Shown: piece by piece, positions 1 through 38,532 of the stretch
Numbering within the stretch: the stretch's first letter is position 1
How the letters are laid out: every line of letters starts with the position of its first letter
Virus record (IMG/VR): IMGVR_UViG_3300028841_000391
Span: 1 to 38,532 of that record
DNA from: a virus
Reading direction: 5' to 3' (one strand)
DNA: 38,532 nt
Program-made: the position numbers and the translations under genes
Notes under the pieces: model-generated
Database searches by the model: none
What the model was told of the DNA's origin: nothing
What the model saw: only the letters and a program-made list of their open reading frames with translations

Positions 1-141
1 CATTACAAATCTTTAGAAGCAGATCCAAAGATGGCTTGCCGAATCGACCGATTTCAATGTTGGAGATATGCGCGCGGCTAATGTTACATTTCTCGGCAAG
101 TTCTTGCGGCGACAAGTCTAACTGACACCGATATTTGGCTA
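1..141. repeat. Direct terminal repeat, copy 1 (identical to 38392-38532)
   Basis: The 141 nt CATTACAAATCTTTAGAAGC...CACCGATATTTGGCTA read identically at both window ends. The repeat lies inside a reading frame that is complete only when the ends are joined. Confidence 0.97.
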
Positions 142-202
142 TGTTATAACCAATTGTACCCTTCTTTCGTTTCACTTCAGGTTTTCTGAATTCGAATGGC
201 AC
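1..202 (-). CDS. XRE/Cro-CI family HTH regulator, N-terminal part (gene wraps to 38342-38391)
   Basis: My own translation: (V)PFEFRKPEVKRKKGTIGYNIAKYRCQLDLSPQELAEKCNISRAHISNIEIGRFGKPSLDLLLKICN... It carries the classic XRE HTH signature (QxxLAxxxxISxxxISxIExG). GTG start at 202 preceded by AAAGGTGA; an internal GTG at 175 is an alternative start. Confidence 0.88.
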   Translation of the reverse strand, partial: MPFEFRKPEVKRKKGTIGYNIAKYRCQLDLSPQELAEKCNISRAHISNIEIGRFGKPSLDLLLKICN

Positions 203-217
203 ATGTCACCTTTTTCC

Positions 218-246
218 ATACTATGACATACCAATAAGTTTGTCAA
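218..246 (-). promoter_or_regulatory. Candidate sigma70-type promoter for the XRE regulator operon
   Basis: On the minus strand: TTGACA (246-241), 17-nt spacer, TAGTAT (223-218). It lies about 15 nt upstream of the AAAGGTGA RBS and the GTG at 202. Confidence 0.5.
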
Positions 247-257
247 ACAAACTTATT
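233..257. promoter_or_regulatory. Perfect 10-bp-arm palindromic operator AATAAGTTTG-TCAAA-CAAACTTATT
   Basis: The arms at 233-242 and 248-257 are exact reverse complements. It sits between the divergent XRE gene and the rightward early unit, and covers both candidate -35 hexamers. Confidence 0.8.
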
Positions 258-267
258 GCGACACAAT
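240..267 (+). promoter_or_regulatory. Candidate rightward early promoter, sharing its -35 region back-to-back with the XRE promoter
   Basis: TTGTCA (240-245), 16-nt spacer, CACAAT (262-267). The hexamers are weaker than in the other four copies. Confidence 0.35.
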
Positions 268-336
268 GAGTTGTGAGAGAAAACGGATACTTTCTTTACA
301 TTGTGCAAAAAGAAAAGATATGCTCGCTAAAAAGAA

Positions 337-394
337 GGCCCTTCCCCCTTGGCCATGACAGTCACAGAAACAGAAACGGATAGGGGAAAGGGCC
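337..394 (+). other. Long-range stem enclosing a gene-less copy of the conserved early leader
   Basis: GGCCCTTCCCC (337-347) pairs with GGGGAAAGGGCC (383-394) for 11 bp with one bulge. The loop contains ACAGAAACAGAAACGGA (364-380). GGCCATGAC is directly repeated at 351-359 and 391-399. Confidence 0.4.
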
Positions 395-434
395 ATGACG
401 TAGGCTGGGCTCGAGCCAGCATCCTCAAGGTGCA

Positions 435-461
435 GATTGCTGCATTGAGATTCTGCATTGA
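435..461 (+). repeat. Tandem 13/14-mer GATT(G)CTGCATTGA x2
   Basis: GATTGCTGCATTGA (435-448) is followed directly by GATTCTGCATTGA (449-461), in non-coding sequence. Confidence 0.6.
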
Positions 462-526
462 ACCACTGCGTCGATCCCAGGATTCATGCCTTGCCTGGGC
501 TGGCATTTTGCGCTATTGTTAGTCTG

Positions 527-559
527 CTGCTACGCATGCCGCCAAGCATGCGTGAGCAG
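527..559 (+). other. Strong GC-rich hairpin (13 bp, one bulge, 6-nt loop) in the long early leader
   Basis: CTGCTACGCATGC (527-539), loop CGCCAA, then GCATGCGT-G-AGCAG (546-559). No U-run follows on either strand, so it is not a canonical terminator. Confidence 0.6.
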
Positions 560-710
560 GTAACAAAGCACAAGATACAACAAATTAGTAATACCGTTGA
601 GATCCACCCAGTGGAATGGACAAAAGGAGCTCAACAGTACGGCGCGGTGCGGAAAGGTACGACATGAACGTATCTCTATGCGATCGCATTGTCAAGAGAA
701 AGGTGCGTTC

Positions 711-1781
711 ATGTCTATCAAAGCCATGTCCCATGTGTGGGAAGTAACAAATCTGAACACGTACGAGAAATTTGTCCTGCTGGCTCTCGCCGATTACTGC
801 AACCACAACCTGGTGGCATGGCCGAGCGTGCAAACGTTGGCTGAGAAAGTCCGGATGTCTAAAAATGGCGTCCGCAACATTTTGGAGAGACTTGTTGCGA
901 TGGGCGCGCTGGAAGTCAAGCATCGAAAACAAAAAAATGGTCTCAATCGCTCCTCTTTGTACAGAATCGTTCTCTCTGCGTTGTCCACAATGCCACCAGA
1001 TATCGACGGAACCCCAGGTGAAATCGAAGACGATAGCGACGACGATCTTTTTGAAAGTGACACCAAAGATGGGGGTAGTGCATCCGGTGCACCACCCATC
1101 ACACAGGGGGTAGTGCATCCGGTGAGCAAGGTAGTGCACCCCGTGCACCCAGATCCGGTCATTGAACCGGGTATACAAATAACTCTACAGGATCAACCAA
1201 CGTTAGCTGGCCCCCCAACCAATGTGGGTACCGCTGCATTTTTTGAAAAAGAGAACGAAGGGAATCTGAACACGCAACCCCAAGCACAACAGGATCCCAA
1301 ACAAACAGAGTTCAAAAGACACAACCTATATCGCGCCCTGGAGGCGCTACAGTCAACGCTAGCGGGTCACGTGGACTTTGAGCAGGGCGAACACAATGGA
1401 GGCCAACCTGGGCAAAATTGCGCCCTATTGGATCCGTCCCTGGAAACGATGTTCAAGGAAAAGATTGCCAGGTACGCAAGAGGTCGCAAAAAAGGTCTCA
1501 ACAACATCCTGGACGACATGAAGCAGCTTGGGGAGCAAGTCAAAAAAACCCAGCCCAAGGCAATAACCTTTCGCACTCTTCTGTGCGCTGGAAGCTTTGA
1601 AAAGTGTCTAGAGGCCATCCCCAACAACAAACCCCAGCAACCCAAAACACCCAGGCCGCTAGCTCATGGGCTTTGGGAACCCGCACCAAGGCCTGTGCTG
1701 ACCCCAGAAGAGCACGCCGCAAATCTGGCAATTTTAAATGAGCTGAGAACGAAACTGCAAACAAGGGAATTTGCGATATAA
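711..1781 (+). CDS. Replication initiator-like protein with N-terminal winged-helix (HTH_36-type) domain
   Basis: ATG at 711 with AAAGGTG 7 nt upstream. N-terminus: MSIKAMSHVWEVTNLNTYEKFVLLALADYCNHNLVAWPSVQTLAEKVRMSKNGVRNILERLVAMGALEV, the pattern of phage replication/primosome winged-helix proteins. An acidic linker and a basic C-terminal half follow, and iteron-like repeats lie inside the gene. Confidence 0.65.
   Translation: MSIKAMSHVWEVTNLNTYEKFVLLALADYCNHNLVAWPSVQTLAEKVRMSKNGVRNILERLVAMGALEVKHRKQKNGLNRSSLYRIVLSALSTMPPDIDGTPGEIEDDSDDDLFESDTKDGGSASGAPPITQGVVHPVSKVVHPVHPDPVIEPGIQITLQDQPTLAGPPTNVGTAAFFEKENEGNLNTQPQAQQDPKQTEFKRHNLYRALEALQSTLAGHVDFEQGEHNGGQPGQNCALLDPSLETMFKEKIARYARGRKKGLNNILDDMKQLGEQVKKTQPKAITFRTLLCAGSFEKCLEAIPNNKPQQPKTPRPLAHGLWEPAPRPVLTPEEHAANLAILNELRTKLQTREFAI
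1071..1146 (+). repeat. Iteron-like direct repeats inside the replication gene (candidate ori)
   Basis: GGGGGTAGTGCATCCGGTG occurs at 1071-1089 and again exactly at 1106-1124. A third degenerate copy, GGTAGTGCACCCCGTG, is at 1130-1145. The region encodes the VVHPV repeats of the linker. Confidence 0.55.
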
Positions 1782-1820
1782 ACCATTGACGCAAAACAAC
1801 TATATGGAGACAATGAGCAG

Positions 1821-1994
1821 ATGAGCCCCATCATACCAGCATTGGCAGTTTTTCTGATTGGCATCACCCTCCTCCTTGTCAAGTTATTTATTGACGGCCA
1901 GTTCTACATCGCATGCGCCCTGATTTGTGCGTTGGGACTGTTTGGAGTCATTGTTGCCGGAGGGATGCATGCAAAAAAAGAGAATCAACACTAA
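1821..1994 (+). CDS. 57-aa two-TM membrane protein (below the ORF-track cutoff)
   Basis: My own translation: MSPIIPALAVFLIGITLLLVKLFIDGQFYIACALICALGLFGVIVAGGMHAKKENQH. GGAGA lies 10 nt upstream. It has two hydrophobic helices and a charged tail. Confidence 0.55.
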   Translation: MSPIIPALAVFLIGITLLLVKLFIDGQFYIACALICALGLFGVIVAGGMHAKKENQH

Positions 1995-2004
1995 GCTCAT
2001 CAAC

Positions 2005-2400
2005 ATGCGAATGAAAAAAGCCATGCCATGGATGTACGAAACAAACATCAGGATATGGGAGCAAGACAATCTGCTTTGCGTGGCACTCAGAATCTTTGGG
2101 CATGGTGGCTGGTGTGGATATGTGGGCCTCAATGGGACAATCCCAAGCGAACAAGTAGACAGCATCAAGCTGCCTGACAAAAGGCCGGTGAGGATCATCT
2201 CTCTGCGTGAGGGGTGGCATCAGAACCCAGTGCTGAACTACGTGGGGCCTAATCACTGCTGGGTGGCGGTTGACTTTTGCCAGCAAGACGACGTGTACCC
2301 GCTGAACTTTTTGACAGAGAGAAAGAAGCCCGCCAGCTACAAAACCATTGAATACGTCATAAACACGGTAAACCAAATCGCAGAACAACTCCTTGCATAA
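2005..2400 (+). CDS. Hypothetical protein, short paralogue of 6633-7400 (CGYVG family)
   Basis: Trimmed from track ORF 1927-2400, whose 5' end overlaps the 1821-1994 gene. It shares GHGGWCGYVGL and WVAVDFCQQDD with the 6633-7400 product. The start is uncertain because no clear SD is present. Confidence 0.55.
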   Translation: MRMKKAMPWMYETNIRIWEQDNLLCVALRIFGHGGWCGYVGLNGTIPSEQVDSIKLPDKRPVRIISLREGWHQNPVLNYVGPNHCWVAVDFCQQDDVYPLNFLTERKKPASYKTIEYVINTVNQIAEQLLA

Positions 2401-2422
2401 AATCAGCGACGAACAAGGCACG

Positions 2423-2507
2423 AATAAGTTTTTTTGGTAAACTTTATATTGACAGAATAGTATTGTGTGGTAAACTTATTATTAGAAACAGAAACGGAGA
2501 CAACACC
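2423..2507 (+). promoter_or_regulatory. Early promoter/operator/leader copy A
   Basis: TTGACA (2449-2454), 16-nt spacer, TG-G-TAAACT extended -10 (2468-2476). Half-sites: AATAAGTTT (2423-2431), AAACTTTAT (2439-2447), AAACTTATT (2472-2480). Leader AGAAACAGAAACGGAGACAACACC at 2484-2507, directly before the ATG. Confidence 0.7.
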
Positions 2508-2825
2508 ATGGACTTCACACAACAAGCTCAAGAAATTCTCGGCAACAAAGCAACGGGTGTAATTCGCCACTTTCCAGTCGGCAGCATCGGCCACAAAGCC
2601 ATTACCATCATTCTCAACCTTGCGGGCAAAAAAGAAACAGGTAAAAAAGAATGGACGAAAGCCATCGAAATATGTGAAATCGCTAAAAAAGAAGTTTGGG
2701 AAGCCGATGCTTCAGAAAAATATTGCAGCGCATTAAGCGCGGCTGTCTACATCGCAGAGGCAGCAATTGAGTATGAAGTGATGCTAGAGCGCGCAGCCAA
2801 AATGGCAAAATGGGCAAATTCGTAA
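2508..2825 (+). CDS. Hypothetical helical protein, short member of paralogue family A
   Basis: ATG at 2508 follows the conserved leader (GGAGA 8 nt upstream). MDFTQQAQEILGNKATGVIRHFPVGSIGHKAITIILNL...KKEW... aligns with the N-proximal block and conserved Trp of 3553, 4859 and 7929. Confidence 0.7.
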   Translation: MDFTQQAQEILGNKATGVIRHFPVGSIGHKAITIILNLAGKKETGKKEWTKAIEICEIAKKEVWEADASEKYCSALSAAVYIAEAAIEYEVMLERAAKMAKWANS

Positions 2826-2835
2826 GGAGATAGCG

Positions 2836-3168
2836 ATGAATAGTCAAACATACATAAGAACACTCAACACAATGAACAAACAGCAACCAACCAGCGAAGA
2901 GAAATATCAGCTGCTTTGGTTTGCCATGATGGCTACCCAAGACCTGCCGGTGCGTTTCATTGGTCAATACATCATGGGCGGGGTGTTAGAGATTCGTTTT
3001 GCTGCATACAAGGTTTTGTTGCAAATCTCACCAGAAGACCAATCAATCGAAATGGTTCTTTTTCAAGATGGTGAATTTGTTGCACACCTCGAAAGAATTG
3101 AGCGGTATGACCATTTCGACAAGCTGCGCGAAATTTTGAAAATGTATTGCTGTGAGGAAGCGGCATGA
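2836..3168 (+). CDS. Hypothetical protein, paralogue family B (B1)
   Basis: RBS AAGGAGA. KYQLLWFAMMATQDLPVRFIGQY aligns with HYRLLRSVLMVTEKMPVRKIAQF of 4120-4497. Confidence 0.7.
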   Translation: MNSQTYIRTLNTMNKQQPTSEEKYQLLWFAMMATQDLPVRFIGQYIMGGVLEIRFAAYKVLLQISPEDQSIEMVLFQDGEFVAHLERIERYDHFDKLREILKMYCCEEAA

Positions 3169-3533
3169 CCATTCCACCACTCACAAACGAGCAGACAAAA
3201 GAGCTGGTCCAAGAAGTTTTTGGTGCGGAATTGTACGACATGAGAATGTCGGGCTTCAGCGAACATGCATGCAAAGAGGCATGGGTGATGGCGATGAGAG
3301 CAATCAACCCTCGCCTCCTCATCAAGGGAACGAGCTACGGAGCGCCTGCTGACGCACATGAGATCTTTCCGATTGCAGGTGCCCTCTTCCGCTCGATGTT
3401 GATTGGGCTCAACCCGGCCGTAAAATCCGCCGGGGAAACCCTGACGGCACTGGGCAAGCGAGAGTTGGCGGTCAGAGCGTATCGGTCTGCTGGCCGCCTT
3501 TTGCAAAAACAAAAAACCTCAAAAGCAGCATAA
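3165..3533 (+). CDS. Hypothetical protein
   Basis: ATGA start/stop overlap with the upstream gene; RBS GAGGAAG; 122-aa track ORF. No motif recognised. Confidence 0.65.
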   Translation: MTIPPLTNEQTKELVQEVFGAELYDMRMSGFSEHACKEAWVMAMRAINPRLLIKGTSYGAPADAHEIFPIAGALFRSMLIGLNPAVKSAGETLTALGKRELAVRAYRSAGRLLQKQKTSKAA

Positions 3534-3552
3534 AAATAAAACGGGAGGATAC

Positions 3553-4119
3553 ATGGACACCGCAGCAAAAACAGCCCTGCAAATTGAAAAAGCATGCCTA
3601 CATAAACTAATAGAGGTTGTTCCTGCTTCACGCCAGCGAATGTTTCTCATTACCCTCTTGGAGGATCCGAGCTATGGCGTTCTAAACGCAGTGAAGGGAG
3701 ATTCTCAATATTACAAGGTCGCTTCAGTGGCGCTCGCCGTACTTAGACACCCACCCTTTGACATGGACGGCATGAACTGGGTCAATGGCTCTGCGCAGCG
3801 GTTGTTACGCACTGAATTGCTGCGCAGCGATTTTCAGCTTAGAGAGAAAACTATCTACAGCCATGCAATGTCAACAGTTGTGTGGGTGGCAAAATGGGTT
3901 GCCATGGAGTTTGCGATTGGGATAGTCTCAGAATCAAGCGGTGAATGTTTGATGAATCCACAGAGAGAAGCGATTGAAAACGCCGCGAAACACGCCGCCA
4001 TTGCGCTTAGTGGTGGCGAGTGGCCAATCGAAATGAAATTTCACTACCAATGGATGTTTGAGACTTTGACAGAAATTCTTAGAAGTCCACAAGGTATTTC
4101 AGAGAAAGTTGAGAATTAG
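3553..4119 (+). CDS. Hypothetical helical protein, paralogue family A (A1)
   Basis: RBS GGGAGGA. Carries the family blocks RQRMFLITLLEDPSYGVL and C-terminal HYQWMFETLTEIL. Confidence 0.75.
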   Translation: MDTAAKTALQIEKACLHKLIEVVPASRQRMFLITLLEDPSYGVLNAVKGDSQYYKVASVALAVLRHPPFDMDGMNWVNGSAQRLLRTELLRSDFQLREKTIYSHAMSTVVWVAKWVAMEFAIGIVSESSGECLMNPQREAIENAAKHAAIALSGGEWPIEMKFHYQWMFETLTEILRSPQGISEKVEN

Positions 4120-4497
4120 ATGAGTAACGCCTACTACAAAACAGGAATCACCCAGCCAATCCTACGGAAAAAAAGACGCAGCAGCACCAAGATTCACTAC
4201 AGGCTGCTTCGTTCTGTTCTCATGGTTACTGAAAAGATGCCAGTGCGCAAAATAGCGCAATTTCTTCATGAAGAAGACAAATCTGTGGTGATTGTAGATT
4301 TTGGCACCTATGAAGCACGCTTGGCGTGCTCACTGGAGTCAAACTTGGGCACATGGGTCACCATCACGCCACTTGGTCAAAGCAAGGACGCCTTTGTGCA
4401 CCGCATGGGGTACGACCCCCTTGATGGAGACATGACCTTTGCACAGCGGCTGGAGTTGTACAATTTTCTCGCGCACTTCGCACGTTATTACGCATAG
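4120..4497 (+). CDS. Hypothetical protein, paralogue family B (B2)
   Basis: Starts directly after the upstream TAG. Carries the family B block HYRLLRSVLMVTEKMPVRKIAQF. Confidence 0.7.
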   Translation: MSNAYYKTGITQPILRKKRRSSTKIHYRLLRSVLMVTEKMPVRKIAQFLHEEDKSVVIVDFGTYEARLACSLESNLGTWVTITPLGQSKDAFVHRMGYDPLDGDMTFAQRLELYNFLAHFARYYA

Positions 4498-4505
4498 GAG
4501 GACAC

Positions 4506-4850
4506 ATGAGACATTACAGGTTGGTTCAGTTTGTTTGTATGTGTCTTACGGGCGTTCATGAAAGAAAAGAGAAGGACGAAGGCGAAACAAAAGAATATGT
4601 CCTTATGTACGTGCCCAGGGGAAATGAAGTCAATGACAAGAGCGCAGCAATATACATTTCAGAAGACATGACAATGGTCAGTGAAAAGTCTTTGAAAATA
4701 TTTGAGAAATATGGTCTGCTCTGGATTGCGCTTATTCATAACTCTCGGCCTATACAAATTAGGGGAATTGGCAGAGAAGGCTCTGAGCTATATAAGTACT
4801 TATGTTTGTACATAGATAACGATTGGCAACGCATTGGCGAGGAAAACTAA
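4506..4850 (+). CDS. Hypothetical protein, paralogue family B (B3, tandem duplicate of B2)
   Basis: RBS AGGAGGA. The N-terminus MRHYRLVQFVCMCLTGVHERK aligns with B2. A second B-like block, YGLLWIALIHNSRPIQIRGIG, lies near the C-terminus. Confidence 0.65.
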   Translation: MRHYRLVQFVCMCLTGVHERKEKDEGETKEYVLMYVPRGNEVNDKSAAIYISEDMTMVSEKSLKIFEKYGLLWIALIHNSRPIQIRGIGREGSELYKYLCLYIDNDWQRIGEEN

Positions 4851-4858
4851 GGAGAATC

Positions 4859-5332
4859 ATGCAACCCGCGAAAACGAAAAAGTCAATCAAAAGGCGGCGC
4901 AGAGACATGGAAACACTTTTGCAGAACGCATCGAGAAAACACATCAGTCGGGTGTTCCTGCTGCTCCTGGATGATCAGATGTATGGCATCACCCACTTCA
5001 TCAACGGCAGCTCGCCAATACTGTCGCACATCATCCTGTTGCTTGAAAACCAAAAAACTTGTCAGAAGGAGTGGATGCATGCCAGAAATGCGGTCATGCG
5101 CGAAGTCGCCGACATGTCTATTATTGCGGCATCGGTTCTCTGGCTGGTTGCAAACGCCATGATGTACCCTGACGTCACCGACACGCTGCCCCTGGTTCGA
5201 CAAGAGGCCAATCGAGCCATTTCCATTGCATCGACGTTTTGCAACAGCAGGCAAGAATGCCTGTCCTATCGAAGGTGGATAAACGATGCAGTGGTTGAAA
5301 TCACAACAGAAGCAACAGGAAAAACAGAATGA
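4859..5332 (+). CDS. Hypothetical helical protein, paralogue family A (A2)
   Basis: ATG at 4859 with AAGGAGAA upstream (the track ORF begins earlier, at 4823). Carries ISRVFLLLLDDQMYGIT, KEW and C-terminal SYRRWINDAVVEI. Confidence 0.72.
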   Translation: MQPAKTKKSIKRRRRDMETLLQNASRKHISRVFLLLLDDQMYGITHFINGSSPILSHIILLLENQKTCQKEWMHARNAVMREVADMSIIAASVLWLVANAMMYPDVTDTLPLVRQEANRAISIASTFCNSRQECLSYRRWINDAVVEITTEATGKTE

Positions 5333-6141
5333 ACACAACATGTTTTGACTTGAAAAAAATCAACACCTTAACCAAGTACCCAAGCATACCGACCTACCAC
5401 CAGATGGCTGACAGAGGGATGCTCGCAGATGTGCCTCTAGAGATTCCAGAAGGCCCTCTTTATCTGTCTGAGAAGATAGATGGCACCAATGCCAGAATCA
5501 TTGAGTTTGTCAATCCCGATGAAAGAGACTGGCCGAAAGAGCGCGCTTGGCTCATTGGGTCTCGTGAAGAGCTTCTACATGCCAAGGGCGACCTCATTCC
5601 TAGCAATGATCAAGGAATTGTGGAGGCCTTGGAAGCAACGGCTGAATCACTCTCGGTCCTACTAAAAACTCACGCTCCAGGAATAGTGGTTTACTACGGA
5701 GAGGTATATGGAAGTAAAATAGGCGCGGCGTGCAAAAATTACACCCAAAAAGGTTCTTCAGGGTTTAGGTTGTTTGACGTTGCCGCGTACTCGTATGAAG
5801 TGTTCGCAAAGATCTTGGAGATGCCTATCGAGAAAATTGCTTCATGGCGGGAACAAAACCTGCAACCATGGCTGCCTACTAAATTCATAAGCACAGCTCC
5901 AGGGTGCCCCCCCATCATGCGGGTCCCCACATGGCAAATAGAGGCCCCCGATTCTACCATGCCAAAAACCCCACAAGCCACCTTAAAATGGCTGGCGCAG
6001 TTTCCAACGGACACGAAATGCGCGTTGGACGGCCAGCCAGGAATGGCAGAAGGATACGTTCTCAGAAATGAAAACAGGTCCTTCATCGCAAAGCTTCGCT
6101 TTGAAGACTACACACGTACCTTGACAAAGCGGTTGGCATAA
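5329..6141 (+). CDS. ATP-dependent RNA ligase, Rnl2-like adenylyltransferase domain
   Basis: Covalent nucleotidyltransferase motifs occur in order: I SEKIDGTN (Lys codon at 5473-5475), Ia IGSRE, III VYYGEVYG, IIIa FRLFDV, IV AEGYVLR, V IAKLRFEDY. ATGA overlap with the upstream gene. Confidence 0.75.
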   Translation: MNTTCFDLKKINTLTKYPSIPTYHQMADRGMLADVPLEIPEGPLYLSEKIDGTNARIIEFVNPDERDWPKERAWLIGSREELLHAKGDLIPSNDQGIVEALEATAESLSVLLKTHAPGIVVYYGEVYGSKIGAACKNYTQKGSSGFRLFDVAAYSYEVFAKILEMPIEKIASWREQNLQPWLPTKFISTAPGCPPIMRVPTWQIEAPDSTMPKTPQATLKWLAQFPTDTKCALDGQPGMAEGYVLRNENRSFIAKLRFEDYTRTLTKRLA

Positions 6142-6142
6142 A

Positions 6143-6643
6143 ATGGAAACAAAGCAACAAGAAACAATAGATGGCCTAACAGTGTCAGACATTTCAATTC
6201 GCCACGATAAAGTCAAGGAACTACAAGAAGCCTTCAACAAAGCAGGCATCAGAGTCACGCATGGAGAAGCGTTTGTTTTGTTGCGTATTCAGCTGATCAA
6301 CCGGGTGGATATTTCTCTGCATGAACGCGTGCCAAATTTGGATGGGGATTTGAATTTGCGCATCGATGTGGTCAAACCCCAATGGGCGAAACAAATGGTG
6401 ATGGAAATAATACAAGCAGGCCAAGAAATGGGAAAAGCGCCCCCACGGGATCCACCTGCCCGAAATGGCGAATCCGCCTTGCTTAAGTTGGCGGAAATTG
6501 GACGTTTGTACCCATCGGATCCAGACATGCCAACCGATGGGGCCGCAAATGTAGACCACTATCTGTATGGTGCGCCAAAACAGGAAAGTACAGTCACATG
6601 CCTAACAACAACACTGAGGAATGGAGGAAAGAATGGAGAATGA
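6143..6643 (+). CDS. Hypothetical protein
   Basis: 166-aa track ORF, 1 nt after the ligase stop. It overlaps the next gene by 11 nt. No motif recognised. Confidence 0.6.
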   Translation: METKQQETIDGLTVSDISIRHDKVKELQEAFNKAGIRVTHGEAFVLLRIQLINRVDISLHERVPNLDGDLNLRIDVVKPQWAKQMVMEIIQAGQEMGKAPPRDPPARNGESALLKLAEIGRLYPSDPDMPTDGAANVDHYLYGAPKQESTVTCLTTTLRNGGKNGE

Positions 6644-7400
6644 AGCCAGCAGCGAAAAGGGTGAAAAATGGTTGAAAAATTATTTGAAAGAAAGAATTTC
6701 CGAAGGTCCCTGGAGCGCCGAACCAGACAGGCAGGAATGGAAGTACAAAGGGTTCCCGTGCCTGATTGTGCGCAATCACATGGGTGTGCTTTGCGGATAC
6801 GTTGGGGTTCCGAGTAACCACCCGTATTATCAAATGAATTATGAAGAGATTCCCTTAGAGGTGCATGGAGGACTTACGTACTCACAGCATTGTCGCGAGA
6901 ACATCTGTCACAAGCCGGCAGAGGGCGAGCCAGATGATGTGTGGTGGCTTGGTTTTGATTGTGGGCACTACGGAGACCTCATCCCCTGCTATAAGGACCT
7001 TAACCCGGACTTCGAATATCGTGACATGAACTACGTAAAGGCAGAGGTGGAAGGGCTTGCGGACCAGTTGCACGAGGCAATGAACCCATCAGAATCTCAA
7101 GAGGAAGCCGTTGATTGCAGCACCTCGCAAAGCACATCAAACGACAGCATCATTCGTAAAAGAATGGAGACTGCAATCAGCCTCCATAATGTCCTCTCTG
7201 AGAGAGGTGTTCTAGTTTCGCGGATGGATATTGATACATTGCTCGACTTGGCCATAAAAAACAAACTTCACATCATACTCCACAAACGGGAAGACCTACG
7301 AAGCACCATAGATTATGTTGATTCAACAGGGCATCTTTGCCACTTTGTCAACGAACCTGGGTGGGTGCACATTCCTAAAGATGCAAAGGAGCATTCATGA
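6633..7400 (+). CDS. Hypothetical protein, long member of the CGYVG family (His/Cys/Asp-rich core)
   Basis: ATG at 6633 behind GGAGGAAAGA. Core sequence: VRNHMGVLCGYVGVP...EVHGGLTYSQHC...DDVWWLGFDCGHYGDLIP. C-terminal helical extension. Confidence 0.7.
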   Translation: MENEASSEKGEKWLKNYLKERISEGPWSAEPDRQEWKYKGFPCLIVRNHMGVLCGYVGVPSNHPYYQMNYEEIPLEVHGGLTYSQHCRENICHKPAEGEPDDVWWLGFDCGHYGDLIPCYKDLNPDFEYRDMNYVKAEVEGLADQLHEAMNPSESQEEAVDCSTSQSTSNDSIIRKRMETAISLHNVLSERGVLVSRMDIDTLLDLAIKNKLHIILHKREDLRSTIDYVDSTGHLCHFVNEPGWVHIPKDAKEHS

Positions 7401-7885
7401 GTGAACCATGGACTGAATGGTACGAACGCGCCGAAAAAATTAAAGACAGTGAAGAACTTATGAATTTAGCCAATGATATGATGTGGAGCTTGTTTTTCAG
7501 TGCCAAGTCAAGCAATGAATTGAGCAGCTATGACCACATTTATGATTCATATGCTGAAGGGGCAGCTGCTTTGTTGCTGGCGGCCGGAAATCTCATGTCT
7601 GACAAATTAGGCCTAACAGGGTTCCAAGCAAGTTTTGCATTTTGGAGATTTGCACAACGGTGGCTGCCCATCGATGGACCTGCGGGACTGCTGAAACTGG
7701 AAGATATGCTGTATCCTCAATACAAATACAAGTTTACTGCCATCTCGCTAGATGACTGGAACTGGTTGCAAGCGGAAGCACAAAAGAGACTGAATGAGCG
7801 CGAAGGTATGCATGCGGACGTTAGAGCACACATGACCAGCATCGTTGAGGGTCATGTGCCATTTGGGTTCAAAGTTTTGCATTGA
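7397..7885 (+). CDS. Hypothetical protein
   Basis: ATGA overlap with the upstream gene; RBS AAGGAG; 162 aa. Its stop codon lies inside the TTGACA of promoter copy B. Confidence 0.7.
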   Translation: MSEPWTEWYERAEKIKDSEELMNLANDMMWSLFFSAKSSNELSSYDHIYDSYAEGAAALLLAAGNLMSDKLGLTGFQASFAFWRFAQRWLPIDGPAGLLKLEDMLYPQYKYKFTAISLDDWNWLQAEAQKRLNEREGMHADVRAHMTSIVEGHVPFGFKVLH

Positions 7886-7914
7886 CAACAATAGTATTAT
7901 GTGGCAAACTTATT
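7881..7914 (+). promoter_or_regulatory. Early promoter/operator copy B (34 bp identical to 10415-10448)
   Basis: ATTGACAACAATAGTATTATGTGGCAAACTTATT. TTGACA at 7882-7887, 17-nt spacer, TG-G-CAAACT at 7902-7910, half-site AAACTTATT at 7906-7914. GGAGGAG and an ATG at 7929 follow. Confidence 0.7.
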
Positions 7915-7928
7915 CATGTGGAGGAGCA

Positions 7929-8456
7929 ATGTTGAAAACCAGCAGGAAGGCGGATTTTCTTATCACGGTGTTGCGAGAAACTGACCTTACAGAAGAATGC
8001 AAGAGACGTTTCTTCATCGCAATCCTTAGCGATGAAACCCACGGTGTGCTTAGGCTCACTCAACCGGGCTCTGTGCAGCATGATGCCGTATTCAACGTCA
8101 TTGCTCTTCTCAAAGACAACTGCAACGACCCAAAGGTTTGGCGGGATGCAGAGGCTTCTGCATCAGCAGCAGCAGGGGTAGCAATATCGGTAGCTACAAG
8201 TGCCGCAGAAATGGCAGCAGGGGCAGCGGCACGGGCAGCTGCAAGTGCTGCAGCAGGGTCTTTAGGGGCGGCAGCATGGGCGGCCTCAGGGCACGTAGCA
8301 GCAACAGAGACAGTAGCAGCAGCAGAAGAGGCATGGGTAGCTTCAGGGCACGCAGCAGCAGAAGAGGTATGGATGGCAGCAGCAGAATACGCAGCAGAAG
8401 TACACTACTCATGGATGACTGTCACCTTCGAGCAATTGCTAAGGGAGACAAAATGA
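7929..8456 (+). CDS. Hypothetical Ala/Trp-rich helical protein, paralogue family A (A3)
   Basis: ATG at 7929 behind GGAGGAG. Carries KRRFFIAILSDETHGVL, KVW and C-terminal HYSWMTVTFEQLL. The central Ala-rich tract has an internal duplication: AWAASGHVAA..EE / AWVASGHAAAEE. Confidence 0.75.
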   Translation: MLKTSRKADFLITVLRETDLTEECKRRFFIAILSDETHGVLRLTQPGSVQHDAVFNVIALLKDNCNDPKVWRDAEASASAAAGVAISVATSAAEMAAGAAARAAASAAAGSLGAAAWAASGHVAATETVAAAEEAWVASGHAAAEEVWMAAAEYAAEVHYSWMTVTFEQLLRETK

Positions 8457-8950
8457 CCAGCTTCGAAGAAAGCAAAACAGTCGACCTTTTTCAGTTGGTG
8501 CGCAAGTTCATGGAAGAACTTCCGTTAGACATAGAAAAAGTAGAGATAGAACGCAAAGTAAATGAGAATGCTGCAACCATAACCCTACGCGTGCAGACAC
8601 CTGATAGCGATGTGGCTGCGCCCAGCCCTGCAAAGCCACTATGTGCATCTGCTTTGACAAGCATCAATGTGCAGAAGAACACGCCTCTTGGGAAAGTCTT
8701 CTGCTTAGCAACACCTAAAGTTCTGAGGCAGCTTCGTGTTTGGCCCAAATGCGGATCGTCGCTGATTACGGAACCAGACGCTTGGCCCAAAATGCTTAAG
8801 CCTTCTCCATTGAAAACTCTCGTTGTTTCGTTAACGAAAGATTTGGTCAGCCATGCAAGAACTGAAACACAAGAAGAAAAAGAAGAATTCTTTGAGCTGT
8901 TTAAAAAAATGAGAGAAAAAGTGAGAGAAATGAAAAAGGAGGAACAATGA
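8453..8950 (+). CDS. Hypothetical protein
   Basis: ATGA overlap at 8453. MTSFEESKTVDLFQLVRKF... with a Lys/Glu-rich C-terminus. The part of track ORF 8138-8950 upstream of 8453 is an alternative frame of the Ala tract. Confidence 0.6.
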   Translation: MTSFEESKTVDLFQLVRKFMEELPLDIEKVEIERKVNENAATITLRVQTPDSDVAAPSPAKPLCASALTSINVQKNTPLGKVFCLATPKVLRQLRVWPKCGSSLITEPDAWPKMLKPSPLKTLVVSLTKDLVSHARTETQEEKEEFFELFKKMREKVREMKKEEQ

Positions 8951-9153
8951 AAAAGTTTGCTACCCTACTAGCGGCCGTTGTCGTTGTCAAATTAAAACTG
9001 ATTGGTATGTCAAATTACTTGCCCATTGGTGAGGAGGCCAAGCAGGTACTGAAGGACACGCAAGGGCTTTGGGCCTGCGACCAAGGCACCACACCGGTTC
9101 TGGTGTTGCAGGATGGCGGTCTGTTTGTGGAATGCAAGAAGAAACAACCTTAG
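8947..9153 (+). CDS. Small protein with signal-peptide-like N-terminus (MKKFATLLAAV...)
   Basis: RBS AGGAGGA; ATGA overlap with the upstream gene. The N-terminus is nearly identical to that of 9604-9786. Confidence 0.6.
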   Translation: MKKFATLLAAVVVVKLKLIGMSNYLPIGEEAKQVLKDTQGLWACDQGTTPVLVLQDGGLFVECKKKQP

Positions 9154-9161
9154 GAAAGAGC

Positions 9162-9590
9162 ATGGAGACTCAAATCAAAATAAGCAACGCAATCAATGTA
9201 TCTGTTGCACGAAATCAAACTGAAGGCTTTGGGCCATTTTCATGCAAAGTGACATGTCTCATAAGTACTGAAGAAGCGGAAGCAATTTTTAAGCAAATAC
9301 CAAAAGAAGGATGCGGAGAGTTGTTTTTAAAGGTTTCCATACTTTCTATAGAATCTGGAGATTTTACGGGTCAAAAAATGTTCTTTCAAGCGTGGATTGC
9401 AGGGTTAAGGTCGGTCGGCAATGATGCAGAAATCACGTTCATAGGATATCCGAATTGGGTCAATGCGCAAAAGGCTCGCTCTGAGGCACTCGAAGACAGC
9501 ATCAGATTTTCCATGCAAACAGATAGGGAATCGTTTGAAAAAATCGAAATGGACATGAAAAGAAATTGGTTCTTACAAAATCCTACATAA
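9162..9590 (+). CDS. Hypothetical protein
   Basis: ATG at 9162 (METQIKISNAINV...), 142 aa. The upstream extension of the track ORF overlaps the preceding gene. Confidence 0.6.
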   Translation: METQIKISNAINVSVARNQTEGFGPFSCKVTCLISTEEAEAIFKQIPKEGCGELFLKVSILSIESGDFTGQKMFFQAWIAGLRSVGNDAEITFIGYPNWVNAQKARSEALEDSIRFSMQTDRESFEKIEMDMKRNWFLQNPT

Positions 9591-9603
9591 AGAAGGAGGC
9601 AGC

Positions 9604-9786
9604 ATGAAAAAGTTTGTTACCCTGTTGGCGGCAGTGACTATCATGGCAATCAGTTCTTTTGTTCAAGAACAGTACACCTCCCTATCGAATTTGGCAGGCT
9701 ACTGCCTATCTGGAGGCCGCCTCTTATTGTTAATAATGATGTTAATAAAAAAAACGACAAGCGTTCAAAAATACTCGCGTAAATAA
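9604..9786 (+). CDS. Small membrane/secreted protein (MKKFVTLLAAV...)
   Basis: RBS GAAGGAGG. Has a hydrophobic N-terminus and a second hydrophobic stretch, GRLLLLIMMLI. Confidence 0.5.
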   Translation: MKKFVTLLAAVTIMAISSFVQEQYTSLSNLAGYCLSGGRLLLLIMMLIKKTTSVQKYSRK

Positions 9787-9825
9787 AGTTGACCTCTTCT
9801 GAAATTTTGTGATATTTCACTCTTA

Positions 9826-10053
9826 ATGTCAATTGATCCAATTCAAGCGGTCAATGAGCTGCGTAAGCAGCGGTTGGCGGCTGTTGTAAGGACGTGTGAC
9901 TACTACCGCGGCAACAGCGTATGCAAGCAACCAGCGGTGTATTGGATTGACGGAAGGGTTGATTACCATGTGTGCAAGGAGCATGTACACAATCGAATCA
10001 CCTTGAAACCGTCGGTCATCAAAAAAATCACCCTCCCCTCTTCTGAAGACTGA
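9826..10053 (+). CDS. Small Cys/His-containing protein (possible zinc-binding)
   Basis: 75-aa track ORF containing C-x8-C ... HVCKEHVH. Its 3' end overlaps the convergent gene 10028-10360 by 26 nt. Confidence 0.45.
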   Translation: MSIDPIQAVNELRKQRLAAVVRTCDYYRGNSVCKQPAVYWIDGRVDYHVCKEHVHNRITLKPSVIKKITLPSSED

Positions 10054-10360
10054 TTTGCTCCATCTTTTTGATTTCCACAGAAAGCTCACGAATGGACTGC
10101 TCGAGCTTGCCGACAACGCTCATGGTGTCTTTCATGGTGGTTTTGAAAGTGTCTGACTGGTCTTTGATGATTTTTGCCTGATCTTCCCTGAACTTATTGT
10201 GAGTGTCTAGCATGGAGTGGATGCGGTCCTCTGTCATCTCATCGTGCTTGGGTAGGTAGTAGAAAAACAGAAATCCCATTGTCAGCAAGGCAACAAACGT
10301 AGGGAACCCCAGTCTCTCCACAAAATGAGCCAATTTCTGGCTGAATCTTTCTGACCTCAT
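10028..10360 (-). CDS. Bitopic membrane protein with coiled-coil ectodomain, paralogue of 38044-38328
   Basis: 110 aa: a short N-terminal tail, LGFPTFVALLTMGFLFFYYL as the TM, then a charged helical region. It shares the (R/K)LGFP-TM arrangement with 38044-38328. Confidence 0.65.
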   Translation of the reverse strand: MRSERFSQKLAHFVERLGFPTFVALLTMGFLFFYYLPKHDEMTEDRIHSMLDTHNKFREDQAKIIKDQSDTFKTTMKDTMSVVGKLEQSIRELSVEIKKMEQISLQKRGG

Positions 10361-10414
10361 CTTATTAAAAAGATAGCAGAATGTGAGAAAAATGAAAATA
10401 GTTAATCAGACACT

Positions 10415-10474
10415 ATTGACAACAATAGTATTATGTGGCAAACTTATTATAGAAACAGAGACGGAGACAACACC
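10415..10474 (+). promoter_or_regulatory. Early promoter/operator/leader copy C
   Basis: TTGACA at 10416-10421, 17-nt spacer, TG-G-CAAACT at 10436-10444, AAACTTATT at 10440-10448, leader AGAAACAGAGACGGAGACAACACC at 10451-10474. A divergent TTGTCA-N16-TATTTT on the minus strand shares the -35 core. Confidence 0.7.
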
Positions 10475-10666
10475 ATGACAAAGACAAACATCCAACACAA
10501 CCTCCAAAACGCAGCCCTGAACACCATGAGCGCCGAAGAGATGGAATTGCTGAACATCGCAACTGCCGAAATGTACTCCAACAGCGCTTTTGACCACAGC
10601 TGGGTGGATGCATATACCTGGGTGGGCGAATACGTCTTGATCAATGGCCAACTAGTCCACGCATAA
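10475..10666 (+). CDS. Small acidic protein, first gene of the recombination unit
   Basis: ATG at 10475 directly after the conserved leader. 63 aa: MTKTNIQHNLQNAALNTMSAEEMELLNIATAEMY... Confidence 0.6.
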   Translation: MTKTNIQHNLQNAALNTMSAEEMELLNIATAEMYSNSAFDHSWVDAYTWVGEYVLINGQLVHA

Positions 10667-10686
10667 CGAATTGAGGAGCAAGGAGA

Positions 10687-11313
10687 ATGGACATGCAAAA
10701 GAAAAGCCTGGCGGAAAAAATGATATCTGTGATGAAAGAATGCAGCTACATCGAAAAGGATGGCACCAACTCTTTCCACAAGTACAAATACGTCTCTTCA
10801 AATGCCGTTCTACAGAAAGTGAACGACGCCCTTGTAAACCACCGCGTGGCTTCTTTCACACGCACCAGAATCATCTCTGCTGAGGTGGCTACCACCAACA
10901 AAGGCGCGCAAGAGAAGTTTGTGACAGCCGAAGCCATCATCACACTGGTGAACGCAGACGCTTCAGAAGACAAAATGGAGATTTCCGCGATTGGCAGCGG
11001 GCAGGACGCCGGAGACAAAGCCGTAGCCAAGGCCCAGACAATGGCCATAAAATATGCCTGGACCATGACATTGAACATCTCAACGGGTGACGACCCAGAG
11101 AAAGACGAACAAACAGACCGCTCGACAAGCGCCGCGCAGAGCTTCGCTGATGAGTACGAACAAGTCTATACCAAGGAACAATACCAAAATCTTGTTGACA
11201 AAACCAAACGATTCATCTCCTCCTTTTCCGCAGCAGAGGCTACATTGCTTCGAAACGCCGCGCAGCGGGCCCAGGCCAGAATTGCGCCGCCCAAAGAGAA
11301 AGGAATGATGTAG
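10687..11313 (+). CDS. erf: ERF-family single-strand annealing protein
   Basis: SFHKYKYVSSNAVLQKVNDAL ... GSGQDAGDKAVAKAQTMAIKYAWTMTLNISTGDDPEKDE matches the ERF core pattern (KYKY...; GDKA-x-KA-x-T-x-A-x-KY...; DDPE.D). GAGGAG/AAGGAGA lies upstream. ATG at 10693 is an alternative start. Confidence 0.78.
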   Translation: MDMQKKSLAEKMISVMKECSYIEKDGTNSFHKYKYVSSNAVLQKVNDALVNHRVASFTRTRIISAEVATTNKGAQEKFVTAEAIITLVNADASEDKMEISAIGSGQDAGDKAVAKAQTMAIKYAWTMTLNISTGDDPEKDEQTDRSTSAAQSFADEYEQVYTKEQYQNLVDKTKRFISSFSAAEATLLRNAAQRAQARIAPPKEKGMM

Positions 11314-11314
11314 C

Positions 11315-11866
11315 ATGTCGAAAGTAAATATCATTGATCTTAGTTACATACCATGGTCTGAAGAGTTTCTAAAAACGGCCACCAAGGTAAGTCAGGCATT
11401 AAAATTTGACAAAGGACACATTTACTCCATCCGGAGTGCCCTCAATCGTTTTTGTATGGAAGCGCACCCAGATGAAATCTTCGACGCGCAGGCCTTTCGA
11501 AGGCACTTGGAAATCATTCGAGACCGCATCCAAGACAAGCTTCGGCAGGAGAACTCCCCCACCCTGAAGGTCATGAAGGCATATACACAGTGGAGCAAGC
11601 TAAATGCGATGTTTGGCCACATTGACGCAGCGCTTGAGACCATTGCACAACCACCCATCGCAAAAACAATCAAAATGGAGTCTGGAGAAACATTTGACGC
11701 CGACCCAGATGATTTTATACATCTTGAAGGCAACAAATGCTGGATCAACTTGGGACAAAACCGCGCCATGACTATCACGTTGCCAAGCCTTCCGCTGAAA
11801 GAGTGCGAAATGGCAAAGGCTTTGATGGCGTTTGTGCGCGTCATTCGCAAAACGGGAGAAAAATAA
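11315..11866 (+). CDS. Hypothetical protein
   Basis: 183-aa track ORF starting 1 nt after the erf stop. No motif recognised. Confidence 0.6.
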   Translation: MSKVNIIDLSYIPWSEEFLKTATKVSQALKFDKGHIYSIRSALNRFCMEAHPDEIFDAQAFRRHLEIIRDRIQDKLRQENSPTLKVMKAYTQWSKLNAMFGHIDAALETIAQPPIAKTIKMESGETFDADPDDFIHLEGNKCWINLGQNRAMTITLPSLPLKECEMAKALMAFVRVIRKTGEK

Positions 11867-11867
11867 A

Positions 11868-12512
11868 ATGACGTATCGCCTTTGTTACATCGATTCGCAT
11901 GCCGGCCCCATCAAGCGGGCGTATTTCACAAACCTGGAGCCATTTACCGAGCAGACCGGCGATGATTGGGAGGATGCTCAGTACTGGTTAAATGCCAGCC
12001 CCCCGTATGACAGCGGCGACAACCTGAAAATCGTCGTATTTGAATCACAACTCCTTGACCCACACGATTACCCCAAAAATCTTTCTATGTCCGTCGACCA
12101 GATAAACGACAAGCAAGTGCCTTGGCTCATCAACGGAGACTCTCAAGAGCCAGACAAACAAATTTACGCGGGTTGTCCGCTTGAGAAATTCAAATGTGAC
12201 ATCTGGGCGGCAGGTGGAACAATCTTTGAACCAAAAAGTTCCCCGGCAGGATATTCGACGAAAGAAACCGTTGAGCTTCATATTGCTCAACACACTGGTT
12301 TTGTGTTGAGCGATGACCCAGATGAGCCCAACGTGTTTTTTGGTCATCCAGATAGCACAAAATCGTTGCTGTGTTGGTATTTGTATACACTGCCACACAG
12401 GCTGCCCACTGTTTTTGCAAAAATGAGGTCGTTTGTTGAAGAAAATAAGGAAAAACTGCGCGAAGAAATGGGAAAACATCCCGGGTTGATTAAATTCAAG
12501 GTGAAAGCATGA
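11868..12512 (+). CDS. Hypothetical protein
   Basis: ATG at 11868 (MTYRLCYIDSHAGPIKRAYFTNLEPFTEQTGDDWEDAQYWLNASPPYD...), with GGGAGA 10 nt upstream. The upstream part of the track ORF overlaps the previous gene. Confidence 0.6.
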   Translation: MTYRLCYIDSHAGPIKRAYFTNLEPFTEQTGDDWEDAQYWLNASPPYDSGDNLKIVVFESQLLDPHDYPKNLSMSVDQINDKQVPWLINGDSQEPDKQIYAGCPLEKFKCDIWAAGGTIFEPKSSPAGYSTKETVELHIAQHTGFVLSDDPDEPNVFFGHPDSTKSLLCWYLYTLPHRLPTVFAKMRSFVEENKEKLREEMGKHPGLIKFKVKA

Positions 12513-12847
12513 ATGGCACCAAGGTACTCTCTACAGTTCTTGAGCGCAAGCAAGAGGCAATGAACAAGACGGAAAAAGAGTATCATTTCCACTTGCTCGC
12601 TCTTCAACTTGCTGGAAAGATTGTTCGGTATGACTTTGAGCCAGAGCGCTTGAGGCTTGCCAACAACACCTTTTACAGCCCTGACTTTCGGGTGATTTTT
12701 CCCGATGGTAGTGTTGAGTTTCACGAAGTAAAAGGCTACTGGCGTGACGACGCACGGGTGAAAATCAAAGTAGCTGCCGAGCTACATCCTTATCGATTTC
12801 GCGCTGTGCAAAAAGCGAAAACCGGCTGGCACTACGAAGATTTTTAA
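12509..12847 (+). CDS. DUF1064-like PD-(D/E)xK nuclease (Holliday-junction-resolvase-like)
   Basis: KTEKEYHFHLLALQLAGKIVRYDFEPERLRL...YSPDFRVIFPDGSVEFHEVKGYWRDDARVKIKVAAELHP carries the D...E-x-K core and the overall DUF1064 pattern. ATGA overlap with the upstream gene. Confidence 0.7.
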   Translation: MNGTKVLSTVLERKQEAMNKTEKEYHFHLLALQLAGKIVRYDFEPERLRLANNTFYSPDFRVIFPDGSVEFHEVKGYWRDDARVKIKVAAELHPYRFRAVQKAKTGWHYEDF

Positions 12848-12857
12848 GCCTCACCTG

Positions 12858-13127
12858 TCAGTCGTTGCACGCACATTCAATGTAGACATTCTCGTTTTCT
12901 TGGTCGATTTTCATCGGGTTTCCCGTGTAAATGCAAGCATTTCTGTATCGGCCGTCAAGAACGGCCTTGTCTTGTGGAGCAAGCACACCTTTCACGGTTT
13001 TTACCAGGGTTTTGCTCGCCCTGCATTTGGGGGCGGCGTGTACTGTGAAAAATCCATACGCAGGAAGAGACAGGCAGCAAAGGCCCATCAATACCAATTT
13101 CAATTTCTTAATGCCTACTCGTCTCAT
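12858..13127 (-). CDS. Small secreted Cys-rich protein
   Basis: Signal-peptide-like N-terminus MRRVGIKKLKLVLMGLCCLSLPAYG. The predicted mature part is about 64 aa with 4 Cys and ends ...YIECACND. ATGA overlap with the upstream gene. Confidence 0.6.
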   Translation of the reverse strand: MRRVGIKKLKLVLMGLCCLSLPAYGFFTVHAAPKCRASKTLVKTVKGVLAPQDKAVLDGRYRNACIYTGNPMKIDQENENVYIECACND

Positions 13128-13375
13128 TCACTTCTACTGCTTTCCAGTTGGGTTTCGAGGGATTCGTACACCTTCATGGCAGCCTCATACCGCACCGCAA
13201 ACGAAACAAGTTCGCCTTCAAGAGCTTTCTTGCCTTCTTCTCCAAATTTGCTTACTGCTTGCTCAGAACTCAAAATGGTGTGCAAAACTTGCATCTCGAC
13301 GGAAGCAGCCACACATTGCCGCATTGCTTCTTCTTTTGCCATTTGGGTGAGTTTGGAATCTGAAATATCCTTCAC
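13124..13375 (-). CDS. Small helical cytoplasmic protein
   Basis: I place the start at the GTG at 13375, 5 nt after GGAGG; the track uses a TTG at 13387 that lies inside this RBS. 83 aa: VKDISDSKLTQMAKEEAMRQ... Confidence 0.55.
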   Translation of the reverse strand: MKDISDSKLTQMAKEEAMRQCVAASVEMQVLHTILSSEQAVSKFGEEGKKALEGELVSFAVRYEAAMKVYESLETQLESSRSE

Positions 13376-13416
13376 GTGGACCTCCAATTAAAACATAGGT
13401 AGTTTTTTGTTAATGA

Positions 13417-14451
13417 CTAGGTATTTTGCTGGCCCGTAACAATGAAACTCACCCGATACGCAGACGAAGCGGGATCTAGGTAAACTGTACTGTTGTAAGT
13501 TGGCAGCAAAAACTGAGTGGTGCTAATTACACGATAGTTGACACCAGGGCGAATGTAAGCACCTCCAGTCCCTATGATGGAATCATCCATACCCACCGCA
13601 ATGTTGTAGTTGGTGTCAGCCATTGGTGTGAGCATCGTCACACGCAAGTGCCCCCCTGCAATATCTACAGAGCAAGAGAGCGCATTGAAAAGCGTGATAC
13701 CTCCTGTGCCATTGGTGATGATGGTTCCTTGAGCCTTCACAATGCCCTTGGCTCGCAAATCGTTTGCCAGCGCTTGGGAGGGTGGCGGATTGGCATCAGT
13801 TATGCCGGTGCCCGTACTAAGCCATTTGAACCGGTGTGGCTCACTGCGAAGTCGTTGCACACCGGCCGCACCCGCTTGCACAGCGTTGACGCCCCATACC
13901 TCTCCAGCTGGGGTTGAGACTGCCACTGCACCAGTCGCATCTGCGTAGAGCGATTTCACGCTGCGCGTACCCAGGATGATGCTGTTGTAGAAATAGCGGC
14001 TGCGGTTGGTGAGTGCCTGAAACCCTGGACGTACACTGCCGTATGCGTCCGAGATTGTATTCAACAATGGCAGCCAGTCGCTATGAACTCCTGCGGGGGA
14101 AGTACCAGGCACAAACGCAATCGCGGTTGCAAGGTTGGTTGCCGCAAGTACAGTGATGTATTTTGCAACAACGTCGTTCGCGGTGGACGTCACATTTCCA
14201 AGTCCATCTGTTGCAAGTTGGACGGTAATGTCATTCCCCGACACTGTAACATCTAAGGTTTTATTAACGCCCCCCAAATGCCGGACCCGCGCCCCTTCAA
14301 GCAAAGGCAAATAGGTTACAGTGCCAGCCAGGGCGGGTGCCGGAATTCCATACCGCCTGCTTGGGCCATCTGCCGCGCTGACGGGCTCCAGGGGATTGGG
14401 GCAAACGATGGTGGCATCAAATTGATCTTGTTCTAATAATACGGTACCCAT
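13417..14451 (-). CDS. Tail fibre / receptor-binding protein (distal)
   Basis: Last large gene of the baseplate/fibre block. Gly/Thr/Ala/Asn-rich beta-type composition. Contains the recurrent LATD module (DITVQLATDGLGNVTSTANDVVAKYI). Confidence 0.6.
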   Translation of the reverse strand: MGTVLLEQDQFDATIVCPNPLEPVSAADGPSRRYGIPAPALAGTVTYLPLLEGARVRHLGGVNKTLDVTVSGNDITVQLATDGLGNVTSTANDVVAKYITVLAATNLATAIAFVPGTSPAGVHSDWLPLLNTISDAYGSVRPGFQALTNRSRYFYNSIILGTRSVKSLYADATGAVAVSTPAGEVWGVNAVQAGAAGVQRLRSEPHRFKWLSTGTGITDANPPPSQALANDLRAKGIVKAQGTIITNGTGGITLFNALSCSVDIAGGHLRVTMLTPMADTNYNIAVGMDDSIIGTGGAYIRPGVNYRVISTTQFLLPTYNSTVYLDPASSAYRVSFIVTGQQNT

Positions 14452-14461
14452 TGACTACTCC

Positions 14462-17395
14462 CTACGGAAAAAGAAACGAACTTAGGTAATGTCCCATGAT
14501 GCTGCCGTCTGGTTGCTCCTCGTACTCGTTCCCAATGGGGACCGGCACCATCATGCCGTTCATGGAAAAGGAGACGTACCTGCAGGACATAGAGACGGGT
14601 TTGAATTTTCTGATGATGAGGCGTAACTTGGCCAAATCATCTTTGGACATGAGACCCCCGTCCCAAAACCAACCATCGTTCCAAAGTTTGCCGCTTGCGC
14701 TCGAAGGGAATGCAACCTTATCGGGCGCAAAATAGACCGGTGTTTTGGGTGTGCCCATGGTGCCAGTGGTGCCAAGCCAAACCTGGTTGTACGTAGCACC
14801 CCAGACAGAAGACAACGGTTCCGTTACGGTAATCGTGGCCCAACTGTTGCCATTGAAGCGATAGATGGTCGTCGCCGTGATCACCCAGATGTCGTTTGGT
14901 GCAAAACAGTAGAGGGCAATCAGATTGTTTGCGCCGGCACCTGTAACGGAACGCACTTGCCAATCACTGTTGTTTTTGACAAGGACGGTGTTGTTGTTGG
15001 CAACGGCGAAGATGTAGCAACTGCTGTAATCGGTTCCTGAGGAATAAAGGTCGTTGATGTCTTGAGTAGGCAACCCCGCTGCAAACGTAGTGCTGCCAGA
15101 GAACGCATCATACATACATAAGCGGCCGCCCTCACCCGCAATGACCAAGACTGCAGGCAAAAAGGTGCGCGTTGTTCCATAAAGAGCGGTCAGTTTGGGA
15201 GGCGTCACCGCCCCAGGGAATGTGATTGTGGAGTCTGACCATGAGGATCCAGTAAATTGCGAGACCGTTGCAAGATCACCGACTGCATAAACGTCATCTG
15301 ATTTTCCTGCCCACACTTTGTGATAATTTATTGTGCTATCGAGCGGGTAGTTTTGAAACGCGCTGCCATTCCATCTGACCCCAGCACCCTGGTCACCAAC
15401 AAACCAAACATTGTTTTCGTCTAAGCAAAAAATGGAGTTGATCTTTTTATTGACCGGAAGGGTTTTCACGCTCCACGAAACGCCGTCGTACAAAGCAACC
15501 TGTCCAGTTGCTACTGTTGCCCAAATGTAATCCGCACGCAGACCATGCAACTTGATGGGTCCTGTAGCGTTCAAGACAGGCATGGTTTTTGGGGTCGTTG
15601 TGCAGTCAACCCAATCTTGATAGATGAAAAGACCACTTGACGAGCAGAAGACGAAGCCATCAATGCCAATCGGGCTTCCGTAAAGCAGAAAATTGTTGCC
15701 TGAGCTATCCGGCAGAACAGGGCCATCGTACAGTTTATATGTCGACCCGTCCCAATAGACGTATTGATCATTAAACCCTAGGAAATATACGTTGTTTGCG
15801 CCGGTTCCAGTCATTTCGCCCAACTGGTATGTATTCGCAGGCAACGTCACGGCAGACCAGGTGGTTCCATTCCAGCGCCACAAACGTCCCGAGCTCGAGC
15901 CAGGGCCGCCACCCGTGATCCAAATATTGGAGATAGAAGTACCCCATATACGACTTGGGAATTCATTGGCCCCATAGCTAGGACCCGTGACGATGCTCCA
16001 CGCAGTGCCATTCCAACGTAGCAACCTGGGGCCTACGGCAGATTGGCTTACTACCCAAACATCAGTGACAGACGAACCCCATATTGAGCTTAGAGTTGAG
16101 TTCATCGGCAAGGCAGGCAGCGTTTGACTTGTCCAAGAAAACCCATCCCAAAAGAAAATGGCTGGCTTGGGTGATGCGCCCTCTTCTTTTCCGCAAACCC
16201 ACATGTTGATTGCGTTGGTTCCCCATACACCAAGGCCCGTGAAATAATTTGCCGGGTCGCTCAATGGCAAATCACTGCGGCTCCAGGTGGCACCATCCCA
16301 GCGCATTACATACCCGCCAGGACCTGTGAGTGGGTTGGACAGAGCCAGGACGATGTTTTTTTCGTCGGTGCCAAACATTTTATTGCCATTGTCATCCGCA
16401 TCCATACCCATGACAGCAACCGATTCCCAAGCCGTTCCGTTCCATCGGCGCAACACATTCTCGTTGTCCATCCGAATCCAGATGTTTGAGCGGCTTGTGG
16501 CGAAAACGCTTTCAATGTTTCCTGAGTTTGAGCCGCTGAACGGCGGTTGCGGAGAGAACTTTTTCCACGCACCAAAGGATGGCCCTACAGAGGCCGGTGG
16601 CCCAGTCACGGTGTTTGCCGGGTCGTTCCAAACAATAGGCTTGGATATGGTATGCGCGTCGTACAAATCGATGATGAAATACGTATAAAATACGTTTGGA
16701 AGAATGTATGGCGCAGAGGCTGTGGCCGTTCCCAACCCGGTCCCCTGCGCAGCAAAAAACAGGTAATCGTAGCAGCCTGCTTTTTCCAAGGCCTCCGCGA
16801 TTTCTACCGGCCGGCTGATTGGAAAAGAAGTCCCATCGGTCGCCAATTGAATCGAAACCACTCGCGCTGTGGGAATAGAGCCCACCACAACCTCCAGGCT
16901 TTGGTTGGGGCCGTTGTTGATGTGTTGGACGATGACATTCAAGTCTACTCTGCGCTTGAGATAATACATCCCTCCGTTGGCATCGAGCCCCATCACCAGT
17001 TGCAAGTTGCCACCAAAGGCAGAGGGTACTTTGTAGATGGTTACCAGGTCCGCCCACGTAATGATGCGCGTGTTTTTAAAGCCCAATCGGGCAAGTTCTT
17101 CTTGCAGCTTTAGAACAGAACCCGATGGGTTCCATATTTTTTCGAATACGCCTCGCAAGTACTCACGTTGCTGAGCAAAACTTTCGGTGCGCAGATAACA
17201 CAGATTGCGATTTTTGAAATGCAACGGCAAAATGTCGTTGTCACACTCCAGCAACATGGATTCTGCACGCAGAAGCGACGCGTACAGAGAAAGGTCGTCC
17301 GCGCTCGCAGAGAAGGCATCTTCAAACGCTCGTCCATTGGGCGTGTTGAGGTAAACCGGCAGAATGTTGTTAATGTAATCTTGATATACGCCCAT
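14462..17395 (-). CDS. Baseplate wedge/tail-fibre protein: P2 gpI-like N-terminus fused to a multi-blade beta-propeller
   Basis: The N-terminus ...ILPVYLNTPNGRAFEDAFSA...DILPLHFKNRNLCYL resembles phage tail protein I, and the gene follows the Baseplate-J gene. At least 12 repeats of the (I/V)WG.s..(N/D)(I/V)W..G..G.l.RWNG(T/S).W type, e.g. LLRWNGTAWSIV, LWRWNGTTWSAV, VMRWDGATWSRS. Confidence 0.7.
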   Translation of the reverse strand: MGVYQDYINNILPVYLNTPNGRAFEDAFSASADDLSLYASLLRAESMLLECDNDILPLHFKNRNLCYLRTESFAQQREYLRGVFEKIWNPSGSVLKLQEELARLGFKNTRIITWADLVTIYKVPSAFGGNLQLVMGLDANGGMYYLKRRVDLNVIVQHINNGPNQSLEVVVGSIPTARVVSIQLATDGTSFPISRPVEIAEALEKAGCYDYLFFAAQGTGLGTATASAPYILPNVFYTYFIIDLYDAHTISKPIVWNDPANTVTGPPASVGPSFGAWKKFSPQPPFSGSNSGNIESVFATSRSNIWIRMDNENVLRRWNGTAWESVAVMGMDADDNGNKMFGTDEKNIVLALSNPLTGPGGYVMRWDGATWSRSDLPLSDPANYFTGLGVWGTNAINMWVCGKEEGASPKPAIFFWDGFSWTSQTLPALPMNSTLSSIWGSSVTDVWVVSQSAVGPRLLRWNGTAWSIVTGPSYGANEFPSRIWGTSISNIWITGGGPGSSSGRLWRWNGTTWSAVTLPANTYQLGEMTGTGANNVYFLGFNDQYVYWDGSTYKLYDGPVLPDSSGNNFLLYGSPIGIDGFVFCSSSGLFIYQDWVDCTTTPKTMPVLNATGPIKLHGLRADYIWATVATGQVALYDGVSWSVKTLPVNKKINSIFCLDENNVWFVGDQGAGVRWNGSAFQNYPLDSTINYHKVWAGKSDDVYAVGDLATVSQFTGSSWSDSTITFPGAVTPPKLTALYGTTRTFLPAVLVIAGEGGRLCMYDAFSGSTTFAAGLPTQDINDLYSSGTDYSSCYIFAVANNNTVLVKNNSDWQVRSVTGAGANNLIALYCFAPNDIWVITATTIYRFNGNSWATITVTEPLSSVWGATYNQVWLGTTGTMGTPKTPVYFAPDKVAFPSSASGKLWNDGWFWDGGLMSKDDLAKLRLIIRKFKPVSMSCRYVSFSMNGMMVPVPIGNEYEEQPDGSIMGHYLSSFLFP

Positions 17396-17397
17396 AA

Positions 17398-18597
17398 TTA
17401 CACCAGGTTATAGATGAGACTTGTCGGGGTTGTTAAAAGACGTATGCGCTGATAAAACAATGGCTGCACAAAGTTTGAGGGGGAAGTTAACTGCACATTT
17501 CGAATCACAAGTTTGTTGCCATCCTCAATGCGCGCCGCAATTTTTTGTGGATACACGGCTTGACCAATCTTTATGAGGGTTTGGAAATCTGCCAATGAAG
17601 CCGCGACCTGCAATTTGATTTGGTCTAACGAAAGGCCTGCGGTTTTGTAGACGTTGATGGTGCCGCTAACCGGAACGTCGACAAACTCCATATTGATGAC
17701 AAACAGGGTGCGACCAATGCCGTATTTTGTAGGGTTTTCAAAATTTGCTGCGACAGCGGCCAAATCAGCCGGAGCCAATTGCCCATTGCCTCCCTCCTGC
17801 CCCACAATTACGGTCACGTGTCCAGGGAAATACCCTGTATACAAGGAGGTGGTTCGCCAGTTTTCCATGACCCGCACCTGGGTGACGGGAGAAGAAAGGT
17901 AGCCGGCGGGAATTTCCTTAGCAAAAAACACCATGGCTTCGGTGTTGCACTCTGCGCCAATGGTTGACCATTTTGCTAAGCAACGTTCTTTCAATGATTC
18001 GTCAGTCTCGCCGTCGGTGCCATACTGATTGATCCAGTCTGGAGCGATGGGGTAGATTGGATTTGAAACAGACACCCCAATCAATGAGGTTTTGAGGTCC
18101 ATCGGCGTAGTGTTTGCGATGTTGTATGAAGTTCCAGCCTCTACCGCTTGGAACAAAACATCTGCCGTACCCGCACCCGCTGCCAATGTGATTGCAGTGG
18201 CGTTGGTGTACAGTTTCTGCGCGGAAGCAGAGCCCCTTGTCCCAATGGTCAAATCGCCGATGGCAAAGCTGTAAGCTGGAGCACTGGCAGACGAAATCAA
18301 TCGAACGGTGCCTTTGGCAATTTGCGCGGGTTGGCGGTCGATGTTGAAGAATGATTTGGCGAACAGAGTCAACCCAGCGCCAGAGGCGTAATCTAAAAAC
18401 ATAGACTGGCCAATGTTGCGCACAGACTCGCGCAAATCCGCGAAGAGCTGTGCGTTGATTTGGGTCAGCGAAAGGCCCACATTCACAGTGGACAACCAAG
18501 CGGTTGTCGGAACACCATTGGCCTTGTGTTTATTCATGAGGTCGTTGAAGTATTCGCCCTGCGTGATAGGCTTTACCAAATCATCAAACGTTGCCAT
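17398..18597 (-). CDS. Baseplate J-like protein (Mu gp47 / P2 gpJ type)
   Basis: 399 aa, positioned between the gp25/W-like gene and the gpI-like gene. N-terminal pattern ...TQGEYFNDLMNKHKANGVPTTAWLSTVNVGLSLTQINAQLFADL.. is typical of the J family. Confidence 0.65.
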   Translation of the reverse strand: MATFDDLVKPITQGEYFNDLMNKHKANGVPTTAWLSTVNVGLSLTQINAQLFADLRESVRNIGQSMFLDYASGAGLTLFAKSFFNIDRQPAQIAKGTVRLISSASAPAYSFAIGDLTIGTRGSASAQKLYTNATAITLAAGAGTADVLFQAVEAGTSYNIANTTPMDLKTSLIGVSVSNPIYPIAPDWINQYGTDGETDESLKERCLAKWSTIGAECNTEAMVFFAKEIPAGYLSSPVTQVRVMENWRTTSLYTGYFPGHVTVIVGQEGGNGQLAPADLAAVAANFENPTKYGIGRTLFVINMEFVDVPVSGTINVYKTAGLSLDQIKLQVAASLADFQTLIKIGQAVYPQKIAARIEDGNKLVIRNVQLTSPSNFVQPLFYQRIRLLTTPTSLIYNLV

Positions 18598-19016
18598 TAC
18601 GAAACCCTTTCAAACGTTACTTGGTTGCTTCCTGCGGTAATTTGAAGCACCATGGGCCGCAAATCTCCCGACGGTGTCACATAGAGCATGATGTTGAGGT
18701 CTGACCGGTTGACAAACTCGACCGCGGCCTCCAAGGAGAATCGCAACTCGTTGAAAAAAATGGAGTCAAGCCGACGCTCCAACAAGTGAGCACCCTCTGG
18801 CGTAAACGCTTGCAGCAGAGAGTCTCGAATACTCATGGTGTTTTCGTCCCAAAACACACCCGTGGGCGGGTCTATCACCCCTGATGGGGTAAATATCTTC
18901 TTATAGATGTCTTGCTCAATGACAGTGTATGGGTCGGCAATCTGCGTAAACGTCAAATCGACGTCAAGCCTGCCAGCGCTGTTAAAAACAGAGTAATCAA
19001 CGCCGTAGCTAATCAC
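18597..19016 (-). CDS. Small baseplate wedge protein (gp25/W position)
   Basis: 139 aa. Translationally coupled on both sides (overlaps of 1 and 8 nt). Call based on synteny only. Confidence 0.5.
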   Translation of the reverse strand: MISYGVDYSVFNSAGRLDVDLTFTQIADPYTVIEQDIYKKIFTPSGVIDPPTGVFWDENTMSIRDSLLQAFTPEGAHLLERRLDSIFFNELRFSLEAAVEFVNRSDLNIMLYVTPSGDLRPMVLQITAGSNQVTFERVS

Positions 19017-20220
19017 TGTTCACCTCGTTTGTTACTTTCCAACGAGCCCAGCCATTGGTGATTTGGCCTTTGATGCTAAAAGTCACTGATGTTGCGGGTG
19101 CCAACATGCTGGTGCTACCAAATCCGTCGGTGTACGACCCACCAATGGTCACACCCATGCCAGCCACAGCCAGCGTGACGCTTCCGCCATTCACCTCACC
19201 ACCTTTTAAAGCCAGCAATCTGGTGGGGTTTCCCGGCTCGTATAGTTGCGCCGAATATCGTGTCGGGTCTGCATTCTCAAAAATGACCGTCACACGGTCT
19301 TTGGCATTGACAACCAGGCTGGTACCACCCACCGGTACCCGCAGCGGCACGCTGGTCAATGGAGGAAGGCGGTCGCTGTCTGGGTACACATCAAGCGAGC
19401 CGTCAGAACGTTGCAGTGCAACTTCGCATGGATAATGTGCAAAATAATCCACAAATCTCATGGTTTCTTTGATGTACGAAGCGAGGCCAGCGTGAAGTGG
19501 GTCAGTCTCTTGAGAGCTATTTTCTTCTGCAAACCACACCAAGAGTCGCAAACTGTCGTCTTCCAGTTTGTATTGACAACAAGCCACCTTGCGGCCGGAA
19601 ATGTCTAACGGCGTGACCGGAAATCTTTCGCCGGGCAAAACGCCGAAGTTTTGTACGGCAAACATGGCCGCCCCATAGGTTGGCAATGGGTTGAGGAGGT
19701 CAAAATCGAAAGAGTTGGCCTGAACCCACTTGTTTGTGCCTACAAACAAACTTCCATCTGGCAGCATTCTCCAAATGGAGCCCGCTTTGTCGCAGAGCGC
19801 GTTGATAAGTGAGTCTGCATCTCCAGCCCTCCGAATCCAGTTCGGGAGTGTCTTGGACAAAACAGATTGATCGGATGTGGAAGATAAGCTCTCACCAACA
19901 GAAGCAATGATTTCTTGCAGAGGAAGCCTGACCGAGTGCTGGTAATCGTACATTTTTGAAGGCACAGATTTCGAAAGATTTCCTTTGCCACCAACAAACA
20001 GACATGATATGCGGCCCTCGTCTATTCCAGAGCGCTCCGAAATGACATACCCGGAGAACTCCTTGCCCAGCCAACTCAATGTGCATAAGCCTTCAGGAAC
20101 CGCCTGCGCATCCGCAAAAACCAAATGTGCGCTGTAATTCCCAACCAACGGCAACAACAAATCACCATTCATAACCGTGCATTTGTCACCAGCAGGGGTT
20201 TTCAAAAAGACATCTGCCAT
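19009..20220 (-). CDS. Baseplate hub / central spike protein
   Basis: 403 aa, lying after the tape measure and the 234-aa protein. C-terminal beta-rich spike-like tail. Call based on synteny. Confidence 0.5.
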   Translation of the reverse strand: MADVFLKTPAGDKCTVMNGDLLLPLVGNYSAHLVFADAQAVPEGLCTLSWLGKEFSGYVISERSGIDEGRISCLFVGGKGNLSKSVPSKMYDYQHSVRLPLQEIIASVGESLSSTSDQSVLSKTLPNWIRRAGDADSLINALCDKAGSIWRMLPDGSLFVGTNKWVQANSFDFDLLNPLPTYGAAMFAVQNFGVLPGERFPVTPLDISGRKVACCQYKLEDDSLRLLVWFAEENSSQETDPLHAGLASYIKETMRFVDYFAHYPCEVALQRSDGSLDVYPDSDRLPPLTSVPLRVPVGGTSLVVNAKDRVTVIFENADPTRYSAQLYEPGNPTRLLALKGGEVNGGSVTLAVAGMGVTIGGSYTDGFGSTSMLAPATSVTFSIKGQITNGWARWKVTNEVNSD

Positions 20221-20222
20221 GC

Positions 20223-20927
20223 TTATTGACCCCTCGATTGACGCGCTTCTTGCGAGATGCTACGCAATTTATCTTCTGTTAACGTTGGGCCGAATTTGGT
20301 CTTTGCAGGTCCGGGCTGCGGCGGCAACTTTTGCCGGTCCGAAGTGGTCGCCTGATTGCCTCTTGGATTGTCCAAATCAATGATGGGTGCAATGGGCCCC
20401 TTACCACCCGCTCCTTTTGGATTCACCTTTTTGGTTGCGCCTAGTTTGTCTGGCGATACAGCGATGCAGCTGATTTCGTATACCAAGTGTCCACCAGGCT
20501 CAGGGAAACCAGGGTTGATTTCGCTTACCAAACAGTTGTTTATGTCGTGCTTTGCAAGGATTGGATGAAAAACCGGCAGCGCATCCCTTGCTTGTGGGTT
20601 TTTGCGCGGAATCAAAATTGGTATGAGTTTGTCAAACTCTAGCTCATCTTCCCTTGAAGTCAGGCTTACTTGAAACCCAAAGGTCGGTTGCTCCAAGCCT
20701 TTGATCAGCGAACTGCTTGCATCGTTTCCAGAAGATTTGTTGGACTCAATCCTGAGCTTCAGCGCGCCGCCGGTCAAACGAACCACGCCAGGAATGACTA
20801 CGTTCCCAATGGTTGGCTTTTCCCAAGCACGTCGGTTGGTAATCCAACTAGGCAAGCTCATCACACGTGCTGCTGCGCTGGCCTGTCCCTGGAGTCTTTG
20901 GTAATTTTCCGGCAATTGATAGGCCAT
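20223..20927 (-). CDS. Tail/baseplate assembly protein (post-tape-measure position)
   Basis: 234 aa. ATGA overlap with the tape-measure stop. Basic Pro/Gly-rich C-terminus. Confidence 0.45.
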   Translation of the reverse strand: MAYQLPENYQRLQGQASAAARVMSLPSWITNRRAWEKPTIGNVVIPGVVRLTGGALKLRIESNKSSGNDASSSLIKGLEQPTFGFQVSLTSREDELEFDKLIPILIPRKNPQARDALPVFHPILAKHDINNCLVSEINPGFPEPGGHLVYEISCIAVSPDKLGATKKVNPKGAGGKGPIAPIIDLDNPRGNQATTSDRQKLPPQPGPAKTKFGPTLTEDKLRSISQEARQSRGQ

Positions 20928-23101
20928 TACAACACCGCCGCGCTGGGGGCCCGAACGAGTCGACCAAGCCCTTGTGAAACTTTCAAGTAGATGGCATCTG
21001 CCACTTCAGTGGCACTTAAGTTTGAGCCCGGTACAATCACCTCAATTTTGTCCACCTTGATGATTGGGTTCATGGGTGAAACCTGTGGGCGCGCAGCAGG
21101 TATGCTGTACGCTGGATATTCAAGCATCTTGGATTGCGGCACAGGGACTGAGTAAGCGCTCGCCATGCTGCCCCCAAAATTCCAGCCGATGGATAAGCCG
21201 CTCTTTTCTTTTTTGCCGCCCCCGCCAAAATCGGCACCACCAGTAAGACCTTTGTTGCCTTTGTGTGCCGCTGCTGCTTTGTCTGCCGCAGCCCCCGCGG
21301 CCCTTTTCTGCGCTCTTTCGTCCGCTGCTGCTTTGGCATCGGCCGCAATGGCTTTGACTTCTTTGTCGTAGTAGGTCTCTCGCTGACTAGCGGCTTTTTC
21401 TTGAAACGCTTGCATCAAACGTTTTTGACCAGACTTCATATCAGACACACTGAAATTGAGCGCGCCCTGTATGATTGTTACCAATCCGGTCACCAAGCTG
21501 TTGATGCGGTCAAATATGTCTGTGAACGTCTCGCTTATTTCAGCTCCAAAATCCCTAATGGATGCGATGGCCAAACGAACTTTGTCTTTGATCCACCCAA
21601 AAATATCGCCGAGCACCTCAAAGGCTTTCACAAAGATTGCAGCGGCAATGCCAACAGCTGAAACGACATAACCAGCCGCTTTCATAATGGATTCTAAATT
21701 GCCCCATGATTCTGATTGGTCATCGGCATCGCTCGACACAATCCCCAGGTACTCCATGAATTTCACGGTTTTGTCGTAGAACATGGAGAACCCGCGCAGG
21801 AACGCACCAGAAAAGGCATTGAAGAGCGACTTGATTCTCAATCCAAACTCTGCTATGCTCTTAAGAACGTTTTGAAAATCCGGATCAGTGAAGACGTCGG
21901 TTATGTATTGGATGGAATCTTTGAACATGTTGACTCCCTCCATTTTGGTGGGGTCAAAGCTGCGCAAGAGGTTGGTGAACGCTTCTTCCTGGTTGGACTG
22001 AAGACCAGCCAACGAGCCGGATGCCCCGACTGCAAACTGACCAAGTTTTTCTGTGTTGAGCTGGCGTAAACTTGCACGCTGAAAAGAGTTGAAAAATGCA
22101 TCGGCAGACACTTTTTTGTCTTTCAATGCTCCGTCTACTTGTTTGTTGTTGATGCCCAACTCTTTGGCAATTTCTTCTTTGATGAGAGAAGCGTTTACCA
22201 ACCGCCCGGCTTGTCTTGTCAGTGTGCCGCCCTGAATGAACCCCTGGTTCTGGATTTTTGCGAACAAATCTCCAATACGTTGCGCTTCGCCTTCCCTGCG
22301 ATTTTGCGGTTGCATGGTGACGATGTCTGTGGCGTTGAAGAGCGCTCGGTCAAGCTTGTTTCCGCGAAGGCCAGAGGTCATCAGGCGTTGTTGCAAGTTT
22401 TGTACTTGCTCGTTGGTGAGCTCTGTTTTTTGTGCGAGCTTGCCAGCCTTGGCATACTCTATTTCAGCTTGCTTCGCATCACCCAGCAGAGTGGTGTATG
22501 TGCGGATAGAGGTTTCTTTTTGCGAGAAAGCATCTACGACGTTGTCCATAAACTCTGATGCTTTAGACAAACCGTACGCTGCGGTCAGACCAACACCAAC
22601 CAACCCTGACAAACCGGTTGTGAAAGCGCCGATTTTTGAAAGGAACCCCCCGCCCCCGCCTTTGCCCGCACCTGCTCCATTGACGTTGCCAGTCTCTGCG
22701 GTCTTGTTCAGTTTTTCTATCTTGTGAGTGGCATCAGTTACCGCCTTGCCCATTTTGGACAAGTCACCGGATACTTTTTTGGTGCTTTCAGACATCCTAT
22801 CGAGGGTCGCGGCCATCCGCTTCTCAATAAGCTTTGCAAACCTGTCCATGGAATTGGCTGCTGAGCGAGAGGCAGCGGCCAATGTATTTTGCGATTTGGC
22901 GGTTTTTTCAGAGGCGTCTCCAACCTCTTTGATTTTTTTCTTTGCCGAATCGGCCGTTTTGGTTGTCTTGTCGAAAGCACTAGCAAGACGCACAACGCTT
23001 TTGTCGAGGCTCTCCACCCGGGCATTGAGAGCTTTGACACTCTCAGACCCACTTGCGGTATCGAATTGGAGAAGCCACTTCAGTGGCGCTACATCGCTCA
23101 T
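20927..23101 (-). CDS. Tail tape measure protein
   Basis: 724 aa with a long helical Ala/Lys/Gln-rich sequence, Gly runs and hydrophobic segments. It lies directly downstream of the frameshifted chaperone pair. Confidence 0.85.
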   Translation of the reverse strand: MSDVAPLKWLLQFDTASGSESVKALNARVESLDKSVVRLASAFDKTTKTADSAKKKIKEVGDASEKTAKSQNTLAAASRSAANSMDRFAKLIEKRMAATLDRMSESTKKVSGDLSKMGKAVTDATHKIEKLNKTAETGNVNGAGAGKGGGGGFLSKIGAFTTGLSGLVGVGLTAAYGLSKASEFMDNVVDAFSQKETSIRTYTTLLGDAKQAEIEYAKAGKLAQKTELTNEQVQNLQQRLMTSGLRGNKLDRALFNATDIVTMQPQNRREGEAQRIGDLFAKIQNQGFIQGGTLTRQAGRLVNASLIKEEIAKELGINNKQVDGALKDKKVSADAFFNSFQRASLRQLNTEKLGQFAVGASGSLAGLQSNQEEAFTNLLRSFDPTKMEGVNMFKDSIQYITDVFTDPDFQNVLKSIAEFGLRIKSLFNAFSGAFLRGFSMFYDKTVKFMEYLGIVSSDADDQSESWGNLESIMKAAGYVVSAVGIAAAIFVKAFEVLGDIFGWIKDKVRLAIASIRDFGAEISETFTDIFDRINSLVTGLVTIIQGALNFSVSDMKSGQKRLMQAFQEKAASQRETYYDKEVKAIAADAKAAADERAQKRAAGAAADKAAAAHKGNKGLTGGADFGGGGKKEKSGLSIGWNFGGSMASAYSVPVPQSKMLEYPAYSIPAARPQVSPMNPIIKVDKIEVIVPGSNLSATEVADAIYLKVSQGLGRLVRAPSAAVL

Positions 23102-23879
23102 TGCTTCCTGTGTGCATCAACCCAATCGTGGAGGTCGAACAGACCTCTTGCCAACAACAATGCCCCCGCCATCCCAGGAGCTCCCAGTTCTTGCCGCCAG
23201 CGCTTGCCGTGATAGAACTCGCACAGGCTCATAGAGGCTTCGAGCAAATCTCGTTCGCCTTCTATCTTGTGGAAGCGCTCTACGGCTTTCCCAGCTCTTC
23301 CTCGACCTCAACAGTGGCTTGTCGACGGAGTTCTGCCCCAAGAGCAATGTAAAAACCTGGGTACATGGTCGCGAGTTCCGCAGCAGCCTGTTGAAACTCA
23401 GGCAACACGTGCGCTTTGGAGTAGCGGCATAGGGTTTCGAGGTCCACGCTTCGGTTCTTTTTCTGATTTTCGTGGTCGATTGCAGACAGCACCAAATCGC
23501 TAAACAATTTGCAGCCAATCAAAACGTCTTTGTATTTGAGGCCGATGATGAGGTCGCCATGCTTTTCGACCATCTCCTCATCTAGCTCAAACTCTTCAAC
23601 TGTTTTGAGTTCATCGTCCATGCCGGCTTTTTCGAACATGTACGAAAAGATCACATCACCGAGCTTGGGCTTCCTGCGCATGTACTTACGTACTTGCTCC
23701 AAACTGGGAGAAAGGATTGTTTTGAGCAGTTCCTCGGTACCGTTGTCTGTCAAGTCACGCGTAGGTCGATTGATGTTCCCCACGTCAAGACGTTTTTGAT
23801 AGACAGCAATGAACTCTTGCTCTGTGCACATGCGACAAACGATTTCTGGACCATTTTTGACTTTTATTTTTATATCCAT
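23098..23879 (-). CDS. Tail assembly chaperone, -1 frameshift fusion (GT-like, about 260 aa)
   Basis: After a slip at G_GGA_AAG, the -1 frame reads AVERFHKIEGERDLLEASMSLCEFYHGKRWRQELGAPGMAGALLLARGLFDLHDWVDAHRKQ*. It ends in a CAATGA overlap with the tape-measure ATG at 23101. This frame has no start of its own that would explain it. Confidence 0.75.
23280..23879 (-). CDS. Tail assembly chaperone (G-like, zero-frame product)
   Basis: 199 aa between the tube and tape-measure genes. Ends ...EEELGKP* with the slippery heptamer 3 codons before the stop. Confidence 0.8.
   Translation of the reverse strand: MDIKIKVKNGPEIVCRMCTEQEFIAVYQKRLDVGNINRPTRDLTDNGTEELLKTILSPSLEQVRKYMRRKPKLGDVIFSYMFEKAGMDDELKTVEEFELDEEMVEKHGDLIIGLKYKDVLIGCKLFSDLVLSAIDHENQKKNRSVDLETLCRYSKAHVLPEFQQAAAELATMYPGFYIALGAELRRQATVEVEEELGKP
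23286..23292 (-). promoter_or_regulatory. Programmed -1 ribosomal frameshift site GGGAAAG
   Basis: Minus-strand heptamer G GGA AAG in the zero frame (CTG GGA AAG CCG TAG). It is the same heptamer as the phage lambda G/GT site. Confidence 0.75.
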
Positions 23880-23899
23880 ATGTTTAACCGCCTATATAC

Positions 23900-24376
23900 C
23901 TATCCGCCCAAAGAAGGAGTGATATCAATGTCAACTGGCACCAAACACTTGCCATCGCGCGTGAGCCAGCGCAGATAGAAACCAAGCTCGATGTCCAAGC
24001 CGCCCTGCCCTTGCCCCGATGAGTTTTTCACGCTGATGATGCTGGCGTCGTACCAAATATCTTGACTTGGCGCATAAGCACCACGCGGGATGTAATCGAT
24101 GACTACGGGAAACACCAACGCGCCATAACCATCTGGGGCCTTTGACAAAAACTGACGCCAAGCATCGGCAACAATCACCATGCTAGCGTTGGCTTTGTAC
24201 TGGCCTAGTCCGCGTGGTAGGGGGATGGGATGCGTGCCCATGTTTTCCGATGGCTGCAAGCTGTCGTCGTACGTGACGGATTTGCAATGTGTGTAAAACA
24301 TCTCCCCAAATGGCAGTGTAATTCTTACACAGCTATGATCTACTGCAAGTCCCTGAATCCTGGTAGGTATTAACAT
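23900..24376 (-). CDS. Tail tube protein
   Basis: 158 aa, directly downstream of the sheath gene and upstream of the chaperones (canonical myovirus order). Confidence 0.65.
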   Translation of the reverse strand: MLIPTRIQGLAVDHSCVRITLPFGEMFYTHCKSVTYDDSLQPSENMGTHPIPLPRGLGQYKANASMVIVADAWRQFLSKAPDGYGALVFPVVIDYIPRGAYAPSQDIWYDASIISVKNSSGQGQGGLDIELGFYLRWLTRDGKCLVPVDIDITPSLGG

Positions 24377-24396
24377 TTTTCTCTCCTAAGCCTTTG

Positions 24397-26520
24397 TTAT
24401 TGAGTGGTTCCTTCACCCAAAGCCACCGTGATTTCAACCCGGATTTGCTCTGCCGGCGCGCCTGGCGTAAACGCAATCTTTACAACGACCTGCCTTGTGG
24501 TTAGGTAGTTGTAATTGCGTGGCACTTCGATGACGATGTTGTCTTCTGACTGTACAGAGGGTTTCCCATCCTGTTTTTTGACAGACAACAAGAAGAGCTT
24601 GGTTGCATTGCGTGCGGTTTCTGCAATACGGCCTGCCTCAAACGATGCAAGCGCGCCAGCAGGAACACTGTCAGACTCTTTCTTAGGAATGGCCGCCAGG
24701 GTTTTGAGCAAGAAAGGGAACAAAGCCTTCTTCACACGAAATCCGACACCCAGCTTCATCTTGACGTATTCAAGAAGCCTGGATCCCCCATCTGTGGGGT
24801 CTGAGAGCGTGGTGCTACCTGTAAAAAAGTATTGCCCTGGTGCTTCGGGTATGTAGGTACGCGTGGTGATGCTGCGCTGTGCATACAAACCTGGTTTGAC
24901 TGCCTCGTCATGATAGATAAACGGCGTAACCAAATTGTCGATAGAGTTCCCATCGGTTTCGCCGATGTTTTGATGCACGGCCACTCTGGAATTTTTGCGC
25001 ATGGCATCAAACAACGCAGGGCGGCGTGCTGCATGTTTGGTGTAGTCAGACAAAATGCGCACATATCCATCTACTTTGCTCACAAGTCCATTTGCTGAGT
25101 TGAACCCAGCAAAGTCACTGTTGATGGAATCCATCCATGCTTGTTCGGTTTCTGAGCCAACAACGTCAATGTCACGTGTGGTGAAAACCCCGTACCAGAA
25201 TTTGTTGTTAATGAGACTTTGCAGCTTGGCATCCAACAGTGTTATGTCGGTACGGCTCACTCTCTCTGAGCTGGTAACATACCCAAAATCAAACAAAGTT
25301 TGCGCAGCCGCTACATCAATGCAGTTCAGAACTTCCGTGTTGCTGCTTCTTGGCAGGGTAGATGAGAACTTAAACCGGTCGCCAACTGCCAAAGTCCCTG
25401 TAAGGGTTAGTGTTACACCCGTGTCAATGTTGCCATCAGACAACGACACAACACCGCCGACAGTAAGGATTTTTTCACTGGATGTGTACGCCTGGCTGTT
25501 GTCGGGCGAGAAGGTGACGCCAATGGGTGATGCGCCCCCCACTGTACCGCCACGTACCACCACCACATCAAAATCGTACATGTCATTGGCAGTGCCGGAT
25601 GCGGTGGCAGTCCCGTTGGAACCAAACACCAAGCTCGTAGCAGATTTGGCCGACAACAGACCATTGCCTGGCAGCGTGAAGATGTTGGCCTGGAAAACAC
25701 CAGGGTTTGCAGCAGCACGTATGGCGAGTTCACCAACGGCTTGTGCGGCCGTTGTTGTGGGCTCGCCATTGGCGTTTGTGGCCAAATTGAGCGTAAGAAG
25801 GCCAGTGCCCGTGTTGTACGAAGAGCTCAGTGGCGTGCTGTTTCCAGCACGTATGATTTCAAACGAGACGCCAGTCTTGAGGGCGCTAATTAACACAGAG
25901 CCAGGGTTGAGCTGCGTAGCAGACAACACACCCGCCAAAGAAGCACCTGTGCCTTGCGCAACAGCTCCCACCAATGCAAGCGCTGGCGCGCTGCCATTGA
26001 TGGCACCAGCCAATCCGGTACCTGTCTCAGTAACAGCGGTCATGTCACGCTTCAACGTCACAGTGATGGCAGGGCCCACCACGCCCACAGTTGTGGTTGC
26101 CGTTACGACGCCGGGGTCTACAATGGTCAAACTGACATCATCTACTTTGGCCGTAACCAACACGTCGCCGTTGAAGTTTGCGCCTGGTACCAACACAGAG
26201 CCGAAAACTTTGACTGGTGTGCCAACCGAGGCGGGAGATGGTGTTTTGACGACTGTGCCAACCACGCTAGCCGTCGAAGTGGTGGACCGCATAAAGTACA
26301 CCGGGCCACCCGCACGAACAAGAATGTGCATAGCCATCTGAATGCCTGGCCCGAAGCCAAACTCCACTGCATCTGCAAAGCTGTTAAGTGGACGCAAGGT
26401 GTTGACAGGCCCAGCAGACGAGGGACCTATCACCAACGGAATGCCTTCACGGCCCACATCGTTGGATGGGACCGTTGTTCTTCTAAAAATAACTTCTGTG
26501 CCCGGTAAAATCGTCGCCAT
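24397..26520 (-). CDS. Contractile tail sheath protein (enlarged, 707 aa)
   Basis: The N-terminus ...GIPLVIGPSSAGPVNTLRPLNSFADAVEFGFGPG...GGPVYFMR and the C-terminal half fit the sheath pattern. Residues about 90-400 form a Thr/Gly/Ala/Val-rich insertion with two LATD-module copies. Confidence 0.8.
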   Translation of the reverse strand: MATILPGTEVIFRRTTVPSNDVGREGIPLVIGPSSAGPVNTLRPLNSFADAVEFGFGPGIQMAMHILVRAGGPVYFMRSTTSTASVVGTVVKTPSPASVGTPVKVFGSVLVPGANFNGDVLVTAKVDDVSLTIVDPGVVTATTTVGVVGPAITVTLKRDMTAVTETGTGLAGAINGSAPALALVGAVAQGTGASLAGVLSATQLNPGSVLISALKTGVSFEIIRAGNSTPLSSSYNTGTGLLTLNLATNANGEPTTTAAQAVGELAIRAAANPGVFQANIFTLPGNGLLSAKSATSLVFGSNGTATASGTANDMYDFDVVVVRGGTVGGASPIGVTFSPDNSQAYTSSEKILTVGGVVSLSDGNIDTGVTLTLTGTLAVGDRFKFSSTLPRSSNTEVLNCIDVAAAQTLFDFGYVTSSERVSRTDITLLDAKLQSLINNKFWYGVFTTRDIDVVGSETEQAWMDSINSDFAGFNSANGLVSKVDGYVRILSDYTKHAARRPALFDAMRKNSRVAVHQNIGETDGNSIDNLVTPFIYHDEAVKPGLYAQRSITTRTYIPEAPGQYFFTGSTTLSDPTDGGSRLLEYVKMKLGVGFRVKKALFPFLLKTLAAIPKKESDSVPAGALASFEAGRIAETARNATKLFLLSVKKQDGKPSVQSEDNIVIEVPRNYNYLTTRQVVVKIAFTPGAPAEQIRVEITVALGEGTTQ

Positions 26521-26529
26521 ACGTACCCC

Positions 26530-27078
26530 TTAAATTGAAACAGTTAACTCATTGGTTTCGACAGTTTGCTCAATGCTTTGCAACACGGCGGTTGGCATAA
26601 ATCGCACGATTTGCACATTCGCCTGAATGGACAGCACATACTCAACGGTCTGCTGGGTTTGCTCCTCGCGGTCCAACCATTTGCCACTCACAATTTCCAG
26701 CCGACCGTGATTGACGGAGGTGCCCAAAACCTCACAAACGTCGAAAAGCGCTTGCACCACATCGTTGATGAGTGCCTCCATTTTGGCGGGCGTGGATTCA
26801 TACAAGTGCAAATCACACCCGGCTAGCCGAGAGTGAGAGCTCTCTACTTCGACCAGTTGCCCACTGACAACTGCCGGCAGAGAGTCGTAATCTCCATAGG
26901 AAAAGCTATCGTTGGTTGGAATCCAGATAACCGCTGGGTAGCTCAGTGGTGCATTCAGCTTGTCTTTGCCCCAAAATTGCTTGATGCAGCCAAGCGATTG
27001 TGCAGTCGCTGTGCTTGCTACATGCTTCTGCATGAGCTCAAAAACATCGTACAGTTGAAATAGGTTGTACTGACCCAT
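26530..27078 (-). CDS. Tail completion / sheath-proximal neck protein
   Basis: I trimmed track ORF 26530-27339 to the ATG at 27078, which forms an ATGA overlap with the upstream stop. 182 aa: MGQYNLFQLYDVFELMQKH... Confidence 0.55.
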   Translation of the reverse strand: MGQYNLFQLYDVFELMQKHVASTATAQSLGCIKQFWGKDKLNAPLSYPAVIWIPTNDSFSYGDYDSLPAVVSGQLVEVESSHSRLAGCDLHLYESTPAKMEALINDVVQALFDVCEVLGTSVNHGRLEIVSGKWLDREEQTQQTVEYVLSIQANVQIVRFMPTAVLQSIEQTVETNELTVSI

Positions 27079-27506
27079 CACACAAAGACCCTTCCCTTGA
27101 TGATGGCTTCGGTGACCTTCTGTTGAATAACAGGGGCCAGTTCGTCGTACCAACTCTGCGGCAGCTTTGTGGTTGGCAGAAAAGAACGAGCAACCATTTT
27201 TCGCGTGCCGGTCTGCGAAAATTTGGCGTACCACTTTGCATTGCTCACCGTGACTGTGCTGGCGTTGTACGTGTATGTAAAATGCCCACGCAGCCCAATG
27301 AGCGGCGTTCTGTCTGGATTTTGCACCAGAGGTGCCCACATGCCACCATCTGGTGACGAGACAGAAAGGAACTGTTGATCTACCAACTCAGGCAATTTCG
27401 TTGCTGTCTCTTTGGCAGCAACAGCGCGTGCAGTTTTTGCCAATTCACGAAGTGTCTTTTTTAGATCTTCAAGCCCAATGGGTTTGCTTGCTTTCATGGA
27501 AATCAT
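27078..27506 (-). CDS. Head-tail joining / virion morphogenesis protein (HK97 gp10- or Mu G-like position)
   Basis: Trimmed to the ATG at 27506 (ATGA overlap with the upstream stop). 142 aa: MISMKASKPIGLEDLKKTLRELAKTARAVAAKE... Confidence 0.5.
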   Translation of the reverse strand: MISMKASKPIGLEDLKKTLRELAKTARAVAAKETATKLPELVDQQFLSVSSPDGGMWAPLVQNPDRTPLIGLRGHFTYTYNASTVTVSNAKWYAKFSQTGTRKMVARSFLPTTKLPQSWYDELAPVIQQKVTEAIIKGRVFV

Positions 27507-28246
27507 CAATACCTCCAATACGTTTTGAATGGAGGTCGGGCCACAATGAAATCCGCGAAATTGACACCAGGCCCTGTTTCCACCACCTTGGGCTGGACCA
27601 ACCCCTTGCTGATCTGGTCCAGCCATTTCATGGCCTGCACAGGCTCGTACACTTTGAAGTCTTGATTCTGTGTCAATCCTTTGCGTTGGATCATGAACCA
27701 GCGCGCCAGTTGACACACAATCAACCTCAAGTCATCACCCCAGACGACAAGCGGGTCTTTGTAGGTGTTCCTTATCAGGCTCAACGCAAACGAAGAGGCT
27801 GCCGACAAAAAGCGGACGATGTCCGGAGACGGTTGCGTGCCGAATGACCACTGGTCGTTTGCTACAAAGCTAGGCGCTGGCACACCGTTGAAAAACTCAA
27901 GGGTGAATCCACCAAACACATACGGCAAACAACCATCATCATTCGGTGCAAAATGGCGCGCAGGCGAAAAAGTCACTCCGCCGTCATCTGAAATGGAAAA
28001 GGTAGGCAATGGGTTGGGATTCACCACATTGTATTGGTTCACCTCGCCGCCCGAGATACACTTCACAACGATGTTGTAGGTACCTATGGGATTGGATTCG
28101 CGTGACAGCTGCATGTTGCCGCTGCCCACACCAATTTTGACAGGTGCAGACCAAAGGCCAGGCCGAAACCCACCTTCCTGAAACAATGTGTCAGGCGGGG
28201 CAGCCAGTTGCCAAAAATCTTCCGCTGTCGCGAGGAGGGTATCCAT
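27506..28246 (-). CDS. Head-tail adaptor, Mu gp36 (DUF1320)-like ends with a large internal insertion
   Basis: The N-terminus MDTLLATAEDFWQLA and the C-terminus ...DDLRLIVCQLARWFMIQRKG...YEPVQAMKWLDQISKG resemble DUF1320. About 120 beta-rich residues lie between them. Confidence 0.45.
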   Translation of the reverse strand: MDTLLATAEDFWQLAAPPDTLFQEGGFRPGLWSAPVKIGVGSGNMQLSRESNPIGTYNIVVKCISGGEVNQYNVVNPNPLPTFSISDDGGVTFSPARHFAPNDDGCLPYVFGGFTLEFFNGVPAPSFVANDQWSFGTQPSPDIVRFLSAASSFALSLIRNTYKDPLVVWGDDLRLIVCQLARWFMIQRKGLTQNQDFKVYEPVQAMKWLDQISKGLVQPKVVETGPGVNFADFIVARPPFKTYWRY

Positions 28247-28248
28247 TC

Positions 28249-28593
28249 CTACCTATCCAGAATCATTCCGTACATCGACGCTTTTTGCACAGTGATGCCA
28301 CCAGGAACAACAAGCTGCAAATATTGAGCGGTTTCAAGATCTTTCATCCATCGCCCTACAGCTTTGCCGTCATTTTTCGCAGCATCCACTGGCATCTCGT
28401 TTGGAAAAGGCATCCACTCTTGCATCGTCGGGTCCCAAATGATGCAAGTGCAGTTTCCAGTCCCCGCCGTCACTTTCAGATTTACCCACACGGCGCTTCC
28501 TGACAGAGCACTGAAATAAACAGCAGTGCTTGTGTCTAGCGAGGCAGGAATAGAGGTGTACGGCGTAAACAAAATGTTTTGCGTTGCGGCCAT
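28249..28593 (-). CDS. Hypothetical head-proximal protein (114 aa)
   Basis: RBS AGGAGA. Lies between the capsid and adaptor genes. Confidence 0.6.
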   Translation of the reverse strand: MAATQNILFTPYTSIPASLDTSTAVYFSALSGSAVWVNLKVTAGTGNCTCIIWDPTMQEWMPFPNEMPVDAAKNDGKAVGRWMKDLETAQYLQLVVPGGITVQKASMYGMILDR

Positions 28594-28604
28594 GGTGTCT
28601 CCTA

Positions 28605-28949
28605 CTAGTGAGCGTTTACAACCAAGGTTCCCGTACCAGATTCAGACCACACTTGTAGGTACTGAATGGCATCGACCACGGATGCATCATTTCCGCCCAA
28701 AGGCAGCTCATAGCCAAAGGTCACTACTTCGTTGGCTACCATGCGGTAGTAGTTGCTTTGTCCTCCCGCAGCTGGAGCGGGGTCGGCCGTAGGTGCAACA
28801 GGGGCAGCATCCACACGACTGAATTTGACTGGACGCACAGAGCAACCAAGCGTGGAGCGCACGGTCACTTTGCTAAATCCCACTGCGCTATCCAGTGTGA
28901 TTAAATAGCCAGTAGTACTGGCCATATTAAGTGTTTTCTGTACCAACAT
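28605..28949 (-). CDS. Hypothetical head-proximal protein (114 aa)
   Basis: ATG at 28949, 6 nt after GGAGA and just past the capsid stop. The track ORF extends upstream into the capsid gene. Confidence 0.6.
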   Translation of the reverse strand: MLVQKTLNMASTTGYLITLDSAVGFSKVTVRSTLGCSVRPVKFSRVDAAPVAPTADPAPAAGGQSNYYRMVANEVVTFGYELPLGGNDASVVDAIQYLQVWSESGTGTLVVNAH

Positions 28950-28959
28950 ATATATCTCC

Positions 28960-29922
28960 TTATGGCAGGGTGCAGCGAATGGCCAACTGTGGAAGTCCGT
29001 ATCCAGAACCACCAATCGCTTCGTAGTAGAACAACCGCGAAGCAGACTCATGACGTGGCCAGTCATTGGGCCCTGTCATGAAGAACTGTGGCTGAATCAG
29101 GTTACGGCTGATGAAGGCACGTCGCATGGCGTGATTGGTGTTGATGAGGTACCAACGTTTATCGGAGTTCGGGAATGTTGGGTCAGCCAGCTCAGGGAAG
29201 TAGAGCAAGTTGGCAACATTGGCCAGCCGGGTTGTGATACCCGCAGCAGCAGCACCCACTTGTTTGGCATACAAACCAGCATTCAAAATCTCAGAGAAGT
29301 TGATAAACTGGTCGTAGCTTGATACGACAACGGTGGGTGTACCCATCTCGATGTTCATACGAGTTCCGTCGTAGCCAAGGATGTCCATCATGGCTTGGTA
29401 CGCCAGCTTGAACCCCGCGGTGTCCGCAGAAGCGGTGATGTCATTGTTAAACGTACCAGAACCCACACGGTGACGATTTACAGGGTGGCTGCCGGAAAAG
29501 AATGGCAACTGGTCATAAGCCAAACCGTTGCGATTCATGGTAACCGCTAAATCGCGATTCCAAATCCCACTGGCCTGTTTGATAAGGTCAGGCGAGTTTT
29601 GGTCAAGCAATCCATACACGTCATAGAAATCATGAATCGAGTACTTTTCGGAGTGACCATCGATACGACCGGCTTCAACGTTCACATTCTCAATCACTGG
29701 ATCTGAGAAATCGCGGTTGTCGGTAAGACCTACTTTTTTCTCTTTGGTAGAGGCAATTCGCATTGGGTACACTGCGATTTGTCCTGCTTTTACCGTGTCG
29801 ACAAAAGCAATCTTTTTATAGGTCTGCTCAACATATGTGTTGTCTGCCATCAACTGCTTGTTGATTGCAGTGACTAGCAGGTTGGGGTCTCTGGTACCAC
29901 CACTTACAAAAGGTGCGGGCAT
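28960..29922 (-). CDS. Major capsid protein (Mu gpT-like position and size)
   Basis: 320 aa, lying downstream of the protease/scaffold and decoration-like genes within a Mu-type head module (gp29-like portal, gpI-like protease). Confidence 0.72.
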   Translation of the reverse strand: MPAPFVSGGTRDPNLLVTAINKQLMADNTYVEQTYKKIAFVDTVKAGQIAVYPMRIASTKEKKVGLTDNRDFSDPVIENVNVEAGRIDGHSEKYSIHDFYDVYGLLDQNSPDLIKQASGIWNRDLAVTMNRNGLAYDQLPFFSGSHPVNRHRVGSGTFNNDITASADTAGFKLAYQAMMDILGYDGTRMNIEMGTPTVVVSSYDQFINFSEILNAGLYAKQVGAAAAGITTRLANVANLLYFPELADPTFPNSDKRWYLINTNHAMRRAFISRNLIQPQFFMTGPNDWPRHESASRLFYYEAIGGSGYGLPQLAIRCTLP

Positions 29923-29938
29923 GGGTCATTCTCCTTCG

Positions 29939-30667
29939 TTAAATCACGCTGTTTCCGTCTACGAACAAGTTTCCATTTTCGATTTCCACAAGACGAATCC
30001 AGAAATCGAGCGGCGTAAGAGTTGCTTTCACTGTGGTGTCATCTACAAACGCCACATAGCTGTCCAGCAACGTGGGCAGGTCTGTAGACGAGCCACCAAT
30101 CAATACGCGGCATTTTGAGAAGCTCATCAGCAAGCCAGCCTGATCAACACCACTGGTCGAATTGTCGTAGGTGTCTTTGGCAACGCCCAGGTACGCCACA
30201 TGAGGCACAGCAGTCACAGCAAATGCTGCAGTTGCAGTTGCACCTGTTCCGGTTGCCCCAATTTTGAGAAGTAGGCTAGCCAAGGCGTGCTTACGCACTT
30301 CGCTTGCAACAGCATTTGCCGTGCTGGTTGCGGCACCAGCGCCGTCGGTACCCAATTGCACCACCACGTCCACAGTGGCTGCATTGAACACAACATCCAC
30401 ACCCAGTGTCTTGTTGGCCCCACCCGTCACTTGCGAGTAGCGAACGTTCTGCTGCTTGGACCAAACGCGGATTCCCCCGTTTGCGTCGACGCCAGCTGCA
30501 GTCAACATGAGCGTAGTGGAGATTGCGCCGGCTTTGTATACCTTCCCGGCAATTTGAAAAGCGTGCGCGCCCTTCCACACTCGTTCGCCAGCGGCCAAAA
30601 CGGTTGCGTGGACAGTTCGCTCATCGTATCCATCGATTAGCTTGATCATTTCTGTAACGGCTGCCAT
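29939..30667 (-). CDS. Head decoration-like protein carrying a LATD module
   Basis: 242 aa between the scaffold and capsid genes (the lambda D/E arrangement). The N-terminal beta segment resembles DUF2190-type proteins. Contains VDVVVQLGTDGAGAATSTANAVASEV. Confidence 0.5.
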   Translation of the reverse strand: MAAVTEMIKLIDGYDERTVHATVLAAGERVWKGAHAFQIAGKVYKAGAISTTLMLTAAGVDANGGIRVWSKQQNVRYSQVTGGANKTLGVDVVFNAATVDVVVQLGTDGAGAATSTANAVASEVRKHALASLLLKIGATGTGATATAAFAVTAVPHVAYLGVAKDTYDNSTSGVDQAGLLMSFSKCRVLIGGSSTDLPTLLDSYVAFVDDTTVKATLTPLDFWIRLVEIENGNLFVDGNSVI

Positions 30668-30669
30668 GT

Positions 30670-31842
30670 CTATCCCTCTTTATTGCTTAGTTTTTCTTTG
30701 ATTCTCTTCATGCTTTCTTTGACGTAGTCAGGGAAATCCTCTTGTGGGGCATTTTTCTGGCTTAGCGTCTCAATTCTTTCGTTTTTCTGAGTTAGCTCGT
30801 CAGAAAACAAACTTTTTGTCCCGTCCAAGAAGGTTTTTAGCGCCTTGACAGACAACTTCATGTATTCCTCTTTTTCGACGGGAGAGATGACCCCTTGCGC
30901 AACGGCTTTTTCTACCAACGCCTCTTGTTCGCTTTTGCGGGAGAGGGTAAGCTGCTCAACAGCAACGTGGCGAAAGCGCTTCATTGCAAGCAGCTCTCCG
31001 TGAATCTCTTCCACATCGCTCTTGCCAGTGATTTGCTTGCACAACTCGAACAAATTGGCGCTTAGGTGCTCAGAATCTTCTTGTTTGCCTTCTGTGTGCG
31101 GCGGCGCTTCCTTCTTGGGTTGCTCAACGATAGGGGCGGGTGTTTTTTCTTTCGCCAGCTCGTCAATCATTTCCGAGGTTTTGCCTTCAGGATCAATTTC
31201 TTGAATCATTTTGTTCATCATTTCAAGCACATCCGGCAGCAATGCAGTGAGCTTCTGCGCAACATCTTTGGCAGATTGATTGCTCGATTCCATTGCCATC
31301 TGAGCGGCTTTCATGCAGTCCCCTGCTGCGCTGAGCATTTCCTTAAGGGGTCGTATTTGTGTGATGAGTGTTTCGTCCATTGTTGGGGCTCCCTGCGATA
31401 ACATGAGTGGCCGCAAGCCATATGCCGCCGGCCGATTGGTCAAAGAAACTTCGTAGACGTTCTTGACGACTTTTTTGGCGTGAAGAAACCCAGAGCTGTA
31501 GTAAAGCCAACGACCCATGCGGATTTCTTCTTCACGGTCAGCGTTAAACTGAACCGACAGCCACAAACCTTGTGTATCGGTCTCAAATTGGTAGCCGTGT
31601 CCAGACGCTTGCAAATCCTTGTCGCTTGCGTCGTCCTCTTCCTGTCGATGGTCAATAAAGATGGGAATGAGCGTTTTTTGCTCGTTGAACCGGCGGATGA
31701 TTTCTTTTGCACCGGCTACCGTGAGATATACCGGTCCCTTGGTGGTTTTATTCAAACCCCAGTGGAAAAGAAGCAGCTTGTTGGGTGCATCCTTGCCCAA
31801 TTTTGGTGTTGGCAAGAGCAAGGATTTTCCTTCTATAAGCAT
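30670..31842 (-). CDS. Prohead protease/scaffold fusion (Mu gpI-like)
   Basis: The N-terminal ...LLLPTPKLGKDAPNKLLLFHWGLNKTTKGPVYLTVAGAKEIIRRFNEQKTLIPIFIDHRQE fits the Mu I protease family pattern. The C-terminal half is a Glu/Lys-rich coiled coil, as expected of a scaffold. Confidence 0.7.
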   Translation of the reverse strand: MLIEGKSLLLPTPKLGKDAPNKLLLFHWGLNKTTKGPVYLTVAGAKEIIRRFNEQKTLIPIFIDHRQEEDDASDKDLQASGHGYQFETDTQGLWLSVQFNADREEEIRMGRWLYYSSGFLHAKKVVKNVYEVSLTNRPAAYGLRPLMLSQGAPTMDETLITQIRPLKEMLSAAGDCMKAAQMAMESSNQSAKDVAQKLTALLPDVLEMMNKMIQEIDPEGKTSEMIDELAKEKTPAPIVEQPKKEAPPHTEGKQEDSEHLSANLFELCKQITGKSDVEEIHGELLAMKRFRHVAVEQLTLSRKSEQEALVEKAVAQGVISPVEKEEYMKLSVKALKTFLDGTKSLFSDELTQKNERIETLSQKNAPQEDFPDYVKESMKRIKEKLSNKEG

Positions 31843-31898
31843 TTATAGAAGCAGGGGTAACAAAGCGAGATTTTTCTGTCAAATCTGATTTACAGAAA

Positions 31899-32336
31899 TT
31901 ATGAGGTGAAGATGGAGGTGCATGCCCAAGCGAGTTCACCAGTGGTGGCGTTTTCTACCAACTCCGCATACGGGGTTTCACCCATGGCAATGGGTGCAAA
32001 ACGGCCATCCGATGTTTTGACTTTGATTTTGTCACCCTTGCTTCCGGCAGCTGACATCATGCATAACCGGTACACGCTGTTGTCAAGCACGATACGACCG
32101 TAGGCCGTAGGCGTGATGGGCGGATTGAGTGGATTGTTTTGCGCAGAAACGGTGCCTAACACTTCGTCCGCCGTACCAGCCGCGTCTACTTTGAAGTACA
32201 CATCTGCCGGTGTTGCACCCGCAGGAAAAGATGCGAGTTTCACCGCATGTCCGACGGGAATAGAGGCACCACCAGTGTTTGCAACTGCAACCACTTCAAA
32301 AGGTCCGGTTTGGTATAGTCTTACATTTGCTGACAT
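31899..32336 (-). CDS. Small beta-rich head protein (DUF2190/decoration-like)
   Basis: 145 aa: ...GPFEVVAVANTGGASIPVGHAVKLAS...GDKIKVKTSDGRFAPIA... Lies in the head module. Confidence 0.45.
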   Translation of the reverse strand: MSANVRLYQTGPFEVVAVANTGGASIPVGHAVKLASFPAGATPADVYFKVDAAGTADEVLGTVSAQNNPLNPPITPTAYGRIVLDNSVYRLCMMSAAGSKGDKIKVKTSDGRFAPIAMGETPYAELVENATTGELAWACTSIFTS

Positions 32337-32344
32337 ATTTCTCC

Positions 32345-32923
32345 TTAAATGATTGGGATAAATTGAGCGGTGATCATCATGCTGCCTGGCACGTAGGTGT
32401 TTGAAACGGTGTACGAGGAATTGTTGAAAAAAATCAAATCGTCTTGGCTCACAAACAATGTATTTCCATTGTCATGCATGTGATACGAGCCGGCTGGCAT
32501 TGTGAGAGAAATGCCAGAGTACGCAAGGGTTGACGGAATTCCGCCATAAGCGCGCCACAAATCAACGGTAGTATTTTCGTAAGGAGCACCAGCGTTCGAC
32601 CAAGAAAAATTGCACAAAATGCCAGTTCTTGGGATGTGACAAAATCCAGAAGCGTTATAAGGACTAGCGATGTAATAATACGAGGATTGTTCGTAATAAG
32701 GTCCCACGTTTTCATACGGAAACCATGCAGCACCGCTACGCAAGCTAGCCAGCACAAACATTGCGGACCTGTTAGCAACAAAATCCCATTGTGTACCTGT
32801 CCATTGCGGAATTTGAAACTGTTCCGGAGGCCCAGCTGCCCATGGTTGGCCCTGAATGGATGTGGGCGATGTGGCTCCCTGTGGTTGTACAGGCTCAATA
32901 CAAGGCCTATCTCCGATTGTCAT
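32345..32923 (-). CDS. Hypothetical aromatic-rich beta protein in the head module
   Basis: 192 aa. ATGA-type 4-nt overlap with the portal stop. It occupies the position of Mu gp30/F but does not resemble it. Confidence 0.55.
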   Translation of the reverse strand: MTIGDRPCIEPVQPQGATSPTSIQGQPWAAGPPEQFQIPQWTGTQWDFVANRSAMFVLASLRSGAAWFPYENVGPYYEQSSYYYIASPYNASGFCHIPRTGILCNFSWSNAGAPYENTTVDLWRAYGGIPSTLAYSGISLTMPAGSYHMHDNGNTLFVSQDDLIFFNNSSYTVSNTYVPGSMMITAQFIPII

Positions 32924-34206
32924 TGTTTTTTACCTCCCAAATTTTGCTCTGAAACCAATGGCACGCCACATTTTTTCAAGATCTCTGCCCAATCAGCGCC
33001 TGCTTTATCGAGGCCCTCTAGACCAATTTTCTCAATCAATTGCGCAATGGTTTTTGCATAGTTGCCAGATGCTTCAGATTCTTCTTGTTTTTGCAACGGA
33101 CTTCTGACTTCGTACTCCAATTTGGGCGCAAAATGGAGCAACGAGACTTCCCCATAGAACGCTGGGGTGAAATTCTTCTGCACCCACAAGCGCATGGTTG
33201 CTTGGTTGAATCCCGTAGTCAGAATGTGGGGGTCGGCTTGCGCCTTCTCAAAAGTAAGCGCCTTGGCGGTCTGCGCAGCTGCGTAAGACCCACTCTTGAT
33301 TTCTTGTGTCAGGTTGTTACCCAACAGCACAATGGCGACATCGTCCTGCGCTCGAGAAATCAAATCGTTGAAGGTGTGATACGCATCGCCCCTGCGGTCT
33401 GATGTCAGAAAGGTAAGGTCCCAACCAGCGGGAATTGTAACAACATCACCAGAACGAATTTGCGCGACAATGCGAGTCAGTTTTTGGTTGTCTAGTTGTT
33501 CTCTCTGCTCTGCGGTCGAGACAATTTTTTTGATTGCACCCGCTTCGGTATCGTTGAAAATTAACCAACGATCATATGAAGTGGTAAGGATGAAGAATGG
33601 GAAAGCAAGTGCACGAATGGCGCCATTCAGCCAAGGTCGTTCACCGCCCAAGGAGAAAATAACCCATGGGTCGCCTTCCACAGGTACATTTTCACCATTC
33701 TCGGTCATCACGTAGAAGCGGCGCTCTATTTGGTTCCAATACGTGTTGGACGCTGTCCACGGCTTGAGAACCGGGGTGATTTGCCCATCAATGACCGTGA
33801 AATGATGCCTGGCAATGCAGAAGCCAAGCATGACAGTGCGCTCGATGATCTCTGTCTCATCTGCCTCACTGATGACGCAATTGTAGTTCTTCTGAAGCTT
33901 GAGCAGCTCGGCACGCATCCTTTGTGGCGCGTTGTCAGACATGTTCAGCGAGCGAGGAAAGTTGCGCAGAAACTGCGAGCGCGTGCTCAATGCAGCGTAG
34001 ATACGCGGCTGACGACGCATGGCGTGAAACAGCAGTTCAGAGCTGGAGAATGTGCCGTTATCATGCGATTCAATGGCCGACATGATGTCGGTCGCTTGCC
34101 AACCCGAGGTGGGATACAAGGGAATCTGTTCTCTTAGGCGCGTGAAATCATATGCTCCAAGATGAGGAGGTGCAGAAGTGACTGCTTCTTGTGCGGTTTC
34201 TTGCAT
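32920..34206 (-). CDS. Portal protein (Mu gp29 / DUF935-like)
   Basis: 428 aa. ...TDIMSAIESHDNGTFSSSELLFHAMRRQPRIYAALSTRSQFL... matches the DUF935 N-terminal pattern. Lies in the head module after the terminase. Confidence 0.8.
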   Translation of the reverse strand: MQETAQEAVTSAPPHLGAYDFTRLREQIPLYPTSGWQATDIMSAIESHDNGTFSSSELLFHAMRRQPRIYAALSTRSQFLRNFPRSLNMSDNAPQRMRAELLKLQKNYNCVISEADETEIIERTVMLGFCIARHHFTVIDGQITPVLKPWTASNTYWNQIERRFYVMTENGENVPVEGDPWVIFSLGGERPWLNGAIRALAFPFFILTTSYDRWLIFNDTEAGAIKKIVSTAEQREQLDNQKLTRIVAQIRSGDVVTIPAGWDLTFLTSDRRGDAYHTFNDLISRAQDDVAIVLLGNNLTQEIKSGSYAAAQTAKALTFEKAQADPHILTTGFNQATMRLWVQKNFTPAFYGEVSLLHFAPKLEYEVRSPLQKQEESEASGNYAKTIAQLIEKIGLEGLDKAGADWAEILKKCGVPLVSEQNLGGKKQ

Positions 34207-34272
34207 ATGAGCTTATATAAACAGCACAACATATTTTTCTTGTCAAACGCCTGATACAAAAAGAAGATGAGC

Positions 34273-34308
34273 AAAAAAAACCCCACCGGAAACGCATCAC
34301 CGGTGGGG
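34273..34308 (-). terminator. Rho-independent terminator (minus strand)
   Basis: Minus-strand RNA: CCCCACCGG-UGAUGCGUUU-CCGGUGGGG followed by U8 (34280-34273). 9-bp GC-rich stem. Confidence 0.85.
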
Positions 34309-34411
34309 GCCTACTAACAGAACAACTATGAAAAATCCACGCATGAAACGCGGATTGGAGTGCAAAAAGAGTGACGTCTACCGCAAACGACGCCGTAGGA
34401 TGCTGCCTACT
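34273..34411 (-). ncRNA. Candidate ~140-nt sRNA between moron and portal
   Basis: Minus-strand TTGACA (34445-34440), 16-nt spacer, TACATT (34423-34418). The region contains internal hairpins (CCTACGGCG..GCGGTAG; AATCCGCG..CGTGGATT), a duplicated TAGTAGGC, and ends at the strong terminator. No plausible ORF. Confidence 0.35.
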
Positions 34412-34510
34412 AATTGCAATGTAAAACAAAGAAAAGTCTTGTCAAGTAAATTCTTGACATTTCACTTCGGAAGATTACGCCGACAATGTCGGCGCAATCT
34501 CTGGTGGAGG

Positions 34511-34996
34511 CTAAAACTTTCGTACGCGTAGGTTGGCTTGGTATCGACCAACGTCAACTCGAGAAAGTTTGCGCCCGATAGTGAGATCAGACAGAGCAGC
34601 AGTAACCTGTTGACGAGTGTAATCCGTTAGAATGCCATGGACTGTTGAGATATCAAAAACTCGTTTGGGATTCTTTTGTAAGAGTAACAGCACTTGTTCT
34701 TTGACTGTAGCAGTAACCCTTGGTCTTCTCTGAGACGGCTTTAAAATCTCCTCCTCATCCAGCTCTTCAAAATCATTTTCCTGTTCATATTCGGCATTTT
34801 GAAATGATGCGCTTGAAGTGAGAAGCTTTTTTGATACTGAGCTTTCTGGAAGCTGATGCTTCATTTCGGTCACTGTGCCACTTAGCTCGGCCAGCAGTCT
34901 TCTAGACTCCATGAGATTGTTTCTCAGCCGCTCTTCCAGGTCACATAGTCTTTGAATGCGCTCTTGTTGTTCTTCGTCGTTGTTTTCGTGTTCCAT
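34511..34996 (-). CDS. Moron-like protein: acidic coiled coil plus C-terminal winged-helix domain
   Basis: 161 aa. The C-terminus ...VKEQVLLLLQKNPKRVFDISTVHGILTDYTRQQVTAALSDLTIGRKLSRVDVGRYQ has a wHTH pattern. Candidate own promoter: TTGATT (35036-35031), N17, TAAACT (35013-35008). Confidence 0.65.
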   Translation of the reverse strand: MEHENNDEEQQERIQRLCDLEERLRNNLMESRRLLAELSGTVTEMKHQLPESSVSKKLLTSSASFQNAEYEQENDFEELDEEEILKPSQRRPRVTATVKEQVLLLLQKNPKRVFDISTVHGILTDYTRQQVTAALSDLTIGRKLSRVDVGRYQANLRVRKF

Positions 34997-35040
34997 AGGC
35001 TAAATATAGTTTATGACAGTTGACAATTAGAATCAAATTT

Positions 35041-36378
35041 TTACCACACTCGTGCTGCTGGCAGAATTTGAGCAGCAAAGCGCGACCTATCTACCGAATA
35101 GACATCGTCTTTGTTTTGGCCATACAGCTGAGAGATTTGGTCAATGTGCGCCACTGCATAGCGCATGGCATCCATCCCATGGTCATTGATGGCAATCGGC
35201 AAGTCGACATCCGGTCGGCCCTCTTTGCCTTTGGCATACACGTAAGAGGAAAACTCCGAGGTGGTGCTAACGGGGCGGTGTTTAGACGCTAAAAACTGGT
35301 CGTATTCTACCAAGGCATCTGTCAAAAAGTAGATTTTTGGCTTGCCATTTTGTATGCGTAGGCGCTCACGCACCGCTTGAAATCCGGGTGCGCGCTCTTT
35401 GTAGGCAATGGTGGTGTAGATACCTTCACGCTCCAAAAGCGCGCGCTCGCCTGTATCATGGTCTGTAACGGTAACCTCAATTTGCTCGTTGCCGGTCAGC
35501 TCAATCATTTGTTTAATGTGGTCTGTAATCAGTGTACGCGTCTTGTAAATCTCGCGATACATGTACATATTGTCTTCAGGGTCAATGGCCCACCATTGAC
35601 AAACAAACGGGTTCTCGTACCCAAAATCGACAGCGCGAATTCTGCGCCAGCTGGGTGGAAGATATTTTTCGTTTAGCACGTGCACAGCAAGGTCAAATTC
35701 TGGATAGAAAATGCCTTCTGCCTCAATCCATTTTCCTTCGCGAAGTTGTTTCCCTTTGACGCCTTGAATGAGCTCTAGCCGGTCGCGGTATGAGGCAGGG
35801 TTGTAGCTGTTGTCGTTGGCAAAACTGTAATACACAACACCTTGCTTTCCCTCAATGATGCGCTTGTAAATCCAATGACCTGGTCCTGCGGGGTTGGTGC
35901 TCATCAAAATTTGTGTCCAAGGCGCTGCGGTGCCACGCATACGAGGCAGGATTTCGTTGAAGTCATTCTCCACAAACGCAGTCGCCTCTTCCATCCAACA
36001 GAAATCCACACCGCCTGATTGACCGATGGACCGGATGCGCTCACTCTGCTCTGCATCGGCCATGCCAGCAAAAACAACGAGCGAACCATTGGGGTAACGA
36101 AGAATGTTTTCAGACTTGTTAAACTTGATTCGGCTGTCATTGCCTACCACGTGTTTGAGGTAGAACAGGATGGTAGATCCGGCCATGGAGGCGCGTTCTT
36201 TGCGCAAGATGAGTCCCGTGGCACCAGGATACTTCATCATGAACCCGTGGCACTTGTTTGCTGCCACGGTGGATTTACCACCACCCGCCCCCCCAGAGAG
36301 CAAAATGATAGGCGAGGTATCTTTCCAGGGCGCTACTTGCCAAGGCTCTGGAGAAAAGACGTTCGCTTTTGGTGGCAT
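35041..36378 (-). CDS. terL: Terminase large subunit
   Basis: ATG at 36378, 1 nt after the TerS stop. Walker A LLSGGAGGGKST, Walker B VDFCWMEEAT, nuclease motifs IRAVDFGYENP and HGMDAMRYA. Confidence 0.9.
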   Translation of the reverse strand: MPPKANVFSPEPWQVAPWKDTSPIILLSGGAGGGKSTVAANKCHGFMMKYPGATGLILRKERASMAGSTILFYLKHVVGNDSRIKFNKSENILRYPNGSLVVFAGMADAEQSERIRSIGQSGGVDFCWMEEATAFVENDFNEILPRMRGTAAPWTQILMSTNPAGPGHWIYKRIIEGKQGVVYYSFANDNSYNPASYRDRLELIQGVKGKQLREGKWIEAEGIFYPEFDLAVHVLNEKYLPPSWRRIRAVDFGYENPFVCQWWAIDPEDNMYMYREIYKTRTLITDHIKQMIELTGNEQIEVTVTDHDTGERALLEREGIYTTIAYKERAPGFQAVRERLRIQNGKPKIYFLTDALVEYDQFLASKHRPVSTTSEFSSYVYAKGKEGRPDVDLPIAINDHGMDAMRYAVAHIDQISQLYGQNKDDVYSVDRSRFAAQILPAARVW

Positions 36379-36379
36379 G

Positions 36380-36850
36380 TTAGTTGGCAGCGGGCAAAGA
36401 CGGTTTTGGTGGAGTATCGGGCCAATCGTCCGGAGAGACAAAATCGCCATTTTTGGAAACTGTGTACAATTTTGTCACTTCGACGTTGTGATTGATGGTC
36501 TCTGGAGCGTCTAGACCCAGCATTTTTGAACGACGCTCTTTGATGCGCAAAATGTTCTTCGCACTGTTGCTGTCACCATCTTGGTAACGCTTCCACTCTT
36601 CCGACTCAAGCAGGTCAAGCGATTTGAGCTCAAGCTCAAAGACTTCTTTGGCGTCTTCTTGAAAGTGCAGCCGTTGGTATTTGATGTACTCTTGCAATAC
36701 ACCGCGTGCCGCCTTATCGGTCATGTTCATCATCTCGGCAATCTCTTGGTAGGAGTACCGCTGCTTGCGAAGCAGGGCGATTTTTGACATGGCTCTGACA
36801 TGAGCCACACCAATGGATGCTGAATCTACAGGAACCGGTTTGCGCTTCAT
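36380..36850 (-). CDS. terS: Terminase small subunit (HTH-containing)
   Basis: ATG at 36850 forms an ATGA overlap with the endolysin stop. Carries RKQRYSYQEIAEMMNMTDKAARGVLQEY as an HTH, followed by a helical oligomerisation-like region. Lies immediately upstream of terL. Confidence 0.7.
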   Translation of the reverse strand: MKRKPVPVDSASIGVAHVRAMSKIALLRKQRYSYQEIAEMMNMTDKAARGVLQEYIKYQRLHFQEDAKEVFELELKSLDLLESEEWKRYQDGDSNSAKNILRIKERRSKMLGLDAPETINHNVEVTKLYTVSKNGDFVSPDDWPDTPPKPSLPAAN

Positions 36851-37404
36851 GTCATCTTTGAAAAACAGTACCAACTCGAACGTTCCACCATCTCAACTTG
36901 GTTGTTGTGGTTGCCCTCCAGTGACCAGAGCTTACCAGTGGCGGGGTCAAAATGAGATACCATTCCCACGTGGTTAATTTGCCCATTGTTTTGGAAAAAA
37001 ACAAGGTCTCCTCGTTTGATATGGGTTGTACTCTCTGGAACTGCATAGGCCAACTGCCTTGCTTGCAAACGGTCGAGCAATTTTCGCACAGACAGCGTGC
37101 CTATGGTTTTCACAAAAGCAGAGCCCGCCTCTAAGTAAGCGGTACACACAGAGCCAGCACACCACTTGGCCCACCCTGTTTCATCAGGGGCAGTCGTAGA
37201 CCAAGGAGCCACCGCCCAAGAAACAATCTCGCCCGTGTTGTTGCCTGTCTCTTTCATACCAAGCTTTGATTCCAAAATCGCGTATGCACGGGATGGAATA
37301 TCAACAGCAGCGCCCACCCGGGCCCCGCCACTACCCGCTTCTGCCGGAGGCTTTTTTGGTCGGCCTCTTTTTAATTTTTCCTTGGCATCTTTGTCCATAA
37401 GCAC
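36847..37404 (-). CDS. CHAP/NlpC-P60-type peptidoglycan hydrolase (TIGR02594-like endolysin) with basic AT-hook-like N-terminus
   Basis: ...GMKETGNNTGEIVSWAV...GWAKWCAGSVCTAYLEAGS...RGDLVFFQNNGQINHVGMV...LWSLEGNHNNQV supplies a Cys...His...(E)GN catalytic pattern. The N-terminus contains KLKRGRPKKPP. Confidence 0.75.
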   Translation of the reverse strand: MLMDKDAKEKLKRGRPKKPPAEAGSGGARVGAAVDIPSRAYAILESKLGMKETGNNTGEIVSWAVAPWSTTAPDETGWAKWCAGSVCTAYLEAGSAFVKTIGTLSVRKLLDRLQARQLAYAVPESTTHIKRGDLVFFQNNGQINHVGMVSHFDPATGKLWSLEGNHNNQVEMVERSSWYCFSKMT

Positions 37405-37414
37405 ACCATATCAC

Positions 37415-37447
37415 GTGAATCTTGAAAGAAACAAGTGAAAGATTCAC
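37415..37447. promoter_or_regulatory. Inverted repeat GTGAATCTT-N15-AAGATTCAC in front of the late operon
   Basis: 9-bp perfect arms at 37415-37423 and 37439-37447, 10 nt upstream of the endolysin ATG. No good -35 hexamer is nearby. Confidence 0.5.
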
Positions 37448-37459
37448 CACAAAAGTATG

Positions 37460-37518
37460 TTGACATAAACTTATTTGTATCATACAATAAGGGTACAGAA
37501 ACAGGAGTGGAAACAACC
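37460..37518 (+). promoter_or_regulatory. Early promoter/operator/leader copy D
   Basis: TTGACA (37460-37465), 17-nt spacer, TACAAT (37483-37488). AAACTTATT (37467-37475) lies in the spacer, with partner AATAAG at 37486-37491. Leader ACAGAAACAGGAGTGGAAACAACC at 37495-37518. Confidence 0.7.
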
Positions 37519-37650
37519 ATGACAGAACATTTTCCTACTAACATTGAAAATATGGAGGGCCTTGTGGCAATACTTTTATTTGCACTCGTTTACATTTTGG
37601 TACTGATTCCACTGTCGATGAAGCTATCGCTCAAAAAGGTGTTTTCTTGA
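37519..37650 (+). CDS. 43-aa single-TM peptide
   Basis: My own translation: MTEHFPTNIENMEGLVAILLFALVYILVLIPLSMKLSLKKVFS. The ATG follows the conserved leader. The track ORF begins earlier, at 37435. Confidence 0.5.
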   Translation: MTEHFPTNIENMEGLVAILLFALVYILVLIPLSMKLSLKKVFS

Positions 37651-37789
37651 GCTCTGCGATGGCATCCTGATACTTGCCAACCGCGTCTCGAAACTCTTTG
37701 AGCGTTTCCTCTGGAATGAAAAGCTTACCAAACCCAGCTCGCTCAAGAATGAGCAAGAACTCGCGAATCAAGGCATCAACGGTTGTCAT
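37631..37789 (-). CDS. 52-aa helical protein (below the ORF-track cutoff)
   Basis: My own translation: MTTVDALIREFLLILERAGFGKLFIPEETLKEFRDAVGKYQDAIAELKKTPF. GGGGG lies 6 nt upstream. It overlaps the upstream gene by 14 nt and the convergent 37519-37650 gene by 20 nt. Confidence 0.45.
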   Translation of the reverse strand: MTTVDALIREFLLILERAGFGKLFIPEETLKEFRDAVGKYQDAIAELKKTPF

Positions 37790-38042
37790 AGGACCCCCAT
37801 TGCTCTACCAACTGCATGACAAACTTGTGGTGGGACAAAATGATACTTGCCAGTTTGCCGCGCGTGCCCACAAGACGCTCCTCACAGGTTGCGTGCGCAT
37901 TTTGCTTCTCCCAAGCAAGATAGTCACGAATCTCTTGCGTCATCGTCACAATCTCCCTAGTGGGCGGACGATGCGCGCACGAACCAAACGAGCACACAAC
38001 AAACGACAGCAATGCCAACAACCGCAACGTCAGCGAACGCAT
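37776..38042 (-). CDS. Putative lipoprotein (o-spanin-like or exclusion lipoprotein)
   Basis: MRSLTLRLLALLSFVVCSFGSCAHRPP... has a signal peptide and a lipobox-like FGSC. A strong GGAGGT RBS is embedded in the end of the upstream gene. Confidence 0.6.
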   Translation of the reverse strand: MRSLTLRLLALLSFVVCSFGSCAHRPPTREIVTMTQEIRDYLAWEKQNAHATCEERLVGTRGKLASIILSHHKFVMQLVEQWGSYDNR

Positions 38043-38043
38043 G

Positions 38044-38328
38044 CTACTTACCTCCTAATGTTCTGGAATCGCAAAAAAGATGAGTGTCCATTTTTTCAGA
38101 CAGCTTGTTTAGGCTGCTTTCAAAAGAAATGGCGGCACGCGAAAAATCACTTACGCTGGTCATGCACGATTGGATCTGCTTCTTCATATCCTCTTCGTGA
38201 CGGCGTACGGTAATCAGTGCGTAGGCCAACACAAAGATAGCCATGACAACGGGGAACCCAAGCTTTCCTACCAAGCTAATCAAACGCTTATCAAGATTGC
38301 TTTCCTGGAGCGCTGAAAATTTGTCCAT
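38044..38328 (-). CDS. Bitopic membrane protein with helical ectodomain, paralogue of 10028-10360 (i-spanin/holin-like or exclusion protein)
   Basis: 94 aa: ...KRLISLVGKLGFPVVMAIFVLAYALITV as the TM, then a charged helical region. Starts 13 nt after the XRE stop. Confidence 0.6.
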   Translation of the reverse strand: MDKFSALQESNLDKRLISLVGKLGFPVVMAIFVLAYALITVRRHEEDMKKQIQSCMTSVSDFSRAAISFESSLNKLSEKMDTHLFCDSRTLGGK

Positions 38329-38341
38329 GTGAATTTTTATA

Positions 38342-38532
38342 TCACACTTCTATAACTCCTTCAAGAAGTTCAGACAGCGTACAACCAAGGGCATTACAAA
38401 TCTTTAGAAGCAGATCCAAAGATGGCTTGCCGAATCGACCGATTTCAATGTTGGAGATATGCGCGCGGCTAATGTTACATTTCTCGGCAAGTTCTTGCGG
38501 CGACAAGTCTAACTGACACCGATATTTGGCTA
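38342..38532 (-). CDS. XRE/Cro-CI family HTH regulator, C-terminal part (5' end lies across the junction at 1-202)
   Basis: The frame continues ...LLKICNALGCTLSELLEGVIEV, with the TGA stop at 38344-38342. The joined length is 252 nt, giving 83 aa. It is a single-domain protein with no peptidase or dimerisation extension. Confidence 0.88.
   Translation of the reverse strand, partial: AKYRCQLDLSPQELAEKCNISRAHISNIEIGRFGKPSLDLLLKICNALGCTLSELLEGVIEV
38392..38532. repeat. Direct terminal repeat, copy 2 (identical to 1-141)
   Basis: Same 141 nt as the left end. This is either a circular-assembly overlap or a genuine terminal redundancy. Confidence 0.97.

Follow-up and report, generated by a model that had tools for sequence, protein, structure and literature searches.

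Most anti-defence proteins have been found among the small, fast-evolving early genes of phages, and most such genes are still orphans. T4 Dmd and lambda Gam are phage inhibitors of host toxins or defences, being small, early proteins that bind a host protein. The immunity proteins of bacterial toxins offer a second point of reference. SsdA is a ssDNA deaminase toxin, and its immunity protein SsdAI corresponds to chain B of PDB entry 7JTU. SsdAI is the all-helical immunity protein of this DYW-clade toxin (PMC7901873), and Imm5 is a family of helical proteins that confer immunity to DYW-clade deaminase toxins and CdiAC toxins (PMC3239186, PMC3482391). It has been proposed as a versatile scaffold for toxins of differing structure (PMC3239186), and polyimmunity proteins often contain it (PMC3482391). 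Judging by the toxin clade, SsdAI may itself be an Imm5 member. The early operon analyzed here carries four short paralogues, A1 to A4, for which no description was found in literature searches.

Gene content and promoter copies

The window, the whole 38,532-nt stretch of IMG/VR record IMGVR_UViG_3300028841_000391, spans the whole genome of a tailed, uncultured phage, which is complete at about 38.4 kb. All eight open reading frames (ORFs) delimited in an earlier note made from the sequence alone were present as claimed and were called identically in an independent Logan assembly, and all eight have a GGAG-type ribosome-binding site or translational coupling (Table 1). The gene order given in that note, A1-B1-x-A2-B2-B3-A3-ligase, was also correct, the last gene encoding an RNA-ligase-family protein by profile matches to PF09414 (E = 4e-10) and phrog_548 (E = 6e-11), and homologues of gene x occur in two loci of related phages, at E = 4e-25 in L004 and E = 3e-26 in L015. 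Four copies of a strong sigma-70-type promoter drive the rightward early genes; further copies to the two in Table 1 lie at 10415 and 37442, and the leader behind copy 1 (2483-2510) is common to the copy at 10450-10477. Copies 1 and 2 directly precede A1 and A4, as had been claimed, and the A genes do lie in an early, promoter-proximal operon. A megablast search of the region against GenBank phages returned nothing.

Table 1. Genes, repeats and promoter copies of the early region, in coordinates of the window.
Feature	Coordinates	Strand	Description
Promoter copy 1	2447..2480	+	Repeated sigma-70-type promoter: TTGACA, 16 nt, TGnTAAACT
A1	2508..2825	+	105 aa; short family A member, N-terminally truncated; first gene after promoter copy 1
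B1	2836..3168	+	110 aa; small acidic protein; B2 paralogue
x	3165..3533	+	122 aa; conserved early gene, neither A nor B
A2	3553..4119	+	188 aa; family A, middle region not Ala-rich
B2	4120..4497	+	125 aa; basic; B1 paralogue; start codon abuts A2 stop codon
B3	4506..4850	+	114 aa; candidate third B member
A3	4859..5332	+	157 aa; basic family A member; stop overlaps RNA-ligase start (ATGA)
RNA-ligase-family protein	5329..6141	+	270 aa; KIDGTN nucleotidyl-transferase motif
Promoter copy 2	7881..7914	+	34 nt, 100 % identical to the copy at 10415
A4	7929..8456	+	175 aa; canonical family A form
Degenerate 36-nt repeats	8169..8387	+	Encode the Ala/Trp-rich helical tract of A4

The four A genes are diverged paralogues

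Direct comparison of the four A proteins yields only faint similarity. Pairwise BLAST within the set was weak (E = 0.03-0.4) and A1 and A2 lack detectable pairwise similarity, with Smith-Waterman shuffle tests giving p values of 2e-4 to 3e-2 in five of the six pairs. With leave-one-out HMMs, whichever copy was omitted came out as the best non-self match among 369 six-frame segments (E = 5e-5 to 5e-3; 4e-4 for A3). A profile of all four copies retrieved 35 more proteins among 1.84 billion (E = 8e-22 to 1e-3). An external-only profile, built from 34 outside relatives with A1-A4 left out, recovered A4 (E = 8e-38), A2 (5e-11), A3 (6e-8) and A1 (9e-8), the next segment scoring 1.2, and hhalign assigned probabilities of 99.6 % to A4, 81 % to A2, 63 % to A1 and 40 % to A3, with controls far lower, at 1.3 % or less. 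Identity of A4 to proteins of other uncultured phages reaches 39-51 %. The agreement of leave-one-out HMMs, external-only profile and hhalign upholds the claim that the A genes are diverged paralogues, and identifies them as members of one previously undescribed family of phages and prophages (family A). Other searches were uninformative: a word-indexed search with the family A alignment, run over 5.8 billion proteins, gave self matches only, tblastn of A4, P0018 and copy c of L008 against phages gave nothing, and neither did a search for related loci in viral and genome collections with A2 alone or with group-II patterns.

Architecture and repeat tract of family A

Four elements succeed one another along the proteins of family A: an N-proximal block, a near-invariant Trp, a hypervariable middle and a C-terminal helix. 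The N-proximal block, approximately (R/W)(R/Q)F(F/A)(I/L)x(I/L)LxDxxxGV(L/I)R(L/F)TxPGS, is found in A2, A3 and A4, while its start is truncated in A1. Among 38 aligned sequences L33 is invariant and G39, L60 and W71 are conserved in at least 90 %, which corroborates the N-proximal block and conserved Trp reported from the four copies. The C-terminal block noticed in three members turned out to extend across the whole family as a helix with the signature HYx(W/R)M(A)xxLxxLL, conserved in relatives; it reads HYSWMTVTFEQLL in A4, HYQWMFETLTEIL in A2 and SYRRWINDAVVEI in A3, and is degenerate in A1 (EYEVMLERAAKM).

The helical, Ala/Trp/Tyr-rich middle is very variable in length across the family. 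Its Ala-rich character is most evident in A4 (26 % Ala) and partial in A1 (17 %), A2 and A3 (9-11 %) having an ordinary helical middle. Since Ala content ranges from 6.6 to 33 % among relatives, the Ala tract is typical of family A and not universal. Within Ala-rich tracts the aromatic residues are spaced by 3-4, 6-7 or 11-12 residues, a helical periodicity. A repeat search of the A4 tract identified five degenerate 36-nt units with 64-100 % identity, and TRF reported only a 12-nt x 2.2 array. The earlier note's reading of the A4 middle as an expansion specific to this copy did not hold: the tract is typical of the family, A4 is the canonical form and not an oddity, and the Ala/Trp tract appears to be ancestral. 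The N-terminal half of one relative, P0012, was considered as a second A domain, for which the profile gave no support.

Family B: a pair of genes and a doubtful third

The second proposed family is weaker than family A. B1 and B2 are related by shuffle test (p = 7e-6) and phmmer (E = 4e-4), with 30 % identity over 56 aa, and both carry the block (K/H)Y(Q/R)LL......T...PVR.I.Q within a co-linear similarity. The third candidate, B3, is less secure: its N-terminal motif, as first aligned, is not significant (p = 0.05), its best match to B1 involves residues 67-90, out of register (p = 0.002), and its leave-one-out E-value is 0.25, so that its membership of family B, judged from sequence, is doubtful. 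The AF2 model of B2 has an alpha-beta4-alpha arrangement (pLDDT 59) for which Foldseek gave no usable fold match. B relatives were absent from the related loci, the word-indexed search of 5.8 billion proteins returned only self matches, and tblastn of B2 against phages found nothing. B1 and B2 form a pair of their own, small alpha+beta proteins that in these searches were confined to this phage.

The idea of a conserved A/B cassette had to be abandoned, since no B relative was found in the related loci or the databases searched and A genes occur everywhere without B. Duplication of an A-B unit as a block was also considered. Likeness among the A copies does not mirror likeness among the B copies, B1-B2 being the closest B pair and their neighbours A1-A2 the least similar A pair; because of this mismatch, and because B is absent from every relative, block duplication was rejected.

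Family A arrays in other phages

Survey of related loci confirmed that family A is iterated well beyond the window. Two to four copies, or fusions of two domains, recur in related phages: there are four copies with 22-36 % identity in L008, two of them in tandem, three tandem copies in L017, at least three copies in L019 and two in L018, a prophage-like region of a bacterial contig, and both L012 and P0018 are two-domain A fusions. Homogeneous multi-copy A arrays exist in related loci. A further member, in L005, comes from a MAG and lies there in an island that carries an integrase. In most of the contexts, replication and recombination genes surround the A genes. Genes linked to RNA repair recur beside them: an HAD_PNKP gene abuts the A gene of L011, and in L015 and L016 the A gene is closely preceded by a TROVE/Ro60 gene. 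Among the loci examined, no A gene had a toxin-domain gene as its neighbour, an observation contrary to an inhibitor role for these proteins. All other assemblies of the window phage are 100 % identical to it and hence provide no population signal of diversifying selection.

Candidate functions of family A

The earlier note could not place A or B in a named family, and the database searches bear this out. None of 38 family members had a significant match in Pfam-A, Imm5 included, at an E-value limit of 10; the NCBIfam scan gave no significant family, PDB sequence searches gave no match, and PADLOC models matched neither B1-B3 nor x and gave only two isolated matches (E about 0.01) among the 38 members. 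The Pfam, NCBIfam and PADLOC scans lent no support to an anti-defence role. The AF2 model of A2 is all-alpha, with eight helices and a mean pLDDT of 60.8, the other four models reaching about 40. Its top Foldseek match in BFVD is A0A6J5RNF9, an 'Imm-5-like domain-containing protein' of an uncultured phage (probability 0.99, TM 0.50, E = 0.15), and its top PDB match is 7jtu_B, SsdAI (probability 0.94, TM 0.46, E = 0.19). These matches of a low-confidence model agree with the earlier hunch of an immunity-like helical protein. The low confidence of the model and Foldseek E-values of only 0.15-0.19 are contrary points for an inhibitor reading.

Our tentative proposal, which we hold to be a fair way short of probable, is that the A proteins serve as diversifying inhibitors of effectors made by the host or by competitors. 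They would be produced immediately after infection, as the position of A1 and A4 as first genes behind promoter copies suggests, in the form of soluble all-helical binding proteins whose scaffold is made up of the N-proximal block and the C-terminal helix. The fast-evolving helical middle would contact and neutralize variable host or competitor effectors, such as abortive-infection or toxin-type nucleases or deaminases, with each paralogue directed at one target variant, as in polyimmunity loci. In three lineages an RNA-repair gene (RNA ligase, PNKP-type phosphatase or Ro60) directly adjoins an A gene, which hints that some targets may damage RNA. A bolder version, which we consider quite unlikely, would make family A a new class of phage 'poly-inhibitor', in which the 2-4 copies or fusions of each phage follow variable host effectors, perhaps nucleases that damage RNA. 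A helical clamp of N-block and C-helix would then present a repeat-built Ala/aromatic helical surface, remodelled through repeat gain, repeat loss and gene duplication, in a two-layer counter-defence in which A blocks the nuclease and RNA ligase, PNKP or Ro60 mend the RNA.

Genomic context also lends itself to another explanation, namely that A proteins assist the replication/recombination module of the phage as accessory factors, perhaps by partnering or regulating the Erf annealase or by inhibiting host RecBCD/AddAB as lambda Gam or P22 Abc does. The A genes always lie in the early arm between an HTH_36 replication initiator and Erf or a Holliday-junction resolvase; an A gene is directly upstream of Erf in L017 and overlaps the Erf start in L019, and Erf is in the same arm in L008 and in the window. 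The adjacency in L017 and L019, contrary to an inhibitor reading, fits a DNA-metabolism role equally well. The proteins are also predicted to be all-helical, as is lambda Gam. We nevertheless regard such a role as unlikely, since a core DNA-metabolism factor would not usually occur in 2-4 copies per genome with only 20-35 % identity and a hypervariable low-complexity middle, since A-type genes stand away from any Erf gene in L011, L013, L015 and the Xanthomonas phages, and since neither Pfam nor PHROGs yielded a match to Gam, to Abc or to a recombination family.

The Foldseek leads, being Imm5-like, would also suit true immunity proteins or lysogenic-conversion factors that protect the infected cell or lysogen not from the host's own defences but from toxins of other bacteria or phages (T6SS, CDI, bacteriocins, superinfecting phages). 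The occurrence of the family in the prophage-like L018, in two copies, and in the integrase-bearing island L005 is consistent with this, as is the resemblance of A arrays to polyimmunity loci (PMC3482391). The A genes, however, occupy promoter-proximal early lytic operons instead of the positions classic for morons, they have no known cognate toxin, and the test of Imm5 membership at the sequence level failed, so that we judge protection against such toxins to be improbable. Finally, it is hardly conceivable that the resemblance among the listed genes is merely compositional or due to chance, with no real families behind it, since the weak BLAST scores within A, the undetectable A1-A2 similarity and the marginal likeness of B3 to B1/B2 in two conflicting registers, which would fit such a view, are overridden for A by the leave-one-out HMMs, the 35 outside relatives, the external-only profile and hhalign, and for B1-B2 by the shuffle test; chance resemblance may apply to B3 alone.

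Under the inhibitor proposal, family A would add a new scaffold to the catalogue of anti-defence proteins, could be useful as a marker of anti-defence islands and could connect phage counter-defence with interbacterial toxin immunity proteins. Should a replication or recombination role be correct, Erf-type modules would gain a new and widespread accessory in family A. In either case four orphan ORFs have become a defined family with a recognisable sequence signature, about 35 representative relatives in phages, in regions resembling prophages and in contigs from metagenomes, and a reproducible habit of forming diverged arrays.

Comparison with known families and systems

The only library family with recurrent family A matches is PHROG 3416, a group of phage proteins without annotation. 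Matches cluster in one part of the profile, about positions 90-220, and were obtained for A1 (E = 8.5e-4), A4 (5.9e-4), P0018 (2e-8), P0037 (3.5e-6) and P0011 (1.6e-3), A2, A3 and many relatives having no match at E = 0.1. On these sequence matches, family A may at best be a distant sister or an undetected extension of PHROG 3416. Among cultured phages, distant relatives are encoded by Xanthomonas phages (phiXaf18_37, KPhi1 K1pha_60 and genes in MYK3, NEB7 and XapPhi1-6), which makes them experimentally tractable. A tblastn search with the long-form relative P0037 matched the Xanthomonas phage proteins at E = 2e-10 to 4e-11, and both they and P0037 have an N-terminal AxxNDP...GC(A/S)VGC...FEGLP domain followed by Ala/Ser/Trp-rich repeats. 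The match covers this extra N-terminal domain of the long forms, which A1-A4 do not have, and the A-type N-block is barely recognisable in the Xanthomonas phage proteins. As in the window, the Xanthomonas phage homologue is one of the early genes, and a promoter of its own has been annotated.

With respect to immunity proteins, family A differs from Imm5 in having no Pfam or PDB sequence match and no toxin gene adjoining the A genes. It resembles Imm5 and SsdAI in its all-helical fold, as predicted by the A2 model, and in its size of about 150-200 aa, and shares with polyimmunity loci and proteins the multi-copy arrays and fused double domains (PMC3482391). The likeness to T4 Dmd and lambda Gam is one of functional analogy, those inhibitors being single-copy whereas the A proteins are multi-copy.

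The family A genes and their setting

The first 141 nt of the window recur exactly at nt 38392-38532, a direct terminal repeat that marks it as a complete genome of ~38.4 kb, either circular or carrying terminal redundancy, in which about 38,391 bases are unique. No close DNA relative was found among 50,697 GenBank phage records, the large terminase is about 34% identical to known ones, and no tRNA genes were found in the window. The early arm lies on the plus strand and the late genes on the minus strand. All ORFs from which the earlier note had assembled its iterated A/B cassettes were found where it had placed them (see table), closely packed, each with a GGAG-type ribosome-binding site or translational coupling to its neighbour, and in the order A1-B1-x-A2-B2-B3-A3-ligase, x being a gene of neither family; A4 lies 2.6 kb downstream of this run. 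Three other assemblies hold stretches 100% identical to the window, and those covering the cassette genes give the same gene calls. The strong sigma-70-type promoter (TTGACA, 16 nt, TGnTAAACT) occurs in four copies, with A1 leading the genes behind one copy and A4 those behind another, as had been proposed. Beyond the promoter, the 5' leader of A1 (leader 2483-2510) and that of a 63-aa ORF at 10475-10666 (leader 10450-10477) are 96% identical as far as the ATG; with near-identical leaders as well as the promoter, these two first genes have common transcription and translation signals.

Table. Features of the early arm and of related loci carrying family A genes
Locus	Position	Strand	Feature
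Window	2447, 7881, 10415, 37442		Promoter copies
Window	711-1781	+	HTH_36 replication initiator
Window	2508-2825	+	A1
Window	2836-3168		B1
Window	3165-3533		Gene x
Window	3553-4119	+	A2
Window	4120-4497		B2
Window	4506-4850		B3
Window	4859-5332	+	A3
Window	5329-6141	+	RNA-ligase-family protein (PF09414), overlaps A3
Window	7929-8456	+	A4
Window	10687-11313	+	Erf annealase
Window	12509-12847	+	Holliday-junction resolvase
L008			18-kb contig, window-like layout (tail proteins 37-54%, Erf 57% identical); four long-form A copies, 22-36% identity, two tandem
L017			38.5-kb phage; three tandem A copies, last just upstream of Erf
L019			Phage contig; at least three A copies flanking Erf
L018			Prophage-like region, 370-kb bacterial contig; two A copies
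L012			Phage contig; single protein (P0044; cluster relative P0018) with two complete A domains
L004, L005, L011, L013, L015			Phage loci and MAG island; one A copy each
L011	4137-4586		HAD_PNKP phosphatase (PF25109) abutting A gene; likewise L006
L015	509-2137		TROVE/Ro60 gene just upstream of A gene; likewise L016

Common origin and anatomy of family A

Pairwise BLAST among the A proteins gave weak E-values (0.03-0.4); compared with shuffled controls, however, p-values of 2e-4 to 3e-2 were reached by five of the six pairs, which grouped at the top of a set of 91 pairs drawn from 14 early proteins. Leave-one-out HMMs, searched against all 369 segments of the window's six-frame translation, always ranked the omitted member first among non-self matches (E 5e-5 to 5e-3). 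The result we regard as decisive is an exhaustive HMMER search with the four-member profile against 1.84 billion representative proteins, which retrieved 35 non-self proteins (E 8e-22 to 1e-3), the majority aligning to nearly the whole profile. A profile built from 34 of these and zero window sequences recovered A4 (8e-38), A2 (5e-11), A3 (6e-8) and A1 (9e-8), the next segment scoring 1.2, in a test that is somewhat circular because the outside proteins had been recruited by the A1-A4 profile. The hhalign probabilities were 99.6, 81, 40 and 63% for A4, A2, A3 and A1, respectively; seven control proteins did not exceed 1.3%. The paralogy suggested for A is confirmed, and the outside relatives form a coherent natural family in their own right. 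Chance similarity, considered for A1-A4 as well as for B1/B2, is excluded.

The N-proximal block is conserved: in the A4-like group it reads, for instance, RRFFLAILSDExHGVLRLTxPGSxQHxAISNVIALLNDNC, while a second group has DTSDVWRQFAIWLLVDPxxGVIRFTKPGS. The Trp that follows it is kept in at least 90% of sequences. The middle region is highly variable in length and sequence and usually Ala-rich, with Trp/Tyr residues spaced by 3-4, 6-7 and 11-12 residues, a helical periodicity; the proteins end in a helix, HYx(W/R)MAxxLxxLL. In long forms there is an additional N-terminal domain (AYHNDP...GKGCAVGC...GIP...FEGLP...AKxWP) with zero Pfam matches. The Ala/Trp tract of A4, previously read as an expansion within that protein, consists of five degenerate 36-nt units and is the family norm; A4, being 39-51% identical to its nearest relatives, is the canonical member, and the divergent copies are A1, truncated at its N-terminus, A2 and A3. 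A 270-aa ORF in another frame (8138-8950) overlaps the Ala-rich part of A4 and extends into the gene g8453, and looks like a by-product of GCN-rich repeats and not a gene; gene callers place the g8453 start at 8453, with a GGAG site upstream.

Copy number and context in related phages

Every locus with enough flanking DNA places family A in a phage or prophage-like setting. Since several relatives are multi-copy (see table), iteration is a trait of the family and not an oddity of the window. Cultured Xanthomonas phages hold distant long-form relatives such as phiXaf18_37, a hypothetical early gene with its own annotated promoter upstream, which offers a relative open to experiment. In its 284-aa product (L014, Xanthomonas virus phiXaf18, MN461279.1, 3992-4846), SAARWAARSAESAAES-type repeats come after the N-terminal domain of the long forms. 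In P0012 (L004, 9317-10408; 363 aa) the C-terminal half is A-type; the N-terminal 215 residues, with an A3-like string ISYLLFLLTDTVYGAG, are not recognised by the family profile.

The A genes are promoter-proximal early genes. An RNA-repair gene lies directly beside an A gene in three lineages, of a different type in each; in other lineages the neighbour is Erf. A homologue of the window gene g6621 (PHROG 2164) recurs near A genes at three loci (L011, L017, L018).

The early arm holds other duplicated small genes. Genes 1927-2400 and 6621-7400 form a second paralogue pair (shuffle p 3e-5), both matching PHROG 2164, which has no assigned function (E 1.5e-7 and 3e-38), with the common motif GxxCGYVG...HGG...FDC.H. 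The N-terminal part of g6143 (6143-6643) resembles residues 160-233 of g6621, its C-terminal part (28% identity over 79 aa, shuffle p 5e-4), which may reflect a domain duplication between adjacent genes. Another duplicated small early gene is represented by ORFs 8947-9153 and 9604-9786, which share the ribosome-binding site and also an N-terminus that is hydrophobic and resembles a signal peptide, MKKF(A/V)TLLAAV...; over the 49 nt at 8930-8978 and 9587-9635 the DNA is 80% identical. PHROG matches were found for neither ORF.

Family B and gene x

The proposed family B holds in part. B1 and B2 are significant paralogues by shuffle test (p 7e-6) and phmmer (E 4e-4), with 30% identity over 56 residues, whereas membership of B3 is doubtful: its N-terminal motif, as aligned in the earlier note, gives p 0.05, and its leave-one-out E-value is 0.25. 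Residues 67-90 of B3 match B1 better (p 0.002), an alignment that MAFFT favours. B3 carries two distinct B-like motifs, one (HYRLVQFVCMCLTGV) spanning residues 3-17 and the other (EKYGLLWIALIHNSRPIQIRGIG) residues 67-90, which could represent internal duplication, fusion or chance. No B relatives were found in a word-indexed search of 5.8 billion proteins, in GenBank phages or at any related locus; gene x, unlike B, has clear homologues at two related loci (E 4e-25 and 3e-26). Hence, while A is iterated in relatives, the A/B unit is not conserved. Nor do the two families agree in their similarity patterns: B1-B2 is the closest B pair, yet the neighbouring A1-A2 is the least similar A pair. The B2 model is alpha-beta4-alpha (pLDDT 59), and its fold search gave no meaningful match. 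The most fitting description of B1/B2 is a pair of small early proteins specific to this lineage, with no function assigned.

Possible function of family A

Searches of family A against Pfam, NCBIfam, PADLOC and PDB sequences were all negative, and the sole recurrent library match, for A1, A4 and several relatives over the same part of the profile, is PHROG 3416, which has no assigned function. A structure prediction for A2, built on a four-sequence alignment, yielded eight helices (mean pLDDT 60.8, residues 30-110 best). Its top match in a viral fold library comes from an uncultured phage and is named 'Imm-5-like domain-containing protein' (prob 0.99, TM 0.50); in the PDB it is 7jtu chain B (prob 0.94, TM 0.46). 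This chain is SsdAI, which is built of helices only and is the immunity protein for SsdA, a deaminase toxin of the DYW clade (PMC7901873). Imm5 is a helical immunity family linked to DYW-clade deaminases and CdiAC RNase toxins (PMC3239186, PMC3482391), put forward as a scaffold binding unrelated toxins (PMC3239186) and often contained in polyimmunity proteins (PMC3482391). The agreement of two fold libraries on an immunity-type match offers a useful lead. Given fold-match E-values of only 0.15-0.19, a weak model and a failed sequence test of Imm5 membership, family A is not filed under Imm5.

The reading that we tentatively place first is that A proteins would be early-made helical binders of other proteins, neutralising variable host or competitor effectors, with each paralogue directed at different target variants. 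The main rival, in which A proteins would assist replication or recombination, for instance by inhibiting RecBCD-type nucleases, seems to us unlikely. A conventional immunity or lysogenic-conversion role is more improbable still.

Family A is uncharacterised: neither Pfam nor NCBIfam contains it, and its only link, a loose one, is to a PHROG that carries no annotation. Small phage early proteins that diversify and are probably inhibitors are a kind already known in general; what is new and specific here is the recurrent multi-copy array with a hypervariable, repeat-built core. If A proteins are indeed effector-neutralising binders, several paralogues covering target variants would constitute a phage-borne analogue of a polyimmunity locus.

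Follow-up and report, generated by a model that had tools for sequence, protein, structure and literature searches.

A recurring dyad half-site on predicted sigma-70-type promoters of an orphan phage, with an XRE protein as candidate repressor

The stretch at positions 10,415 to 10,474 contains a promoter-like element that recurs, in recognizable form, elsewhere in the DNA analyzed here (the window; 38,532 nucleotides). The original prediction described five copies of a promoter, operator and leader element sharing one 9-bp half-site, through which a single regulator, most simply an 83-aa XRE protein, would gate all early units. This raises the question of whether the shared half-site is a protein-binding site in its own right or a piece of promoter, and, if it is a binding site, which protein binds it and how the copies arose.

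A half-site confined to intergenic DNA

We found that the window holds a complete circular phage genome (38391 bp) whose ends overlap by 141 bp, bases 38392-38532 being a repeat of 1-141. The plus-strand early/replication arm (approximately 711 to 12847) encodes a replication initiator with an HTH_36 domain, an RNA-ligase-like protein and an ERF recombinase, and the minus-strand arm (37404 down to approximately 12858) encodes an NlpC/P60 lysin, a terminase, a Mu-type portal, a protease and baseplate proteins. No tRNA genes were found in the window. The XRE gene straddles the circular junction (complement of 38342..38391 joined to 1..202) and its product is 83 aa long:

XRE gene, 5' part: 1..202, minus strand, N-terminal 67 codons with a GTG start at 202-200
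XRE gene, 3' part: 38342..38391, minus strand, C-terminal end and stop codon, reached across the circular junction

The phage genome had no nucleotide matches among cultured phages. Its portal is at most 26% identical to that of any cultured phage, and its terminase at most 54% identical to that of any viral, metagenomic or genomic contig. The XRE and replication proteins each match themselves alone among 5.8 billion proteins. In IMG/VR, neither the RNA ligase nor the replication protein had a relative and the 25-bp dyad described below had no copy, and pattern scans for the leader and the operator -10 returned only single chance matches, mostly within coding sequence. Nor was the 9-mer enriched in the flanks of terminase relatives from viral, metagenome and genome collections. 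On these comparisons the phage is an orphan lineage without cultured relatives.

The 9-mer AAACTTATT or its complement occurs at 233 (-), 249 (+), 2423 (-), 2472 (+), 7906 (+), 10440 (+) and 37467 (+) and nowhere else. These seven occurrences compare with 0.34 expected, and none of 100 shuffles reached seven. All of them lie in intergenic DNA (approximately 1.1 kb, 2.9% of the genome). The 9-mer proved to be one half of a 25-bp dyad, AATAAGTTTG-N5-CAAACTTATT. The coordinates of the original prediction were all correct, among them the perfect palindrome at 233-257, the identical 34-mers at 7881-7914 and 10415-10448, and the variant at 2448-2480, which is 1 nt shorter. Its count of five copies holds for regions (A to E) but not for 25-bp dyads, which number six since region B holds a tandem pair (B1 and B2, 33 bp apart):

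Operator A: 233-257, AATAAGTTTG-TCAAA-CAAACTTATT, a perfect dyad (0/20 mismatches)
Operator B1: 2423-2447, AATAAGTTTT-TTTGG-TAAACTTTAT, 4/20 mismatches, upstream of the -35 box
Operator B2: 2456-2480, AATAGTATTG-TGTGG-TAAACTTATT, 4/20 mismatches, over the promoter spacer and -10
Operator C: 7890-7914, AATAGTATTA-TGTGG-CAAACTTATT, 4/20 mismatches
Operator D: 10424-10448, AATAGTATTA-TGTGG-CAAACTTATT, 4/20 mismatches
Site E: 37451-37475, AAAAGTATGT-TGACA-TAAACTTATT, 7/20 mismatches, only the half at 37466-37475 intact, its spacer being the -35 box

A genome-wide dyad scan returned five sites at 4/20 mismatches or fewer, compared to approximately 0.3 expected at 5 mismatches or fewer. Site E stands as a copy in that its right half is intact and in register with the 34-mer (74% identity), but not as a full dyad, its 7/20 mismatches being at chance level. 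Spacers and second halves drift between the 25-bp sites, but a perfect 9-mer is present at least once in each. Since the copies share descent and C equals D exactly, the seven 9-mers amount to about five independent observations. We rejected a candidate sixth region at 8995-9017, which resembles the flank of the XRE promoter; it is coding sequence with 8/20 dyad mismatches and is either a chance resemblance or a decayed copy. Three GGTAGTGCAYCCSGTG repeats lie within the replication initiator's own gene and are likely targets of that initiator.

An independent Logan assembly of run SRR10823753 contains the genome as two contigs of 35883 bp and 2560 bp. The compared stretches are identical to the window, and the contig ends lie inside both 34-mers. 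Because the sequence is identical and breaks within both 34-mers, the 34-bp repeat is no assembly artefact.

Predicted promoters at the dyads

We scored promoters as sigma-70-type when a TTGACA-like -35 and a TATAAT-like -10 (A at position 2, T at position 6) lay 16-18 bp apart; scores out of 12 give the match to the sigma-70-type consensus. In the scanned regions, the highest-scoring promoters fall on the sites, namely B (10/12 with an extended TG), the minus strand of A (10/12) and E (11/12, the TTGACA-N17-TACAAT promoter already proposed at 37460-37488). The promoter features are as follows:

P_xre: 218..246, minus strand, TTGACA (246-241)-N17-TAGTAT (223-218), 10/12, pointing into the XRE gene
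Rightward promoter candidate: 240..267, plus strand, TTGTCA-N16-CACAAT, 9/12, with a putative function as a start
P_B: 2449..2476, plus strand, TTGACA-N16-TAAACT, 10/12, extended TG
Element C: 7881..7914, plus strand, -35 at 7882-7887, operator at 7890-7914, putative TGg-CAAACT extended -10 at 7902-7910
Element D: 10415..10448, plus strand, -35 at 10416-10421, operator at 10424-10448, -10 at 10439-10444
P_E: 37460..37488, plus strand, TTGACA-N17-TACAAT, 11/12

The C and D elements have a perfect -35 and an extended TG; their -10, CAAACT, agrees at 3/6 positions and they fall below the scan threshold. Since the scan did not call them and their -10 is only a 3/6 match, the promoters at C and D are assigned by reading the sequence. 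At A, the two -35 boxes overlap at the exact dyad centre (240-245 on the plus strand and 241-246 for P_xre), and the rightward candidate faces a 508-nt gene-free region followed by the replication gene.

The dyad stands in one of three positions with respect to the polymerase contacts. The spacer TGTGG of B2, C and D gives the extended TG, and the right half of these sites, YAAACT, forms the -10 hexamer. At A and E the -35 coincides with the operator spacer, and the B1 dyad lies upstream of the -35. This variable placement is our main argument for a protein-binding site in its own right, as opposed to a sub-element of the promoter. The elements would accordingly combine promoter and operator, as originally proposed, with half-site dyads placed on apparent sigma-70-type promoters in five of the seven intergenic gaps of at least 30 nt. 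That they tie together the whole early arm was an overstatement, as promoter-like sites in two further early gaps (1786 and 9789) lack the motif.

One may instead suppose that the copies are only duplicated strong promoters without a dedicated repressor, the 9-mer being kept as -10 and discriminator in B2, C and D and by common descent, and palindrome A being a by-product of overlapping divergent -35 boxes. The coincidence of YAAACT with the -10 hexamer in B2, C and D fits this supposition, as do the register of the copies over 34 nt, the exact identity of C and D, and the overlap of TTGACA and TGTCAA at the centre of A. Part of the half-site conservation in B2, C and D may indeed reflect promoter function alone, since there the half-site coincides with the -10. 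However, A and E have the 9-mer next to the -35, and B1 sits upstream of the -35 without a promoter role. Overlapping -35 boxes account for the central 7 bp of A only, not for its 10+10 symmetric flanks, and a perfect 9-mer persists at every site despite the drift of spacers and second halves. We therefore regard plain duplicated promoters as an unlikely explanation.

A second reading in terms of promoters alone takes AATAAGTTTG as a Bacteroidota-type -7 box, TAnnTTTG, such that A holds two divergent boxes and D and E fire leftward. In its favor, TAAGTTTG fits TAnnTTTG at A in both orientations and at C and D on the minus strand, the minus-strand copies at B2 and E reading TAAGTTTA, one base short of TAnnTTTG, and minus-strand genes do begin left of D and E (10360 and 37404). 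However, no minus-strand genes lie left of B2 or C. TTGACA stands at canonical spacing in all five regions, with a plus-strand gene directly behind B, C, D and E. Furthermore, ribosome-binding motifs precede 34 of the 56 genes (61%) compared to an 11% background, which indicates that the host uses Shine-Dalgarno sites and fits a host with sigma-70-type promoters. Frequent Shine-Dalgarno motifs are unlike Bacteroidota, and we rejected the TAnnTTTG reading, which we consider very improbable, on this 61% usage.

Leaders and the copied cassette

The original prediction also noted a conserved CA-rich leader ending at the ATG behind three of the promoters, and a gene-less relic of it. Both observations hold:

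Leader B: 2484..2507, plus strand, AGAAACAGAAACGGAGACAACACC, ending at the ATG of a 105-aa gene (2508-2825)
Leader D: 10451..10474, plus strand, ending at the ATG of a 63-aa gene (10475-10666)
Leader E: 37495..37518, plus strand, ending at the ATG of a 43-aa membrane-peptide gene (37519-37650)
Leader C: downstream of 7881..7914, plus strand, short and different (GGAGGAG), followed by a gene at 7929-8456
Leader relic: 364..403, plus strand, ACAGAAACAGAAACGGA and then ATG-ACG-TAG, with no gene behind it

A single one of the 24 positions distinguishes leaders B and D, and leader E is approximately 75% alike. Within the relic, AGAAACAGAAACGGA at 366-380 is an exact 15-nt copy of 2484-2498; a decayed gene behind it was considered and rejected, as we found no protein similarity in 250-720. 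The leaders are nearly U-free and carry GGAG approximately 8 nt ahead of the ATG. Since the promoters as assigned put transcription starts near 2484, 10451 and 37495, the conserved 24 nt would make up the whole predicted 5'UTR. The 63-aa protein behind D was checked for a Cro-like fold, and its single-sequence AlphaFold2 model, with a pLDDT of 64, is uninformative.

Such conservation could mark an RNA-level control site, targeted by a translational repressor or a chaperone (of an Hfq-type A-R-N, CsrA-type GGA or RegA-like kind), or a DNA hexamer repeat, RGARAC x3. Leaders B and D are 23/24 identical though their promoters differ more and their genes are unrelated, the relic persists without a gene, and AGA-AAC-AGA-AAC in an almost U-free leader fits the A-R-N pattern. 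Against this, the leaders fold no better than shuffled sequence (z -1.4 to +0.4), and the start regions behind them come 6th, 9th and 21st when 56 genes are ordered from the least structured, good but unexceptional ranks. Rfam returned no matches over the window at the gathering threshold and none over 200-760 at E up to 1, and we found no complementary RNA partner for the leader in the genome. Leader C differs from leader D despite identical promoters, and recent copying or gene conversion explains the leader identity without a function. These data do not bear out the suggestion that the leader is a translational enhancer or RNA-level control site, and we find a dedicated leader signal doubtful.

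B and D are homologous over approximately 63 nt, -35 to ATG, with two 1-nt indels, and not beyond. Block duplication, as originally proposed for promoter, leader and first gene together, is thus upheld for promoter and leader, copied as a cassette, but not for the first gene, because the genes behind B and D have no similarity. This indicates that a promoter-operator(-leader) cassette has spread, rather than a promoter with its gene. The genes behind B and C are weak paralogues, and sites B and C have no leader in common. C equals D in the promoter, and B is like D in the leader; this mosaic pattern suggests gene conversion or recombination among the copies. Between the 34-bp direct repeats lies a 2.5-kb segment, recovered in the Logan assembly as a contig of its own.

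A candidate repressor and its place among known systems

We found that the XRE protein is a single HTH_3/Cro-C1 domain (PF01381, E = 2.1e-15; PF13443, E = 1.7e-11) that also matches PHROG repressor families 3, 4 and 8; its N-terminal arm, KRKK, is basic. Its nearest solved relatives are the small dimeric regulators SinR, ClgR, CylR2, DdrOC and C.BclI. Among approximately 40 proteins scanned, no further classical sequence-specific regulator was recognised, and the one remaining HTH domain belongs to the replication initiator. The perfect dyad A lies over the -35 of the XRE gene's own promoter, and the dyads overlap promoter elements, the regulator's own included, as in a Cro/CI-type layout. XRE as the binder of the dyads is the most economical link, a circumstantial one drawn from adjacency and from the habit of the family. 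Many XRE operators are shorter than 25 bp.

A distant relative with a 47% identical terminase (L006) has an HTH_3 gene in the same position as XRE and carries an 18-nt AT-rich element of its own in three intergenic places, including one immediately ahead of that gene. By analogy, this layout lends weak support to the link between XRE and the dyads.

The dyads might alternatively be bound by another protein, either a host regulator (LexA-like or a global repressor) or a phage early protein, with the targets of XRE elsewhere. The link to XRE is one of adjacency only, and among the more than 20 early proteins without a family assignment there may be another that binds DNA. At the core of A, TTTG-N5-CAAA is similar to some types of LexA box, which provides a lead; however, only site A matches it. 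The perfect site sits on XRE's own promoter, the usual place for an autoregulated phage repressor, and XRE is the only HTH_3 protein present. We consider another binder a minor possibility.

We think it reasonably likely, reading from sequence, that the elements are early promoters of the sigma-70 type used by host RNA polymerase, interlocked with dyad operators and repressed by an XRE dimer. The sequence itself establishes the motif statistics and positions, the dyad symmetry, the promoter matches, the HTH_3 domain and where the cassette ends; we infer where transcription begins, that XRE is the binder, and that it represses and does not activate. In this mechanism, an XRE dimer on the dyads would exclude RNA polymerase by steric occlusion. 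At A, with one dyad over two back-to-back -35 boxes, the XRE gene and the rightward start would be repressed jointly. The bound dyads at B2, C and D would block the spacer and extended -10. At B, the position of B1 33 bp upstream (approximately three helical turns) would allow cooperative binding around the -35, and at E, a half-site abutting the -35 would give the weakest control. The graded match (A perfect, B-D at 4/20, E a half-site) predicts graded occupancy. Such repression may serve immunity or a timed shut-off of early genes. The promoter-operator-leader cassette of approximately 63 nt was copied, or gene-converted, ahead of unrelated genes.

This is an ordinary phage gene-control layout of the classical repressor-operator type, with no new principle, and it leaves the understanding of phage regulation unchanged. 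It does provide a compact regulatory map for an orphan lineage, with one candidate repressor, six candidate operators and five promoter regions. A repressible promoter set could be made from its short, clearly delimited parts, which are the 25-bp dyad, the perfect -35 followed by an extended -10, and the unstructured leader of 24 nt.

PeSL cassettes of T4-type phages join a strong sigma-70-like early promoter to a terminator stem-loop and have no operator (PMC2839356, PMC4122927). Like PeSLs, the elements described here are short repeated cassettes with sigma-70-like early promoters before unrelated small genes without an assigned function, and their repeats, judging from the 34-bp direct repeats around the 2.5-kb segment, could mediate module shuffling. 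We found no terminator-like hairpin next to B, C, D or E, which sets them apart from PeSLs. It is rather improbable that the unit of approximately 63 nt is a recombinogenic, operator-bearing PeSL-like cassette, with 7915-10448 forming a mini-circle and A gating the whole genome. If true, such a cassette would put newly acquired genes under one repressor in a small non-T4 phage, and the 2.5-kb segment 7915-10448 would be able to leave as a mini-circle by way of its flanking 34-bp direct repeats. With no predicted terminator separating the late genes from the XRE operon, dyad A might gate early and late genes alike.

L5-type stoperators are asymmetric 13-mers bound by a monomeric two-domain repressor of 183 aa (HTH plus stoperator domain), and they number more than 20 sites, many without a promoter, that act on elongation (PMC9283540, PMC6550527). 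As with stoperators, one short intergenic motif here links many transcription units to one repressor, in this case a candidate, and the intact half-site is oriented with transcription at all four plus-strand promoters. The sites here are not L5-type stoperators, being dyads on promoters, and XRE has an HTH_3 domain only.

The conserved inverted repeats of Streptomyces phage phiC31 and the operators of Bacillus phage phi105 are cases in which one repressor serves many dispersed sites in the early region. The sequences, repressor families and hosts are unrelated to those discussed here, and the present set has six sites, each built into a host-type promoter. The likeness lies in copies of one site placed across the early arm at repeated, very similar early promoters.

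At OR and OL of lambda, P22 and 434, a small HTH repressor gene lies at divergent promoters, and dyad operators that overlap the -35 or -10 recur at early promoters. Unlike lambdoid CI, the 83-aa, one-domain XRE protein has neither a C-terminal oligomerisation (dimerisation) domain nor an S24-type self-cleaving domain. No integrase, transposase, partition family or other lysogeny gene was recognised among the approximately 40 proteins scanned, several of which have no family assignment, and XRE does not fit a CI-type immunity repressor of a temperate phage. Unlike the lambdoid switch, the locus has no facing Cro-like gene and its rightward side opens with 508 nt of non-coding DNA. There are five regions here compared to two in lambdoid phages, and one dyad over two overlapping -35 boxes takes the place of three tandem operators. 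The system nevertheless resembles the lambdoid Cro/CI switches in its dyads on promoters, its recurring operator, its graded matches and the putative control of the regulator's own promoter.

Promoter-like sites and a reversed gene in the early arm

Two intergenic gaps in the plus-strand early arm (approximately 711-12847) are left without an operator, and each contains a promoter-like site:

1786-1814, TTGACG-N17-GACAAT
9789-9816, TTGACC-N16-GATATT with a TG

These operator-free sites suggest that the shared site would not govern every early start, contrary to the original prediction of one regulator gating all early units. We found that a minus-strand match, TTGTCA-N16-TATTTT, adjoins the operator of element D (10415-10448), which suggests that D may be bidirectional, like operator A, the perfect 25-bp dyad at 233-257. 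Immediately to the left of D, within this plus-strand arm, lies a minus-strand gene (10028-10360) that was also called by an independent gene caller and is a weak paralogue of the gene at 38044-38328.

Element D is a 34-mer identical to element C (7881-7914), and the 2.5-kb segment between the two (7885-10444) was recovered as a contig of its own, 2560 bp long, in Logan's independent assembly of run SRR10823753. A 35.8-kb deletion form together with a mini-circle would likewise be compatible with the assembly graph.

Paralogues and repeats

Distant internal paralogues are abundant across the early arm from 2005 to 9786:

g2508 and g7929
g2836 with g4120 and g4506
g2005 and g6621
g8947 and g9604

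The last pair also has a common 49-nt repeat (at 8930 and 9587, 80% identical) that spans the ribosome-binding site and the start. Within the coding sequence of a 68-aa signal-peptide gene, AAACTGATTGGTATGTCAAATTA at 8995-9017 shares 87% identity with the minus-strand flank (219-241) of P_xre, the predicted promoter of the XRE gene, which encodes an 83-aa HTH_3 protein; scored as a dyad, it has 8 mismatches in 20 positions. Degenerate, GCAGCAG-rich 45-nt direct repeats occupy 8169-8402, towards the 3' end of gene 7929-8456, where they overlap a long alternative-frame ORF (8138-8950).

A distant relative, L006, whose terminase is 47% identical, contains a small HTH_3 gene (3596-3874) positioned as in the window. 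In L006, three intergenic sites carry an AT-rich 18-nt element of the relative's own, AAAAAGATTATATTTGTT; one of these sites precedes the HTH_3 gene and another the lysin gene:

2242-2273, L006, region with the element
3576-3593, L006, region with the element
5251-5298, L006, region with the element

Genes and signals between XRE and the late genes

Downstream of XRE, 37405-38391 contains three small minus-strand genes:

38044-38328, minus strand, membrane-anchored coiled-coil protein
37776-38042, minus strand, lipoprotein-like protein
37631-37789, minus strand, 52-aa protein

Judged by their sequences, the products of the first two look spanin-like. The predicted plus-strand promoter P_E (37460-37488) is directed convergently into this three-gene unit, and thus read-through and promoter interference are possible. 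No terminator was predicted ahead of the late operon. An inverted repeat, GTGAATCTT-N15-AAGATTCAC, lies at 37415-37447 between P_E and the first late gene (lysin, minus strand, start 37404), and could be a site for a late-gene regulator; no leftward sigma-70-like promoter was evident there.

Genome ends, gene-free stretch and replication gene

The first 141 bp of the window (1-141) are identical to the last (38392-38532), which indicates that the genome is circular or terminally redundant, with a length of 38391 bp. The junction of the ends falls within the XRE gene. Operator A is separated from the replication gene by a gene-free stretch of 508 nt (203-710), whose folding is more stable than that of shuffled sequence (z = -2.97) and which gave no match in an Rfam search. 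This stretch contains a gene-less relic of the leader, several strong hairpins, and a direct repeat, GGCCATGAC, at 351 and 391. The replication-initiator gene that follows (711-1781) carries three copies of the direct repeat GGTAGTGCAYCCSGTG, at 1074, 1109, and 1130 (span 1074-1145). By analogy with lambda O, these repeats are probably origin iterons.
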